From Owenia fusiformis (Eukaryota), in assembly GCA_903813345.2 (NCBI GenBank), contig CAIIXF020000001.1, forward strand, positions 21,080,001 to 21,144,000: 64,000 nucleotides of DNA, written 5' to 3'. Made by a program: the position numbers and the translations under genes. How positions within the stretch are numbered: the first letter of the stretch is position 1; the number at the start of each line of letters is the position of its first letter. The notes beneath the pieces were generated by a model that was not told the DNA's origin, made no database searches, and saw nothing but the letters and a program-made list of their open reading frames with translations. Shown in pieces: positions 1-64,000 of this stretch.

Positions 1-114
1 TTTAATTGATTGATATGTTCTTATTGATGCATAAAGTATTAAATGTCAGCATACACCAATGATTATATGAAATATTATAAAAATTAACATGCATATATTT
101 GCATATATTTCTAG

Positions 115-278
115 ATGACAATCCAGACTCTCCATTTGAACCTGACCCTGATTACCCAAGAACATTCAACATTGGGGACCTTGTGTGGGGGCAGATAAGG
201 GGATTCCCCTCATGGCCAGGAAAACTTGTACACGAGGTGGATGTGAAGAACAATAAAGAAACACCAGAGGATGGAAAG
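115..278 (+). CDS. MBD5: MBD5-like PWWP protein, internal exon (PWWP N-terminal half)
   Basis: ctag|AT acceptor and AAG|gtagg donor. Encodes [26 protein letters not shown]...PEDGK, matching the MBD5 PWWP as I recall it ([22 protein letters not shown]). The gene starts upstream of the window. Confidence 0.88.
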
Positions 279-818
279 GTAGGGCTTTCTGTAGCTGTAT
301 GTTGTCGATGTAGCTGTTGGTAGCCTTTTTGTAACTCTGTATAACCTTTTGTTAGTCTCTTTCCATAGCTGCAACTAGCCTTTCTGTAGCTATATCCTTT
401 CTATAGCTGTGCATCGCAGAGACTTGTGTTGAAGCATTTCTTGATTTTGTGTTACAATTCCACCAACCCTACATAATTAGAACAATTTAATGATTACTAG
501 AAAGATATAATTATGTGTGGGAGAAGAATATCTAGTTTCTGTTTTGACATTTGCTTTCTAACAGACAAGGGAATCATGTTTCAGTAGCAACATCGACAAT
601 TCTCTCCAAAGTGTTACACAAAATAATGTCATGGTATTGCAAACCCAATTAGTTCAATTGGTCAACATGTTCCTGAAATAAATCATTATGTAAATCTTAA
701 ACTTCTTCCTCTTGCCAATTAGATGCAAATATGCAGTTTTTCTTCTTAATATGTAACTAAAAAACACATTCTAATTAATATTCTTTCATGGGACCATGCC
801 TTGCTTCCCAATATTTTA

Positions 819-1881
819 TTATCCCATCGAACGAAGTTCGGAGGGATATAGGGAACGCCGTCCGTCCGTATGTCCGTACGTACGTCCGTCCGTACGTCCG
901 TCCGTCCGTCCGTCCGTACGTCCGTCCGTCCGTACGTACGTCCGTCCGTCCGTCCGTCCGGGCAATAACTCAAATACCGTTGGCCCGATTTTGTTCATAT
1001 TTTGTACACATATACCCTATGGGGGTAGAAGTTCTGCTCGAAAGCCGATTTTCAAAATGGCCGCTCATTTCAAACTGGCCGCCATTTTAGTGCCGAATTT
1101 ACAGTAATTTAGGTGCAATATGTAAAACTGTAATACCAATATGTTTTAGATGTAAAAAAATTATATAGGACATTAATGAAGCTAGAAATGTAGATATTAA
1201 AGAAGCACATGGCAGCCATCTTGAAAAATGGCGGACTTTACTCGTTATTTTACGATTTTTGCTGTAACTCGAAAAGTAGTGGAGCGATTTTGTTCATATT
1301 TGGTATGTGAATACTATAAACATTGCACACTGTCTAAAGACACTCTTAGTAGAAGGTGGCCATTTTGAAAAATGGCCGCCATTTTGAAAAATGGCCGCCA
1401 TTTTAACGTATTTTACTATAACTCGAAAAGTAGTGGAGCGATTTTGTTCATATTTGGTATGTGAATACTATAAGCATGACACACTGTCCTATGACACTTT
1501 TGGTGGAAGGCGGCCATTTTGACATTTTAACGTATTTTACTATAACTCGAAAAGTAGTGGAGCGATTTTGTTTATATTTGGTATGTGAATACTATAAGCA
1601 TGGCACACTGTCTAATGGCACTTTTGGTAGAAGGTGGCCATTTTGAAAAATGGCCGCCATTTTAACGTATTTTACTATAACTTGAAAAGTAGTGGAGCGA
1701 TTTTGTTCATATTTGGTATGTGAATACTATAAGCATGGCACATGATCTAATGACACTTTGTGTAGAAGGCGGCCATTTTGAAAAATGGCTGCCATTTTTG
1801 CTATATCCTTTGTTTGTAAAAATGCCATCCATGGCTGTTCGATGGGATTCGCTACGCTTTGGCGTTGCCGTTGTTCTGGTT
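819..1881 (+). mobile_element. DINE-1/HINE-like non-autonomous Helentron, family A copy 1
   Basis: 5' TT, subTIR atcccatcgaac (821-832) inside the stem-loop tatccc..gggata, GTCC microsatellite, and internal 125-154 bp repeats. 3' subTIR gttcgatgggat (1837-1848), hairpin acgc-tttg-gcgt, ends ctggtt. Confidence 0.85.
858..960. repeat. (GTCC/GTAC)n microsatellite inside HINE A
   Basis: About 25 tetranucleotide units read directly. Confidence 0.95.
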
Positions 1882-1920
1882 TACACAAGACATCATCTCT
1901 TATGTAATAGATGATATGTG

Positions 1921-2117
1921 CAGGGTGATTCAGAAGTAACGTCAAAGGTGTTGCCATTTCACATGAGGTTACCATAGTTACCATAAATTCAACCAATCAA
2001 GGATTTGAGGAATACACTCAATAATGGTTGGGGAACATCTGCACCAAGTTTCAAGAAGATTGATTTAATTGTATTGAAATGGCAACATCTTTGAGGGTAC
2101 CCTTCTGGATAACCCTG
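1921..2117. mobile_element. Tc1/mariner-type MITE
   Basis: About 40-bp imperfect TIRs cagggtgattcagaag..tgttgccatttca / tgaaatggcaaca..cttctggataaccctg; TA on the right flank. Confidence 0.7.
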
Positions 2118-2666
2118 TATTGTTATTATTAATCTTTTATTCTAATGCTTTATGGGCATAGAATCTCTACTCGAGAATGAATCTCTTGGTTCTAGGGAGT
2201 GATTTGATTGTTTTTTCAGTGCGTTTTTTTGTCTCCAGGGAGTTGCTTTTTCTATTTTTTTTTATTACATTGAAACATCAAAAATTACATGTTGTTTTCC
2301 ATTAATCAAAGTGAAAACATCTCAATTAGTAAAGCCTAATCTGTTAAAGCAAAATCAATATTTGACATAATCTCTGCATGATTGATTATTTCAAGTAATG
2401 TATGGACTTTTATTTTGCATGTTTATTGGTTTTGACCATGTTGTTTAAAATGTGTGATAAAAATGTGTTGGCTTAGATTTTCATGTTAGAATGTTTTATT
2501 GGTTGATATCATTTTTATATCACCACCAGAAGTTGCGACATATTGTTACAGTCTCCATCATTTTTGTGGATGGTGTTTGGTGGTTGGTGTTCGGCATTCA
2601 GCGTCTTTAACAAATGGCAGGTTCGATTGTTGCTTAATAAGCAATATTCGAATAGGTTGTGACGTT

Positions 2667-2863
2667 ATTGGCCCCCACGTGATCTTTCACTGGTTCCCAT
2701 GTGGCCTGTTTTGGTCCATTAAATTATGACGTCACAATGCCAAGATGTTTTGTTATTTGTTTACACAACAATCATATGGTTGCCGTGACGTCGTGATTAC
2801 CAAGGAACAAATAAACCAAAACTATATAATATGTATGATGTCACTAATCACGTGGGGGCCAAT
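2667..2863. mobile_element. Small inverted-repeat element (MITE-like)
   Basis: Perfect 17-bp IR attggcccccacgtgat / atcacgtgggggccaat. Confidence 0.55.
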
Positions 2864-4360
2864 GTGATTGATCAGTTAAGAGGGTGGTTTCCTAAAGCCG
2901 ATGGACGAGTGCGCATCATTCTCGCGCATCTCACTTTCGGTTTCGGTTTCGATGCCGTGATTTTGTTATTATGTATATTACTCAAATAAATAAAACTTAT
3001 GTTCAAAATGAATGAAAATGGCTTTATAATATTTATTTGGGGTGAGAGAATTAGTTGCACGGGAAAATAAGACACTCTATTGTCGTAATTTTTGATCGTC
3101 TCTGAAACTCCTCACCAATTATCGCCCACCTAGAAACAAGATGCTGCACTGATGACGGGACGATTTCAGTCTCAATCGGGCAAACAGTGGAGAATCGTAG
3201 CATTAAACATCATAACAACTGTTTATGAAGGTAAGAAGTATCGAATTCAATATCATTTTCCTTTTGTAATCGATCAAAATCACCATATTTAAAGGTAGAA
3301 ATCGCTTCCTGGTTCTCGATCGGGAATTGTCATTTGCGTAGTCTAATATTGATTTGAAAATTCTCATAAATTCCCTTGAAATTTAGTATTTAATGTAATA
3401 ATTTGGTATGCTAATAGTAGATGGTAGTGTTATATATAAATACAATGGATTATTCTGTGATCGTATTCATATAATCACTGAAATTCTTCTTAAAATTACA
3501 TATGAAATTATTTTGGGTGATCGATTCGTCATGACCTTGATCTTACAAAGCCCATGTTCAAACTCAACAGGTTTTCATGTCCCAGAGACCTCCCATGCGG
3601 GCAGAGTCGGGAAATCTTAAATGAAATGTTAACTATATTTGACTGCCTATCACAGTAAAAGTACATTTTGATGTGGGTAAAAAGATAATTTTGTAATGGA
3701 AAATTACATGTACTTGTTTCGTGTACATGTATTAAAAGTGTCCTGTGCGGGAGTACATGGCAATCACATGCAGTTATCATCAATAAATATTTGACCTATA
3801 TATAGCATGGGGCCTGGTTTCTTATCTGGCATGTCTTATGGCCCCGGCGTTGAACTAGGGTACGGATAAACATGCTACACGTAGGCCTACTGTACATGTG
3901 CTGTACTGCAGTATAGTTGAAACTGTACATTTATATATTTACTGTATCGGTATTAGATATCATAGAACATCATATGACGTCTCAAGTTTCATTTTATTCT
4001 TGATATACTTTCAAACTTTTCCATGTATTTCAGATGACAAGTTACCCAAAACAACAAACAACGGTTTTATGGACCACTAACAGTTGCGTCAAAATGATTG
4101 GGAGGTTGAGGAAGTTATTATGATTAATGATAAATTATCATGCAATGCAGTTCACTGCAGTTAGATCCTTTAGATGACTGTCACGTCATTGTCGACATAG
4201 GCCATACATACTTGTCCAGTCAAATGACCTGGACGTTTTTGAGTACAGGTAATTGTATAAATGACATGTAATATATTGTTCAAGTCATATAGATAGATGT
4301 TATATCACCTTTGCCTGTGTAGGCAATGACTACAGAATACAATAAATGAATAGACATTAA

Positions 4361-4723
4361 AGGGGCAATAAGGCTTGTAGAGAGAAAATAGGAAAATTTT
4401 AACTTTTTCTGAGCTATCAAGTCAAAAGTTGGATTAACATCTTCTTCGACATACTTATTTTCTTAAAATGTATGGATAAACTATCAATTTTGGCATTAAA
4501 AAGTGTAAAATCAGTTCAAAGCTTCAAAAAGGGGACGTCCACTTTTATATTTTTAAGATCCACCATGTTTTAAGAGGAATATAAGCTGAAATAATGATTA
4601 TCTAGGGGGTTTCTTTGGAGAAAATAAAAATAGATGTTAGTCTTGATGAAATATCCAAACTAAATATATTTTGACACTGGTCCATGATCGTTGAATGGCC
4701 CCTCTGCACTACTTGTTGCACCT
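4361..4723. mobile_element. TTAA-targeting MITE (Kolobok-like)
   Basis: ttaa|aggggcaataag ... cttgttgcacct|ttaa. Confidence 0.6.
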
Positions 4724-4957
4724 TTAAGGCAATCATTATATGATAATCATGACACTTTTTGACAGGTGTAACTCAATTCCCATCCGATTGAGCCCAGATC
4801 AAAATATGCCTCAAAATATCATGTTTCTGGCTAAACAGAAAGATGCAATAAGTATCAAAATGGCATGGATACTTTGATATATGGTATCAAGTGATCTTTC
4901 CAGCTGGTACTAAAATAACTTCAAGTCTAGTTGTTTTTGTAATAAATAGATTATATA

Positions 4958-5539
4958 CAAGGTGGGCCAAAAAATCCATTGTAACTTTTAGTCATGTATT
5001 ATCTTCAATACTTTAGGAAATTGAAAAAATAATTCATTGTCAATATTGTGTAAATATAATTATTGAATATACAAGCTCAAGCTTTAATTACTCACTTCAA
5101 GGATTTCCTGAACACATCCTCTCTATCCACCTGAACAATCAGTCTGAGACATATTATGCCAGTTTTAAAAAAAAGCTGAGGTCAGTAAGCTATATTATCC
5201 AAGGGAGAGATGGTTAACTTCTAGAGATAACAACATATGTTTTAATTGATGAAAAGTGTTGTGAGACCATTTGCAGGGCACATATTGTATGTTAAAAAGA
5301 TGATTTCAGCAGTGATGGCTCATGCTGAGAAAATTTGAAATTCGTCATGACACATGTCTGCATGTAGAATACAGATCATGATCAATTGACAAGCCAAAAA
5401 TAAATACATACACATTTTTAAATTTAACATGTTCACCAGTAATCATTTTACAGTTATCTGAATTTTTGTTGATTGAGCTGCAATAATAAAGAAAATTGAA
5501 GAAATGGAAAAATTTTCTAATTGTTATTGGCCCACCCTG
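4958..5539. mobile_element. Tc1/mariner-type non-autonomous element
   Basis: ta|caaggtgggccaa ... ttggcccaccctg|ta, with TA target duplication. Confidence 0.65.
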
Positions 5540-5718
5540 TAGATATGTAAATTTACAACATATTAATTTATGTTCTGCAGGCCTTGTCTCCAAAGATGTC
5601 TTGGGTGCCCAGAAAGTTGGCTTCAGTGGAGTACGTTACACCTGACTAACAGTCATTTGACATTATACAAAATTAGCTAGAGGTACAGAATGTAAGAGGT
5701 AAGAGAACAAGTAATATA

Positions 5719-6153
5719 CAGTAAAATCTGTCCAATCTGAACATCATTGAGAATGGTCAGAAAGCAATCGGATGGGGAGAAGTATTGATTTCGGTTTCTC
5801 TATCCGCAAGATTGTGGATTTTAACGCATTCTCAATGAATATTAATATTTCTATTGACCATTTGGCTTCATGGCATCCAAAATCTGAGGCCATTTCATAT
5901 TTTTCAGAATTTCATATCAAATTAGTCTTAGATTTAAAATATTTGAACAGTTTTGTAAAAATTGTGGAAAGTGTTCAATTAACACATGTTAAATTTTCAA
6001 ATATGAGTGTCCACTGTTCGAATTAGGATGTTGTCAGATTTCAAGGTTTTAACATGGGAGTCAAGGCAATGGGAGGAAAAATGGAGCCAGAAATTGTGTT
6101 AGCATTTGAAGGTATTTGGATCAGCCAGGTGTTCAGATATACAGGTTTTGCTG
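5719..6153. mobile_element. TA-flanked MITE (pogo/Tc1-like)
   Basis: ta|cagtaaaatctgtccaatctgaaca ... tgttcagatatacaggttttgctg|ta. Confidence 0.6.
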
Positions 6154-8746
6154 TATGGGATTAACTCATCATTTTTATTATCAAAATAAGATTATAAGTA
6201 AAATGTTTGCATCTAATTAAGTAATGATAACCTTCTTGCCTAATTCAAAAAGAAAACTACACATAGGCCTTCATAATTTGGTCCTGATTACAATTTTAAC
6301 ACCATGATTTGAATTCCAATACTATGTAACTATAAATTTGGATAATGTTATGCTTGAATGAAGTAACTGCATTCATATTTCTTTTATATCATAGTGATAC
6401 ATGCAATTTGTTACTTTTGTGTGATATTCAATTTCAGGTATGATCCACATTATTGGTCTTGGGTATTCTTGTATGACTCAGCCCTCTTAGAGTATGTAAG
6501 CAAGCACATGCTACAGAAGGATATGACCAGTGAGGCAATAATGAGTTTGACAAACGAGTCCATGGCAGAAGTGGAACTTACTGAGCACATTGACTTTATT
6601 TAATTTTCTCTGTCTATCTTTGGATTTATGGTATTTATGGCATTCATAATATAGACAATGGACACAGAACAAAAAGAACAGCATCTGTTTTAATGACAAT
6701 ATCTCTCAACAGCTCAAGAGAATGTGTTCCCTGTAAACACCATTCCTAAACACATGTAGCTATGTACAGGGTATACTTAATTATGAACTACAGAACACTT
6801 TATTCTTTTTCGGGATTTTAAAAAAGTGATATGTAGTTATTCTGATAAAAATAAATCTATATTTTATGCATATTTTGTCATGTACATGATTTTATTATAC
6901 ATGTCATGCCTATAGCCTGCTTTTGCTAAAAAAATCAAAAAATTCCAGGGGGTTCACATTTGACCATTTTGGCCCAAAAATGACAAAAATCACTTGAAAA
7001 ATGCTCAGAATGGTGAACATTTTTGGCCAGGGGATTCACCCAACGAACCACTGGCTATGGGCCTGCATGTACACAATGTAAATAGACATAACTATTGGTT
7101 GTCATAGCAACAGATTATTGGGACAATGCCTAAGCTCCACATCAATAACAATATTCATTTGTTTATAATAATAGTATTACAATGATGAAACTTTCCAAAA
7201 GAATAATATTGATACTAAATGATCATGGAACTATAGCCAATTCGGGCAATTTAGACAATAAGGGACTGGACGTATTGGTTGGAAAGGGTATATTGACTAT
7301 ATGCATTAATTATGCTGTATTTTTACTTCAAAATAAACTTTATATTTTTCGGTGTCATTTTTGAAGAAATAAATGAAAATTTTAACATAATAAAGTATTA
7401 GTTGGAAAGAACTCTAAATTGCTGTTCAGTATGGTGATTTTCTCATTTAAATACAAAATATACTCGTCTATTTAAAAATACAAAATAATTCAGTTATGAC
7501 GTCACAATCAATATGCAAATGAGCTAATTTGCATAAATGTAATTTAGAAAAATTGAGCTCTATTTTTTCTTTAATATGATATAAATTTTATCAAAATCGA
7601 AGAAATATTGGGGGAGTTATGTGTAAAAAACACTTTCTTGTCATTATTTTTGTGGTTACTATGGAAACGAGCATTTGGGCACTTAAGGTCCACATTTCAT
7701 AATTTTTAACAAGTGAATCCCAGAGGTAGCACTATGAGCTTTCCAACGGTACCAACTTTATCCATAGCCCTGTGTCATAAGTGTACATTTATAATTGCTT
7801 TCCTAGCACTTTTGGGCCATCATTTAGACTACCTACAATAGAAAGGGCAATTATCGGACATGTTAAGAGTGATTTTAGTGTTTTGGGGGTATGGTTTTGA
7901 TTTGGCTGTAGAAAAAAAATTAGCTCGGTGACCCCATATTTTTTTCGGGTCATTATTTTAACAATTGAACGAAGTTTAAATTAATGAAATATAAAAAAAA
8001 GTTATTGTTGGGAAATTACTATTATTTAATGTTATTATAGGGGAGAAAATACATTATTTTTCCCATTGAAATACAATGAAAAGGTCAATTTAGGGGATAT
8101 CTAAGAGTGATTTTTAGTGTTTTGGGTATGATTTTGTTTTGGCTGTAAAAAAAATTCGAGCACGGTGACCCTAATTTTTTTTGGTCTCATTTTTCTTAGA
8201 ATTGAACAAAGTTTCACATATAAAAAAATAAAAAAAAATTATTGTTGGCATCATTTACGCAACCACCCTCTTAATTCAGTATGCTGTTAAATTAGAAAAA
8301 AGCAATGATAACAAATTGTTTCAATTAATGGCGTAATAATTTGGATTTGTTATATCATATCCAGTCATCTAGTTATAACTGCCCTTCTATCAAAATCTAT
8401 AATATACAGCCATTTGTTTTGAGTATTGCTTACAAAACATGTTTGACAATCATTTTTTCAACAGAATTGAATTGATTTTGTTCCAGTAAAGCATTAGAGA
8501 GTAGAGATACCACTTTATGTAGGAGCCTGGGAGGAAATAGAGTTTGTGTCACATTATATGGAAACTGAATAGTGTGTGTATTGGTTGAATAGTGTTTGAT
8601 TGGTTGAACGTTATGGAATATGATCAGCCATGCCCAAGAGCTCCCTTTTCACGTTCATGTTCATTCCCTTGGTCAATTTTAAATCAGTATATACATGTAC
8701 TGTATATTATTCTAGCAATTCGATGTCATAATCTATTTTACTTCAG

Positions 8747-8859
8747 CTATGGGTGAAGTGGTTTGGGGACCATACATACACACAGGTGGAACCATGTAAG
8801 CTGAAGACATTATCAGAGGGCTTGGAAGCACACCACAGAGCCAGGAAGAAACACAGAAG
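8747..8859 (+). CDS. MBD5: MBD5-like PWWP protein, penultimate coding exon
   Basis: ttcag|CTA acceptor and AG|gtaag donor; joins the previous exon in phase 0. Encodes LWVKWFGDHTYTQVEPCKLKTLSEGLEAHHRARKKHR. Confidence 0.88.
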
Positions 8860-9418
8860 GTAAGAACACTGCTCTCAGTAAGAAAAATGGACTATGTTTT
8901 CAGTCTATTAGAGATATGGAGAATTAGGCATCTTACTCTGAGAGGTAGAAGGATGAAGAAACATGGAAGATCTTTTTTTTAAAATCTCTTGCATGTATGT
9001 AGATCATGATCAAAGAGAACATACTACTATCAGTTTTATTTATTCATGATGCATAATTAATGATCATTAATGGAGATACGAGACAAACTAATAATAGAAT
9101 CCTATAGAAGATCCTACTTAATAGTCCTGCCTACAAAGGCAAAGCATACTATATAGTCCCTTATACATAATTCACATGTTGTGAATTTGTAATAATCTTT
9201 GATACCAAGTCTGTCTGGGAAAGGAACCAACTACACCATGGGACAAGGGTGCTACATGTGACTGTACTACTGACCTTCATTTTTGCAAAATATGTATTCA
9301 GGGTTTGTGAAAAACATTATTTTTTACAACTTCATGATCAAAGATTTTAGACAGAGAATTCAAAGTGTATATCAACTGTTGTCATAAAAATTCATCTCAA
9401 AAATCTTTGTTGTTTTAG

Positions 9419-9545
9419 AGGCCGGAAGATGAATACGAACCTTGAGGCAGCCATCAATGAGGCAATGGCGGAACTAGACAGGATGACATCGGTTGATGAT
9501 GAACTTGACGCAAAAAATAAAGCCGGAAAAAAGCGCAAAAAATAA
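9419..9545 (+). CDS. MBD5: MBD5-like PWWP protein, last coding exon
   Basis: ttttag|A acceptor, phase-2 join. Encodes GRKMNTNLEAAINEAMAELDRMTS...GKKRKK, stop TAA 9543-9545; LEAAI.EAM.ELD.M is the MBD5 post-PWWP helix. Confidence 0.88.
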
Positions 9546-9794
9546 CTCAGCTTGGTTGTTAGCATTAGACTTGATGAATGAAGAACACCGTGATCTTTAC
9601 AAACAAGATCTTTGTTCTCCGTGTTGTCATTATGAAAGTGCTGTATTGGATAACTAAGATATTATATGAATGTTGATATCAATTTCTGTATTGATTCAAC
9701 CTTCACTACATGCTCTAGTATCATATCAACTATCACCAACACAATACATACTTATGTGATCTATGAGATGATATAACACAATAGGACAATATAA

Positions 9795-10435
9795 GTTATT
9801 GAATGATTTGAAGTGCAATACAGGATATATTCTGTTCGAGAAATTCCGTATTGGAACGAGACGAAGTCGAGTGCCAATACAGAATATCGAGACAGAATAT
9901 ATCCTGTATTGCACTTCAAATCATTCAATAACGTTTTTATCGTGTGATCTTCTGTATTGCTTAACAAGGTGACTTTGGGATGTTGCTATCGCAAAGCGCA
10001 CCTTAAAATGAATCAAGCAATGGTTAGTGTTACAATAACATAAGAATTAGCCAACCGGTTCGTTGCACATGATATATGCCTTGAGGGGTGGATACTGTTG
10101 TCAATCATAAACCCGACTTATACTTAAAGTATAAGTCAAACATTTATGATTCACAACAACACAGGAATTAAATTATATTACATTTATTTTACTCAAGTTT
10201 GGCTTGGGGTTCCCTGAACGTCTTCCCGGAGATTGAAATACGGATCGGTAAGTCAACAAATCTAACTGTTAAATAAACTCGATCCTCTGTATTGCTACTG
10301 AGATTGTCCCTCCGTACCAATATTTTCTGTATTGCGACGGAGATTATCAACGGGGACAATCTCAGTAGTAATACAGATTGGTACAGCACAAGAACTGACC
10401 AATCAGAGAGCTTCATTTTACAGATCATACGATAA
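9795..10435. mobile_element. Foldback-ended repeat, copy 1 (possibly Crypton-type non-autonomous)
   Basis: 138-bp palindrome 9795-9932 with 41-bp perfect arms; inner IR ctgtattgctactgagattgtccc / gggacaatctcagtagtaatacag. Second copy at 61849-62608. Family assignment is tentative. Confidence 0.7.
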
Positions 10436-12204
10436 TATAGGTTATCAACCAAATGGTAAAGGCTGTGCTTATGCGGAATATTGAGAGCATTTGTGTCAGA
10501 TATATTAATTCAATTCACCAAGGAATATACATAGTACTATATTGCATCAGAGAGGAGTAAACAAGAAATTAAGATACATGAAGTGAATATACATTGAATC
10601 GAAAAATTAAGTAAATGCATTGCTTCATCCTTATAGATCAGACTTAATATTTCATGAAAAGTATGACTTTTTGAACACTGTTGTGCAGTAGGAAGATGTT
10701 GGTACACTATGCATTCATAAATAGCACACTTTACATATGTTTTAAATGATAGAATGTTTGTTTATTTTATGCTTGATAAATAAGTTGCTGGACTGATAAG
10801 CAAGTGAAATGTAATAGCTTTGCACCAGGTCCATATTTACCCCCACCTCCTAACAACTATTCAAGTATGAAAATTGATGCATGACTAATATTATTTTATC
10901 AACCAGATTTTTCTAATGAATGTATATATAAGTCTATAACACAGACTCGAATTGATTCCTTATTTATTTACAGTACTCTTATATTGACTATGTTTGCTTG
11001 AGCCTGAGCTTTGGACTAAGTATGTTATACAAGATATATAATAAAGAAATTGTAATATGTCTAGCACATTTCCCTAATCCATGTCAACCACAATGTACAT
11101 ATTATATAAGATCCATGTGTCATTAAGGAAGAATGATTCTACAAAACAAACTAATGCTATACTTAGAATTTTAATTACTTGGCTTTACATGGAGCAACAT
11201 ATTCATATCAAGCAAGAAAATATCAAAATGTTTCCAATCAGAAGAGTAAATAAATGAATGAATGGCTTTACTGGAACTTCTCCATTGATCTAGTTTTAGA
11301 TTAATAAAGGTCCAATTCCCAGATGATAAACAAAGATATGAGTTTATCGAGGTGTTAATTTCTAATTTCTGATTTATTATCAAATCTGAGGAAATAGAAA
11401 TTGACATGCCAGTTTGCATTCTGAATTATTGGCATTCAACAATGTATTTATGTAAATATTGTATTGTTATGTATAGTATTTATTATGCAGCCTATATAGT
11501 GGTGTACATTATCTGTATAGTTGTACAAAATTTATTTGTATATATTCATAGTACTGTACAGTTTATCTTGTCAAATAAGAAAAATATATATATTCATGGT
11601 TATATGATAACCATTATTAATTCCACTAATATTACAGTATATAACTATTAATTAATGATTATGTATGATGACGCTTTTTGTCAATTGTCAAATTACCTAT
11701 TTTTCTTTGTTGCAAATAATGACGTTTTGCTATTACCTGGTTGGAATGTTTACAGAAAAATATGAACAGAATTATGTATAATGACAATTCATGTTTTGAT
11801 TGTTGAAATTTTATATATGTCAGCCCTTGAGTTTTATGAAGGTGTGGAATATTGTTAACAGTTATGTCACCGTTCTTTATTATATGGCCAAATTGATCAA
11901 GTTGTGTAAATCAACATTGGGATGGTTCATTTAAGATTATCTCTTCACCACATACATGCCAAAATGTAGTGACAATTGACAAATGTTTATTTAACATACG
12001 TTTATAAATCATGTTAGGAGAAACTTTTTCTAAAAATTTAGAAAAGTTAGGGAATTTTTCCATTTACTTTGCTTATGAAGTAGTTTAATGAATGATGTTG
12101 GGTGGTTTGGGCTGGTGGATTTTGATTTATATTTTCCTGCTTTAATACTTCTGCATGTATTCTATACAAACCCTGTATATCATTGTTATGATTTTAACAG
12201 CTTG

Positions 12205-12633
12205 TTATCCCACAGAACAAAGTTTGAGTAGAGATACAGAGCACAGGATTTCACTTACCTTAACAATAGAGAAGTCATTTGTTTGAGGTCCCTAAATCCC
12301 TTCTAGTGTCCAGACAATATCCAGCTCAAATACTGGTTGTTGAATTTTGTTCAAAATTTTATATGCTGATGTTTTTTGGGCATAGGTCCTCATTTTCAAT
12401 ATGGTCACTCAATTCAAAATGGCCACCATTTTTCATAAAAGTTATTATTTTGGCTGTAACTTTTCTGCCTTTTCATGCACCACAAACTTGAATCATATTT
12501 GAAATAACACTGCTTTATAGGTTTGAATTTTGTGATAAATCAATGGCTAAGCTATTGAAAAAGGTAAGTGATTTGATAAAATAGGTCTTGTTCAGTGGGA
12601 TTTGCTAATCCATGAAGTTTTAGTATTTTAGTT
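12205..12633 (+). mobile_element. Degenerate HINE related to family A
   Basis: 5' ttatcccacagaacaa and 3' ttgttcagtgggat (12588-12601), one mismatch in 14 bp; ends tagtt. Confidence 0.55.
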
Positions 12634-14425
12634 AAGTTAAGTCTGCCATGCCAACAAAAATCATGAAATAATTATTTAGATGGATGTTAGGAAAATGATT
12701 TCCTGTTGCTTTTAGTAGTTTGAAACCTTGAAGAATCTATTTATGTGACCAATGTGACATACATGTAGCTATTTAAACATGTGGATTGATTTTTATGGAT
12801 TTATAAAACATATATTTAAGATTTAATAAAGCTTCAGGATCAGAACAATGTAATCATGAATACTGCATTGAAGTGAGAAAAAGATGGATATCATAATAAG
12901 GACGTGACAAAAGTGATAGCAACGTATACAATTTTTCTACCAATGTCATTTACAGTGTCTCATTGCAAATATATCTCAAAAAAAGATCCTAATGTTAAAA
13001 AATAGTGAAAAAATGACATAAGTCTGTAGCATTGGATTATACATAAACATGTATTTAGCATATGCATATATATATTATAAGGACAGACATTTTAAATTTT
13101 GATTTTCCCTTATGACATTTTGGAATATTTGGGGAATTTTTAGAAAATAGGCATGACAAGGAATGTTATTTGCACATAAATTCTGATATTTATTTAATTT
13201 TTTGAAAATGTTGCTCACTATGTCGGATTCTCCCTTTAAAGTATTGTAAGCTGATAATTAATGAGTAGATCAATAAAGTGTATTGGTAGAAAATTGTATC
13301 TAATAGGCTGTCTTTATACACAACTTAAGATCAAACATTTAAAGTTGTGTATATGGATTTTTTATATTGAAAAGAATAGGATGCCATATAGTTCCTTTTA
13401 AAGTCATCTTTAAATAATGTATATTTTCTGATGTAATAAATATAATTATTATAGTATGAAAAAGAAAGCTCTGTTTTTCTATTTTATTTTTTATTATCAT
13501 GTCAGCACCTATCTTCAGGTTATGATTATGTGATGACATATTTCTGTTGCCTGTTTCACTCGCTGATTCTGCACTGTGCTGAAAAAATGTTTGTTCAGAT
13601 AAAGTACCACTACCAGTCATATAATCTATTGAATATAATATCATTGTCCATCAAATAACATCAATTTTGTTCAGGCTTGACAAACTCCCACTTCCTAACA
13701 AAACGATCACTATTTGTTGATTGATCCCACTAACGTTGTTCAAGAGCAAGAGAAGAAAAAGCCATCACAAAAACACAATTTCATCTTTAGGGGAAATCCA
13801 TATTTTGCGCTGAGTACTTACTCAAGAATATGTTGTGATTCAACATTTATCAGGTAGGGAAAGAATGTTTTAGGAAGATCTGCTTATTTTAAGTTCATTT
13901 TCTAAAATGTAATGTTCATTTATGGCATAAATCACCTGGATTTTTCATGTCATGTCAGGATCCCTAATCATTTATTCCTAATGATTACAGTATTCTCTGA
14001 TGAGCGCCCAGTGTGCTTCTCAAATTGAAGTTCAAAAGGGTAAGACATTGAGAGATTCCAATAAAAAAAGAAAAATATTGCCAATAGTCTTTTCAATTGT
14101 TATAACTAAGCTTTACATTCTCTACACCTCTGCATTAAATATAATCATCAATCAATACATTGCTGTGTTCTCAAGAGGATTTTTTCTCAAGTGAGTGAAA
14201 AATTCTCATTTTCACAATTCAAACCGAAATTGGTCAAAATATGCTAATTCATGGTTTTTCTCATTTTCAAGTAGGTCCAAATGAACTTTAAAGTGAGTGC
14301 AAGTCTATTTTTAATATCTCAGGTGGGTGTTGTGCCTACTTTATTGCTGGGGAGATCACTGTCTTCGATAAATAATCGAAACTAATGCATTAAACTTCAT
14401 GTTTTCAAGCTGCCATATTCATCAT

Positions 14426-15176
14426 AACAAGGCACAGACGTGAACAATATCGTACCTAAAACACAGCAGTGTGACAGTGAAGAATTTAAGACGGAAAATC
14501 CAAAATGACCACCTTAAAATTTACCCAGAATGCCCAAAAACTAATCAGTTCTTAACTTTGATGCGTAGAAACATCCCTGAAAATTTCAGATGAATCCGTA
14601 GAAACCTGTAGACAAGTCTTGAAAGTGAAGATTTTAGGACGGAAAATCCAAAATGGCCACCTTAAATTTTACCCAGAATGCCAAAAAACTAATCAGTTCT
14701 TAACTTTGATACGTAGAAACATCCCTGAAAATTTCAGATGAGTCCGTCAAATGGTTTGGCTGGAAACCTGTAGACAAGTCTTGAAAGTAAAGATTTTAGG
14801 ACGGAAAATCCAAAATGGCCACCTTAAAATTTACCCAGAATGCCCAAAAACTAATCAGTTCTTAACTTTGATACGTAGAAACATTCCTGAAAATTTCAGA
14901 TGAATCCGTCAAATGGTTTGGCTGGAAACCTGTAGACAAGTCTTGAAAGTGAAGATTTTAGGACGGAAAATCCAAAATGGCCACCTTAAAATTTACCCAG
15001 AATGCCCAAAAACTAATCAGTTCTTAACTTTGATACGTAGAAACATTCCTGAAAATTTCAGATGAATCTGTCAAATGGTTTGGCTGGAAACCTGTAGACA
15101 AGCTGAAAAGTGAGACGCCGCCCGCCCACCCGTCAAGCTGACAACAATATCGTACCTTTATTAGGTACGATAATAA
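14426..15176 (-). mobile_element. HINE family B copy 1 with 162-bp internal tandem repeats
   Basis: Terminal stem-loop tatcgtacct-ttatt-aggtacgata (15148-15172), GGGC-type microsatellite, second subTIR tatcgtaccta (14448-14458). Repeat period 162 (14637, 14799, 14961). Confidence 0.85.
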
Positions 15177-15496
15177 AATTCACATGTGCACTCATTCGAA
15201 CTGTGCACTCATGAGAGAGAATACGGTACTTTCTCTTGCAATATTCATCTAAATATGTGACATTCAAGATATCTTTTGTAACTACTGGTTCATTAGAGTT
15301 GCGTTTCAAGTTGAGCAATTCACCAGGAACATGTGTAAAGGAAGATTTTGGACAAAAAGTGCACATATAATATTCTATGTACTCATTTCAAAAAGAGCTT
15401 AATCAAGCACAACTTGAAGTACAATTATTTTTACTGTAGGGCTTCTTAAAGAATTTATAATAGAAAGACAACAGAGAAATGATTAATTTTTATAAT

Positions 15497-16745
15497 AACT
15501 AGAAGATTGCAAGCAATCTTACGGAGGCCCTGTAGGCTTTTTTGAACATTTAAAGGTCAGCCAAAGGTCAAATCTTAAATACAAGGACATATATGAACTC
15601 CAGGCATCTTGTAGATGATTTTTAAAAAAAAGTTTGGTCAATTTGAAGCAATGTGAAATTTGACCTTGAAAAATTTCAACATTAGACCTTTTTCAGTTTT
15701 TGAGGTCCAATATCTCAAAACTGGTGCAGAATTTTAATAGATAATCAATTGTTATTATGTGTAAAACCTTTAGAGGAATATATATCCTGTCTTTAATTCA
15801 AAAATATTGATTTGTAGTCACAAACTTTGAGAAACTTAGAAAACACAGTTTGTGATCTTGTTTGATGACCTTGACCTTTGACCTTACAGGTTTTACTTTT
15901 TTAGACCTCAGTATATCTTTTCTGATTGAAGAAATCTAAATTTGAATCCAGAAAATCAATTTGAAAAATTAACTTTTTTGACCTTTCGAAGGTCACTGAA
16001 GGTCAAATAAAGGTCATAGTTCAAAACTAAGGTCAGATTTGAGTTCCTGAGATCTTGTAGATGCTTTTTAAAAAAAAGTTTGGTCAATTTAGAGCAAGTT
16101 GAAATTTGACCTTGAAAAATTTTGAAATTTGACCTTTTTTCAGTTTTTGAGTTCTAATATCTCAAAACTGGAGCAAAATTTTAATAAATAGTCAATTGCT
16201 AATATGTGTAGAACCTTTAGAGGAATATATATTCTGACTTTCAGTAAAAAAAATTGATTTGTAGTCTCCAATTTGAGAAACTTAGAAAACACAGTTTGTG
16301 ATTTCGTTTGATGACCTTGACCTTTGACCTTGCAAATTTTACTTTTTTAGACCTCATAAGATCTTTTACCTAAATTTGAATCCAGAAAATCGATTTGAAA
16401 AATCAACTTTTTTGACCTTTCGGAGGTCACTGAAGGTCAACCAAAGGTCAAAGGTCAAAAGTAAGGTCAGATTTGGAATCCTGAGAATTTGTAGATGAGT
16501 TTTAAAAAAAAATTTGGTCAATTTGAAGCAAGTTGAAAAAAGACCTTTTTTGACCTTTTTTTGACCTTCAATATCTCAAAACCTAGGCAAAATTTCTGTA
16601 GACGGCAAAAGGCTTAGACTAATAGAATACTAATATCTATCTGTGTGCAAAAATTCAGCCAAAAATATTTAAGTGTAGTGTCAGGATTTGAGAAACTTGA
16701 AAAAAACTTAGATTTGACCTAGATTTTGACTTTGCTCTTGACCTA
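15497..16745 (-). mobile_element. HINE family C, piece retaining the 3' end; about 440-bp repeats
   Basis: On the minus strand it ends gggcctcc, perfect hairpin aagattgc-tt-gcaatctt, ctagtt. Body nearly identical to 49284-50500; no 5' stem-loop seen. Confidence 0.8.
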
Positions 16746-16950
16746 GAAATGAGCTAATTTATCTAAATGTGTAGTCCAAGTCCCTTACTTGGGGATATAT
16801 TAGATAACTCAAACCTAGCTTGAAATGTTGAGGAACGGCGATAGTTCTGATTACTGATGTGACATTTCATCTTACTTTATCTAGTGAACATCAATACCCG
16901 GGATTTTTACTAGGTAGCTTTTTTCGTTTAGTGTGTAGGATACCCGGTGT

Positions 16951-17170
16951 TACTAAATACCACCTAGTTGTCGCTTGGGGCACCTGGATTTATGATTCCT
17001 TTTAAAACCATATAGACATTCACTTAAGCATTGTTTCCCTTGTCATATTAACCTGACATAAAATAAAATAGACAAGGAATAATAATTTGTAGTCGAAAAT
17101 ATTGCAAACAATTGAATATAGCACTTCAATGAGGACACATAGGTGCCCATCACCTAGGTGGTATTTAGTA
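16951..17170. repeat. Inverted-repeat element
   Basis: Perfect 17-bp IR tactaaataccacctag / ctaggtggtatttagta, plus inner gggcacct / aggtgccc. Confidence 0.6.
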
Positions 17171-17555
17171 CATCTAGTTTTCCGCACATGCTCAGTACTT
17201 GTCACGCTATTTTCGCAGCTGAATTCTGAGAGAAGTTACAAGGATTACATCGAGAGCTTGTGAATGTGAAGTTTGTTGAGGAGTAGGTGCTAGTAACCGA
17301 GGCTCGCGTACGCTTTACATTTAGACTGAGTTGGACTTGGAGTATAAGTTGGATTGGAGCGGTTAGGTAAGCTCTAAAAGTTTTGTAGGTCGCGGTGCAC
17401 TTTCGACTTTGATGCAATTTCATGATCGTGTGCTACATCTATTTTCAGATAAACATAACTCATTCCACACATCATCTAGCCTACATCTTCCATTATTGCA
17501 CAAATGATGCATTAGTGTACACTAGGGTTGTTAATTCTTTGAGTGTATGAACATG

Positions 17556-18013
17556 CAGGCCCGTAGTTCAACAAGTTAAACCTAGTCTGGGCCTTATTTC
17601 TTATCTGACATATCTTGTGGCCCGCCCTAGGTTTAACTTCCGTGCCTATTCAGCCCTTGATGCAAAAAAATTTAATAGTGGCCTATGGTTCCGCATGGAA
17701 TTCGATGCGCGTTTAATTAATAACTGATGGTGGGAATTTGCAACAAACGAAAGCATAGCACGGAAGTTAAACCCAACCACGGCAACACGAACATTCAGAT
17801 TAAAAAATGAAAGCCGTGGTATTGGGTTTAACTTGTTGAACTAGCAGGCCCGTAGCCAGGATTCACCTGGGGGGAGTGGTTTTACCAAGGGGGGGCTTTT
17901 GCCAAGGGCGGGGGGTGCTCAGAATGGTGAAAAACTGCATGATTTTGAAAGAATTTCTGGCCAGGGGGGGGGGGAGCGGCCGCTCCTTCCGCTCCCCCCT
18001 GGCTATGGGCCTG
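17556..18013. mobile_element. Two abutting MITEs with caggcccgtag termini (hAT-like ends)
   Basis: First: tagttcaacaagttaaacc / ggtttaacttgttgaacta (to about 17843). Second: caggcccgtagccagg / cctggctatgggcctg (17845-18013). No clear TSD. Confidence 0.6.
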
Positions 18014-18069
18014 AACACAGAAGTGAGTAGCTCCCATAAATCTACGGTATTTCTTGGTGATGACATCAT

Positions 18070-18340
18070 TGATGTCCAATCAAATTGCAGGATGTGATCA
18101 CGATCACAACCTCTCTCCGTGCTGCGCATGCGCAAAGTAAAATTTGAAATCGTGGAGATGGCGTTTATTTCAGTTTAACATCAGTTCAACATCATCATTT
18201 CAAAACTACGGTGCGGTATTAGAGTTACTCGATCCAAACTTGTAGAGAATACTCATAAAACAACAGCGAACATTAGAAGATCCATTTCAATGGCCTGTTC
18301 ATAAAAGTAGTTATTGAGCGTGCCAATACCAAAGGTAATC
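18070..18340 (+). promoter_or_regulatory. Candidate promoter and first exon
   Basis: CCAAT 18076-18080, NRF1-type palindrome tgcgcatgcgca 18123-18134, YY1-type agatggcg 18156-18163, donor AAG|gtaatc at 18335. Motif evidence only. Confidence 0.35.
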
Positions 18341-19148
18341 TTTGGGAAATCTCCCCCCCCCCTGGCCTGAACATGTATCTTAGGCTAGAATTTTCACTGC
18401 CACTGGTTTACTTTTCAAATTGCAAAAAAATTCCAAAGTGCACTCTGGCCTTATTTTCATGAATACATTTCTAGGTAAGCTTACATTTTTTTTTAGTAGA
18501 CCCTACGTGTAGGGTCTATTTAAACTTCTAATATTCCCTTTATTATTATCTATGCATTGTAATACAGTCAAAACAGAATTGTTTGTGACTACTTTGAATT
18601 TAAAAAATAAGCAATCAAATGACCATATTGAAACAGTTTATGGGGTCAGTAAAATAAATTGATAAAAATTCTGTAATGTGAGACTTTATTTCTAGGCTAC
18701 GTTTATGGCATTTATTTTGATGGAAGTCAACTATATTTGAATGATTTTTATCTGAGTACCTATTTTGAAGAAAATGTATGCAATAAGCATAAATACGTTT
18801 AGTTTTTTATTACAATATGGTGAATAAAAGGGGTGTCACATTGAGGGACTTATAACTCAAAAATTATTTAAGTTAGAGGTCTCAACTCTTCCATGGAAAA
18901 GTCTTACACCAACATGCCTGTTTGTTTATTGTTGTCGAGGCCCCGAGCTATATTTTTTCTATTGTGTTGACAAGTTTGGTTTCACATGAGTGCTTTCACC
19001 TGAATCCATGTTGGAAGTTTACTTGAATTTTACGTAGGTTTTGCACACTGGTAAATTATCTTCATAATTCACTTATAACTTAATAATTACTTTTTATGGG
19101 AGAAAGCTTTTTGTGTAGTTAAACATTAAAGTACGCTTATGTTTATTT

Positions 19149-19983
19149 TTATCGCACCCTTGGGTGCTATATTGTGATCAGTTTGACGGGCGGGCGGCTA
19201 AGCGGGCTTCCCGATAAATCTTGTCTACAGGTTTCCAGACAAACTGTTTGAGGGATTCATTTGAAATTTTCAGGGGTGTTTCTACCTATGAAAGTTTAGA
19301 ACTAAAATCCTGTCTGTCAAGGCTTGTCTACAGGTTTCCAGCCAAACATTTGAGGGATTCATTTGAAATTTTCAGGAATGTTTCTACCCATGAAAGTTAA
19401 GCACTGATTAGTTTTTTGACATTCTGGGTAAATGTTAAGATGGCCATTTTGGATTTTCCATCCTAAAATCTTGTCTGTCGAGGCTTGTCTACAGGTTTCC
19501 AGCCAAACCGTTTTAGGGATTCATTTGAAATTTTCAGGAATGTTTCTACCCATGAAAGTTTAGAACTGGTTAGTTTTTCGGCATTCTGGGTAAATGTTAA
19601 GGCAGCTATTTGGATTTTCCGTCCTAAAATCTTGTTTGTCGAGGCTTGTCTACAGGTTTTCATCCAAACCATTTGAGGAATTCATTTGAAATTTTCAGGG
19701 ATGTTTCTACCTATGAAAGTTAAGAACTGATTACTTGTAGTTTTTCAGCAGTCTGGGTAAATGTTAAGGCAGCCATTTTGGATTTTCTGTCATTAAAACT
19801 TGTCTCTCGAGGCTTAGGTTTTATGGATTGATCTTAAAATTTTAGAGAAGTTTCTATGGATGAAAGTTTAGAACTAATTAGTTTTAGGCAGTCTGGGTAA
19901 ATGTTAGGGTGGCCTTTTGGATTTTCTATCCAGAAAACTGTATTCTCTTCAAGGGTGCGATTCTGTTGACAGTGTGTCTTGTT
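19149..19983 (+). mobile_element. HINE family B copy 2 (about 161-bp repeats)
   Basis: subTIR atcgcacccttg (19151-19162) / caagggtgcgat (19950-19961), 5' stem-loop, gggc microsatellite, 3' hairpin gaca-gtg-tgtc then ttgtt. Confidence 0.85.
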
Positions 19984-20160
19984 TATATATTTATATTTAT
20001 AAAGATTCCTTTTATATTTATATTTATAAAGATTCCTTTTGGTTATAATTGCTATATTTTGTTTTACTTCATTTTGAGTAAGGTCACGCACAGTTGTACA
20101 TGTTGAATTTACAAAATCGCCTAAACTGAATTTTTTAGCTTTGTATGACTGTTGCTATAT

Positions 20161-20273
20161 AATGCTGTGGTCACATTTGCTCAGATTTCAGCACGGGTGC
20201 ATTCAATTTTGAACAAAATACTCAATCGGCCGGGCACTGTAGTGGAAATCAGAGCAAATATGACCACGGCATT
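20161..20273. mobile_element. Short MITE (PIF/Harbinger-like)
   Basis: About 29-bp TIR aatgctgtggtcacatttgctcagatttc with 3 mismatches to the right arm; TAA-like flanks. Confidence 0.6.
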
Positions 20274-21559
20274 AAGGAGGATAGAGTAGTTTTGAGTTAG
20301 ATCTTACTGGTCAGGAAAACAGCATGTTAGTTGACATATAATCTGACATTCTTTCAGCTATGTTAGTCCGTGGACATGTTGAACTTACAAAATTGCTTTT
20401 CTGAATTTTTTAGCTATCCTGAGAAGATCACTGACTGAGGAGCAGGTACCTGGGCTCGTGCAGTGTTGAAACCAGAAAAGTTGATTTCTAACACCGAGGT
20501 AATTTTTATTTTTAATGTTATCTGCTCTATGCACATGTTCAGAATTTTTGTGTTTTTAAAAGTTTTGTCCAAGTCAATGAATTTTCTCTTCGTATATACC
20601 ATAGGATAGGCCTTAGAACATGTATAATGAATGCAGGGTTGAAGTTTGACCAATCAGAGTCTGTTCCCTTGCAAAAATCCTAGTCAATATTTCTGAATAA
20701 TTCGCAAAAGTGTATACTAAAGTACTACTACTACTACTACACCCAGTTAGACCTCAGGCCATAACTGACCTGGTTTCATACAATGCAATGTTGAAATATT
20801 AAATAATAATTTTCTGATCTCTTCAAAGTATGGCTATATTATACTCAAATTGAAGGAATTTTAGAGTAGATCACAATTATGGTATTGTTTTAAGATCCAC
20901 TGCTGTTTTACATTATAACTGTAACAATAGAATTGCTATTTCATTTATTATATTCCTCAAGGAGCAATGTACAATGGTGTCTTCACTTATCCTCATATTG
21001 TCATTTGCTGGAAAATTTATCAATGTCTTTCCAACCAAGATTGGAACACATGATCAAAACCACTGTTGGACATATCCTGTAGAGTGCAGAAACAACTTGA
21101 GCTTGTTGGGAAGGCAATAATCCACTTTGATAATTCACAGCTGTTGTATTTCTTTTATTTCAAGTTTCTTTGAAATTTTGCAGCCATTAATTTTTGCAGA
21201 TTTGTGACTTCTGAAAATGTGCCCTGGTTTTTTAAGTGACCCTTTTCACTTCAATATAATCCATGCTTTTCCCTTCACCCAGATATTTTGGCTTCATCTT
21301 GAGCCATTTTGTAAGAATGTTCATTTTATTTACAATCTCTTAGAACCTGAAATGCAAATGAAATGGAATTTTGTGACTATTATATTTTGTGAATTAAAAC
21401 TATTGGAATTTTGTGACTATTATATTTTGCAATTTTTCCAAAACTCGCAAAAAGCGTGAAATATGGTAGCACGTGAAAATAACCAAGAGTACAGTATATC
21501 AATTTGATGATATGTCTAGCAAAAGTGGAAATATTATCTGTTCATTACAAGAAAACATA

Positions 21560-22200
21560 CCGTATTCTCTGTAATTAGCGCCCAGATCAGGGCGTTTAGA
21601 AAATTGAAAATACATGTTTCAGACCATTCTAATAAGCGCCCATATATAAAATCCAATTAATAGTTATGAAAAACACGTTTATGTGTGATGTTCACTTTGA
21701 CATTTCTCTTTAGTCAAGATATACATGTACATTCACATGCAAGGAAAACATAAAGCATGTGTCTTTATCCCAAAAAAATATGGCTGCCATTCGTTGTACT
21801 TTTGATTAACTTAAAAAGAAACAAGAAAGTTCACGACCTTTTGACATGCGCATAACATCTGCGCAAAACTTTCGAAAATATCTGCCGATAAAATCTTTTC
21901 ACTTGAACATTTCCTTCATTCATTATGGACATTTTTGAGACCGTATTCGTTTAGTATGGTTTGGAAAGCATCCAGTGATAGATATTTATTGGGAGGATGC
22001 ATCTAATTACAAAATGCGTCATGTTTACAGCAGTTTAGTATAAGTATTCTATTATCGCTCACGGAAAATTCTTTGGAAATTAGATTTCTTCTGATATATT
22101 TGTCAATTCTTGGTCATTCCTCAATATTTCTTGAAGTTTGTGAAGCGGGGATGGGCACTTATTAGAGGGTGGGTGCGGGCAGTAATTACAGAGAATACGG
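21560..22200. mobile_element. TA-flanked MITE (pogo/Tigger-like ends)
   Basis: ta|ccgtattctctgtaatta ... taattacagagaatacgg|ta, a perfect 18-bp TIR. Confidence 0.8.
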
Positions 22201-22914
22201 TAGTTCCCTTTTCATAATTTTATAATATGGGGTCTTTGGGAAATCTACTGACCTAGAAGTCACATTTTCGCAGAAAATTAAAATTTCAAAGTTGATAAAC
22301 AATATTTGATACCACATTTCTAGATGAAATGTAGTGCATCTATTCTAAATATGGGTCTAATCTGTGCTCTATATTATTTTAAAAATCTGAAATGCTTTTT
22401 CAAAATCTCAGGGGAACTCCCAGTTTTAATAGGGAGTTGGCAGTTGTGCAGTTAATGGTTTAATTAAGTGAAAGTCATTGATTTATAGTCAAAGGAGTTG
22501 GGTAAACAAGGCCATTTTAAGCCCCACCTTTTTTTCAATTTTTCTCTGTATTTTATTAATCTATATGATGTATGTGTTTCAAAGGTGTATGAAAATTTAG
22601 GTTGCGGTCATATTTCCCAGGTCAAGGTCAAATGTAAAAATACATGATCTCCTACCAAAATATGCCTTTTTGATCAAAATATTACATTATCAGGAGGAAT
22701 TTAGTCTCATAGATGTTGGAATTGCAATATATAGTGAATTGGCAATTTGCCAAAAATGAGATAATTAGTTTCGGCCTTCATCCTTAACACTGAAAGAGAA
22801 CAAAAAATACCTAAAACAGTACCTGGAAGCCTTAAACATATTTACTGGAACAAAAAGGGGTGAGAAAATTTATCAAAGCTGAAAACTGTTCTCTGATCGA
22901 ATTTTCCATATACA

Positions 22915-23570
22915 GTATTGGTCCAATATGACCCGAATGTTGGCCTTATATAATATGATGACAATCCCAGTCCAACATCAGGCCCATATCAACCCAAATT
23001 AAATAAAATATTCCTTAGCAATATCACCCGTGTAGAAAATAGAAATCCAATATCACCAAAATATGACCCAGATATTGGCCTTATATTATTCCAATAACAG
23101 TCCAATATCAACTCTCATTACCAAATATCATCCAAATATTCTGATTGCAATATACCCCAATCAAATATCACCAAAACATGACCCAAATATTGACTTAATA
23201 TTAAAGCAATTTCATCCAAATATCAATCGAATATCACCCAAATATGAGTCAGATATTCTCCACATATGATAGTAATATCAGCCAAATATCAATTATATGG
23301 CACTCCAATATGACCTGTCTTTGTATTGGCCTCATATTATTCCAATAAAATGCCAATATCAACCCTCATATCTACACAATATCACCCAAATATTCTCATT
23401 GGAATAATACCATAATATCAAACCAATATCACAAAAAATGGCCGAATATAATAGCAATTTCAGACAGATATCAATCCAGCGTCATCTCTATATCTCTATA
23501 ACTCGATAACCCATAGTATAATTAAAGCAATATCAGACCAATATCCGTCAAAAGCTCTGATATCAATCTG
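22915..23570. repeat. Degenerate short-period repeat (aatatcacccaaatat-like)
   Basis: Repeated ccaaatatca motifs with a roughly 270-bp higher-order duplication. Confidence 0.55.
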
Positions 23571-23600
23571 TTGTTGAATCTAGATGACAGTTATAACATA

Positions 23601-24094
23601 CTGTAAAACGGGTATTGTTAGCGAGGGGTAATTGTTAGCGATTGTTAGCGATCGCTATAGTTTCGCTAAAAATTCAATTCGCTAAAATAAACCGGGGTTA
23701 AAATAAACCGGACGCTAAAATTAGCAAATTCCCGGGAAACTACATGAATACTAGTATTTAAGGAGCTTTTCGTTCAGCGCTCGACTTCCGGTTTGTAATT
23801 TGAAAAAGGTAAATATTTTTAAATCGTATGTTTATTTCAATATCTGAAGGATAAATAGCCATCCATCCAGTTTGGACCAATACCATGTGAGTTAGAAGTC
23901 TTACATTTTGATAATTCCTCTGTCATGTCCGTTATTCATTCTTCTGCCATAAATGATAAAATTTCTAATGCATTTCGCATTTCATTTCATTTTTTAAAGA
24001 TTAATCTTCATTTCGCTAAAATTTCCAGCGCTAAAACCCCCTAAAATTGAAAAATCGCTAAAATTTCTCGGTGTCAAAATTACCCGTTTTACAG
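23601..24094. mobile_element. TA-flanked MITE
   Basis: ta|ctgtaaaacgggta ... tacccgttttacag|ta; subterminal ttagcg / cgctaa motifs. Confidence 0.8.
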
Positions 24095-26028
24095 TATTGT
24101 TTGTACAACTTTGGCATTCTTTAGTCTTGAAGCTTAATTTTTGAAACTTTTCTCAATTATCTAGGAGAATTTATTTGCTAAGTAGAATGAATGACATCCG
24201 GCCATTTTGAATTACCAACAAAAATGGCAGGCAAAATTTCCCATAAAATTCTAAAATTCACATAGAGCAAAACTAGTCTCCATCAAAACTATTATCTGTA
24301 TGCAACTATATAACATTTATGAAAGTAAAGAAGCACTAATTAGAGTGGAGACTTGTTTTGCTCTATGTGAAAACACTCAAATGATTACTACCTCCAGTCA
24401 ATAAAAGTGTCACCCAGACTTAGCATGAAATGTCCTTTCAAAGCTTTACTTACCTTTAAACAGTGCATATTGTTTAAATGAATGGTATATAATGAACAAA
24501 CAAAAGTATGTTTACATAATCCTGGACAGAAAAATCAAAAACATTCATTCAAAGCTCAGTAAATTGGGATTCATCGAGAGGGGTGAAAAATATCATAAAT
24601 ATTTGCCTTCTGACCCCTACCCTCTTTAAAGGTTTCCAACTTCAGTGTTAAACATCTGAGAAGCAATTTCAATTCTCTGAATTATATTCTTTCATGATAT
24701 CTTTCAGTACCACTGGTCAGTCTAAAGAAAACATTAACAGCTGTTACCTCATTTATTAAAACAATGGACAAAAATCTATTAATAGTTGGTTTCCATTTGC
24801 TTAGATTTGCCAAATCAAAACTCCATTTTGAAGAGTTTCAGCTGATTGAAACACATTGTTTTTGTCTGTTCTTTTGGAAGATGTTGGTAACAGCCATTGA
24901 TATCTCCAGTTATTGACCAATGATAATGAAAGAATGTGGATACTGACCAAAATTTCCTATGAAATAAACATGTAACTGTTAGGTGTCTTATGACTTTTTG
25001 AACTGATAACCTTATAAGGTGAGGGATGTATTTAAAATGGCACGGCACCACCAACGTGCAATAGTCGTTTTGCTATAAAACAAGTAAAGGATGTCTGCAT
25101 GATTTGAGTACTAATAGATGATGTTTTCAAAAAATATTATAATTTTGAAAAAACAGCAATTGCATTCATTTTGTGATGATGTCATCAATTAATATTTCTA
25201 ATAGGTTGTGTTCACTGTTTCATTTATAGCAAAAAGATTGAATTTTGAGGTTGGTGACATTGCGCCTTTTTAGCTTACATGTTTAAATAGATCTCACACC
25301 TTGGAATCTTATCACTTCAAAAAACTAAAAGATTTTACCATATAGTCCTATTCATTAAACGATATACAAAACTTTTTTGACAAAAATTAATTTGAGTTTA
25401 TTTCTAAATGTGAAATTATAAGATTCATTATTTGAGAATATGACTATATCGAACTTTGAGAAGCAATTTCAATTGTCTGAATTATATTCTTTTATAAGTC
25501 TTTAATGGCTTTCTAATCTCTGGTTTGTCTAAGTAAACATGAACAGTTGTAACCTCATCTATTAAAAGAAAGGACACGAACCTATGATTTAATATTTAGT
25601 TTCCATTGAACATTTTTCAAGAGAGGTTTCACATTCAAATTCCAGCCATGTTGGTGTCATGTAATTGAAACTCTGCTACCATAGAAAGGCTTCTCAAACT
25701 TATATTGCAGTCATATGAAAGTTTATTTCACTTAGGGTTCAGTGACATAAACTGCATGATTCAGTTACTAAATTGTCTTGTAATTGATGTCACCATAACT
25801 CAAGGGAAGGAATCTTTTGTATGATTTTGGCATCCGGACCCAATATAAGAAGCATTTCAAGGTGACATTGTTTTAAACACATATGTCTAATATGGTTAGA
25901 TTTGCCATATCAAAACTCCAATTTGAAGAGGTTTTAACTGCTGGAATAAAAAAATTGAAATAATTGATTTTTGTCTACCTTTGAAAGATGTTGGTTAGTC
26001 ATTGATGTATCAAGTTATTGACCAGTGC

Positions 26029-28826
26029 TTATTATGTCCCCACCACATAGTGTGGGGCCATATCGTTGGTTTAGGCATGTCCGTCTGTCTGTACGTTCAA
26101 CAGTTTTCTCCAAAACCGCTACAGATATCATCTTAAAATTTACCGGGGTAACTTTTGGGTACATACAGATCTGGTAGAAAAAATTTCGACTTGATACATA
26201 CTTCTGTATCATCTTCAACTCACTTCATTCTAGATCTGATAAGATTTTGGACATGTTGGCTCAGTCATGGCAGCCATTTTGAATGTCTTAAGAAAAGTCA
26301 GTGAGTGATAATACTTGGTACCATATCAATATGGTGTTTTTGAGTTTTCATTATTTAGTAGCTTCATAAATAATTCCAGGTATCTTGCATTGTAAAAGCC
26401 CATGTCACTTTTGACATTAGTTGTATACGATGATTTTGTCAGAAAAAATTGGCAAAAATTTATATCTGCTTTTTTATTGGTGGCCATTTTTGGATTTTCT
26501 GTTGTAGAATTTTGTCTGTAAAGTCTTGTCAACATGTTTCCAGGCTAACCGTTTCATGGATCAATTTCAAGTTTTCAGGGATGATTCTTAGTGTGCAAAT
26601 CACGAATAGATTAGTTTTTGGGCATTCTGCATAAACGTTAAGGCGGCTATTTTGGATTTTTCTTCATAAAATCTTGTATGTCAAGTCTTGTGTACACATT
26701 TCCAGGCGAAACATTTTATGGATCGATTTCAAATTTTCAGGGATGATTCCTTGAATGAAACTCTTGACCTAATTATCCCATTGAATAAAGTTCGGAGGGA
26801 TATAGGGAACGCCTCCGTCTGTCTGTCCGTACGTACGTACGTCTGTCCATCCGTCCGTCCGGGCAATAACTCAAATACCATTGGCCCGATTTTGTTCATA
26901 TTTTGTACACATACGCCCTATGGGGGTAGAAGTTCTGCTCGAAAGCCGATTTTCAAAATGCCGCTCGTTTCAAAATGCCGCTCGTTCAAAATGGCGGCCA
27001 TTTTAGTGATGAATTTACAGTAATTTAGGTACAATATGTTAATGTTAACATATGTACAATATGTTAACTGTATTAGCAATGTGTTTTAAATGTAAAGAAG
27101 TTATATAAGACATAATAAATCTAAAAATGTAGATATTTAAGAAACATTTGGCAGCCATCTTGAAAAATGGCGGCTTTTACATGCTATTTTACGATTTTTG
27201 CTGTAACTTGAAAAGTAGTGGTGCGATTTTATTCATATTTGATATGTGAATACTCCTAAGCATAGCACACTTTTTATGACACTTTGGCTAGAAGCCGGCT
27301 ATTTTGAAAATAAACGCCATTTTTATGTGGGTTATTTTACGTTTTTTACTATAACTCACAAAGTTATAGAGCGATTTTGTTCATATTTGATATGTAAATA
27401 TTCATAAGCATGGCACACTGTTTTATGACACTTTGGCTAGAAGGTGGCCATTTTTACGTGTGTTATTTTACATTTTTTACTATAACTCAAAAAAAGTAAT
27501 AGAGCGATTTTGTTCATATTTGATATGTGAATACTCATAAGCATGGCACACTGTTTAATGAAACTTTGGCTAGAAGGTGGCCATTTTGAAAATGGTGGCC
27601 ATTTTTAAGCATGTGTTATTTTTACAAATTTTGCTATATCTGATAACGTAGTAGAAGGATTTTGTAAAAATGACAGCCTTGGCTGTTTGATGGGATTTGC
27701 TACGCTTTGCTGTTATCTAGTTAGTTTTTGAGCATTCTTGGTAAATGTTAAGGTGGCCATTTTGGATTTTCTGTCCTAAAATATTGTCTGTAAAGTCATG
27801 TCTACTACGCATTTCCAGGCGAATTGTTTGACGGATTGATTTCAAATTTTAAGGGATGATTCTTTATATGATAATCTCGAACTGATTAGCTTTTGGGCAT
27901 TCTTGGAAAATATCTGGGCCACCATTTTGCATTTTCATCCTAAAATTTGTCTGTAAAGTCTTGTGTACGTGTTTTAAGGCGAACTGTTTGGCAGATCAAT
28001 TTCAAATTTACAGGGATGATTCTTAGTATGCTAATCCCGAAGTGATCAGTTTTTGGGCATTTTGCGTAAATGTTAAGGTGACCATTATGGATTCTTCATC
28101 CTAAAATCTTGTATGTAAAGTCTTGTTTATGCCTTTCCAGGCGAAATGTTTTTTGTATCAATTTCAATTTTTTGTATGGAAATCTTGACCTGATTCGTTT
28201 TTGAGTATTCTGGGTAAATGTTAAGGTGGTCATTTTGGATTTTCCATCCTAGAATCTTGTCTGTAAAGTCTTGTCTATGCATTTCCAGGCGAACTGTTTG
28301 ATGGATCGATTTTAAATTTTCAGGGATGATACGTTGTATGCAGATCTCTGATTACTTTTTGGGCATTCTGGGTAACTGTTAAGGTCGCCATTATGGATTT
28401 TTCATCCTAAAATCTTGTCTGTAAAGTCTTGTCTACTCATTTCCGGATGTAGTTTTTTTACTGATCAATTTCAAATTTTCAGGGAAGATTCTTTGTATGA
28501 AAATCTTGACCTGATTAGTTTTTGAGCATTCTGGGTAAATGTTAATGTGGTCATTTTGGATTTTCCAACCAAAAGTCTTGTCTGTAAAGTCTTTTGAAGA
28601 ACTGTTTCATGGATTGATTTCAAATTTTCAGGGATGATTCTTAATATATGATAATCTTGAATTGATTAGCTTTCGGGCATTCTGGGGAAATATCAAGACT
28701 GTCATTTTGGATTTTTTATCTTAAAACTTTGTCTTTTTAACTGATTAAGGTTAGCCATTCAGGATGAAAAAAATCTATTGGGAATACCCATTGGTGGGGA
28801 CATGTTGTACACATTTGTGTCCTTGT
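26029..28826 (+). mobile_element. HINE family B copy 3 (about 160-bp repeats) hosting a nested HINE A
   Basis: subTIR atgtccccacca (26034-26045) / tggtggggacat (28792-28803), 5' stem-loop, gtccgtctgtct microsatellite, 3' hairpin acaca-tt-tgtgt. Borders are confirmed by the empty site in the duplicate copy. Confidence 0.85.
26773..27722 (+). mobile_element. HINE family A copy 2, nested
   Basis: Collinear with 819-1881; inserted at the TT of the host repeat gacct(g/a)att^agtttttgagc. Confidence 0.85.
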
Positions 28827-28837
28827 AAAAGTATGTA

Positions 28838-29404
28838 CAGGGTGTTTCATATGTATGCACCCCCTCTAAACTCATACATGTAGCATTACCACCCTATCAT
28901 GTTATATATCATTTTGTTTGTTATGAAAAGTTACATAAGATTGCAAAGTTTCACAATCAAGTGGTGTCGCTGGAAAAAGATATAGTGTGTACAATGTATC
29001 AAAGTATGGGTACATGGTCCTTTATGAGCATTATTGGACCCAGTTCTGTGATCTGTTCACTTTGTCCATTACCCATTTTTAATGAAAAAGGTGGAACCAT
29101 GGTCCCTGGCTTCCCTATTAGCCACTCTATGAATCCTGTCTATATATCTTTGTGAATAACTGTCACAGACATGTGGACTGAACACTGTCATGATGGTAAC
29201 AGCTAGAAATGTGCTATACGGAAACTAAATTTTTCCCGTACCTACATCCTTTGATACATTCTTTTTTTCAAGGACACCCCTGGATTCTGAAACTTTGCAA
29301 TCTTATGTAACTTTCAATTGAGAATCAAGTGATATATAACATGATATGGTGACAATGCTATATATATGATTTTAGAGGGGGTTGTATACATATGAAATAC
29401 TCTG
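28838..29404. mobile_element. Long-TIR Tc1/mariner-type MITE
   Basis: ta|cagggtgtttcatatgtatgca..ccccctctaaa ... tttagagggggttgtatacatatgaaatactctg|ta; imperfect arms longer than 100 bp. Confidence 0.8.
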
Positions 29405-30583
29405 TAGATACTGACCAAAATTTCTGATTAAATAAACATAGCCAGCTATCGGAAATTAGTGAGAGGGAAGTAGATGATTTCTGCTAGAAACTGAATTAAT
29501 CTGCAAGAATTATTTTTTCAACAGAAAGTGTATAAATAAAACACTAAATGAATAGGTACAAGAAGTGGTGCACTATGATTTTTTAACTGATTATCTTCGC
29601 AAGTGAGAGATCTATTTACAAAGGCGTGATATTACTAGTGTGCAAAAATCCTTTTGCTTTAAAATAAGTAGCCTATTGGACATCTACAGGACATGTTTTA
29701 AAAACTAATAGATGTCGTTATCATCAGTAAATGAATGCCATTACTGTTTGTAAATTTGTTCAAAATGTAATAGTGAGTAATGCGGGAGAGTAATTTTAGT
29801 TTACTCCCCTCCCCTTTCAATCACTGTTCGATTTTAATTTTTTTATAATATATTCTGACTAATTTTGATAAAACAGCAATGGCATTCATTTTGCGATGAT
29901 GATGTCATCTATTGTATTTAGAACTCATCTTGTAGACATCCACTGCTTGATTTATAACAAAACGATTGATTTCTGCATGTTGGTGATGTTGCGCCTTTTT
30001 TAAAATATATCTCACACCTTAGAATCTTATCAGCTCAAAGAACGTAAAACACCTTACTGATTTTACCATATTGTGTACCTATTCATTCAGCAATTTATTT
30101 GTAAACTTTCTGGTGAAAAGGTAAATCTTGCAGATTTGTTTAATTTTCTGGCATTGCCCCTTCAACCATTTTTGATTACTGGGTGTGATAAAGGGGAAAA
30201 TATACAAACTGACACAGATTTTTTTCTGTTTTTCAGTTGTCAAGGGAAGGGCATCTGAGGCATTGATGATCGCAAAGTTTATATGCATATACCTTGCGTT
30301 CGTAGTCTCGATCATATATGCATCTGATTTGCGATCTTTCCTACACTTGTTCGTAGCAATTCAGTCTGAACAGAACAACTGTACTTGAAATACTGAGTGT
30401 ACTTTGAGTATTTCCCGTAGAATTGTGAAGCAGTGCACAAATGACGGATTGTCAGAACAGAAAAATTATAGAATTGTGAACAGAATAAATGACGGATTGT
30501 CAGAACAGAAAAATTATAGAATTGTGAACAGAGATTTTGAGAACAAAAAAACTGATAGTGCATAAACATTGTAAATCACAAAT

Positions 30584-33500
30584 ATGAGGGGAAGTGCTGC
30601 CGAAATTTTTCAAAGTGACCTTAGAAACATAAATTTGAGCGAAAGTGCTGTCGAAATTTTTCAAAGTAATCTTAGAAACATGGATGAACTATGTAAAATC
30701 AATGAAAGGCCTACACCCTTGTGTCAAAATAAGTGTTTGCTCTCTGATACTGCATTCATATGTTCAAATAGTCATATGTATGAAAATCTTGCTGCCATAT
30801 CATACGCTACTGGTTCTCCACTTGCAAAACACAACATTGTTCTAACCGAACCTATACCTGATTCTGATATTCCTGATAAGGCGAGACTATTATTACCAGG
30901 TAAAATGTCTAAATCTTTGAAGAAGAGTCTCAGACGATTGACAAAAACAACCAATCAACCGAGTGTGAAATCCCATGGTACTACTGAAAGTGAAGTCAAT
31001 TGTGATTTACTGAAAAGCAATGTCAACATTTTGGATGATATCAAATCTCTCATTGATGAAAACAATACAGTCCTTGGATCAATCTCAAAAATGAACAAGT
31101 TTTATGTCAATAAGATTAGGGGTCAGGAAAAAGCCACCGCAAAGAAATTGAAATCAAACTTGACAAAATCATTGAAAAGACGACGTAATCAGGTAATGGT
31201 GCATTCTAGTATTAAGACCGTATCTAAACAATCCAGTCGTAAACTTGGAAGGAAAAATCACAAATTAATTTCAAAAAAATATAAACATGTGTATGCTGAA
31301 AACCTTACAGAACCAATGTCAAAGAAAGATGAAGTAAAACAACATCATGTCTTAGAGCAGTACTTATCAGACAATTCTTTACGTGTACCAACTATCAATA
31401 TGGAAACCAAGGATTCGAATGATGACACTGAAATTAAATATAAAAGCTTTTCAACAAGAAAAGAACTGAAAAGAGCAAAATATCTGAGTCGTGAATCAAA
31501 TTTTACCAATAAAACAACATCCGAAAACATGCAAGAGACAGAAAATGAGAATCCATACTTCTTAAAAGTAGTCGATGAAATGGAAGATATTTTTAACGAT
31601 GATTGCCCAAGAGTGCCACCCATGAAAGTTGTTTTTGAAAGTGATGAAGAACTTGAAAACACTGAAATTGCAGACTCTCAAACTGGTGGTTACAAGCCTG
31701 AACACCCTAGACATGAATTGAAACATAAATCAAGTGAGAATTCTGATGATATAACAATAATTCAGTCAAAGAAAAGTGGCCCTGTTGGAAATTTCACTCC
31801 TTTACAGAATATGGAAAAACTACAGTTGTGTAACCTTCACAATTTGAAATATTTCACCAAAACCAATGATCCTATACATATTGATGTTGAAATTCGAGAC
31901 ATGAAGCCTAAACAAGAATGCCTAAAGCGAATAACTGGTGATGGCAACTGTTTATTCAGAGCTATATCTTATTGCATCACGAATGATGAGTCCAATCACA
32001 GAGCGATACGGCAGAGAATAGTGGCACATAGAAATGATCAGAATTGCCAAGAATACATCCAGAAAACCAGAGGCTTGTCTCACCAAGAATTGGAATTACA
32101 TATTAAATCAACAAATATGAACAGATCTTCTGTGTGGGGAACTGACATCGAAATAGCTGCCGCCTGTCATTTATTCCAAATGAAAATAATAACCTATGAT
32201 AGAATGAACAGCTGGTCAGTATTTGGCAGAGAGTTTGAAAACAGATGTATATATCTAGATCACTCAACTCAAAACCATTATGATGTCATTACTGATGTGA
32301 TAGGCACAGAGATACTGAAAGTCCATGATATAGTACAGGGAACTATGGCCCAGAATGATGATGTATTTGAGGATATAGGTGGAGGCAAACAATGTTTCGC
32401 AAATTCTTTGACTTATTTAATGATGTCAGAAAGTGAGGCATATCGCCATATCGATGCTCCATTCATTGACGACGTTCTATACAGAGGCAATGTTCTTTAC
32501 ACAAAAATAATAACGGAAAATCCAACTCCCACTGGCTACCTCAGTATATATGATATTCCAGAAACTGTTAGTTGCAATGATAAGACATTCACATACAGAT
32601 CTACTCCAATACAAGGACAATTGGAATATTGGAACTACGATGAAGATGAACATGGGTTGACAATACACGAAGCTATAGACCAAGCTCTCACTGATCATGA
32701 CTCTTGTCTAGTAACATTCCTTAATACAACAATGTGTGTCACAAAAAGAAAGAAGGGAGACACCACCATGTATTATTCATTCGATCCTCACTGTAGAGAT
32801 AAACAGGGCAGAATTCATGAATTTGGAAAAGCAACTGTTCATAAGTCAAACGTTTTGGAAACCATCACCATGTTAATATGGAACACAGCTGAGTCCTTAG
32901 CAGAATGCATTCAACTCAGAGCAGATACAAAAAACGTTTTTATTGTTGACGCTATAATGCTTTATGAATGTAAAGCTGTGAAACAGTCTACTTTATCGAG
33001 CAAGATTAAATGTCGAAATGATCCAGGAAAGAATGAACCTGAAGAAATGAAGAAATTTGATTGCAAAGTTAAATCAAAATCGACAAAAAGGAAACTAAAT
33101 TTTTCTGAGAAGTTATCAAGTGAAAGTGATTTATTAGGAAAATGCAGTCAAAATGAGCAATTGGGTGAATCAGTGAAGAAAAGGCCATGTAAAGAAAATA
33201 TGAACATAAATCCAAAAATAATTAAAGAAGATGATGATGTGATGAATGTACCAGGTAGTGAGAAAGAAATTTCTATTGGATACTTTATTCCTCTCAACAA
33301 GACACAAAAAATAGAGATTGCTAAACAATTTAAATTGAAGCGTAGAGAAATGCGTGCTGATGCCAAACAAGATATCGAAATACTCCACTCTTTTCCGAAA
33401 CAGAAATCTTTGAAAAAAGTTAAAGATGATGGAGACTGCCTTTTTAGAGCCATTTCATATTCCATGACTAATACAGAAGATAATCACAAACAAATTAGGC

Positions 33501-36500
33501 AACTTATTGTTGATCATAAAAGTGATCCAATTTGCAAACAATACATCACTAAAACCCTTGGAATTACTACAGAAGAATTAGAGAATCAAATAATGAGCAA
33601 AACAATGCATTCAATAGGGACACAGATAGAAATAGTAGCTTGTTGCCATTTGTTTGAAGTCAAAATACTGACTTATAGCTATGATAGATGGACAGTTTAT
33701 GGCGATACATATAATAGACAACTTTACCTCAATCATTCTGGTGAGCTTCATTATGATGTAGTGACAAAAGTTCAAGAAAAACCTATGCAGGCAAGCAATG
33801 CAACAAAAATTCATACTGAAGAAAGAACCAGTTCTGACTCATCAACACCCGAAATATCTCAATTAAGTAGAATAATGGAATTAGGTAGTCTTGAAACTGG
33901 TTTTTACAAAAAAAGCTCAAATATTTCTCCAGTAGAACCTAAAACTCCAAAGTGTTCAAAGAAGGAATTAAGACGAAAAGCAAAGAATTTGAAAATAAAA
34001 CAGGAATATAATGAAAACAAAGATGTCTCTGAAAATAAAAAAGAACATCAAAGAATGACATACAAAGTATCAGAAGATTATAAAGAAAGTAAAAAAAAGG
34101 AAAGTAAAATAAATTATAAACAAACACCAGAAAAGCTTAAGAAATATATGAAAGAGTACCAAAGAAATAAATATGACACTAATCCTGAGTTCAAAGAGAA
34201 ACAGAAACAATGGATACGCACAGAATATGACATGAACCCTGAGTTCAGAAAAAACCAAAAAGAATCCATGAAAGAATATGAAAAGAGAAAGTATGAAACC
34301 AATCCTGAGTTCAAAGAGAAACAAAAGCAACGTATTCGCACAGAATATGACTTTAACCCTGAGTTCAAAGAGAAACAAAAACAACGTGTTCGCACAGAAT
34401 ATGACATTAACCCTGAGTTCAAAGAGAAACAAAAACAACGTGTTCGCACAGAATATGACATTAACCCTGAGTTCAGAGAAAACCAGAAAGATTATATGAA
34501 AGGATATGAAAAGAAAAGGTATGAAACCAATCCTGAGTTCAAAGAGAAACAAAAACAACGTGTTCGCACAGAATATGACATAAACCCTGAGTTTGTAGAA
34601 AGTCAGAAACAACATAGCAAGCAAGAGTATTTATCCAAGAGGCAGAACCTAAGTGAATTCAGCAATGCTCTTTTAAGATTCAGAAACATTATAAGTGATG
34701 GTCTGACATATGTATGTACAGTGTGTCAAAAACTTTTGTTCAGACACCAAGTTTTGAAATACAGTCAAGACAAACTGAGTGATTCAAAGAATATAAGAGA
34801 AAATGCAGCTAAATGTATTTCTGATACTTATGTGCATAAAAGAAACGATACTTGTCAACCAAATTGTTCATTATGTAATTCGCCAAAAAGTGAAACTTGG
34901 ATTTGCCACAATTGTTTGAGATATCTTAGAAAAGGGGAAATGCCATTGACTGCACACTGTAATAAAATGTCTGTTCCACATGCTCCAGAAGAACTTAAAT
35001 GTTTAAATGAATTGGAACAACATCTTATAGCATTACGTCTACCATTCATGAAAATTGTACATCTACCTAAAGGAGGTCAATTTGGAATGAAAGGTCCAGT
35101 AATAAGTGTAGCAAGTGACATTGTTGAAACTGTAACATCATTACCTCGGCCATTACATGATGAAGAACTCATTCAAGTTAAATTGAAGCGTAAACTCCAA
35201 TATGATGGTCACCATATGTATAAAACAGTATCTATAACAAAAGTTAAGAAAGCACTACTATACTTTGCTGACAATAACCCATTATACCGAACTGTTGCTA
35301 TATCAGATGACTTCCAAAAATGTGTTCCTGATTATTTACTTGATATTAAAGACAGGAATCAAATAACACCACTTAATGACAATGAACAATCAGAACATAT
35401 AACATATTCTAAATCAATATCAAAAATGAATGAAGATGCGGGTGAAGGAAGTAATAAAGACAGTGAAGAAATAGCCAATGAAAGTGTAGGTGTATTATTT
35501 GATACATGTCTCCAACCAGGTAACATTGGCCAAGAAATGTTAGATTTACATATGGATAGTATTTACTCAGTAGCACCGGGTGAAAACAAAAAACCTTTAC
35601 CAATTTTACAAGAACAAAATAATGAAGCAATGTCTTTCCCAACATTATTTCCTGATGGTACTAATACTTTTTCACAAGCACGAATAAAAGATATTAGACC
35701 TGCAAAGTATTTTGGTAATAGATTATTTTCTGCAGATTTGCGTTTCGGCCAAAATTCTCAATATATTTTCTATGCTCAGTATACCTCAGAGTTAAAAAAA
35801 ATTATTGACAATGTTAGTTTCAGTTTGAAAAAAGGCACTCGATCAAAAGCTGATGGTTCAGAACTTAAACTTGATGATATCTTAAACAGAGAAAAGTGTG
35901 AAGCTTTAACCAGAAAAAGTGTTGGATATCATTATCTACAACCGATCAGAGGAACACCACCATTTTGGCAAAGAGAACAAATGAACTTATTTGCTATGAT
36001 AAGACAATTAGGTTCACCGACTTGGTTCTGTTCATTTTCCTGCGCAGATTTACGATGGGATGAATTCATTCTAACAATTCTTAATCAGAATAATGACAAA
36101 CGGTTGCCAACAGAACTATCGAAGACTGAAAAGTGCAATCTTATCCGGGACAATCCTGTGACTGTTGCAAGACTGTTTGATTTCCGCTGGACAAGATTTC
36201 TCAAAGAAATAATTATGTCACCATCTAACCCAATTGGAAAAGTTAAGGATCTTTGGTGGCGATATGAATTTCAAATGCGTGGAAGCCCACATGTCCATTG
36301 TTTGTTCTGGATAGAAGATGCTCCTACTTATGAAAATGCTTCAAAGTCAGAAGTTGAGGAATTTATAGAGAAATATATATCCTGTGAATTACCAGATGAG
36401 GTTGATGATCCAGAATTAAACAACATTGTATCTGAAGTACAAACACACAGTAAAAACCATTCAAAAAGCTGTAAAAAGAAAGGTACAACCTGCAGATTTA

Positions 36501-39500
36501 ACTTTCCAAAGCCTCCATCATCACGAACATTCATTGCCAGTAATGACGACCCAGAAAACGACATGCCTTTGGAAAAAGCTAAAAATATTCTTGTTGCTTT
36601 GAAAGCTCAAATTTTGTCTGATGATTGCTCTGGATTATCATTGGACCAAATATTTGAAAAAGCATGGCCAGGTCTCACACAAGAAGAGTATCAAAAAGCA
36701 CAGAGTACACTCGCAAAAACAAAACAGGTTATTCTCAAGCGCAATGCAAAAGAAATGTGGATCAACAATTATAATGCAGACCTACTCAGAGCTTGGAATG
36801 CTAACATGGACATACAGCATCCAGTTGACATATTTGCAGTTGTCGTCTATATCATATCTTATGTATCCAAAGGTGAAACTGAAATGAGTAAAAATTTACA
36901 AGCTGCATGTGACGAAGCAAAGGAACAGAATGCAAGTGCATCTAAAGCCATGAAAGCAATTGGATATAGATATATGAAACATAGGGAAATAAGTGTGCAA
37001 GAAGCTGTGTACAGGGGAAGCAATATGAAAATAAAGCAAGCTTCGAGAACAGTTGTTTTTTTGCCTGTAGGAAATAATCCAATAAGAATGTCCTTACCAT
37101 TAAAAATATTGCGAATGAAAAAAACAGACAAATTGTTTTTACCGAATATCATTGACAAGTACTTGGGAAGACCAACCACTAATGATTTTAACAGCATGTG
37201 TTTAGCAGAATTTGCCTCTAAGTATTTGCTGTTGAACACTCAAAAGAAAACCCTGGAAACTGAAGATGGTGATGATCAGAATGAAATTTTAGATATTGAC
37301 ACTGGAGATAAAACAAATGAAAATGATGAATGTAAAATAATGAAACTCCAAGGTGAATTGGGATACATACAAAAGAGAACCAAACACTATGCTATTGTTC
37401 GTTATCCAAACTTTTCTAGAGAAAATAACTCTGAAGAATACTTCCATAGTATGCTACAATTATTCATGCCATACAGGAATGAGAATGAGTTCAAACCAAA
37501 TCAATGTGATTCGTATGAAAACTACCTTAGATCGTCAATATTACATAACAATAAAATGGTAAAAATAAGTGATATTGTTGACAAAAACAAATCCATTTAT
37601 GACATAACTGGTGAAAAATTGTCTGATGCTGTAGATAAACTCAATAATGAAGGAACATACGATGACGCATGGGCCAAAATAGCACCAGAACAAGAGCTTA
37701 ATCGCCATGAAAGCATACTTGATAAGGAACCTGATGAAATGATAGATGTGGCAGAAGGAGATATACCAGAGATAGATTATATTGAGAAAAAGGACAAGGT
37801 AAAAAGTGCCACATGTCTGGTAGAATTACAAACAAGTACTCGTAGCACATCCGATATTATGCCATTGTTAAGACAATTGAATTCAAAACAAAAGCAGATT
37901 TATTATATTGTTCGAAAATGGTGTTTAGAAAAAGCTAAATGCTGTTCAGAAGAATGCCTGGGAAAAAATCCTGATCCATTGTTTTTACATATATCTGGAT
38001 GTGCAGGAACTGGAAAGAGCCATTTGATCAAATGTATACATTATACATCAACAAGAATATTTCAAATTTATGGTGATCAAAAATTAAAAAATGCGATTTC
38101 AACTTTATTGACTGCACCTACAGGAACATCAGCATTTAATATCCATGGAAATACAGTCCATAGTGCTTTTCATATAGTAACAAAGAATAAGTCAAAAAGA
38201 GATGGAAAAGATGGTCATTTTAAGTATATACCTTTAACAGAGCAACTGATGGCAAAAGTTAGAGTACAACTTGAGAATCTACAAAACTTGGTTATTGATG
38301 AAATATCAATGGTATCAATTGAGTTATTGAAGTACGTAGATGGTCGTTTGGGTCAAATTAAAAGAACTGATGATAAATTTGGTAATACATCCATCTTAGC
38401 TTTTGGAGACTTTATGCAGTTACCACCAGTTATACAAAAGATACTCCTTAAGGAATACCCTCATATATTTAATCCATTCGATTTATTTAAGAAAATTGAA
38501 TTAACTGAAATTATGCGCCAAAAGGATGACATTGAGTACGCTGAAGTTTTAAGACGAATAAGAGTCTTAAAGAAAACAGAAAAACTGAGTGAGAAGGATG
38601 ACCAATTTTTTAGAAACATTGCACAAAAGAAACCACCAGCAAATTGTTTGAGGGCCTATTCAACAAGAAAACTTAGAGATGGATACAATACATCACGACT
38701 CCAAGAGCTTTGTAAAGCAAATAATAAAGTGATACATCATATAAAAGCTGAAGACTACTTTAAAAGAAATGGACAAACTTGGGAAAAAACTGATAGAGCT
38801 CCCCGATCTTTATCCGAAACATTTGATCCAGAAATAACTCTGTGCGAAGGGGCAAATGTTCTGTTGATTAAAAATGTAGCAGTAGCTGATGGCCTTGTGA
38901 ATGGAGTGTTTGGAATTGTCACACATATTGAATACAAAAACCCACAGGACAACATGCCTCAAGCTGTGTGGGTAAAGTTTAATGATTCAAGAGTAGGACA
39001 AAAATACAAATATGAGCATCCTTCAAGTAAATATCCAGAATCAATTCGAATAGAACCAGCTGAAGATCAAGTAGGGCAGTTTTTAAGACGCCAAATTCCA
39101 CTTATATTATCATACGCTTGCACTATTCATAAACTTCAAGGTGCAACTTGTCAAGAATTGACAGTGTCAATGAAAGGTATGTTTAAAGGTGGGATGGCAT
39201 ATGTAGCATTTAGTAGAGTAACTTCAGCCAAAGGACTCTATATCCTTGATTACGACCCTGCCTTAATTTATTGCGATGCAGACATGATAGCTAATCTTGA
39301 TAGAATGCCTATGTATGACATCCAACCAAATCCCAAGCCTAATACAAATGACCTAACAATTGCATTCCACAACATACAAGGTTTGGTTGCACATATTGAG
39401 GATGCTAAGGTGAACACTGAGTTGCTGTCAAGTGATATAATTTGCTTATGTGAAACTTGGCTATATAGAGATGACACAAGTCCAGTATTATTCTTACCAC

Positions 39501-40015
39501 ATTTTGAGAAGCCTTATATAAAGAATAGAACAAACATATCCACACACAATGGAGGTATAGCAATTTACCATAACAATGAGACGTACCATGTAAATATTGA
39601 AAGTGTAATTGAAAAAACTGAGCCTGAAATTGAACATGTAGTTACATATGTGGAAAATTTATGTGTTGTAACAATCTACAAACAACCAACATGCAATGTT
39701 TCTGAATTTGTTTGTGCACTTGAAAATCTCATTCATTGTGTAACACAAAGGACTAAAAGAATCATTTTAATTGGTGATTTCAATGAAGATCTCCATAATG
39801 ACAAGCCACATCCTATACATCACAATCTAGTGGTCATAAACAGTTTTTCTCAACTGATATGTGAATCAACAACAGAGCAGTTGACATGCATTGACCATGT
39901 TTATGTAAAGGGTATACGTCCTAGCAAATTGAAAGCTTTTGTGGAACCTACTTATTATAGTTATCATGAAATGCTGAAGGTTATTGTGTTAAATGAAAAA
40001 GAGAATTGGGATTAG
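30584..40015 (+). CDS. Helentron (Helitron2-type) polyprotein, 3143 aa: OTU, tegument-like DUB, OTU, NPEF repeats, Zn finger, HUH Rep, PIF1 helicase, APE endonuclease
   Basis: Rep motifs PTWFCSFSCAD, YEFQMRGSPHVH, YIISYVSK. PIF1 motifs GCAGTGKS, APTGTSAFNI, IDEISMV, GDFMQLPPV, IMRQ, ACTIHKLQG, AYVAFSRV. EEP motifs HNIQGL, LCETWL, GDFN, IDHVY, SYH. Two GNCLFRA/GDCLFRA..HYDV OTU domains. QG..Q..GKQC..FDPH peptidase C76-like domain. Confidence 0.95.
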   Translation: MRGSAAEIFQSDLRNINLSESAVEIFQSNLRNMDELCKINERPTPLCQNKCLLSDTAFICSNSHMYENLAAISYATGSPLAKHNIVLTEPIPDSDIPDKARLLLPGKMSKSLKKSLRRLTKTTNQPSVKSHGTTESEVNCDLLKSNVNILDDIKSLIDENNTVLGSISKMNKFYVNKIRGQEKATAKKLKSNLTKSLKRRRNQVMVHSSIKTVSKQSSRKLGRKNHKLISKKYKHVYAENLTEPMSKKDEVKQHHVLEQYLSDNSLRVPTINMETKDSNDDTEIKYKSFSTRKELKRAKYLSRESNFTNKTTSENMQETENENPYFLKVVDEMEDIFNDDCPRVPPMKVVFESDEELENTEIADSQTGGYKPEHPRHELKHKSSENSDDITIIQSKKSGPVGNFTPLQNMEKLQLCNLHNLKYFTKTNDPIHIDVEIRDMKPKQECLKRITGDGNCLFRAISYCITNDESNHRAIRQRIVAHRNDQNCQEYIQKTRGLSHQELELHIKSTNMNRSSVWGTDIEIAAACHLFQMKIITYDRMNSWSVFGREFENRCIYLDHSTQNHYDVITDVIGTEILKVHDIVQGTMAQNDDVFEDIGGGKQCFANSLTYLMMSESEAYRHIDAPFIDDVLYRGNVLYTKIITENPTPTGYLSIYDIPETVSCNDKTFTYRSTPIQGQLEYWNYDEDEHGLTIHEAIDQALTDHDSCLVTFLNTTMCVTKRKKGDTTMYYSFDPHCRDKQGRIHEFGKATVHKSNVLETITMLIWNTAESLAECIQLRADTKNVFIVDAIMLYECKAVKQSTLSSKIKCRNDPGKNEPEEMKKFDCKVKSKSTKRKLNFSEKLSSESDLLGKCSQNEQLGESVKKRPCKENMNINPKIIKEDDDVMNVPGSEKEISIGYFIPLNKTQKIEIAKQFKLKRREMRADAKQDIEILHSFPKQKSLKKVKDDGDCLFRAISYSMTNTEDNHKQIRQLIVDHKSDPICKQYITKTLGITTEELENQIMSKTMHSIGTQIEIVACCHLFEVKILTYSYDRWTVYGDTYNRQLYLNHSGELHYDVVTKVQEKPMQASNATKIHTEERTSSDSSTPEISQLSRIMELGSLETGFYKKSSNISPVEPKTPKCSKKELRRKAKNLKIKQEYNENKDVSENKKEHQRMTYKVSEDYKESKKKESKINYKQTPEKLKKYMKEYQRNKYDTNPEFKEKQKQWIRTEYDMNPEFRKNQKESMKEYEKRKYETNPEFKEKQKQRIRTEYDFNPEFKEKQKQRVRTEYDINPEFKEKQKQRVRTEYDINPEFRENQKDYMKGYEKKRYETNPEFKEKQKQRVRTEYDINPEFVESQKQHSKQEYLSKRQNLSEFSNALLRFRNIISDGLTYVCTVCQKLLFRHQVLKYSQDKLSDSKNIRENAAKCISDTYVHKRNDTCQPNCSLCNSPKSETWICHNCLRYLRKGEMPLTAHCNKMSVPHAPEELKCLNELEQHLIALRLPFMKIVHLPKGGQFGMKGPVISVASDIVETVTSLPRPLHDEELIQVKLKRKLQYDGHHMYKTVSITKVKKALLYFADNNPLYRTVAISDDFQKCVPDYLLDIKDRNQITPLNDNEQSEHITYSKSISKMNEDAGEGSNKDSEEIANESVGVLFDTCLQPGNIGQEMLDLHMDSIYSVAPGENKKPLPILQEQNNEAMSFPTLFPDGTNTFSQARIKDIRPAKYFGNRLFSADLRFGQNSQYIFYAQYTSELKKIIDNVSFSLKKGTRSKADGSELKLDDILNREKCEALTRKSVGYHYLQPIRGTPPFWQREQMNLFAMIRQLGSPTWFCSFSCADLRWDEFILTILNQNNDKRLPTELSKTEKCNLIRDNPVTVARLFDFRWTRFLKEIIMSPSNPIGKVKDLWWRYEFQMRGSPHVHCLFWIEDAPTYENASKSEVEEFIEKYISCELPDEVDDPELNNIVSEVQTHSKNHSKSCKKKGTTCRFNFPKPPSSRTFIASNDDPENDMPLEKAKNILVALKAQILSDDCSGLSLDQIFEKAWPGLTQEEYQKAQSTLAKTKQVILKRNAKEMWINNYNADLLRAWNANMDIQHPVDIFAVVVYIISYVSKGETEMSKNLQAACDEAKEQNASASKAMKAIGYRYMKHREISVQEAVYRGSNMKIKQASRTVVFLPVGNNPIRMSLPLKILRMKKTDKLFLPNIIDKYLGRPTTNDFNSMCLAEFASKYLLLNTQKKTLETEDGDDQNEILDIDTGDKTNENDECKIMKLQGELGYIQKRTKHYAIVRYPNFSRENNSEEYFHSMLQLFMPYRNENEFKPNQCDSYENYLRSSILHNNKMVKISDIVDKNKSIYDITGEKLSDAVDKLNNEGTYDDAWAKIAPEQELNRHESILDKEPDEMIDVAEGDIPEIDYIEKKDKVKSATCLVELQTSTRSTSDIMPLLRQLNSKQKQIYYIVRKWCLEKAKCCSEECLGKNPDPLFLHISGCAGTGKSHLIKCIHYTSTRIFQIYGDQKLKNAISTLLTAPTGTSAFNIHGNTVHSAFHIVTKNKSKRDGKDGHFKYIPLTEQLMAKVRVQLENLQNLVIDEISMVSIELLKYVDGRLGQIKRTDDKFGNTSILAFGDFMQLPPVIQKILLKEYPHIFNPFDLFKKIELTEIMRQKDDIEYAEVLRRIRVLKKTEKLSEKDDQFFRNIAQKKPPANCLRAYSTRKLRDGYNTSRLQELCKANNKVIHHIKAEDYFKRNGQTWEKTDRAPRSLSETFDPEITLCEGANVLLIKNVAVADGLVNGVFGIVTHIEYKNPQDNMPQAVWVKFNDSRVGQKYKYEHPSSKYPESIRIEPAEDQVGQFLRRQIPLILSYACTIHKLQGATCQELTVSMKGMFKGGMAYVAFSRVTSAKGLYILDYDPALIYCDADMIANLDRMPMYDIQPNPKPNTNDLTIAFHNIQGLVAHIEDAKVNTELLSSDIICLCETWLYRDDTSPVLFLPHFEKPYIKNRTNISTHNGGIAIYHNNETYHVNIESVIEKTEPEIEHVVTYVENLCVVTIYKQPTCNVSEFVCALENLIHCVTQRTKRIILIGDFNEDLHNDKPHPIHHNLVVINSFSQLICESTTEQLTCIDHVYVKGIRPSKLKAFVEPTYYSYHEMLKVIVLNEKENWD
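34140..34630 (+). repeat. Coding tandem repeat with 54-bp and 66-bp units (NPEF motif x8)
   Basis: NPEFKEKQKQRVRTEYDI (18 aa) and NPEFRxNQKxxMKxYEKxxYET (22 aa) units. Confidence 0.9.
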
Positions 40016-40429
40016 TGGTAGTTATTATCACATACCTTAGCTGAACACTTAAGACTAAGATAATTGTTTTTATTGGTGAATTTGATGAAGATATCGATAA
40101 TGACCATCATCCTCTTGATCACAATAATGTATGATTTCAAGAGACAATGCTCTCATCAAATGTGAGAATACTTGACTTCAGATATCAATAACTATGTACA
40201 GCAGTCCGTTAAGCCAACAATATATGAATAAAGATAGTACAATGGTATACTGCTTGACGTCATCAGTGACATAGAAACAAATTGTCAAATTGCAGAATCA
40301 ATCACTAAGTAAGACAATTAAACAGACTATTTAACAAACTGTGGAAATTTGAAAAAATGTATAAACAAACAACTTACCAATGATAGACATGTAAATAGTG
40401 CATTGATATACAGTGTTACCTCATTATTA

Positions 40430-43400
40430 ACACTTGATTGCAGAAGCAATCACTAAGTAAAATGATGAAACACTCCATTGGAAATTAAACATAGTATTAA
40501 GATACACATTACCAAGGACAGACATATATATATATAGTGCCTTGATATACTGCAAGATATCATATGTTTCATATAAACAACTGACTGCAGAATCAATCAC
40601 TACATAAAATGATAAAACATTCCATTTAGCCAACTTTGGAAATTAAACATTGTATTAACATACATATTACCAACGACAGACATATATATAGTGCCCTGAT
40701 ATACTGCAAGATTAAATTTGTTTCATATAAACAACTGACTGCAGAATCAATCACTACATAAATGATAAAACACTCCATTTAGCCAACTTTGGAAATTGAA
40801 GATTGTATTAAGATACACATTACTAATGACAGACATACATATATAGTGCCCTGATATACTGCAAGGTAGCATTTGTTTCATATGAACAACTGACTGCAGA
40901 ATCAATCACTACAAAAATGATATAACACTCCATCGAGCCAACTTTGGAAATTAAACATTGTATTAACATACATATTACCAATAACAGACATATACTTGTA
41001 TATATAGTGCCCTGATATACTGTAAGATAAAATTTGTTTCATATAAACAACTGACTGCAGAATCAATCACTTCATAAAATGATAAAACACTCCATTTAGC
41101 CAACTTTGGAAATTAAACATTGTATTAACATACATATTACCAATGACAGACATATATATAGTGCCCTGATATACTGTAACATAAAATGTGTTTCATATAA
41201 ACAACTGACTGCAGAATCAATCACTAAGTGAAATGATAAAACACTCCATTTGGCAAACTTTGGAAATTAAACATTGTATTAAGATACACATTACCAATTA
41301 CAGACATATATAAAGTGCCCTGATATACTGCAAGATAAAATTTGTTTCATATAAACAACTGACTGCAGAATGAAGCATTAAGTAAAATGATAAAACACTC
41401 CATTTAGCCAACTTTGGAGATTAAACATTGTATTAACATACATATTTCCAATGACAGACATATATATAGTGCCCTGATATACTGCAAGATAAAATTTGTT
41501 TCATATAAACAACTGACTGCAGAATCAATCACTACACAAAATGATAAAACACTCCATTTAGCCAACTTTGGAAATTAAACATTGTATTAACATACATAAT
41601 ACCAATGACAGACATATATATAGTGCCCTGATATACTGCAAGATTAAATTTGTTTCATATAAACAACTGACTGCAGAGTCAATCACTAAGTGAAATGATA
41701 AAACACTCCATTTAGCCAACTTTGGAGATTAAACATTGTATTAACATACATATTACCTATGACAGACATATTTATAGTGCCCTGATATACTGCAAGAAAA
41801 AATTTGTTTCATATAAACAATTGACTGCAGAATCAATCATTAAGTGAAATGATAAAACACTCCATTTGGCAAACTTTGGAAATTAAACATTGTATTAAGA
41901 TAAACATTACAAATTACAGACATATATAAAGTGCATTGATATACTGCAAGATAAAATTTGTTTCATATAAACAACTGACTGCAGAATCAAGCATTAAGTA
42001 AAATGATAAAACACTCCATTTAGCCAACTTTGGAAATTTAACATTGTATTAACATTCACATTACCAATGACAGACATATATATAGTGCGCTTGTATACTG
42101 CAAGATAACATGTGTTTCACATAAACATCTGAATGTAGAATCAATCACTAAGTAAAATGATGAAACAGTCCATTTAGTCAACTTTGGAAAATTAACAATT
42201 TATTAACATACACATTACCAATGACAGACATTTAAATAGTGCCCTGATAAACTGCAAGATAATTTGTTTCATATAAACAACTGACTGCAGAATCAGTCAC
42301 TAAGTAAAATGATAAAACACTCCATTAAGCCAACTTTGGAAATTAATCATTGTATTAACATACACATTGCCAATGACAGACATATATATAGTGCGCTTGT
42401 ATACTGCAAGATAACATGTGTTTCACATAAACATCTGAATGCAGAATCAATCACTAAGTAAAATGATAAAACACTCCATTTAGCCAACTTTGGAAATTAA
42501 ACATTTATGACGATACACATTACCAATGACAGACATATATATATATATAGTGTCCTTATATACTGCAAGATAACATTTGTTTCATATAAACAACTGACTG
42601 CAGAATCAATCACTAAGTAAAATGATAAAACACTCCATTTAACCAACTTTGGAAATTAAACATTGCATTAACATACACATTACCAATGACAGAGATATTT
42701 ATAGTGCCTTGATAATCTGCCAAATAAAATTTGTTTCATATAAAAAACTGACTGCAGCATCAATCACTAAGTAGAATAATAAAACACGCCATTTAGCAAA
42801 CTTTGGAAATTATGACAGACATATCTATGTAGTGCCCTGATATACTCCAAGATGAAATTTGTTTCATATAATTAAACAACTGACTGCAGAATCAATCACT
42901 GATAAATGATAAAACATTCCATTCAGCAAACTTTGGAAATAAAACATTGTATTAAGGTACACATTATCAATGACAGACATATACGACTCGTATATAGTGC
43001 CCTGATATACTGCAAGATAAAATGTGTTTGATATAAACAACTGACTGCAGAATCAGTCACTAAGTAAAATGATAAAACACTCCATTTAGCCAACTTTGGA
43101 CATAAAACATTTATTAAGATATACATTACCAATCACAGACATATATATATATATATACTGCAAGATAACATGTGTTTCATATAAACAACTGACTGCAGAA
43201 TCAATCACTGAGTAAAATGATAAAACACTCCATTCAGCCAACTTTGGACATAAAACATTTATTAAGATATACATTACCAATGACAGACATATATATAGTA
43301 CTCTGATATACTGCAAGATAAAATTTGTTTCATATAAACAGCTGACTACAGAATCAATCACTAAGTAAAATGACAAAGCAGCCAATTTATCCATATTTGG

Positions 43401-43545
43401 AAATGAAACATTGTATTCACATACACATAATCAATGACAGATATATATATAGTGCCCTGATATACTGCAAGATAAAATGTGTTTCATATAAACAACTAAC
43501 TGCAGAATCAGTCACTAAGTAAAATGATAAAACACTCCATTACCA
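40430..43545. repeat. Satellite array 1, 154-bp unit, about 20 copies
   Basis: Anchor ctgcagaat at 41055, 41209, 41363, 41517 (period 154); decayed copies extend to about 40230 and 44170. Confidence 0.95.
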
Positions 43546-44399
43546 AGGAGAGACAAATGAAAAGTGGGCTGATATTAGACAGAAATAACTGACATGACTG
43601 CAGGATCAGTCACTATGTTGACCACTGATAAATATGCAATGACATACTGCGCAAAACGTGATGTGTAACATAGAAACACTTTACTGGTTAATTACTAAGT
43701 AAAAAACAGTTTGTTTACCCAACTTTGATACTTAACAATGTGTCAACATACACATTACCGATGATAGACATATAAATATGAAACTAGTGTACTGCTTGAC
43801 ATCATTTGTTAGATATAAAACAATTGATCATAGAATTAATCACTAAGTAAAACAATATATAAACAGACAACTTACCCATAAAAGACATATAAATAGTGCA
43901 TTGGTACACTGCTTGTCATTACCTGTCAGAAAAACACTTGATTGCAGAATCAGGTACCATGTGAAACATTAGAAGTGTTTATTTAACCAATTTTAGAAAT
44001 TGAACAATGTGAACATATAAATAGTGTACTTATATACTGTTTGACATCACAGAAAGAATGTATGACACCATATGTTACATAGTCAATTTAGCCAACTGTG
44101 GATATTATACAATATATTAACATATAACTTACTAATAATTGTATATTTTTCCAACTTTGGAAATTAAACAATGCATAATCTGTTGGCCAAGCCAATGTCA
44201 AGTTATATCATGCTCATTGTTCTATATTTTTATAAAGATTACATTAACAAAATGCAACAACAACCGAAGTATAATGCAAATATAAAAGAGATGATATTGA
44301 TATTCAATCACTAAAGGAAACAATAAAATAATCCATGTTCAGTGATGGGATTACTAATTGTCATTTGTATTTAATTGCAGACTTTATATAATATTATAG

Positions 44400-45850
44400 T
44401 AACTCTGTATGACACTGGTGTGTTGTACTCTGCAGGTAGAATTGATACTTCATGGTTTGTTACCATGTGACAATTGTTGGTTGTTTTCAATTGTAGCTTT
44501 GTAAATAATATAATATATTATACTCTAAAGCTACAATTGTTACTTCTGTGTGACAACTGTATGACACAAGTGTGTTATACTCTGGAGATACAAATGTTAC
44601 TTCATGGTCTGTTACCATGTGCCAGTTCTTGCTTGTTTTCAATTGTGGCTTTGTAAATAATATAATATATTATACTCTAAAGCTACAATTGTTACTTCTG
44701 TGTTACAGCTGTATGACACAAGTGTGTGATACTCTGCATGTACAACTGTTACTTCAGGGTTTGTTACCTTGTGACAGTTGGTGGTTGTTTCAATTGTAGC
44801 TTTGTAAATAATATAATATATTATACTCCAAAGCTACAATTGTTACTTCTGTGTGACAACTGTATGACGCAAGTGCGTTATACTCTGCAGGTACAACTGT
44901 TACTTCATGGTCTGTTACCATGTGCCAGTTGTTGCTTGTTTTCAATTGTAGCTTTGTAAATAATATAATATATTATACTCTAAAGCTACAATTGTTACTT
45001 CTGTGTGACAACTGTATGACACAAGTGTGTTATACTCTGCAGATACAAATGTTACTTCATGGTCTGTTACCATGTACTAGTTCCTGCTTGTTTTCAATTG
45101 TGGCTTTGTAAATAATATAATATACTATTATACTCTAAAGCTACAATTGTTACTTCTATGTGACAGCTGTATGACACAAGTGTGTGATACTCTGCATGTA
45201 CAACTGTTACTTCAGGGTTTGTTACCTTGTGATCATTGTTGGTTGTTTTCAATTGTAGCTTTGTAAATGACATAATATATTATACTCTGCAGCTACAATT
45301 GTTACTTCTGTGTGACAACTGTATGGCACAAGTGCGTTCTACTCTGCCGGTACAACTGTTACTTCATGGTTTGTTATCATGTGATAATTGTTGGTTGTTT
45401 TCAATTGTAACTTTGTAATGACATAATATATTATACTCTGCAGCTACAATTGTTATTTCTGTGTGACAACTGTATGACACAAGTGCATTCTACTCTGCAT
45501 GTACAACTGTTACTTCATGGTTTGTTACCATGTGATAATTGTTGGTTGTTTTCAATTGTAGCTTCGTAAATATAATATTTTATACTCTTAAGCTACAATT
45601 GTTACTTCTGTATGACAACTTTATGACACAAGTGTCTTATTGTCTGCAAGTATAACTGTTACTTTATGGTTTGTTACCATATGACACTTGTTAGTTGTTT
45701 GCAATTATAACATTGTAAATAATATATTATATTCTAAAGCTACAATTGTTACTTCTGTGTGACAACTGTATGACACAAGTGTGTTATAATCTGGAGGTTC
45801 AACTGTTACTTCATGGTTTGTTACCATATGACGGTTGTTGGTTGGCCTCA
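44400..45850. repeat. Satellite array 2, 152-bp unit, about 9-10 copies, decaying to about 47750
   Basis: Anchor gctacaattg at 44530, 44682, 44833, 44985. Confidence 0.93.
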
Positions 45851-46505
45851 ATTGCAGCTTTTTAAATTATATAATATACCTAACCCTGGTGCTACAATTG
45901 TTACTTTATGTTTTTGTACCATATGACAACTGTTGGTGGGACAACTTCATTTGTGACTTAGTATGGTATATGTATGTTATACTCTGAACTTACAATTATG
46001 TTAGTTCGTGGTCTTGTACCATTTGACAACTGTTAATTAGTTGTCTTAAACTGTGACTTAATTTAATATAATAGTAACTGTGTATGACACGTAAGTGTGT
46101 TATACTTTTATTATACTATAATGTCATGGTTTGTTACCATGTGACAAATGTTGATTGTCTTCAATTGCAGCTTTGTATAGTATAAGTTTGTTTTACCCTA
46201 AATTTGCAGTTGATTGTTCTTTGTCTTGATTATATGACAGCTGTTGGTTAGTTTTCTTAAATAGTGACATTATATGATACAATGGTAATTTTGTATTACA
46301 CAAATATATTATACACTGAAGGTACAATTGTTACTCCATGGTTTACTGTGTGACAACATCATGTTGTCTTCAATTGCAGCTTTGTGTGATATATGGTATA
46401 CTTTGAAGTTACAATTATTTTATTCGGATTCTGATTTCGTGTAAGGCTGTTAATCAGTCATGGTATTTTAAAATGTAAAAAACTGATGATTTGTTGTCTT
46501 AAAAC

Positions 46506-46846
46506 CTAGCCATACACTTGCCGGACAAACTCCGACATCAAGGGAGCTATAGAGTAAAATATTTTTAGCAGAAAACCTTGGACAATTTCAGCTTCTCCAG
46601 GGTTGTCCACCGAACATTATCCGTTTTGTCCAAGTTTGTCCGTTTTTTCTCTGAGTTAGTTCATTTATGTCCGTTGGAAAGAATTAACTTGTCAATTCTG
46701 TTATCCGGACAAATTCAAAAGCATTAATTCACATAATGATGATTTGACTATTTTTTGACAAAACAGGACATCATCGAACAAAACAGGACAATCTTGGACA
46801 GATAAAACGGACAAAGTCTTAGAAAGTCCGCCAAGTGTATGGCTAG
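46506..46846. mobile_element. MITE (PIF/Harbinger-like) in the decayed tail of array 2
   Basis: 21-bp TIR ctagccatacacttgccggac / gtccgccaagtgtatggctag, one mismatch. Confidence 0.75.
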
Positions 46847-49283
46847 CTTAATTATATCTGTATGTACAAATATATAATACTCTGAATTGCAGCTTTGTAT
46901 AATATACCAGTAGGTAAATTATAATTTGAAGCTGCAATTGTTCCTGAGTGGTTTTTAGCATGTGACAGTCCGACCTTGCAATTGTTACTTCATGGTTTTA
47001 GTAAAAAAACATGAAGCAACTTGAAGTTGTTACAATGGTAATTTGGATATCTTCAATTGTAGATCTGTATAATTATATAAGTCTATGATAAACTGAAATT
47101 GCAATTTTAACTCAATGGTTTTTAGCAAATGAACCATGAACCATAGTTTTAGTACTTATAAACATGAAGTAACTTAAACTTGTGATATGGTAAAAAGTTT
47201 TTACCCTGCTATACCCTGAAGTTGAAATTGCAACTTCATGTTACTTTACCATGCAGTTCTGTACAATATGATAATGTTATGCCCCGAAGTTCAAAATGGT
47301 ACGTCATGGCTTGTTGTATAACATTACTATGTTGTACTCTGAAGTATAATATATAATGTACAAGTATTATAATTGTTTAATATATGTATATTGAACCCAA
47401 TACTTGCATTGGTTGCTTTATAGTTTTTTACCATGTAGCAACTGTTTGTTAGTTATATTTAATTGCAACATTGTAACTAAGTTGAATAGGTAATATAAGT
47501 GTATAGCATAAAACTGTAGCTTTGTATAGCAATTATACTCTTTGGAGAAACAATATTGACTTTTTGCCATGAGACTGTGTATATACTGTAGATATATTAT
47601 ACCCAGAAGCTACAACTTTTGACTTCATGATTGTCAGTCAGTTGCCTTGAATTATACTTAGCTATTATTGTTGTTACTTAATGGCATGATATGATGTAAC
47701 AATTGTTGTATCAATAACATTGTATCTGACAGTGTCAAAATTCTATAAATGGTGAAATTGTAAGTGTATAATCAATTTGTTGATAAAGGATGGGATATAA
47801 GGATTAGTATATTGTATTATCATATTTATTGTTGGTTTAATATAATAACTATATTCTGTTAACATCTACTTGACTGAGCCAACAACCTGCAGCAGAAAAT
47901 AATAAACTCTGGGATGTCCTAAATCATGCAATCAAGCAGTGATTTATCAACTGTTTATACCTCCATTAAAACTCATTTAGCGAATGTCATCTTGAGACAT
48001 CAACTGATGAACTAAACAATAGAATTTTATTCAGCATGTGAAACTCGTATGAATGACTAAGGAATATTACACCATATATGTGCTTAAAGGACATCCTTAT
48101 ATTATCACTCCGAATTGCACCAAATGAGTGCCTGAAAGCCATGAAAGTGAAAAGTGTACTATTAAACAGAATGTACATAAGTATGTCATATGATGTAAGT
48201 CGTATCAGCACGAAGGACAACTGAAGTATATACATACATCATTGCTGTCTGATGAACTGTATAAGCCTATTCTTTATAGGATATCGTTCTAAACAGCATA
48301 TCTAATGGACTAAATAAATAAAAACTAAATAAAAATACATATGGCTAAGACATTCTGTGACATATCCTGTACTTGGCATCATCCAAATCAGGGGCATTAT
48401 AATTGCCAAGAGGAACCATGGTATATATGCAAGTAATTATTTAGTCTCATATTGATCATTTATTTATTTCTCTGTCTTACAACTTTCAGGTTTTCTAAAA
48501 CAATTCAACGTGTTAAGGAAAACATTTTAATTGGAATGGAGAATGTATGTTTCTTAGGTTCATGTTGTACTTATTTTGTAGTCCAGCATGTGTTCATCTG
48601 TTTGTTTATCCGTTTGTAGAAACTCATATGACATTTTTCAATACGATTTTTGTCAGTGCCATAATGTAATTCTTTGACCTGCGTGGATAAACCTTTAAAT
48701 AAATATGAAATGTCATATTATGATACACTTTAAATCATTTCTTCTGTGTCTTGATTGAACTACTGTATGTGTTCAAATTTTACATTAGAATGTGAATGTT
48801 CCCTCAGTCCAGACATTCAAGGCAGAATCAGAGCTACAGGGGTAACAAAATTACAAGCAACATGTACTATTGACATTCCAATGTATTCTCCACCATTTCA
48901 AATATACCAGATAATTGTGGAATGTTTTTTAATAAATGTCATAATCACATAAAGCAGTCAACACTTTGTTGTAAAAACAACTTGAATTTTCCTCACATAA
49001 AGCAATATGGCTTTTTAGAAAGTAAATACACCAACGAACGGTATGAGCCAAAAGTATTCTAAAATTGAGACAAATACTAGTATTGATAATGTTGCTTGGT
49101 ATATTTGATTCTCCTCCACATACAATTTTGCTAACAATCTTTTCATTTCACTTCACATTAGTCATAATGTATATCATCGACTAATTCATAATTATCCATT
49201 TTAAGTCCACTATATATAGTACTACTCAAGGAGCTTTGTAACAATATAAATATTTCATTGCCACACAATTCTACACGTCTCAT

Positions 49284-50675
49284 CACTGAAGGTCAACTAA
49301 AGGTCATAGGTCAAAACTAAGGTCAGATTTGAGTTCCTGAGATCTTGTAGATGCTTTTTAAAAAAAAGTTTGGTCAATTTAGAGCAAGTTGAAATTTATC
49401 CTTGAAAAATTCCGAAATTTGACCTTTTTTCAGTTTTTGAGTTCTAATATCTCACAACTGGAGCAAAATTTTAATAAATAGTCAATTGCTAATATGTGTA
49501 GAACCTTTAGGGGAATATATATTGTGACTTTCAGTAAAAAAATTGATTTGTAGTCTCCAATTTTGAGAAACTTAGAAAACACAGTTTGTGATTTCGTTTG
49601 ATGACCTTGACCTTTGACCTTGCAAATTTTACTTTTTTACACCTCAGAAGGTCTTTTGTGAATAAATATACCTAAATTTGAATCCAGAAAATCGATTTGA
49701 AAAATCAACTTTTTTGACCTTTGGGAGGTCACTGAAGGTCAACAAAAGGTCATAGGTCAAAACTAAGGTCAGATTTGAGTTCCTGAGATCTTGTAGATGC
49801 TTTTTAAAAAAAAGTTTGGTCAATTTAGAGCAAGTTGAAATTTGACTATGAAAAATTTCGAAATTTGACCTTTTTTTAGTTTTTGAGTTCTAATATCTCA
49901 AAACTGGAGCAAAATTTTAATAAATAGTCAATTGCTAATATGTGAAGAACCTTTAGAGGAATATATATTCTGACTTTCAGTAAAAAAAATTGATTTGTAG
50001 TGTCCAATTTTGAGAAACTTAGAAAACACAGTTTGTGATTTCGTTTGATGACCTCGACCTTTGACCTTGCAAATTTTACTTTTTTAGACCTCAGAAGGTC
50101 TTTTGTGAATAGATATACCTAAATTTGAATCCAGAAAATCGATTTGAAAAATCAACTTTTTTGACCTTTCGGAGGTCACTGAAGGTCAACCAAAGGTCAA
50201 AGGTCAAAAGAAAGGTCAGATTTGGAATCCTGAGAACTTGTAGATGAGTTTTAAAAAAAAAATTGGTCAATTTGAAGCAAGTTGAAAAAAGACCTTTTTT
50301 GACCTTTTTTTGACCTTCAATATCTCAAAATCTAAGCAAAATTTCTCTAGACGGCAAAAGGCTAAGACTAATAGAAGACTAATATCTATCTGTGTGCAAA
50401 GATTCAGCCAAAAATATTGAAGTGTAGTGTCAGCATTTGAGAAACTTGAAAAAAACTTAGATTTGACCTAGATTTTGACCTTTGACCTTGACCTAGATAA
50501 AAATTCCTTTCCCGCCAAGTTCAGCCCAGGTCCCTAGTAGTACTATGTAGTACCTAGTTGAAAGGTAGTTGGAAGTAGGAGAAAAAGAGGGAGGAAGAAT
50601 AAATAATAAAGAATAATAATAAAGAATAATATCTACAAAATTGATAGGAGGCCCCCCGATGGGGCCTCCTAATAA
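49284..50675 (-). mobile_element. HINE family C, piece retaining the 5' end; 446-bp repeats
   Basis: Stem-loop taggaggcccc-ccgat-ggggcctccta (50645-50671), adjacent AAT/AAG-rich microsatellite, repeat period 446 (49288, 49734). 3' hairpin end missing. Confidence 0.82.
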
Positions 50676-50994
50676 TATATTGTTCTCATGATTAGAAATG
50701 AATACTTGGAAAACTCATTTCCATTTAACATACATTTTAAAATATATCAATTTTCCTAGTCCTGGTCTTTTAAAACAAATATTAGTACAAACAATGATGT
50801 CATTTATCAAAGTATGCATGACAGACAGTGAATTAATAATTAATTAGTCATTAGGAATATGAAACTGAAATAAGATATAGTCTCTCAATTCTCTTTTATG
50901 TAATGACATAACATTTCACAGATTGATCATTAGGAATAAGATCCTCAAATAAAAAGCTTTAATAAAACACAATAGCAATTAATATGAGTCAATT

Positions 50995-51290
50995 TAGCAG
51001 TATTATTCACTGTTGCATTATAATCCACAATAGCACTATATTTCCCAGCAGCACTATAATTCACTGTAGCACTATATTTCCCAGCAGCACTATAATTCAC
51101 TGTAGCACTATTTTTCACAATAGCACTATAATTTACTGTAGCACTATCATTCTCAACAGCACTATCATTCACAATAGCACTATATTTCACAGTAGCGCTA
51201 TATTTCACAATAACACTATAATTCAAAATAGCACTATATTTCACAATAGCACTATAATTCACAATAGCACTATCATTCACTGTATTATTC
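50995..51290. repeat. 18-bp minisatellite in the TIMELESS 3' UTR
   Basis: About 16 copies of tagcactataattcacaa variants. Confidence 0.9.
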
Positions 51291-52161
51291 ACTGTCACTT
51301 TCAATGGCAGTTCTCTTCACAGCTCTCCTTAGTGGAATGTGATCATTCACATCAGAATCTGAATCTGAGAAGTTCTGACTCATCATTGTTGCAGGAAATG
51401 ATGCTAAATCTTTGTATTTATCACTTGTAGTTTTATCATTACTATCATCCTCATCGCTGTCACTACCAAGCCGTGCTCGTTTAGATGTTGGTTTCTTTGA
51501 ATGATTGGTGTCTGATTCTGAGTCACTAGACTGAGTAGGGTTTCTGTTACGTTTACGCTGCATGCTTAATGGTTCATCATCGGAACTAGAGTCTGATGTG
51601 ACCTGACTTGGCTTCTCATTTTCCTTATCTGATTCTGACTTGTGCCCAGATGCAGATATATTAGATTCTCTACTTGAACTTCTTGATTCCCGGCTTGATC
51701 CTCTGGATCCCCTACTTGATCTCCTTGATCCTCTACTAGAGGTCCTTGATCCCCGACTGGAGTTCCTTGATCCTCTACTAGAGCTCCTTGAACCTCTACT
51801 AGAGCTCCTTGATCCTCGACTGGAGCTCCTAGATCTATTAGATCCTTGACTTGAATTCCTTGATCTTTGACTTGGACTCCTTGATCCTCTACTTGATCTT
51901 TGGCTAGTAGACCTGTCTAATTCCACTGAACTATCAGAGTCACTATCCATTCCAGATTTTTGGGATCTTGGAAAATCAGTTGATTTTTTACTCTTAGTTA
52001 GTGGTTTATCATCATCACTACTACTATCATCATCACTTATGAACTCCTTTGATTTGAACTGGTTCTCAGTTTCTTTCGGTTCAGGGGCTTTCTGGGTTTT
52101 CTTCGCCTTTGATTTCACAGGTGAAGCATGAGAAGTGTCTATGATCAATCTGTCAGCATCA
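51285..52161 (-). CDS. TIMELESS: TIMELESS last coding exon (S/R/D-rich tail)
   Basis: Acceptor at 52162-52163, phase-2 join, ORF ends ESDSE-stop. Confidence 0.8.
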
Positions 52162-52330
52162 CTGAAATATTGAAGAACAGTATTTTTAATAATTAAAACT
52201 AATATAATGCCTCAGAATAATTGGAAAATAACCGGTAAGTTTTATTGTTTATTCAATATTACTAAATTATATTAGTTTTCTTTCCATTAAATATTTCATG
52301 TGCTTGTTAACTTTCATATTTCTACAAAAA

Positions 52331-53320
52331 CAGAGTGTCTCAAAAAAATGTACCCAAAAGTATATCAAGAGCACAGATAAACCAATCAATATTTTCAGAC
52401 ATTTTTTGCATGGTCATGTAGCCAAAACATAAAAGTTTTCTCCCCAATACACCATTTTTATTTCAGTCTTGTCTTTTTGATGCTTTAACCCTTTACCTTT
52501 TAAACCACATAATTGATGTAACCTCATATTTCGATGACAGCCTGTATCCTTACTGCTACATTGTTCATCACATTTGATAATAATTCTGGTGGAATGTTTT
52601 GGATTTCTCTTTGGATGTTGCCCTTAAGTTGTTCTAGGTCTTTTTGCTTGGAATGATCATTAAAACATTCCTTCAAATAGCCACAGAGAAAGATGTTTGA
52701 GGATGACGATGGCAGAACAAACACAGATAATCAGGTCAATTATCGTCAAATGATTCAGGAATTACCTTCCAGAGTTAGGCAGGCTAGCCTGGAGACCAAA
52801 TCATGCCCAAATGAAAACACAGTGGTCTCAAATTGATACACAAACAAAAGCTACATTAGAATCCCAAGCAATGCAGTTTCTTGAACCTCTGACCTCTCTG
52901 TATAAGGGGGCTATAAGACATCATGAGGGCCTCCCTATTCACCATATTTGACGGCCCATACTTTTTTCTCTGAGGCTATTTGAAGGACCATTTCTATGCT
53001 AAACCCAAGCAAAGAGACCGAGAACAACTTAGACCAGCATCCGAACAGAAATCAAAACATTCCATCAGATATATCAAATGTGATGAACAATATAGTAGTA
53101 AGGATGCACACTGTCATCGAAATATGAGGTTACATTGAATATGTGGTGTAAAAGGTAACGGGTTAAAGTATCAAAAGGGTAAAACTGAATTAAAAACTGT
53201 GTATAGGGGGAAAAAATTTCATCTTTTATCTACAAGATCATGCAAAAAATGTATGAAAATATCGATCAGTTTGTCTATGGTGTTGATATACTTTTGGGTA
53301 CATTTTTTTGAGACACCCTA
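52331..53320. mobile_element. Tc1/mariner-derived foldback element in a TIMELESS intron
   Basis: Arms of about 370 bp starting cagagtgtctcaaaaaaatgtaccc. Both arms contain a transposase C-terminal relic (FLCGYLK / FFL*GYLK). Confidence 0.8.
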
Positions 53321-53415
53321 TATATAGTATTCACCACATTTAATAAGTTGATTTACTTATTGGGTCAATAACACAACTTTATGACTGTATATACTGCATC
53401 ACTTGATGTACCTAC

Positions 53416-53532
53416 CTATCACTGTCTGAGGAGTTATCTCGTATGGGAGCCCTTAATCTAGATTTCTTCTTGGTCTTATTAGGTTTCTCTCCACTAGTGC
53501 TGGGTGTCAGTGCAAAGTTGGCAGCATTCATC
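53416..53532 (-). CDS. TIMELESS: TIMELESS exon
   Basis: GT-AG, phases fit; MNAANFALTPSTSGEKPNKTKKKSRLRAPIRDNSSDSD. Confidence 0.75.
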
Positions 53533-53871
53533 CTAAAACATAATTTTTAAGGTTGTTGCAGTGATTGTAGATTTCTTGGATTAAACCAGGCACAACTGTA
53601 CTTCTGACATCTGAATGGAAAATGTATTGATAGAGTAAATGTATAGTGCCCCACACATGTACCTGTATGTTTTTAACAAAAATGAAATAGCTAAATGAAA
53701 TACTAACAGTAAAAAGTAACCTTTAGAAAAGATAAATACTGTTTAGATGATATGCTAGACCTATGAATTTTAATTTAATCTGCTACATAAAAAAAATTGA
53801 AATGCATGGAAAAACCAAGACCAGTAAACAAAGACAAGGCATTAAGATTACAGATGCAAAACACCGAATAC

Positions 53872-54092
53872 CTTTTCTTATGCCTTGAATCTTTCTCTTT
53901 TGCTTTCCTGTCTTTTCTCTTTTGTTTGGCTAATTTTTTCAACATCTTTTTCCTTGGGTCTTTCTTCTTAGGCTGTTTGGCTTGAACTGGTGTTATGGTG
54001 TTTGCCTTGTCTGGGTCATCAGGGTCTAAGGCATCAGCAAGGGTGCATAGTGCAGGAGCTGACATAGAACCAGGGATGCGCCAAAATGCTTG
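53872..54092 (-). CDS. TIMELESS: TIMELESS exon (end of PARP1-binding domain)
   Basis: QAFWRIPGSMSAPAL...; FWRIP is the conserved Timeless C-terminal motif. Confidence 0.88.
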
Positions 54093-54396
54093 CTATAAAA
54101 CATGTAAATAACTGTCTATTACTTGTTTATTGGTATGTGTAAATTGGAATATATTAGTCTAAATGCTATGTGAATATCAATGCGTTGCATGGTATCTGTG
54201 TGGCTATTTACAGTTTCATAACAAAAAAATTAAAATCATTATTCAAATCTATTTTATTGAAGAAATTTTTTTCAAAAATCTGTTTCCTCAACAATTTAAG
54301 AAGTTAGGCTAACAGTTAATATAATAGACAACATGTTAAATTTAAGCCTTAACATTAGAGACAACCTCTTGTTTCAAACATCATCAACATTTATAC

Positions 54397-54521
54397 CTGG
54401 TTATCTTCAGAGGGAGGGGTAATCCCAATGATTTGTAGGAACTGGGCAAATGTTGCATTCTCCATGGCATCACAGTTCTCCTCTGTGATCGGCACTATTG
54501 GGATAGGGTCCCCATCATCTC
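54397..54521 (-). CDS. TIMELESS: TIMELESS exon (PARP1-binding domain)
   Basis: IPIVPITEENCDAMENATFAQFLQIIGITPPS. Confidence 0.9.
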
Positions 54522-54843
54522 CTGGAATATAACCACTGGGAAATCAAGGCATTTCCACTTGCGCTCTGTTCAAATTAACGCAATGTCCCACTGCATGGGG
54601 AATAGTCGAAAATATTGAGAATTGAATCACAATCGAGTATTTCAACTGAGGTTTCAGCAAAATACAGATTTATATGTACTCTTTTTAAATGGTTGGCAAA
54701 GCCTTTCTTTTAATATTTCACTTTAATAGAAATTCTACAATGTATTTGTACATAAAATGCATTTTTGTACATCAATCTGGAAATATTTGTACAAATCACA
54801 TCGCAAATGAGATAAGCAAGCATTTTATGAGAGTATTTCTTAC

Positions 54844-54912
54844 CATCCTCCTCCTTGTCTGCAGCAGTTCTCTGAAGTCCTTCCTTTATCCACACAATCT
54901 GATCACTCATAC
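54844..54912 (-). CDS. TIMELESS: TIMELESS exon
   Basis: GMSDQIVWIKEGLQRTAADKEED; phase 1-1. Confidence 0.85.
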
Positions 54913-55236
54913 CTACAATGCATCAAATATGCAATGTTTTAGCAAGAATTGTCAAATAATAACATGACAAAAATACCCCCATTGATATGTTTAGTTATTG
55001 TTATTACAAATTGCAACAACAGTGTAACGATTTGTTGCAGATGCTGAATACTAAACACTGACATTCAATGCCAGTCACTCAAAACGAGACCTGTAACAGC
55101 ATGTCATCACTTCGTGGAATCAAGAAGAATAAAAATATAAGTATTGCATGATAAATGGTACAATGGTTTACATGTACCTATAGCTACATTTAGAAATTCA
55201 AGTAAACTGTATATGGTCAATGATTTATTTGTTTAC

Positions 55237-55437
55237 CATTTTCTATTACGTTCACCATCATGTCTTTAACAGACCCAGTAGCTTGCTCAGAGTGTGTGAT
55301 AGTGGCATCATCAGCAGATGGTTCTTCATTATCACTACTCTCACCATCACTGGACATGGAGGATTCACTAGTAGGGTGATGGGCATCATTGTGGGCTGGA
55401 TCATCATCGCTGCTTGAGTCGGTAGGTAAGAGCTCAT
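55237..55437 (-). CDS. TIMELESS: TIMELESS exon (acidic linker)
   Basis: DELLPTDSSSDDD...MVNVIEN; phase 1-1. Confidence 0.8.
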
Positions 55438-55629
55438 CTGTGTGATAAAACAATTTTAGATGCAGTAGGGTAGATGTAGTGCAGAAATGTGTGCTACAAT
55501 GTGTTTAAGTGCAATTGATATTTAACATGAGACTGTTCAGATAGCATGAACCTGGAAATTACATGTACATGAGGTTTCTGAAATACTGGAAAAAATGTTC
55601 ATTCAAAATTTATTACGCATTTATACTAT

Positions 55630-58600
55630 TAGCGAGATCAATAGTGCAAAAATAGTTTATTCATGGAACGAAGCGTGAAACTTTCCAGATATCATCAGGA
55701 CACTATTCCCTTTGATTTAAGAGCCAGAGCCATTTTTGTGGTTCACTAGAATGACCGGAAATTGCAAATACCCCCTCCCATAAAAATCCTGGGGGAGGGG
55801 GAGGGAAGAATTATTTTTTTGTTGAATTTCTTTTTTGAATATGATTTAACTTCATTTTTAGTATGTTATTTTCAGTATTTAAAAGCAATTTTCAAGATTG
55901 CATCAGTATTTCTCATGGATATTCATTGTTAAAGCCTGACCAAGGGCGACGCCCACTTTATCAACATGTTAAATATACAAGTTAATGAGTCTTCTATTAT
56001 GAATACAATAATTACCTAATAAGGCTGAATAGAATTGATAAGATTAAGTCAGTTATTTATGTTAAGATGATGGATGCTGTAAGTAAGTCAATTTCACTGT
56101 TAAAGGCTTGTGAAAGGCCACACCCTCTTGTAGATATAAAGATATGATAATATAGAATTCACAATTAATGATACATTATTTTGACTTTTAATGACAGCAC
56201 TTTGACTAATTGATACAAGTTACCTTATTAAGTATCTTAACTGCAGTTCAAATATCCTATTTTGTGCATTTAAGCACTTCAACACTCTATTATCATTATC
56301 ACTGACTTAGGTGCCAAGTCCCCACAGGGCAGTACATGCAAGATTGGCTTTAAAGCACTTGCATCTTTTTGTTGAGCATTGTTGTTTGCAGCTGCATTTT
56401 ACTAGCATTTGGCATGCATCTGAAGCTTGGGGCAATGTTTTCCACACTGGCACCCAAATCATTTTCCCAGCCTTTGTGGTAATGGATTCCCAACCCAATT
56501 GAAGGGAGGACTGACATAGGTATAATTGGCCCCACAAATAAACTGCCTGGAATAGAACATGTTTGATATGCTGTTGTAAAGCATGCAACTTATGTTGGTG
56601 GGATGCTCTCAATTTGATTTGTTTTCTTTGTGAACATTTCTTGTCTTGCAGCATTTACAGTTGTTTCATTGTTGTCTCTATTGTATAAAATCACAACAAA
56701 ACGTTCAATAATTGGCATAACTTTGGCTAACTTATTTGGATCTTCAGCCAAAGTTTTAAGTGCATTTGTCAACTCGGATAAGTAATCCAATTTTTCCATG
56801 CTGTTGTTTTTAATTAACCGTGGAATCCAGATGTAGTGTCTGAACCAGTGTGGGCATGAAATAAGGGGAGACACATAGCCCTACCATGTCCAAGGGCAGC
56901 TGCCATTTCATGGGAAGTGAGATATCTTTAATTTTTCACCTTTTCCAAAACTATCTATTTTTTAACTTTGAGTTCTGATGATATACTGACTGCCAGACAG
57001 ACAATATCAGTCTACTGTTCTAATCGTCAATGTGTTGTACCCAGACTTTACTGCATGGTGGATGTGCTTATTCATGTGTTGATGGGGAAATGTCTTGAAT
57101 GGGCATTGGGGGATATAATAATACATCTTACAATACATTGTTTATATCATCTCTAATAAATTCCAATTTGATGGTAACATCGCATCTACCTTTGGGCACT
57201 GAACATGATCATATCCTGCAATTTGATTGGACATCGTATACTGATGATCGTGATTTTTAAATAAATTATAAGTACACGAAAGAATGATAGTATTATGGGA
57301 GCTACTCACTTCTTCTGGACTGATATTGAGGATACAATATCTTTGTTTTCTAATGAGTACATGTCATTTGAAGTCTCCAGAAGGGATTTCTCATCTATTC
57401 TATGGTTTCTTATAATGCTTTCACATTATCTTTGAATCTTTGTTGTATGCTTATACTTTGTTCATGATTAGATAGGTCTTCATCTTGATCATTATTTATA
57501 TTGTTCTCAAATTCAGTGATCAGCCTGGCCAATTCAGGGCCCCCAACCATCCACTAGAGTTGTCTGGTTGTCAAAGAGCCCCACCACTTGATTTATCTAG
57601 ACTGTTATTCTGCTTGTGAACCTGGTCAGTAGCAATGGCTGAAAAGGTCCATCTTGAATTGGTAACAGTGAAGAAGTCTTTGGTGAAGGCTTCATAGACT
57701 TCTGGATGTATTTGTTGGAGTTGTAGCATATCCCTTATGTGAACTAGTAATCAGCAACCATATTGACTGGAGATAAAGAGGGTAATTGCCCTCTCTGATA
57801 GCCCACACTTAGTTAAGGCACAGTATTTCGATTAGAATGATAGGAAACCAAAACTTGAAGACTGGTACATTCTGTTGGTCAGCACACCATTCATCAAACT
57901 GTTAAATCACTTCATCATATAGATTCTGGACAGCTGTATATTTAGCATAGGCTCTCTTGAGAATTTAGAGACTGCAGCCTGTGACTGTGGTGGCCCTTCT
58001 GGTTCTGGTTCAATCCATGAAAGAGGTTTAATAGCCTAAATGTTCAGCATATGAAAAGTGGGCGTCGCCCATGATTAGTCTTTAACAATGATGAAAATCA
58101 AAGAGAAACCATCTGGAGATAAAGAGGAAAATTCTCCTGTCCTATAACCCTCACATAGTCAAGGCTCAATATTTGAATTTGAATAATCAGAAACCAAAGC
58201 TTGAAGACTGGTACATTCTGTTGGTCAGCACACCATTCATCAAACTGTTTAGGCACTTGGTCAGCACACGATTCATCAAACTGTTTAGGCACTTCATCAA
58301 CTAGATTCTGGACAGTTGTATCTATAGCATAGGCTCTCTTGAGGAGAATATAGAGACTTGACATACATGTACATAGAATAGTGGATACATGTTGTAGATC
58401 TGGGACATCCGTTGCTTGCTTTCTTCTTTCTTCTAAACAGGGGTGTGATATGTTATAAGCCTTTAAGAAGTCAAATTCTAAGATTGATTATAGCACCTAA
58501 CATCAAAAAGGTATCTGGTGTTATCCAGAAAGCTGAAGTACATTCATTTGTTCAACTCATGATAAAGATTCAATAACCTAAATGTTCAAGATATGAAAAG

Positions 58601-58939
58601 TGGGCGTCGCCCATGACTAGTCTTTAACAATGATGAAAATCGATGATAAATCATCTTGTTATGTTGCAAAACTTCTTTGTCATGAAAATGGCACACTGAA
58701 ACTGCAGTATGACCATATTCAAAGAAATTTTTTTATTAAAAAAAATTCCTAACTCTCCCCACCCCCACTGAATTTGGGGGGAGGGGGTACTTAGTATTTT
58801 TTGATCATTCTAGTGGACCACAAAAATGGCTCTGGCTCTTAAATCAAAGGGAATGGTATTCTGATGATATGTGGAAAGTTTCACGCTTCGTTCCATGAAT
58901 GAACTATTTGCTTGTTTTCTTGCACTATTGATCTCGCTA
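55630..58939 (-). mobile_element. Decayed Academ (AcademX-type) DNA transposon in a TIMELESS intron
   Basis: Termini TAG..CTA, 3-bp TSD tat (55627-55629 and 58940-58942), imperfect TIRs of about 340 bp. Minus-strand relics of an XPG-like domain (GSDTTSGF, ESIPPT..LQQH) and a Cys-rich finger (CSCKQQCSTKRCKCFKANLACTAL). Confidence 0.8.
56307..58400 (-). pseudogene. Fragmented Academ transposase/XPG-nuclease ORF
   Basis: Frameshifted fragments 56307-56654, 56590-56874 and 58098-58364; internal duplication near 57845-58100 / 58190-58640. Confidence 0.7.
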
Positions 58940-59042
58940 TATGGAGACTATAAGGATCAATCACACACTAAAAGTCAAGTGCTATACAAAGAAACAACCA
59001 TTATTTGTGTTTCTTAATTAACATTGGTGCATTTTTCCTTAC

Positions 59043-59222
59043 CATTGGCTCCCTCCTCCCATGGGTTGCCTCCCTTCTTCCCTTTCTTTCCTCCAGATTT
59101 TCTTGCTCGTCTTTTGTATAGCTTTGTCTTGTCTGTCACCAGGCCCAGTTCTAATATCTTGTCCTGCACCTTCTTCTTGGACCGCTTTATGCTCATCTCA
59201 GGTATAATGTTACCCATGATGT
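59043..59222 (-). CDS. TIMELESS: TIMELESS exon
   Basis: DIMGNIIPEMSIKRSKKKVQDKILELGLVTDKTKLYKRR. Confidence 0.88.
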
Positions 59223-59503
59223 CTGGAAGTTACATTTTAAAATATTGTATTGGATACATCGAAGTCATAATACTGAGGGTGTTTGGGTCTTAATCTTTAG
59301 TGACTAGTGCTCTCTAGAGCAGCTAACATTTATTCATCAGATCTTGTTGATCAGAAAATTGACCTCTACCTTGCAAAAATACATATAATATGGGTGACAA
59401 TGATCGTATAGATGTAATGCTATGGCATGAATGTTATTTATCAAAAAATAATTGGGACTTAAATCACCATTTTCAATTATACATCCCAGAAGTGTTTACT
59501 TAC

Positions 59504-59583
59504 CATCAGCATCCTTGTGTTTCTCAAACAGTTCTCTCAACTCTGCTTCATGTTCCTCCAGCCACACACCCCTTGGAGCACCA
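59504..59583 (-). CDS. TIMELESS: TIMELESS exon (second Myb-like repeat)
   Basis: GVWLEEHEAELRELFEKHKDAD. Confidence 0.88.
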
Positions 59584-59959
59584 CTATAATGTAGAGCATA
59601 CATTTATCCAGGTCATGCATGGTGAGATATGTTGAAATGTTCCAGTTCTTGACTACACTGATGCAAATCATAAATCTAAGCAAATAAAATAGTCTAAAAC
59701 TCCTGGTAAACAATCCCCATCGAAATAATCCTTCACAACTGGACTCTAAAACACCCATGAAAAATTGTCTCTTCAAAATTAATTCTCAAATTCATTTTTC
59801 ATATATATGACTCCAATTTACAGTGTATTGATCCACATGTTATTTTCCCATATGGGATCATTTATTCTTTATTGTCAAATTCTGGTCTTATTCGGAGAAG
59901 CACACATTTTGATGGCATCCTGTTCACTACCCATGATAGAGTTATTCCAAATTGCTTAC

Positions 59960-60086
59960 CCCTTGGACTTTTTCAGAGATGCTGCATTCTCAATAAGTTC
60001 CAAGTTTGTAAGTTTCTTGATTATCTGCCTCCTGGTCTTGGTCTGGTCTATGATATGAACCATAATGTTGTCTACCACATCAAGGT
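59960..60086 (-). CDS. TIMELESS: TIMELESS exon
   Basis: DLDVVDNIMVHIIDQTKTRRQIIKKLTNLELI. Confidence 0.88.
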
Positions 60087-60275
60087 CTAAAATCAAAGTT
60101 TTAATGACTGGATTAAATATTAATTCATTATGTTTTATTATTACAATCATATAAAGTGTAGGAATCTCATCATTGATTGTAAGTGATGAATTTCCCATCT
60201 GATTGTACAGAGGTTTGGAAAATGGAAACAAGATTATTGCTCATAGAGCAAAAATAGAATAAATCTAGTATTCAC

Positions 60276-60364
60276 CTCCGCCCTCCATATCCCTGTATTG
60301 TTCATAAAGCTGCTGCAGTTCCATCTCCTCTTCTTCTGACCACAAAACTTTCCCACTCTTTGCC
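60276..60364 (-). CDS. TIMELESS: TIMELESS exon (first Myb-like repeat)
   Basis: VLWSEEEEMELQQLYEQYRDMEGG. Confidence 0.88.
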
Positions 60365-60669
60365 CTGCAACACACAACAACAATTAGTGAATGGTCACAA
60401 GAATTACTTTACATTCAATTTATGATTTAGACTTTTTATTTTTACAAGAATTTAGTAGTTCAGCAAACACACCAACCTCTGACTTGACTCAATTACTTTA
60501 CTAGACATCAACCAATCTTTATACATTCTAACACATTTACACAAAAAATTGTGGTTGAGCAATGACAGACTCTGACTGAGTAAGCGTTTTCAAGATTTTT
60601 CAGTATTATAAAGAGTGAGGCAGATCAAATCACACTTGTTCAGGGTACTGGAAACATAACATGACTTAC

Positions 60670-60818
60670 TCTGCTTTATAGGTGCCATAACCTCCCTCCA
60701 TCAACTCAGTGGATTCACGTACATTCTTCCAGAATAAAATTTCAATGAACACTTTGTCATTCTTAGCCGCAACCTCAAAGAATTTGCGAACAATGAAGTG
60801 GGCAAATTTCACCAACTC
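60670..60818 (-). CDS. TIMELESS: TIMELESS exon
   Basis: [32 protein letters not shown]...EGGYG. Confidence 0.93.
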
Positions 60819-61023
60819 CTGGATCAAAAATAAAGTTTGAATAAGCATTTATTATAGCATCTAAAATATATACAATCTGATGCTAGTGTAGTTTTAAAAG
60901 TTAGTATTCTAACTATAATTTACAAAATATAAATGACCTTAATCTTTCTTTGCAAGTTTCTGACACAAAACTTGTAGTTTCACAATGTAATTTCACAACG
61001 AGTACCATACCAATTATTTGTAC

Positions 61024-61231
61024 CTTCATATGCTGTGACTTAGCTGAGGGGTGGAACATTATTTCTTGGAAGATCCTGAATAGCCTCATTTGGAACAACA
61101 TTCCAGGCAGGTCTAGATCTACAGCCATGCGGTGAAACATCTTTACACATGCATGGTTTGTCTGGTTGGAGTTCTTCTTAAAGTCAGCAAACAATAGAGT
61201 GTAGGCCTTCAGGACGTTTGTCTGGCAGAAC
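61024..61231 (-). CDS. TIMELESS: TIMELESS exon
   Basis: RFCQTNVLKAYTLLFADFKKNSNQTNHACVKMFHRMAVDL...LFQMRLF. Confidence 0.93.
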
Positions 61232-61685
61232 CTAGGAATAAAAGTTGACAAATTTAACACCTTTGTTTCCCAGAGAACTAGCTTTTTCTTCAGAATTTAC
61301 AATCCATAAAACATTCTACGCCTTTTGAATGAATGGATTATACAATGAAGTTGTTCAGTCATTTAGTGCTGGCTGGTTTAGAGGAAGTCTACTTCAACAA
61401 GGCATTAACAAGAAAAATGAGACAACCTGCCATTTGTTACACATGCTGAATGCCAAACACCATCCAGAAAAAAGTAACTTTATGTCATGTGATGGTGACA
61501 ATAAAAAACCTAATTATGTCAGTGTTCTCCCCTTACCTTTTTTAACCAACAAAACATCTGAAGTTTTCAAAATCCCAACTGGGTAAAAAAAGGAATTTCA
61601 ACTACTTCAACAGTAGAGACATTTGTATGATCACATCATCTTCATCCTATTGTACATAAGACGTATTGTAAGCCTATATACATAC

Positions 61686-61755
61686 CTTCTGATGAAGCCT
61701 CCAAATTCAAACTCAGTTTCACTTTCATGGAACTGTGGCATTTCATCTTCTGTAT
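61686..61755 (-). CDS. TIMELESS: TIMELESS exon
   Basis: DTEDEMPQFHESETEFEFGGFIR. Confidence 0.85.
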
Positions 61756-61848
61756 CTAAAAAAACAAAGGAAAATACAATTGTTTATTTGATGGTTATTT
61801 CAATTCCAAACTTGAAAAAGCATAAAGATCTACCAAACAAGACCATAA

Positions 61849-62608
61849 GTTATTGAATGATTTGAAGTGCAATACAGGATATATTCTGCTCGAGAAATTC
61901 TGTATTGGAGTGCCAATACAGAATATCGAGACAGAATATATCCTGTATTGCACTTCAAATCATTTATTTGTATTTTTGGTCTATGTGGGGTTTTTAGGGA
62001 GTAGTCATTAAAGATATACATTTGAGCAATATAATAGTGATTACTTTAATTGCTTACCTTCATTTATTACTAACCATATCTCTTTTACCATTTTCTTGAT
62101 CTCACCTTAGTTGGGGGATAATTCATGGGTGGTCTTTTTAGGGGAGGGTTGGCGGGTAAATACTTACAAGATTCGCTCAGATATCAAGAGCTACCTCCAG
62201 CCTCAATAAAAAATGGAAGGAAATTGATGATTTTCTGCGCGTGCGCGTTGACCTACATTGAACTGTATCTCCTGGCAACCAGTTTTGTTTACATGCAAAC
62301 TTCAGAATTGAAATGTTATAATTGACTAACTCCCATAAAAAACACATAAAACCAATTAATTTATTATTAATTGTTATTTAATAACGTTTTTATCGTGTGA
62401 TCTTAGGCCAAAACATTTTAATCAGGAGATAATCCCTAAGAATTATTCTGTAATCTCTGTATTGCTACTGAGATTGTCCCCACCTCATACCAATATTTTC
62501 TGTATTGCTTTGGAGATGATCAATGGAGACAATCTCAGTAGCAATACAGATTGGTACAGCACAAGAACTGACCAATCAGAGGGCTTCATTTTACAGATCA
62601 TGCGATAA
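61849..62608. mobile_element. Foldback-ended repeat, copy 2
   Basis: Same palindrome and same 3' block as 9795-10435, with about 420 bp extra inside the right arm. Confidence 0.7.
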
Positions 62609-62618
62609 ATGCACCTAC

Positions 62619-62672
62619 CTTCTTCTTGTGAGTGGTCTGACTCTTCTATAGGTGGGGGAGGGGGTGCTGGCT
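62619..62672 (-). CDS. TIMELESS: TIMELESS exon
   Basis: QPAPPPPPIEESDHSQEE; 54 nt, phase 1-1. Confidence 0.75.
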
Positions 62673-63072
62673 CTAAAAATACATCATTAATACATAGTAA
62701 TTTTAGGAAATAATTACAAATCTACAGGTCACAAGTAAATTCAGAGAAGTTGTCATGTTATTTGTTTCTTTATACATGCAAAACTAAATCAGCTAGTCCG
62801 AAAAACGTTATTTCAATATTTTTGGAAAGTAAGCTGCATAATTTATTCTGCCAAATATTTGATTGTAATCATGGGATAAACTCGACCCGATATCAAGTAA
62901 TTTCTCTTGATATGATTTTGTAGATCATAGATATCAAATATCAATACTTGTGAGCAAAATTGGTTGATACAAATGCTCTCACTCTAAAAGATCTGATATG
63001 GAATAGATTGTCCTTTCTTGAGTTATTAATAACAAATCTAGTTGTTATACATGTACTGTCTTAAAGTCTTAC

Positions 63073-63170
63073 GGTGTAGGTTTGCCATGAAGACTTCTCT
63101 AAGTGCCATGAATTCATCTTCTGGCGACATGTCAGCTGAGCCAAATTCATCATTCTCTGGCCACACCTCT
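63073..63170 (-). CDS. TIMELESS: TIMELESS exon
   Basis: REVWPENDEFGSADMSPEDEFMALREVFMANL. Confidence 0.92.
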
Positions 63171-63404
63171 CTAAATATAGCAGGTATATGAATATGATAC
63201 CAGCATTTTATAGCAAAAGTACAGCTTTGGTAGGAGATTCATGTTAAGTCAAATACATACATTTCAATCCATTTCATTCAATAAAACAATTTAAATGATA
63301 AAACAATGATGGTATTAGTGTAAATAATGTCACATTGCATGTATTATTTTTAGATCAATACAGTGACAATGTCAGTAATATATTATTAATATAATATAAA
63401 TTAC

Positions 63405-63485
63405 CTTGCAGCCCTAAACAGTGCAATAGCCTCCCCTGGTCTGTTTTCTCTCAGTGACTCCTGCACCCGCATCATAGCATCCATT
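63405..63485 (-). CDS. TIMELESS: TIMELESS exon
   Basis: MDAMMRVQESLRENRPGEAIALFRAAR. Confidence 0.9.
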
Positions 63486-63789
63486 CTTAATACAAAAGAA
63501 ACATTAATTCATTAGCAGTTTGAGAGTAACAGAAATATTGGCTTCTTATCTTGATGTATTTGAAAAACTTTATATCATTTTACAGCTTATTTTGAAGCTG
63601 CTGAATGTAAAGGAATCATGGATCAGTTGTAATGCTTTTTTCCAAATTCAAAATAGGAATATGAGCCTAACATGAAAGCAACAAGCCAATCAGCCCTAGA
63701 TGAACCCATGTTGTAAATAAATATGAATCATCTCAGTGTATCGTTCAAGGACAGCGCGAGAGCTCAGTATGCAATAAGTAGCCTTTTAC

Positions 63790-63952
63790 CTCTGCTGGTC
63801 TATGTCTTCCTCCGAGGCAGCATCAAATGGAGTTACATCTTCAGGAATATTCCCCCGACCCTGGAATATTGCAGACAGGTCACTGGACACTTCATCCCAC
63901 ATGTCATCGAGTTGCTCTGGAGAAAACTCTGCTTCAACAGTTGGAGGTGGGG
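63790..63952 (-). CDS. TIMELESS: TIMELESS exon (most 5' in the window; the gene continues beyond 64000)
   Basis: DDMWDEVSSDLSAIFQG...VTPFDAASEEDIDQQR. Confidence 0.9.
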
Positions 63953-64000
63953 CTAAAATAGAAATTTAATTCCTTTTAATCATTTTATTTTGTATTGAAT

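Follow-up and report, generated by a model that had tools for sequence, protein, structure and literature searches.

An apparently intact Helentron of Owenia fusiformis with two OTU domains flanking a VTD (C76) domain in a single transposase reading frame

The window analysed here is a 64,000-nucleotide stretch of the Owenia fusiformis contig CAIIXF020000001.1 (forward-strand positions 21,080,001 to 21,144,000), and all coordinates given below are those of this window. On its plus strand a single stop-free frame of 3146 codons extends from 30575 to 40015; a random frame of the same base composition would stay open over this length with a probability of ~1e-106. The first in-frame ATG of this ORF is at 30584 and opens a protein of 3143 residues (30584..40015). 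Pfam searches with the whole protein recovered, in order, OTU, Herpes_teg_N (VTD/C76), a further OTU, DUF6570, Helitron_like_N, PIF1 and an AP endonuclease (Exo_endo_phos), and this domain order identifies the element as a Helentron. The downstream half of the protein comprises DUF6570 (residues 1453-1579, 34931..35311; 73.4 bits), the Helitron_like_N or Rep domain (residues 1715-1910, 35717..36304; 109.4 bits), a PIF1-type helicase with a 2B domain (residues 2469-2784, 37979..38926; PIF1 61.9 bits) and the C-terminal AP endonuclease that is a hallmark of Helentrons (residues 2932-3115, 39368..39919; 35.6 bits against a cut-off of 24.5). Rep (HUH), helicase and AP endonuclease are all found in one protein, and on the ORF listing and Pfam architecture the frame is the single ORF of an autonomous Helentron. 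This bears out an earlier claim, made from the nucleotide sequence alone in a first-pass annotation, that a cassette of three deubiquitinase (DUB) domains is fused in frame to a Helentron transposase.

The cassette is preceded by an N-terminal region (residues 35-387, 30677..31735) that is collinear with two other Owenia fusiformis proteins and gave no match to a Pfam family or in the ESM Atlas. Close to its end lies a SQTGGY motif (residues 368-373, 31676..31693), a candidate Gly-Gly cleavage site or mimic of a ubiquitin-like tail. The cassette itself consists of a pre-OTU segment with the first OTU domain (OTU1; residues 388-575, 31736..32299), the VTD or peptidase C76 domain (residues 576-799, 32300..32971), a Lys/Ser-rich linker that is weakly conserved in the Owenia proteins (residues 800-884, 32972..33226), and a further pre-OTU segment with the second OTU domain (OTU2; residues 885-1066, 33227..33772). 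Between the cassette and DUF6570, repeat analysis revealed in-frame tandem repeats of 54 nt, encoding 18 residues of the NPEF...KEKQKQ type (34170..34613). Repeats like these align in the Owenia protein P0033 and were recognized by eye in P0035 and P0182.

The motifs on which the first-pass annotation had based its domain calls lie where it placed them: GDGNCLFRA begins at residue 455, with Cys459 at 31949, and the first HYDV at residue 568 (32276); QGTMAQ begins at residue 588 and GKQC at 604, with Cys607 at 32393, followed by FDPH at residue 736 (32780); and DDGDCLFRA begins at residue 951, with Cys955 at 33437, and the second HYDV at residue 1059 (33749). With the whole protein as query, Pfam reported OTU in two stretches (E 1.5e-17) and Herpes_teg_N over residues 593-744 (34.7 bits). 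When the domains were scanned singly, OTU1, VTD and OTU2 scored 43.9, 40.8 and 37.1 bits respectively, all above the gathering scores of 23.3 bits for OTU (PF02338) and 25 bits for Herpes_teg_N (PF04843). That two OTU domains flank a C76/VTD domain is accordingly supported by Pfam, profile, fold and alignment alike.

Multiple alignment of 23 VTD domains showed Gln588, Gln593, Cys607, Asp737 and His739 to be invariant (23/23), residues whose catalytic roles are taken from the literature. Profile searches matched the domain to the zebrafish Helentron VTD (8add_A, E 1.1e-27), to herpesvirus large tegument proteins (4.6e-11 and 5.4e-10) and to M48 (1.8e-7). The AlphaFold model of the domain is confident (pLDDT 91.4, pTM 0.90), and all six of its Foldseek matches at E<=0.001 are VTD/M48 entries, including 8add (E 9e-15, TM 0.79/0.84), 2j7q (TM 0.71/0.69), 8adc and 8adb. 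The middle domain, superposing on both 8ADD and MCMV M48, therefore has the C76 fold. It shares with the herpesvirus large tegument DUBs (UL36, M48, BPLF1; C76) the fold and the catalytic residues, but these are N-terminal domains of a virion protein rather than of a transposase, and have no OTU domains alongside them. Likewise, 8ADD presents the same Gln, Cys, Asp and His residues, at 16% identity to the window's VTD in the structural alignment. Most non-viral VTDs described by Erven et al. 2022 (PMC9741609) sit in Helentron ORFs, and the Helentron VTDs assayed there are active DUBs, reactive towards ubiquitin and NEDD8 probes and able to cleave K48, K63 and K11 chains.

In the OTU alignment, the Asp and Cys of the catalytic set are present in 36 of 36 domains and the His in 26, the other 10 extracts ending short of it; the columns of Asp456/Cys459/His568 in OTU1 and Asp952/Cys955/His1059 in OTU2 are kept in 181, 175 and 177 of 184 relatives respectively. 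The claim that all three catalytic sets are intact thus stands as far as the catalytic residues go, but has to be qualified for the surroundings of the second OTU active site. While OTU1 keeps both the Asn before the catalytic Cys and a conserved Trp, OTU2 has lost this Trp (kept in 167/184 relatives) to a 3-residue deletion and carries Asp954 beside its catalytic Cys where 177/184 relatives have Asn. OTU2 nonetheless retains Asp-Cys-His and 20 of the 23 columns with a conservation of >=75%. Given the loss of these two near-invariant residues beside its active site, OTU2 may, as judged from sequence, be weakened or re-specialised. Its predicted model is confident (pLDDT 89.2) and has 61 PDB matches at E<=0.001 with OTU DUBs on top, the best being the Qalyub and CCHFV vOTUs of nairoviruses and the cellular OTUD3, OTUD5 and OTUD1 (probability 1.00, TM 0.41-0.65). 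Like the viral OTUs, OTU2 has an N-terminal extension, which folds onto the core (pLDDT 96-98 for model residues 21-40); it differs from the nairovirus and OTUD-type domains in lacking the conserved Trp, and sequence identity to them is 18-25%.

An internal duplication of the OTU domain together with its preceding segment had also been proposed, and was recovered by direct comparison: residues 388-575 share 44% identity with residues 885-1066 over 188 aligned columns (E 8e-49), the similarity covering ~60 residues before each OTU core. In the OTU tree, OTU2, the longest branch of its clade, is sister to a group of OTU1 and two Owenia OTUs (support 0.84), and all of these fall inside a clade of seven proteins with the OTU-VTD order (support 0.96); the VTD tree groups the same OTU-VTD-order proteins (supports 0.90 and 1.0). 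On these alignments and trees, OTU2 is best read as a duplicate of OTU1 and ~60 upstream residues, the copy having been placed downstream of the VTD.

To place this architecture among its relatives we surveyed 227 related proteins, which with the window's protein make 228. Within this sample the exact order OTU-VTD-OTU is found in the window alone (1/228). The suggestion that the architecture is undescribed holds in this sample for the exact order, but not for the combination of domains: Helentrons with both VTD and OTU have been published, and in eight of the 227 relatives the complete DUB domains number three or four. Erven et al. (PMC9741609) report 121 VTD-bearing Helitrons that also carry OTU domains, and in HELIANO both OTU and Herpes_teg_N figure among the stable domains of Helentrons (PMC11417382). 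The zebrafish elements DrT1 and DrT2, which the former describe in connection with PDB 8ADD, have a C76-like VTD cysteine DUB in one ORF with Rep, helicase and AP endonuclease, as in the window; DrT1, however, has two VTDs and DrT2 one VTD and one OTU, whereas the window has two OTU copies around a single VTD. The multi-DUB relatives include VTD-OTU-VTD-OTU proteins in the crinoid Antedon mediterranea (P0002) and the pipefish Nerophis lumbriciformis (XP_061819389.1), in which the duplicated unit is a VTD-OTU pair, VTD-VTD-OTU-OTU in Odontesthes (P0048), and VTD-OTU-OTU in Engraulis (P0050 and P0184). Like the window, these have three to four complete DUBs, drawn from the same two families, ahead of DUF6570 and Rep-Hel, but they belong to a VTD-OTU lineage with other domain orders that was amplified independently, and are 23-28% identical to the window's protein. 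The window's cassette belongs instead to the lineage with the OTU-VTD order, the closest members of which are from the annelid Owenia itself. The closest relatives found, O. fusiformis CAH1803005.1 (P0033) and CAH1803287.1 (P0034), are 47-49% identical and collinear with it over residues 35-862, sharing the N-terminal region, SQTGGY, the OTU and the abutting VTD, and in P0033 also lysine-rich repeats downstream. Their gene models differ in having neither the second OTU nor the Rep or helicase part; they may be truncated or decayed copies. As these closest relatives are without OTU2, either this domain is dispensable in their lineage or their gene models are incomplete. The element in the window is hence a minor, lineage-specific variant of a combination of domains that had been published for Helentrons before.

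The ORF shows signs of purifying selection: among 40 listed variants (15 more lie beyond these), 31 fall in the ORF, 13 of them synonymous and 18 nonsynonymous, against an expected nonsynonymous fraction of 80% (binomial P 0.004, assuming uniform mutation and on a small, incomplete sample). Three RNA-seq runs of the same species label gave 203 strand-specific reads on the stretch (depth ~0-4x, with 6-12% of each run read), and these reads are sense-strand if the libraries follow the usual dUTP convention. The identity threshold for accepting a read was 95%, so that some may stem from paralogous copies. No splice joint was seen in the 203 reads, and no introns over the 9.4 kb.

Beginning 213 bp past the stop codon, a tandem array of ~154-bp monomers (40228..44200) is probably part of the element; tandem repeats of Helentrons and HINEs have been described in PMC4067079 and PMC7492417. 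A search between 30100-30584 and 40016-48000 recovered no convincing inverted repeat, the best exact matches being of 10-11 nt, about chance level, and one of these falling within a satellite monomer. One contig of run X1 departs from the window upstream of 30219, just before a T-run, which is a hint at a boundary only. On its coding capacity, the Helentron would be mobile.

Taken together, we consider the locus likely to be an apparently intact and probably still expressed autonomous Helentron (HLE2). Its ORF would encode, in order, the N-terminal region, OTU1, VTD, linker, OTU2, repeats, DUF6570, Rep, PIF1 helicase and AP endonuclease, with OTU2 derived by duplication. For the DUB domains, the identity and catalytic residues of which are established above, together with the modelled fold of the VTD and OTU2, we infer a mechanism from the zebrafish Helentron VTDs that have been assayed, by homology: they would act as cysteine isopeptidases that deconjugate ubiquitin (and possibly NEDD8), either from the element's own transposase or from host factors. 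Such removal might protect the transposition machinery against restriction or breakdown that depends on ubiquitin, with the OTU domains perhaps contributing extra linkage specificities. According to Erven et al. 2022 (PMC9741609), the OTU domains of transposons have never been assayed.

Three other readings have to be weighed against this one. The DUBs might mainly process the giant polyprotein in cis, cutting after the Gly-Gly of SQTGGY (Gly372/Tyr373) and thereby freeing an N-terminal protein of ~370 residues from the DUB-RepHel chain. Proteases of the DUB type cleave behind a C-terminal GG; the OTU and papain-like proteases of viruses likewise cleave behind GG, and in SUMO precursors the terminal motif is Q-T-G-G. 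This reading gains from the presence of [S/T]QTGGY 72-81 residues upstream of the OTU in six of six OTU-VTD-lineage proteins, in flanks that are otherwise unalignable, and from 2A-like D[V/I]ExNPGP peptides upstream of the DUBs in 7 of the 228 proteins (P0035 and P0182, both of the OTU-VTD lineage, and five other related proteins), which are consistent with polyprotein-style expression; moreover, cleavage of the Rep, helicase and endonuclease subunits by OTU was suggested by Thomas et al. 2014 (PMC4067079). It is doubtful all the same: no GG is conserved in the stretches that separate DUB cassette, Rep, helicase and endonuclease from one another, and the other four GG sites lie inside folded domains; no ubiquitin-like fold was matched by Pfam ahead of SQTGGY, while most DUBs need a ubiquitin body for binding; and the distance from the 2A site to QTGG is only ~23 residues in P0035 and P0182.

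The peculiarities of OTU2 admit a further reading, which we judge unlikely, though worth bearing in mind, namely that OTU1 and the VTD are the sole working DUBs and OTU2 is degenerating or has been re-purposed, either as a pseudo-enzyme that binds ubiquitin or as a protease acting on a different ubiquitin-like modifier. Its long branch, its missing Trp, Asp954 in place of Asn, and nearest relatives that manage without it would all fit; set against these are the retained Asp-Cys-His and conserved columns, the confident OTU-fold model and the persistence of OTU2 in frame within an ORF with signs of purifying selection. That the locus is a host gene domesticated from a Helentron, comparable to the VTD genes of insects and nematodes, rather than a mobile element, is most improbable. 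Many domesticated VTD genes are reported by Erven et al. (PMC9741609), and the inverted-repeat search found no termini for the element. However, the insect VTD copies outside a recognizable transposon context are described there as likely devoid of enzymatic activity, whereas the window retains the full set of Rep, PIF1 and AP endonuclease domains in frame. Introns and splice joints are lacking as noted above, and the 154-bp array after the ORF is typical of Helentrons (PMC4067079).

Beyond the preferred reading of an autonomous Helentron, a broader and rather unlikely proposition joins several of these observations. Helentrons may repeatedly and independently amplify and reshuffle DUB modules in an arms race with ubiquitin-based host restriction, of which the OTU duplication in the window, the VTD-OTU pair of the crinoid and the pipefish, triple VTD and triple OTU would be examples; in the window's lineage the cassette would also process itself, a protease within it cleaving the polyprotein behind the conserved QTGG of SQTGGY, a mimic of a ubiquitin-like tail; and OTU2, whose active site has altered surroundings, would now act on another linkage or ubiquitin-like modifier.

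There is little new in principle here, because VTD and OTU DUBs in Helentron transposases have been published and the VTDs assayed. The element is, nevertheless, clean, uninterrupted and apparently transcribed, and combines both DUB families, including two diverged copies of OTU, in a single chain. It is a convenient natural construct for the role of transposon OTU domains, the divergence of linkage preference between duplicated DUBs, and the GG motif as a mark of self-cleavage. More generally, DUB copy number and order differ widely in our survey among the Helentrons of fish, echinoderms, molluscs and annelids, which speaks for deubiquitination being of consequence to them.

A single plus-strand reading frame of 3146 codons without stops occupies positions 30575..40015 of the window, with its first in-frame ATG at 30584. 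The longest other stop-free frame in the 64 kb has at most 308 codons, and the chance of a random frame staying open for 3146 codons is about 1e-106 at the base composition of the window (33% G+C). Pfam searches with the whole product recovered two OTU stretches (E = 1.5e-17), Herpes_teg_N (residues 593-744; 34.7 bits, cut-off 25), DUF6570 (residues 1453-1579), Helitron_like_N (residues 1715-1910), PIF1 together with a 2B domain (PIF1 at residues 2469-2652) and Exo_endo_phos (residues 2932-3115). Scanned singly, each of the three protease domains exceeded its gathering score: 43.9 bits for OTU1 (residues 388-575), 40.8 for the middle, peptidase C76 or VTD domain (residues 576-799) and 37.1 for OTU2 (residues 885-1066). 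Helentrons are defined by a Rep-helicase with an AP endonuclease at its C-terminus (PMC4067079). The first-pass annotation of an OTU/C76/OTU cassette fused to a Helentron transposase is thus borne out by Pfam and by the one stop-free frame that also encodes Rep, PIF1 and the AP endonuclease; the motifs and coordinates quoted in it are all correct. Pfam scans of a further seven ORFs of the window, and of the N-terminal and repeat regions, yielded nothing relevant, and an ESM Atlas search with the N-terminal 377 residues gave no usable match.

A phmmer search of PDB sequences with the VTD as a single sequence returned no match at E<=1, so that a profile was needed, which we built from the window VTD and 25 relatives (alignment A1). 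This recovered the zebrafish Helentron VTD 8add_A, deposited as an 'ATP-dependent DNA helicase' (E = 1.1e-27), herpesvirus large tegument proteins (E = 4.6e-11 and 5.4e-10), MCMV M48 (E = 1.8e-7) and the bacterial VTD 8adb (E = 7.8e-5); OTU matches of the same profile stem from the flanks of full-length relatives in A1 and not from the window VTD. The AlphaFold model of the domain has a mean pLDDT of 91.4 and a pTM of 0.90, and in Foldseek it matched 8add (E = 9e-15, TM 0.79/0.84), M48 (2j7q, TM 0.71/0.69) and 8adc/8adb, all six matches at E<=0.001 being VTD or M48 entries. Given this confident VTD/M48-like model, the earlier assignment of the middle domain to the C76 fold stands. Examination of the alignment revealed that Gln588, Gln593, Cys607, Asp737 and His739 occupy columns invariant in all 23 aligned VTD domains. 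Erven et al. (2022, PMC9741609) report that three zebrafish VTDs react with ubiquitin probes, two of them also with NEDD8 probes, and that they prefer K48 and K63 chains, with two also acting on K11. Homology with these assayed domains makes it most likely that the window VTD has isopeptidase activity towards ubiquitin, and perhaps towards NEDD8.

Among the OTU domains, Asp456 and Cys459 of OTU1 and Asp952 and Cys955 of OTU2 lie in columns invariant in 36 of 36 aligned domains, and the catalytic histidine is present in 26 of them, the remaining 10 being shortened by domain extraction. An alignment with 184 OTU domains of relatives has 23 columns that are at least 75% conserved; OTU1 agrees with the consensus at 22 of these, and OTU2 at 20. 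At the sequence level, OTU1 retains every testable hallmark. Two of the three departures in OTU2 adjoin the active site: Asp954, just before the catalytic cysteine, is Asn in 177/184 relatives, and a 3-residue deletion removes a Trp present in 167/184. The proposal that all catalytic sets are intact holds for the catalytic residues of both OTUs and of the VTD, but OTU2 lacks the Asn and Trp near its active site. In an alignment of the whole cassette (A2) the relatives' OTU fell on OTU1, leaving OTU2 without depth, and OTU2 was therefore folded from another alignment (A3). The resulting model (pLDDT 89.2, pTM 0.85) gave 61 PDB matches at E<=0.001, headed by nairovirus OTUs, OTUD3, OTUD5, OTUD1 and OTUD2.

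Aligned with each other, the two OTU regions (residues 388-575 and 885-1066) share 44% identity across 188 columns (E = 8e-49). Some 60 residues N-terminal to each OTU core form part of this alignment, which substantiates the internal duplication suspected from the similar segments preceding the two OTUs. Because the F-x-P-L...LC pattern of this segment also occurs in the relatives' consensus, and because the segment folds confidently in the OTU2 model (pLDDT 96-98), it is an N-terminal extension that belongs integrally to this OTU subfamily, and more than a scar of duplication. The closest relatives among the collected proteins are two from Owenia fusiformis itself, an annelid: P0033 (CAH1803005.1) and P0034 (CAH1803287.1), which are 47-49% identical to the window protein and collinear with it over residues 35-862, and whose gene models have an OTU and then a VTD without a second OTU. 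In a FastTree phylogeny of 186 OTU domains, OTU2 is the sister of OTU1 and both Owenia OTUs (SH-like support 0.84), and these fall within a clade of seven that also contains the related proteins P0035, P0036 and P0038 (support 0.96); wherever its members carry a VTD, the order is OTU-VTD. The same group emerged from the VTD tree, uniting the window with Owenia (0.90) and these with P0035 and P0182 (1.0).

We considered whether the cassette might be a truncated tandem of VTD-OTU units and rejected this, as residues 1-440 contain no VTD remnant, also when filters were switched off; the sole extra match in the window protein is weak (E = 0.007) and lies inside the helicase. The simplest reading of the sequences is that the cassette belongs to an OTU-VTD lineage in which OTU1, together with its N-terminal extension, was copied downstream of the VTD. 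As to when this copying took place, it is possible that the OTU2 copy is older than the split from the Owenia families, and was subsequently lost there or missed by their gene models; alternatively, it may be younger and fast-evolving.

To place this architecture in context we surveyed 227 related proteins: 31 long proteins retrieved through a word-indexed search, 147 new ones from the best 150 of 1444 matches in an exhaustive HMMER search, and 61 from a search of shorter proteins plus two cluster members. Domains were located with HMMs built from the collected proteins; fragments of a split domain were joined, and completeness was taken as >=70% HMM coverage. The cassette itself served as query, which favours multi-domain matches, many of the gene models are truncated or predicted, and the HMMs derive from the same matches. 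With the window included (228 proteins), the architectures were OTU (116), VTD-OTU (65), OTU-OTU (19), OTU-VTD (8), VTD (7), VTD-OTU-VTD-OTU (2), VTD-VTD-OTU-OTU (2, forming one 90% cluster), VTD-OTU-OTU (2), VTD-VTD (2), OTU-OTU-OTU (1), VTD-VTD-VTD (1) and OTU-VTD-OTU (1), with two proteins having no complete deubiquitinase (DUB) domain. Thus, the exact order OTU-VTD-OTU was seen in the window alone among these proteins, including the best 150 of the 1444 HMMER matches. A chain of three DUBs as such is less unusual than had been supposed, since 8 of the other 227 proteins have three or four complete DUB domains, 6 of them combining both families; examples of such arrays come from a crinoid, Antedon mediterranea, and from three fishes, Nerophis, Odontesthes and Engraulis.

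Erven et al. (PMC9741609) found the majority of non-viral VTD homologues in ORFs of AP-endonuclease Helitrons, i.e. Helentrons, and OTU domains in 121 VTD-containing Helitrons; in zebrafish they describe DrT1, with a pair of VTDs, and DrT2, with one VTD and one OTU. The OTU was recognized as a recurrent Helentron-associated domain by Thomas et al. (2014, PMC4067079) and by HELIANO (PMC11417382), which also reports Herpes_teg_N in the same ORF as RepHel. In the literature searched, Helitron and VTD occurred together only in PMC9741609, and Helentron and Herpes_teg_N only in two HELIANO versions. No paper describing the order OTU-VTD-OTU was found there; the supplement of PMC9741609 may tabulate architectures, and its three text files contain nothing on domain orders. 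The suggestion of an undescribed architecture therefore holds, within the literature searched, for the exact order, but not for the joining of two DUB families in one Helentron chain, which that paper had already published.

Repeats lie within the ORF and on both sides of it. Between the DUB cassette and DUF6570 lie about 8 in-frame copies of a 54-nt (18 aa) unit of the type NPEF..KEKQKQR.RTEYD (34170-34613); in P0033, lysine-rich repeats resembling these directly follow the cassette in the alignment, and by eye they occupy the same place in P0035 and P0182. Direct repeats of 48 nt (2.3 copies; 30418-30532) closely precede the start codon, and the coding frame opens with a 51-nt duplication (30580-30681); this may be promoter or leader structure. 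A tandem array of ~154-bp monomers (roughly 25 copies; 40228-44200) begins 213 bp past the stop, followed by a second of 152-bp monomers (roughly 10 copies; 44333-45993), which may be inverted or foreign, as the sign of the AT skew flips near 44000. The upstream flank is repeat-rich at 26445-28734 and 28830-30146: besides tandem repeats of 148-158 bp, it contains nested inverted repeats with arms of 120 nt (28859-28978/29263-29382) and 82 nt (29488-29569/30065-30146), which look like MITE-type insertions. Subterminal or terminal inverted repeats between 30100-30584 and 40016-48000 were limited to exact matches of 10-11 nt, near chance. Helentrons use TT as insertion site and start with Ts; hence 30219/30220 could be the 5' end of the element family, as one contig of sequencing run X1 matches the window from 30220 on and diverges before it, where the window has a T-run (TTTTTTCTG...). 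Contig depth in X1 is ~20-40, which is no measure of copy number or expression, the kind of run being a guess.

In three raw, stranded RNA-seq runs that bear the same species label (X21, X22 and X23; 6-12% of each was read), 101, 66 and 36 reads respectively matched 29500-40300 at >=95% identity, covering 24/30, 27/30 and 13/30 bins. The first mates of reads on the ORF are always on the minus strand, which under the usual dUTP library convention means sense (+) RNA; the only plus-oriented signal comes from X23, at 0.11x in a single bin that lies upstream of the ORF. The reads of the three runs showed no splice joint in this interval. Depth across the cassette bins (31666-33831) was 0.8-4.2x in X21, 0.3-3.0x in X22 and 0-1.05x in X23. 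Paralogous copies may contribute, since 42 of the 101 X21 reads are 95-99% identical instead of >=99%. Of 40 listed base differences from the window (15 more lie beyond these), 31 fall in the ORF, comprising 13 synonymous and 18 nonsynonymous changes and no new stop; uniform mutation predicts 80% nonsynonymous (binomial P = 0.004). The reads and this pattern of changes are both signs of a living element. Separately, a 32-nt stretch (30080-30111) is common to abundant transcripts of other loci, and 7-11 reads in each of the three RNA runs match there alone, with unrelated sequence on both sides.

Homology with the zebrafish Helentron VTDs suggests that the cassette would deubiquitinate either the transposase or host factors, whereby degradation or restriction would be blunted, a hypothesis also advanced by Erven et al. 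(PMC9741609). That paper describes transposon OTU domains as never assayed. With respect to polyprotein processing, the alternative raised in the first-pass annotation, a [S/T]QTGGY motif (SQTGGY in the window; residues 368-373, nt 31676-31693) precedes the OTU by 72-81 residues in all six proteins of the OTU-VTD lineage, with flanks that are otherwise unalignable. The Gly-Gly after Q-T resembles the processed C-termini of ubiquitin-like proteins, and the motif could be a candidate cis-cleavage site of the polyprotein. A Pfam scan of the N-terminal region and the relatives' sequences revealed no ubiquitin-like domain N-terminal to it; a basic GKKRK stretch follows it in three relatives. The remaining four GG dipeptides of the window protein are all within folded domains, so that nothing points to cleavage sites separating Rep, helicase and endonuclease. 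Seven of the 228 proteins, none of them that of the window (P0035, P0182, P0084, P0087, P0101, P0207 and P0209), carry 2A-like ribosome-skipping peptides, D[V/I]ExNPGP, upstream of their DUB domains; such peptides are known from non-LTR retrotransposons.

In conclusion, the original observation is confirmed and its domains were assigned correctly. Its extra OTU makes the architecture a lineage-specific variant of a type already published, and other Helentrons have DUB arrays of comparable or larger size. This architecture is chiefly of value as a clean natural construct with which to probe the activity of transposon OTU domains and possible self-cleavage.
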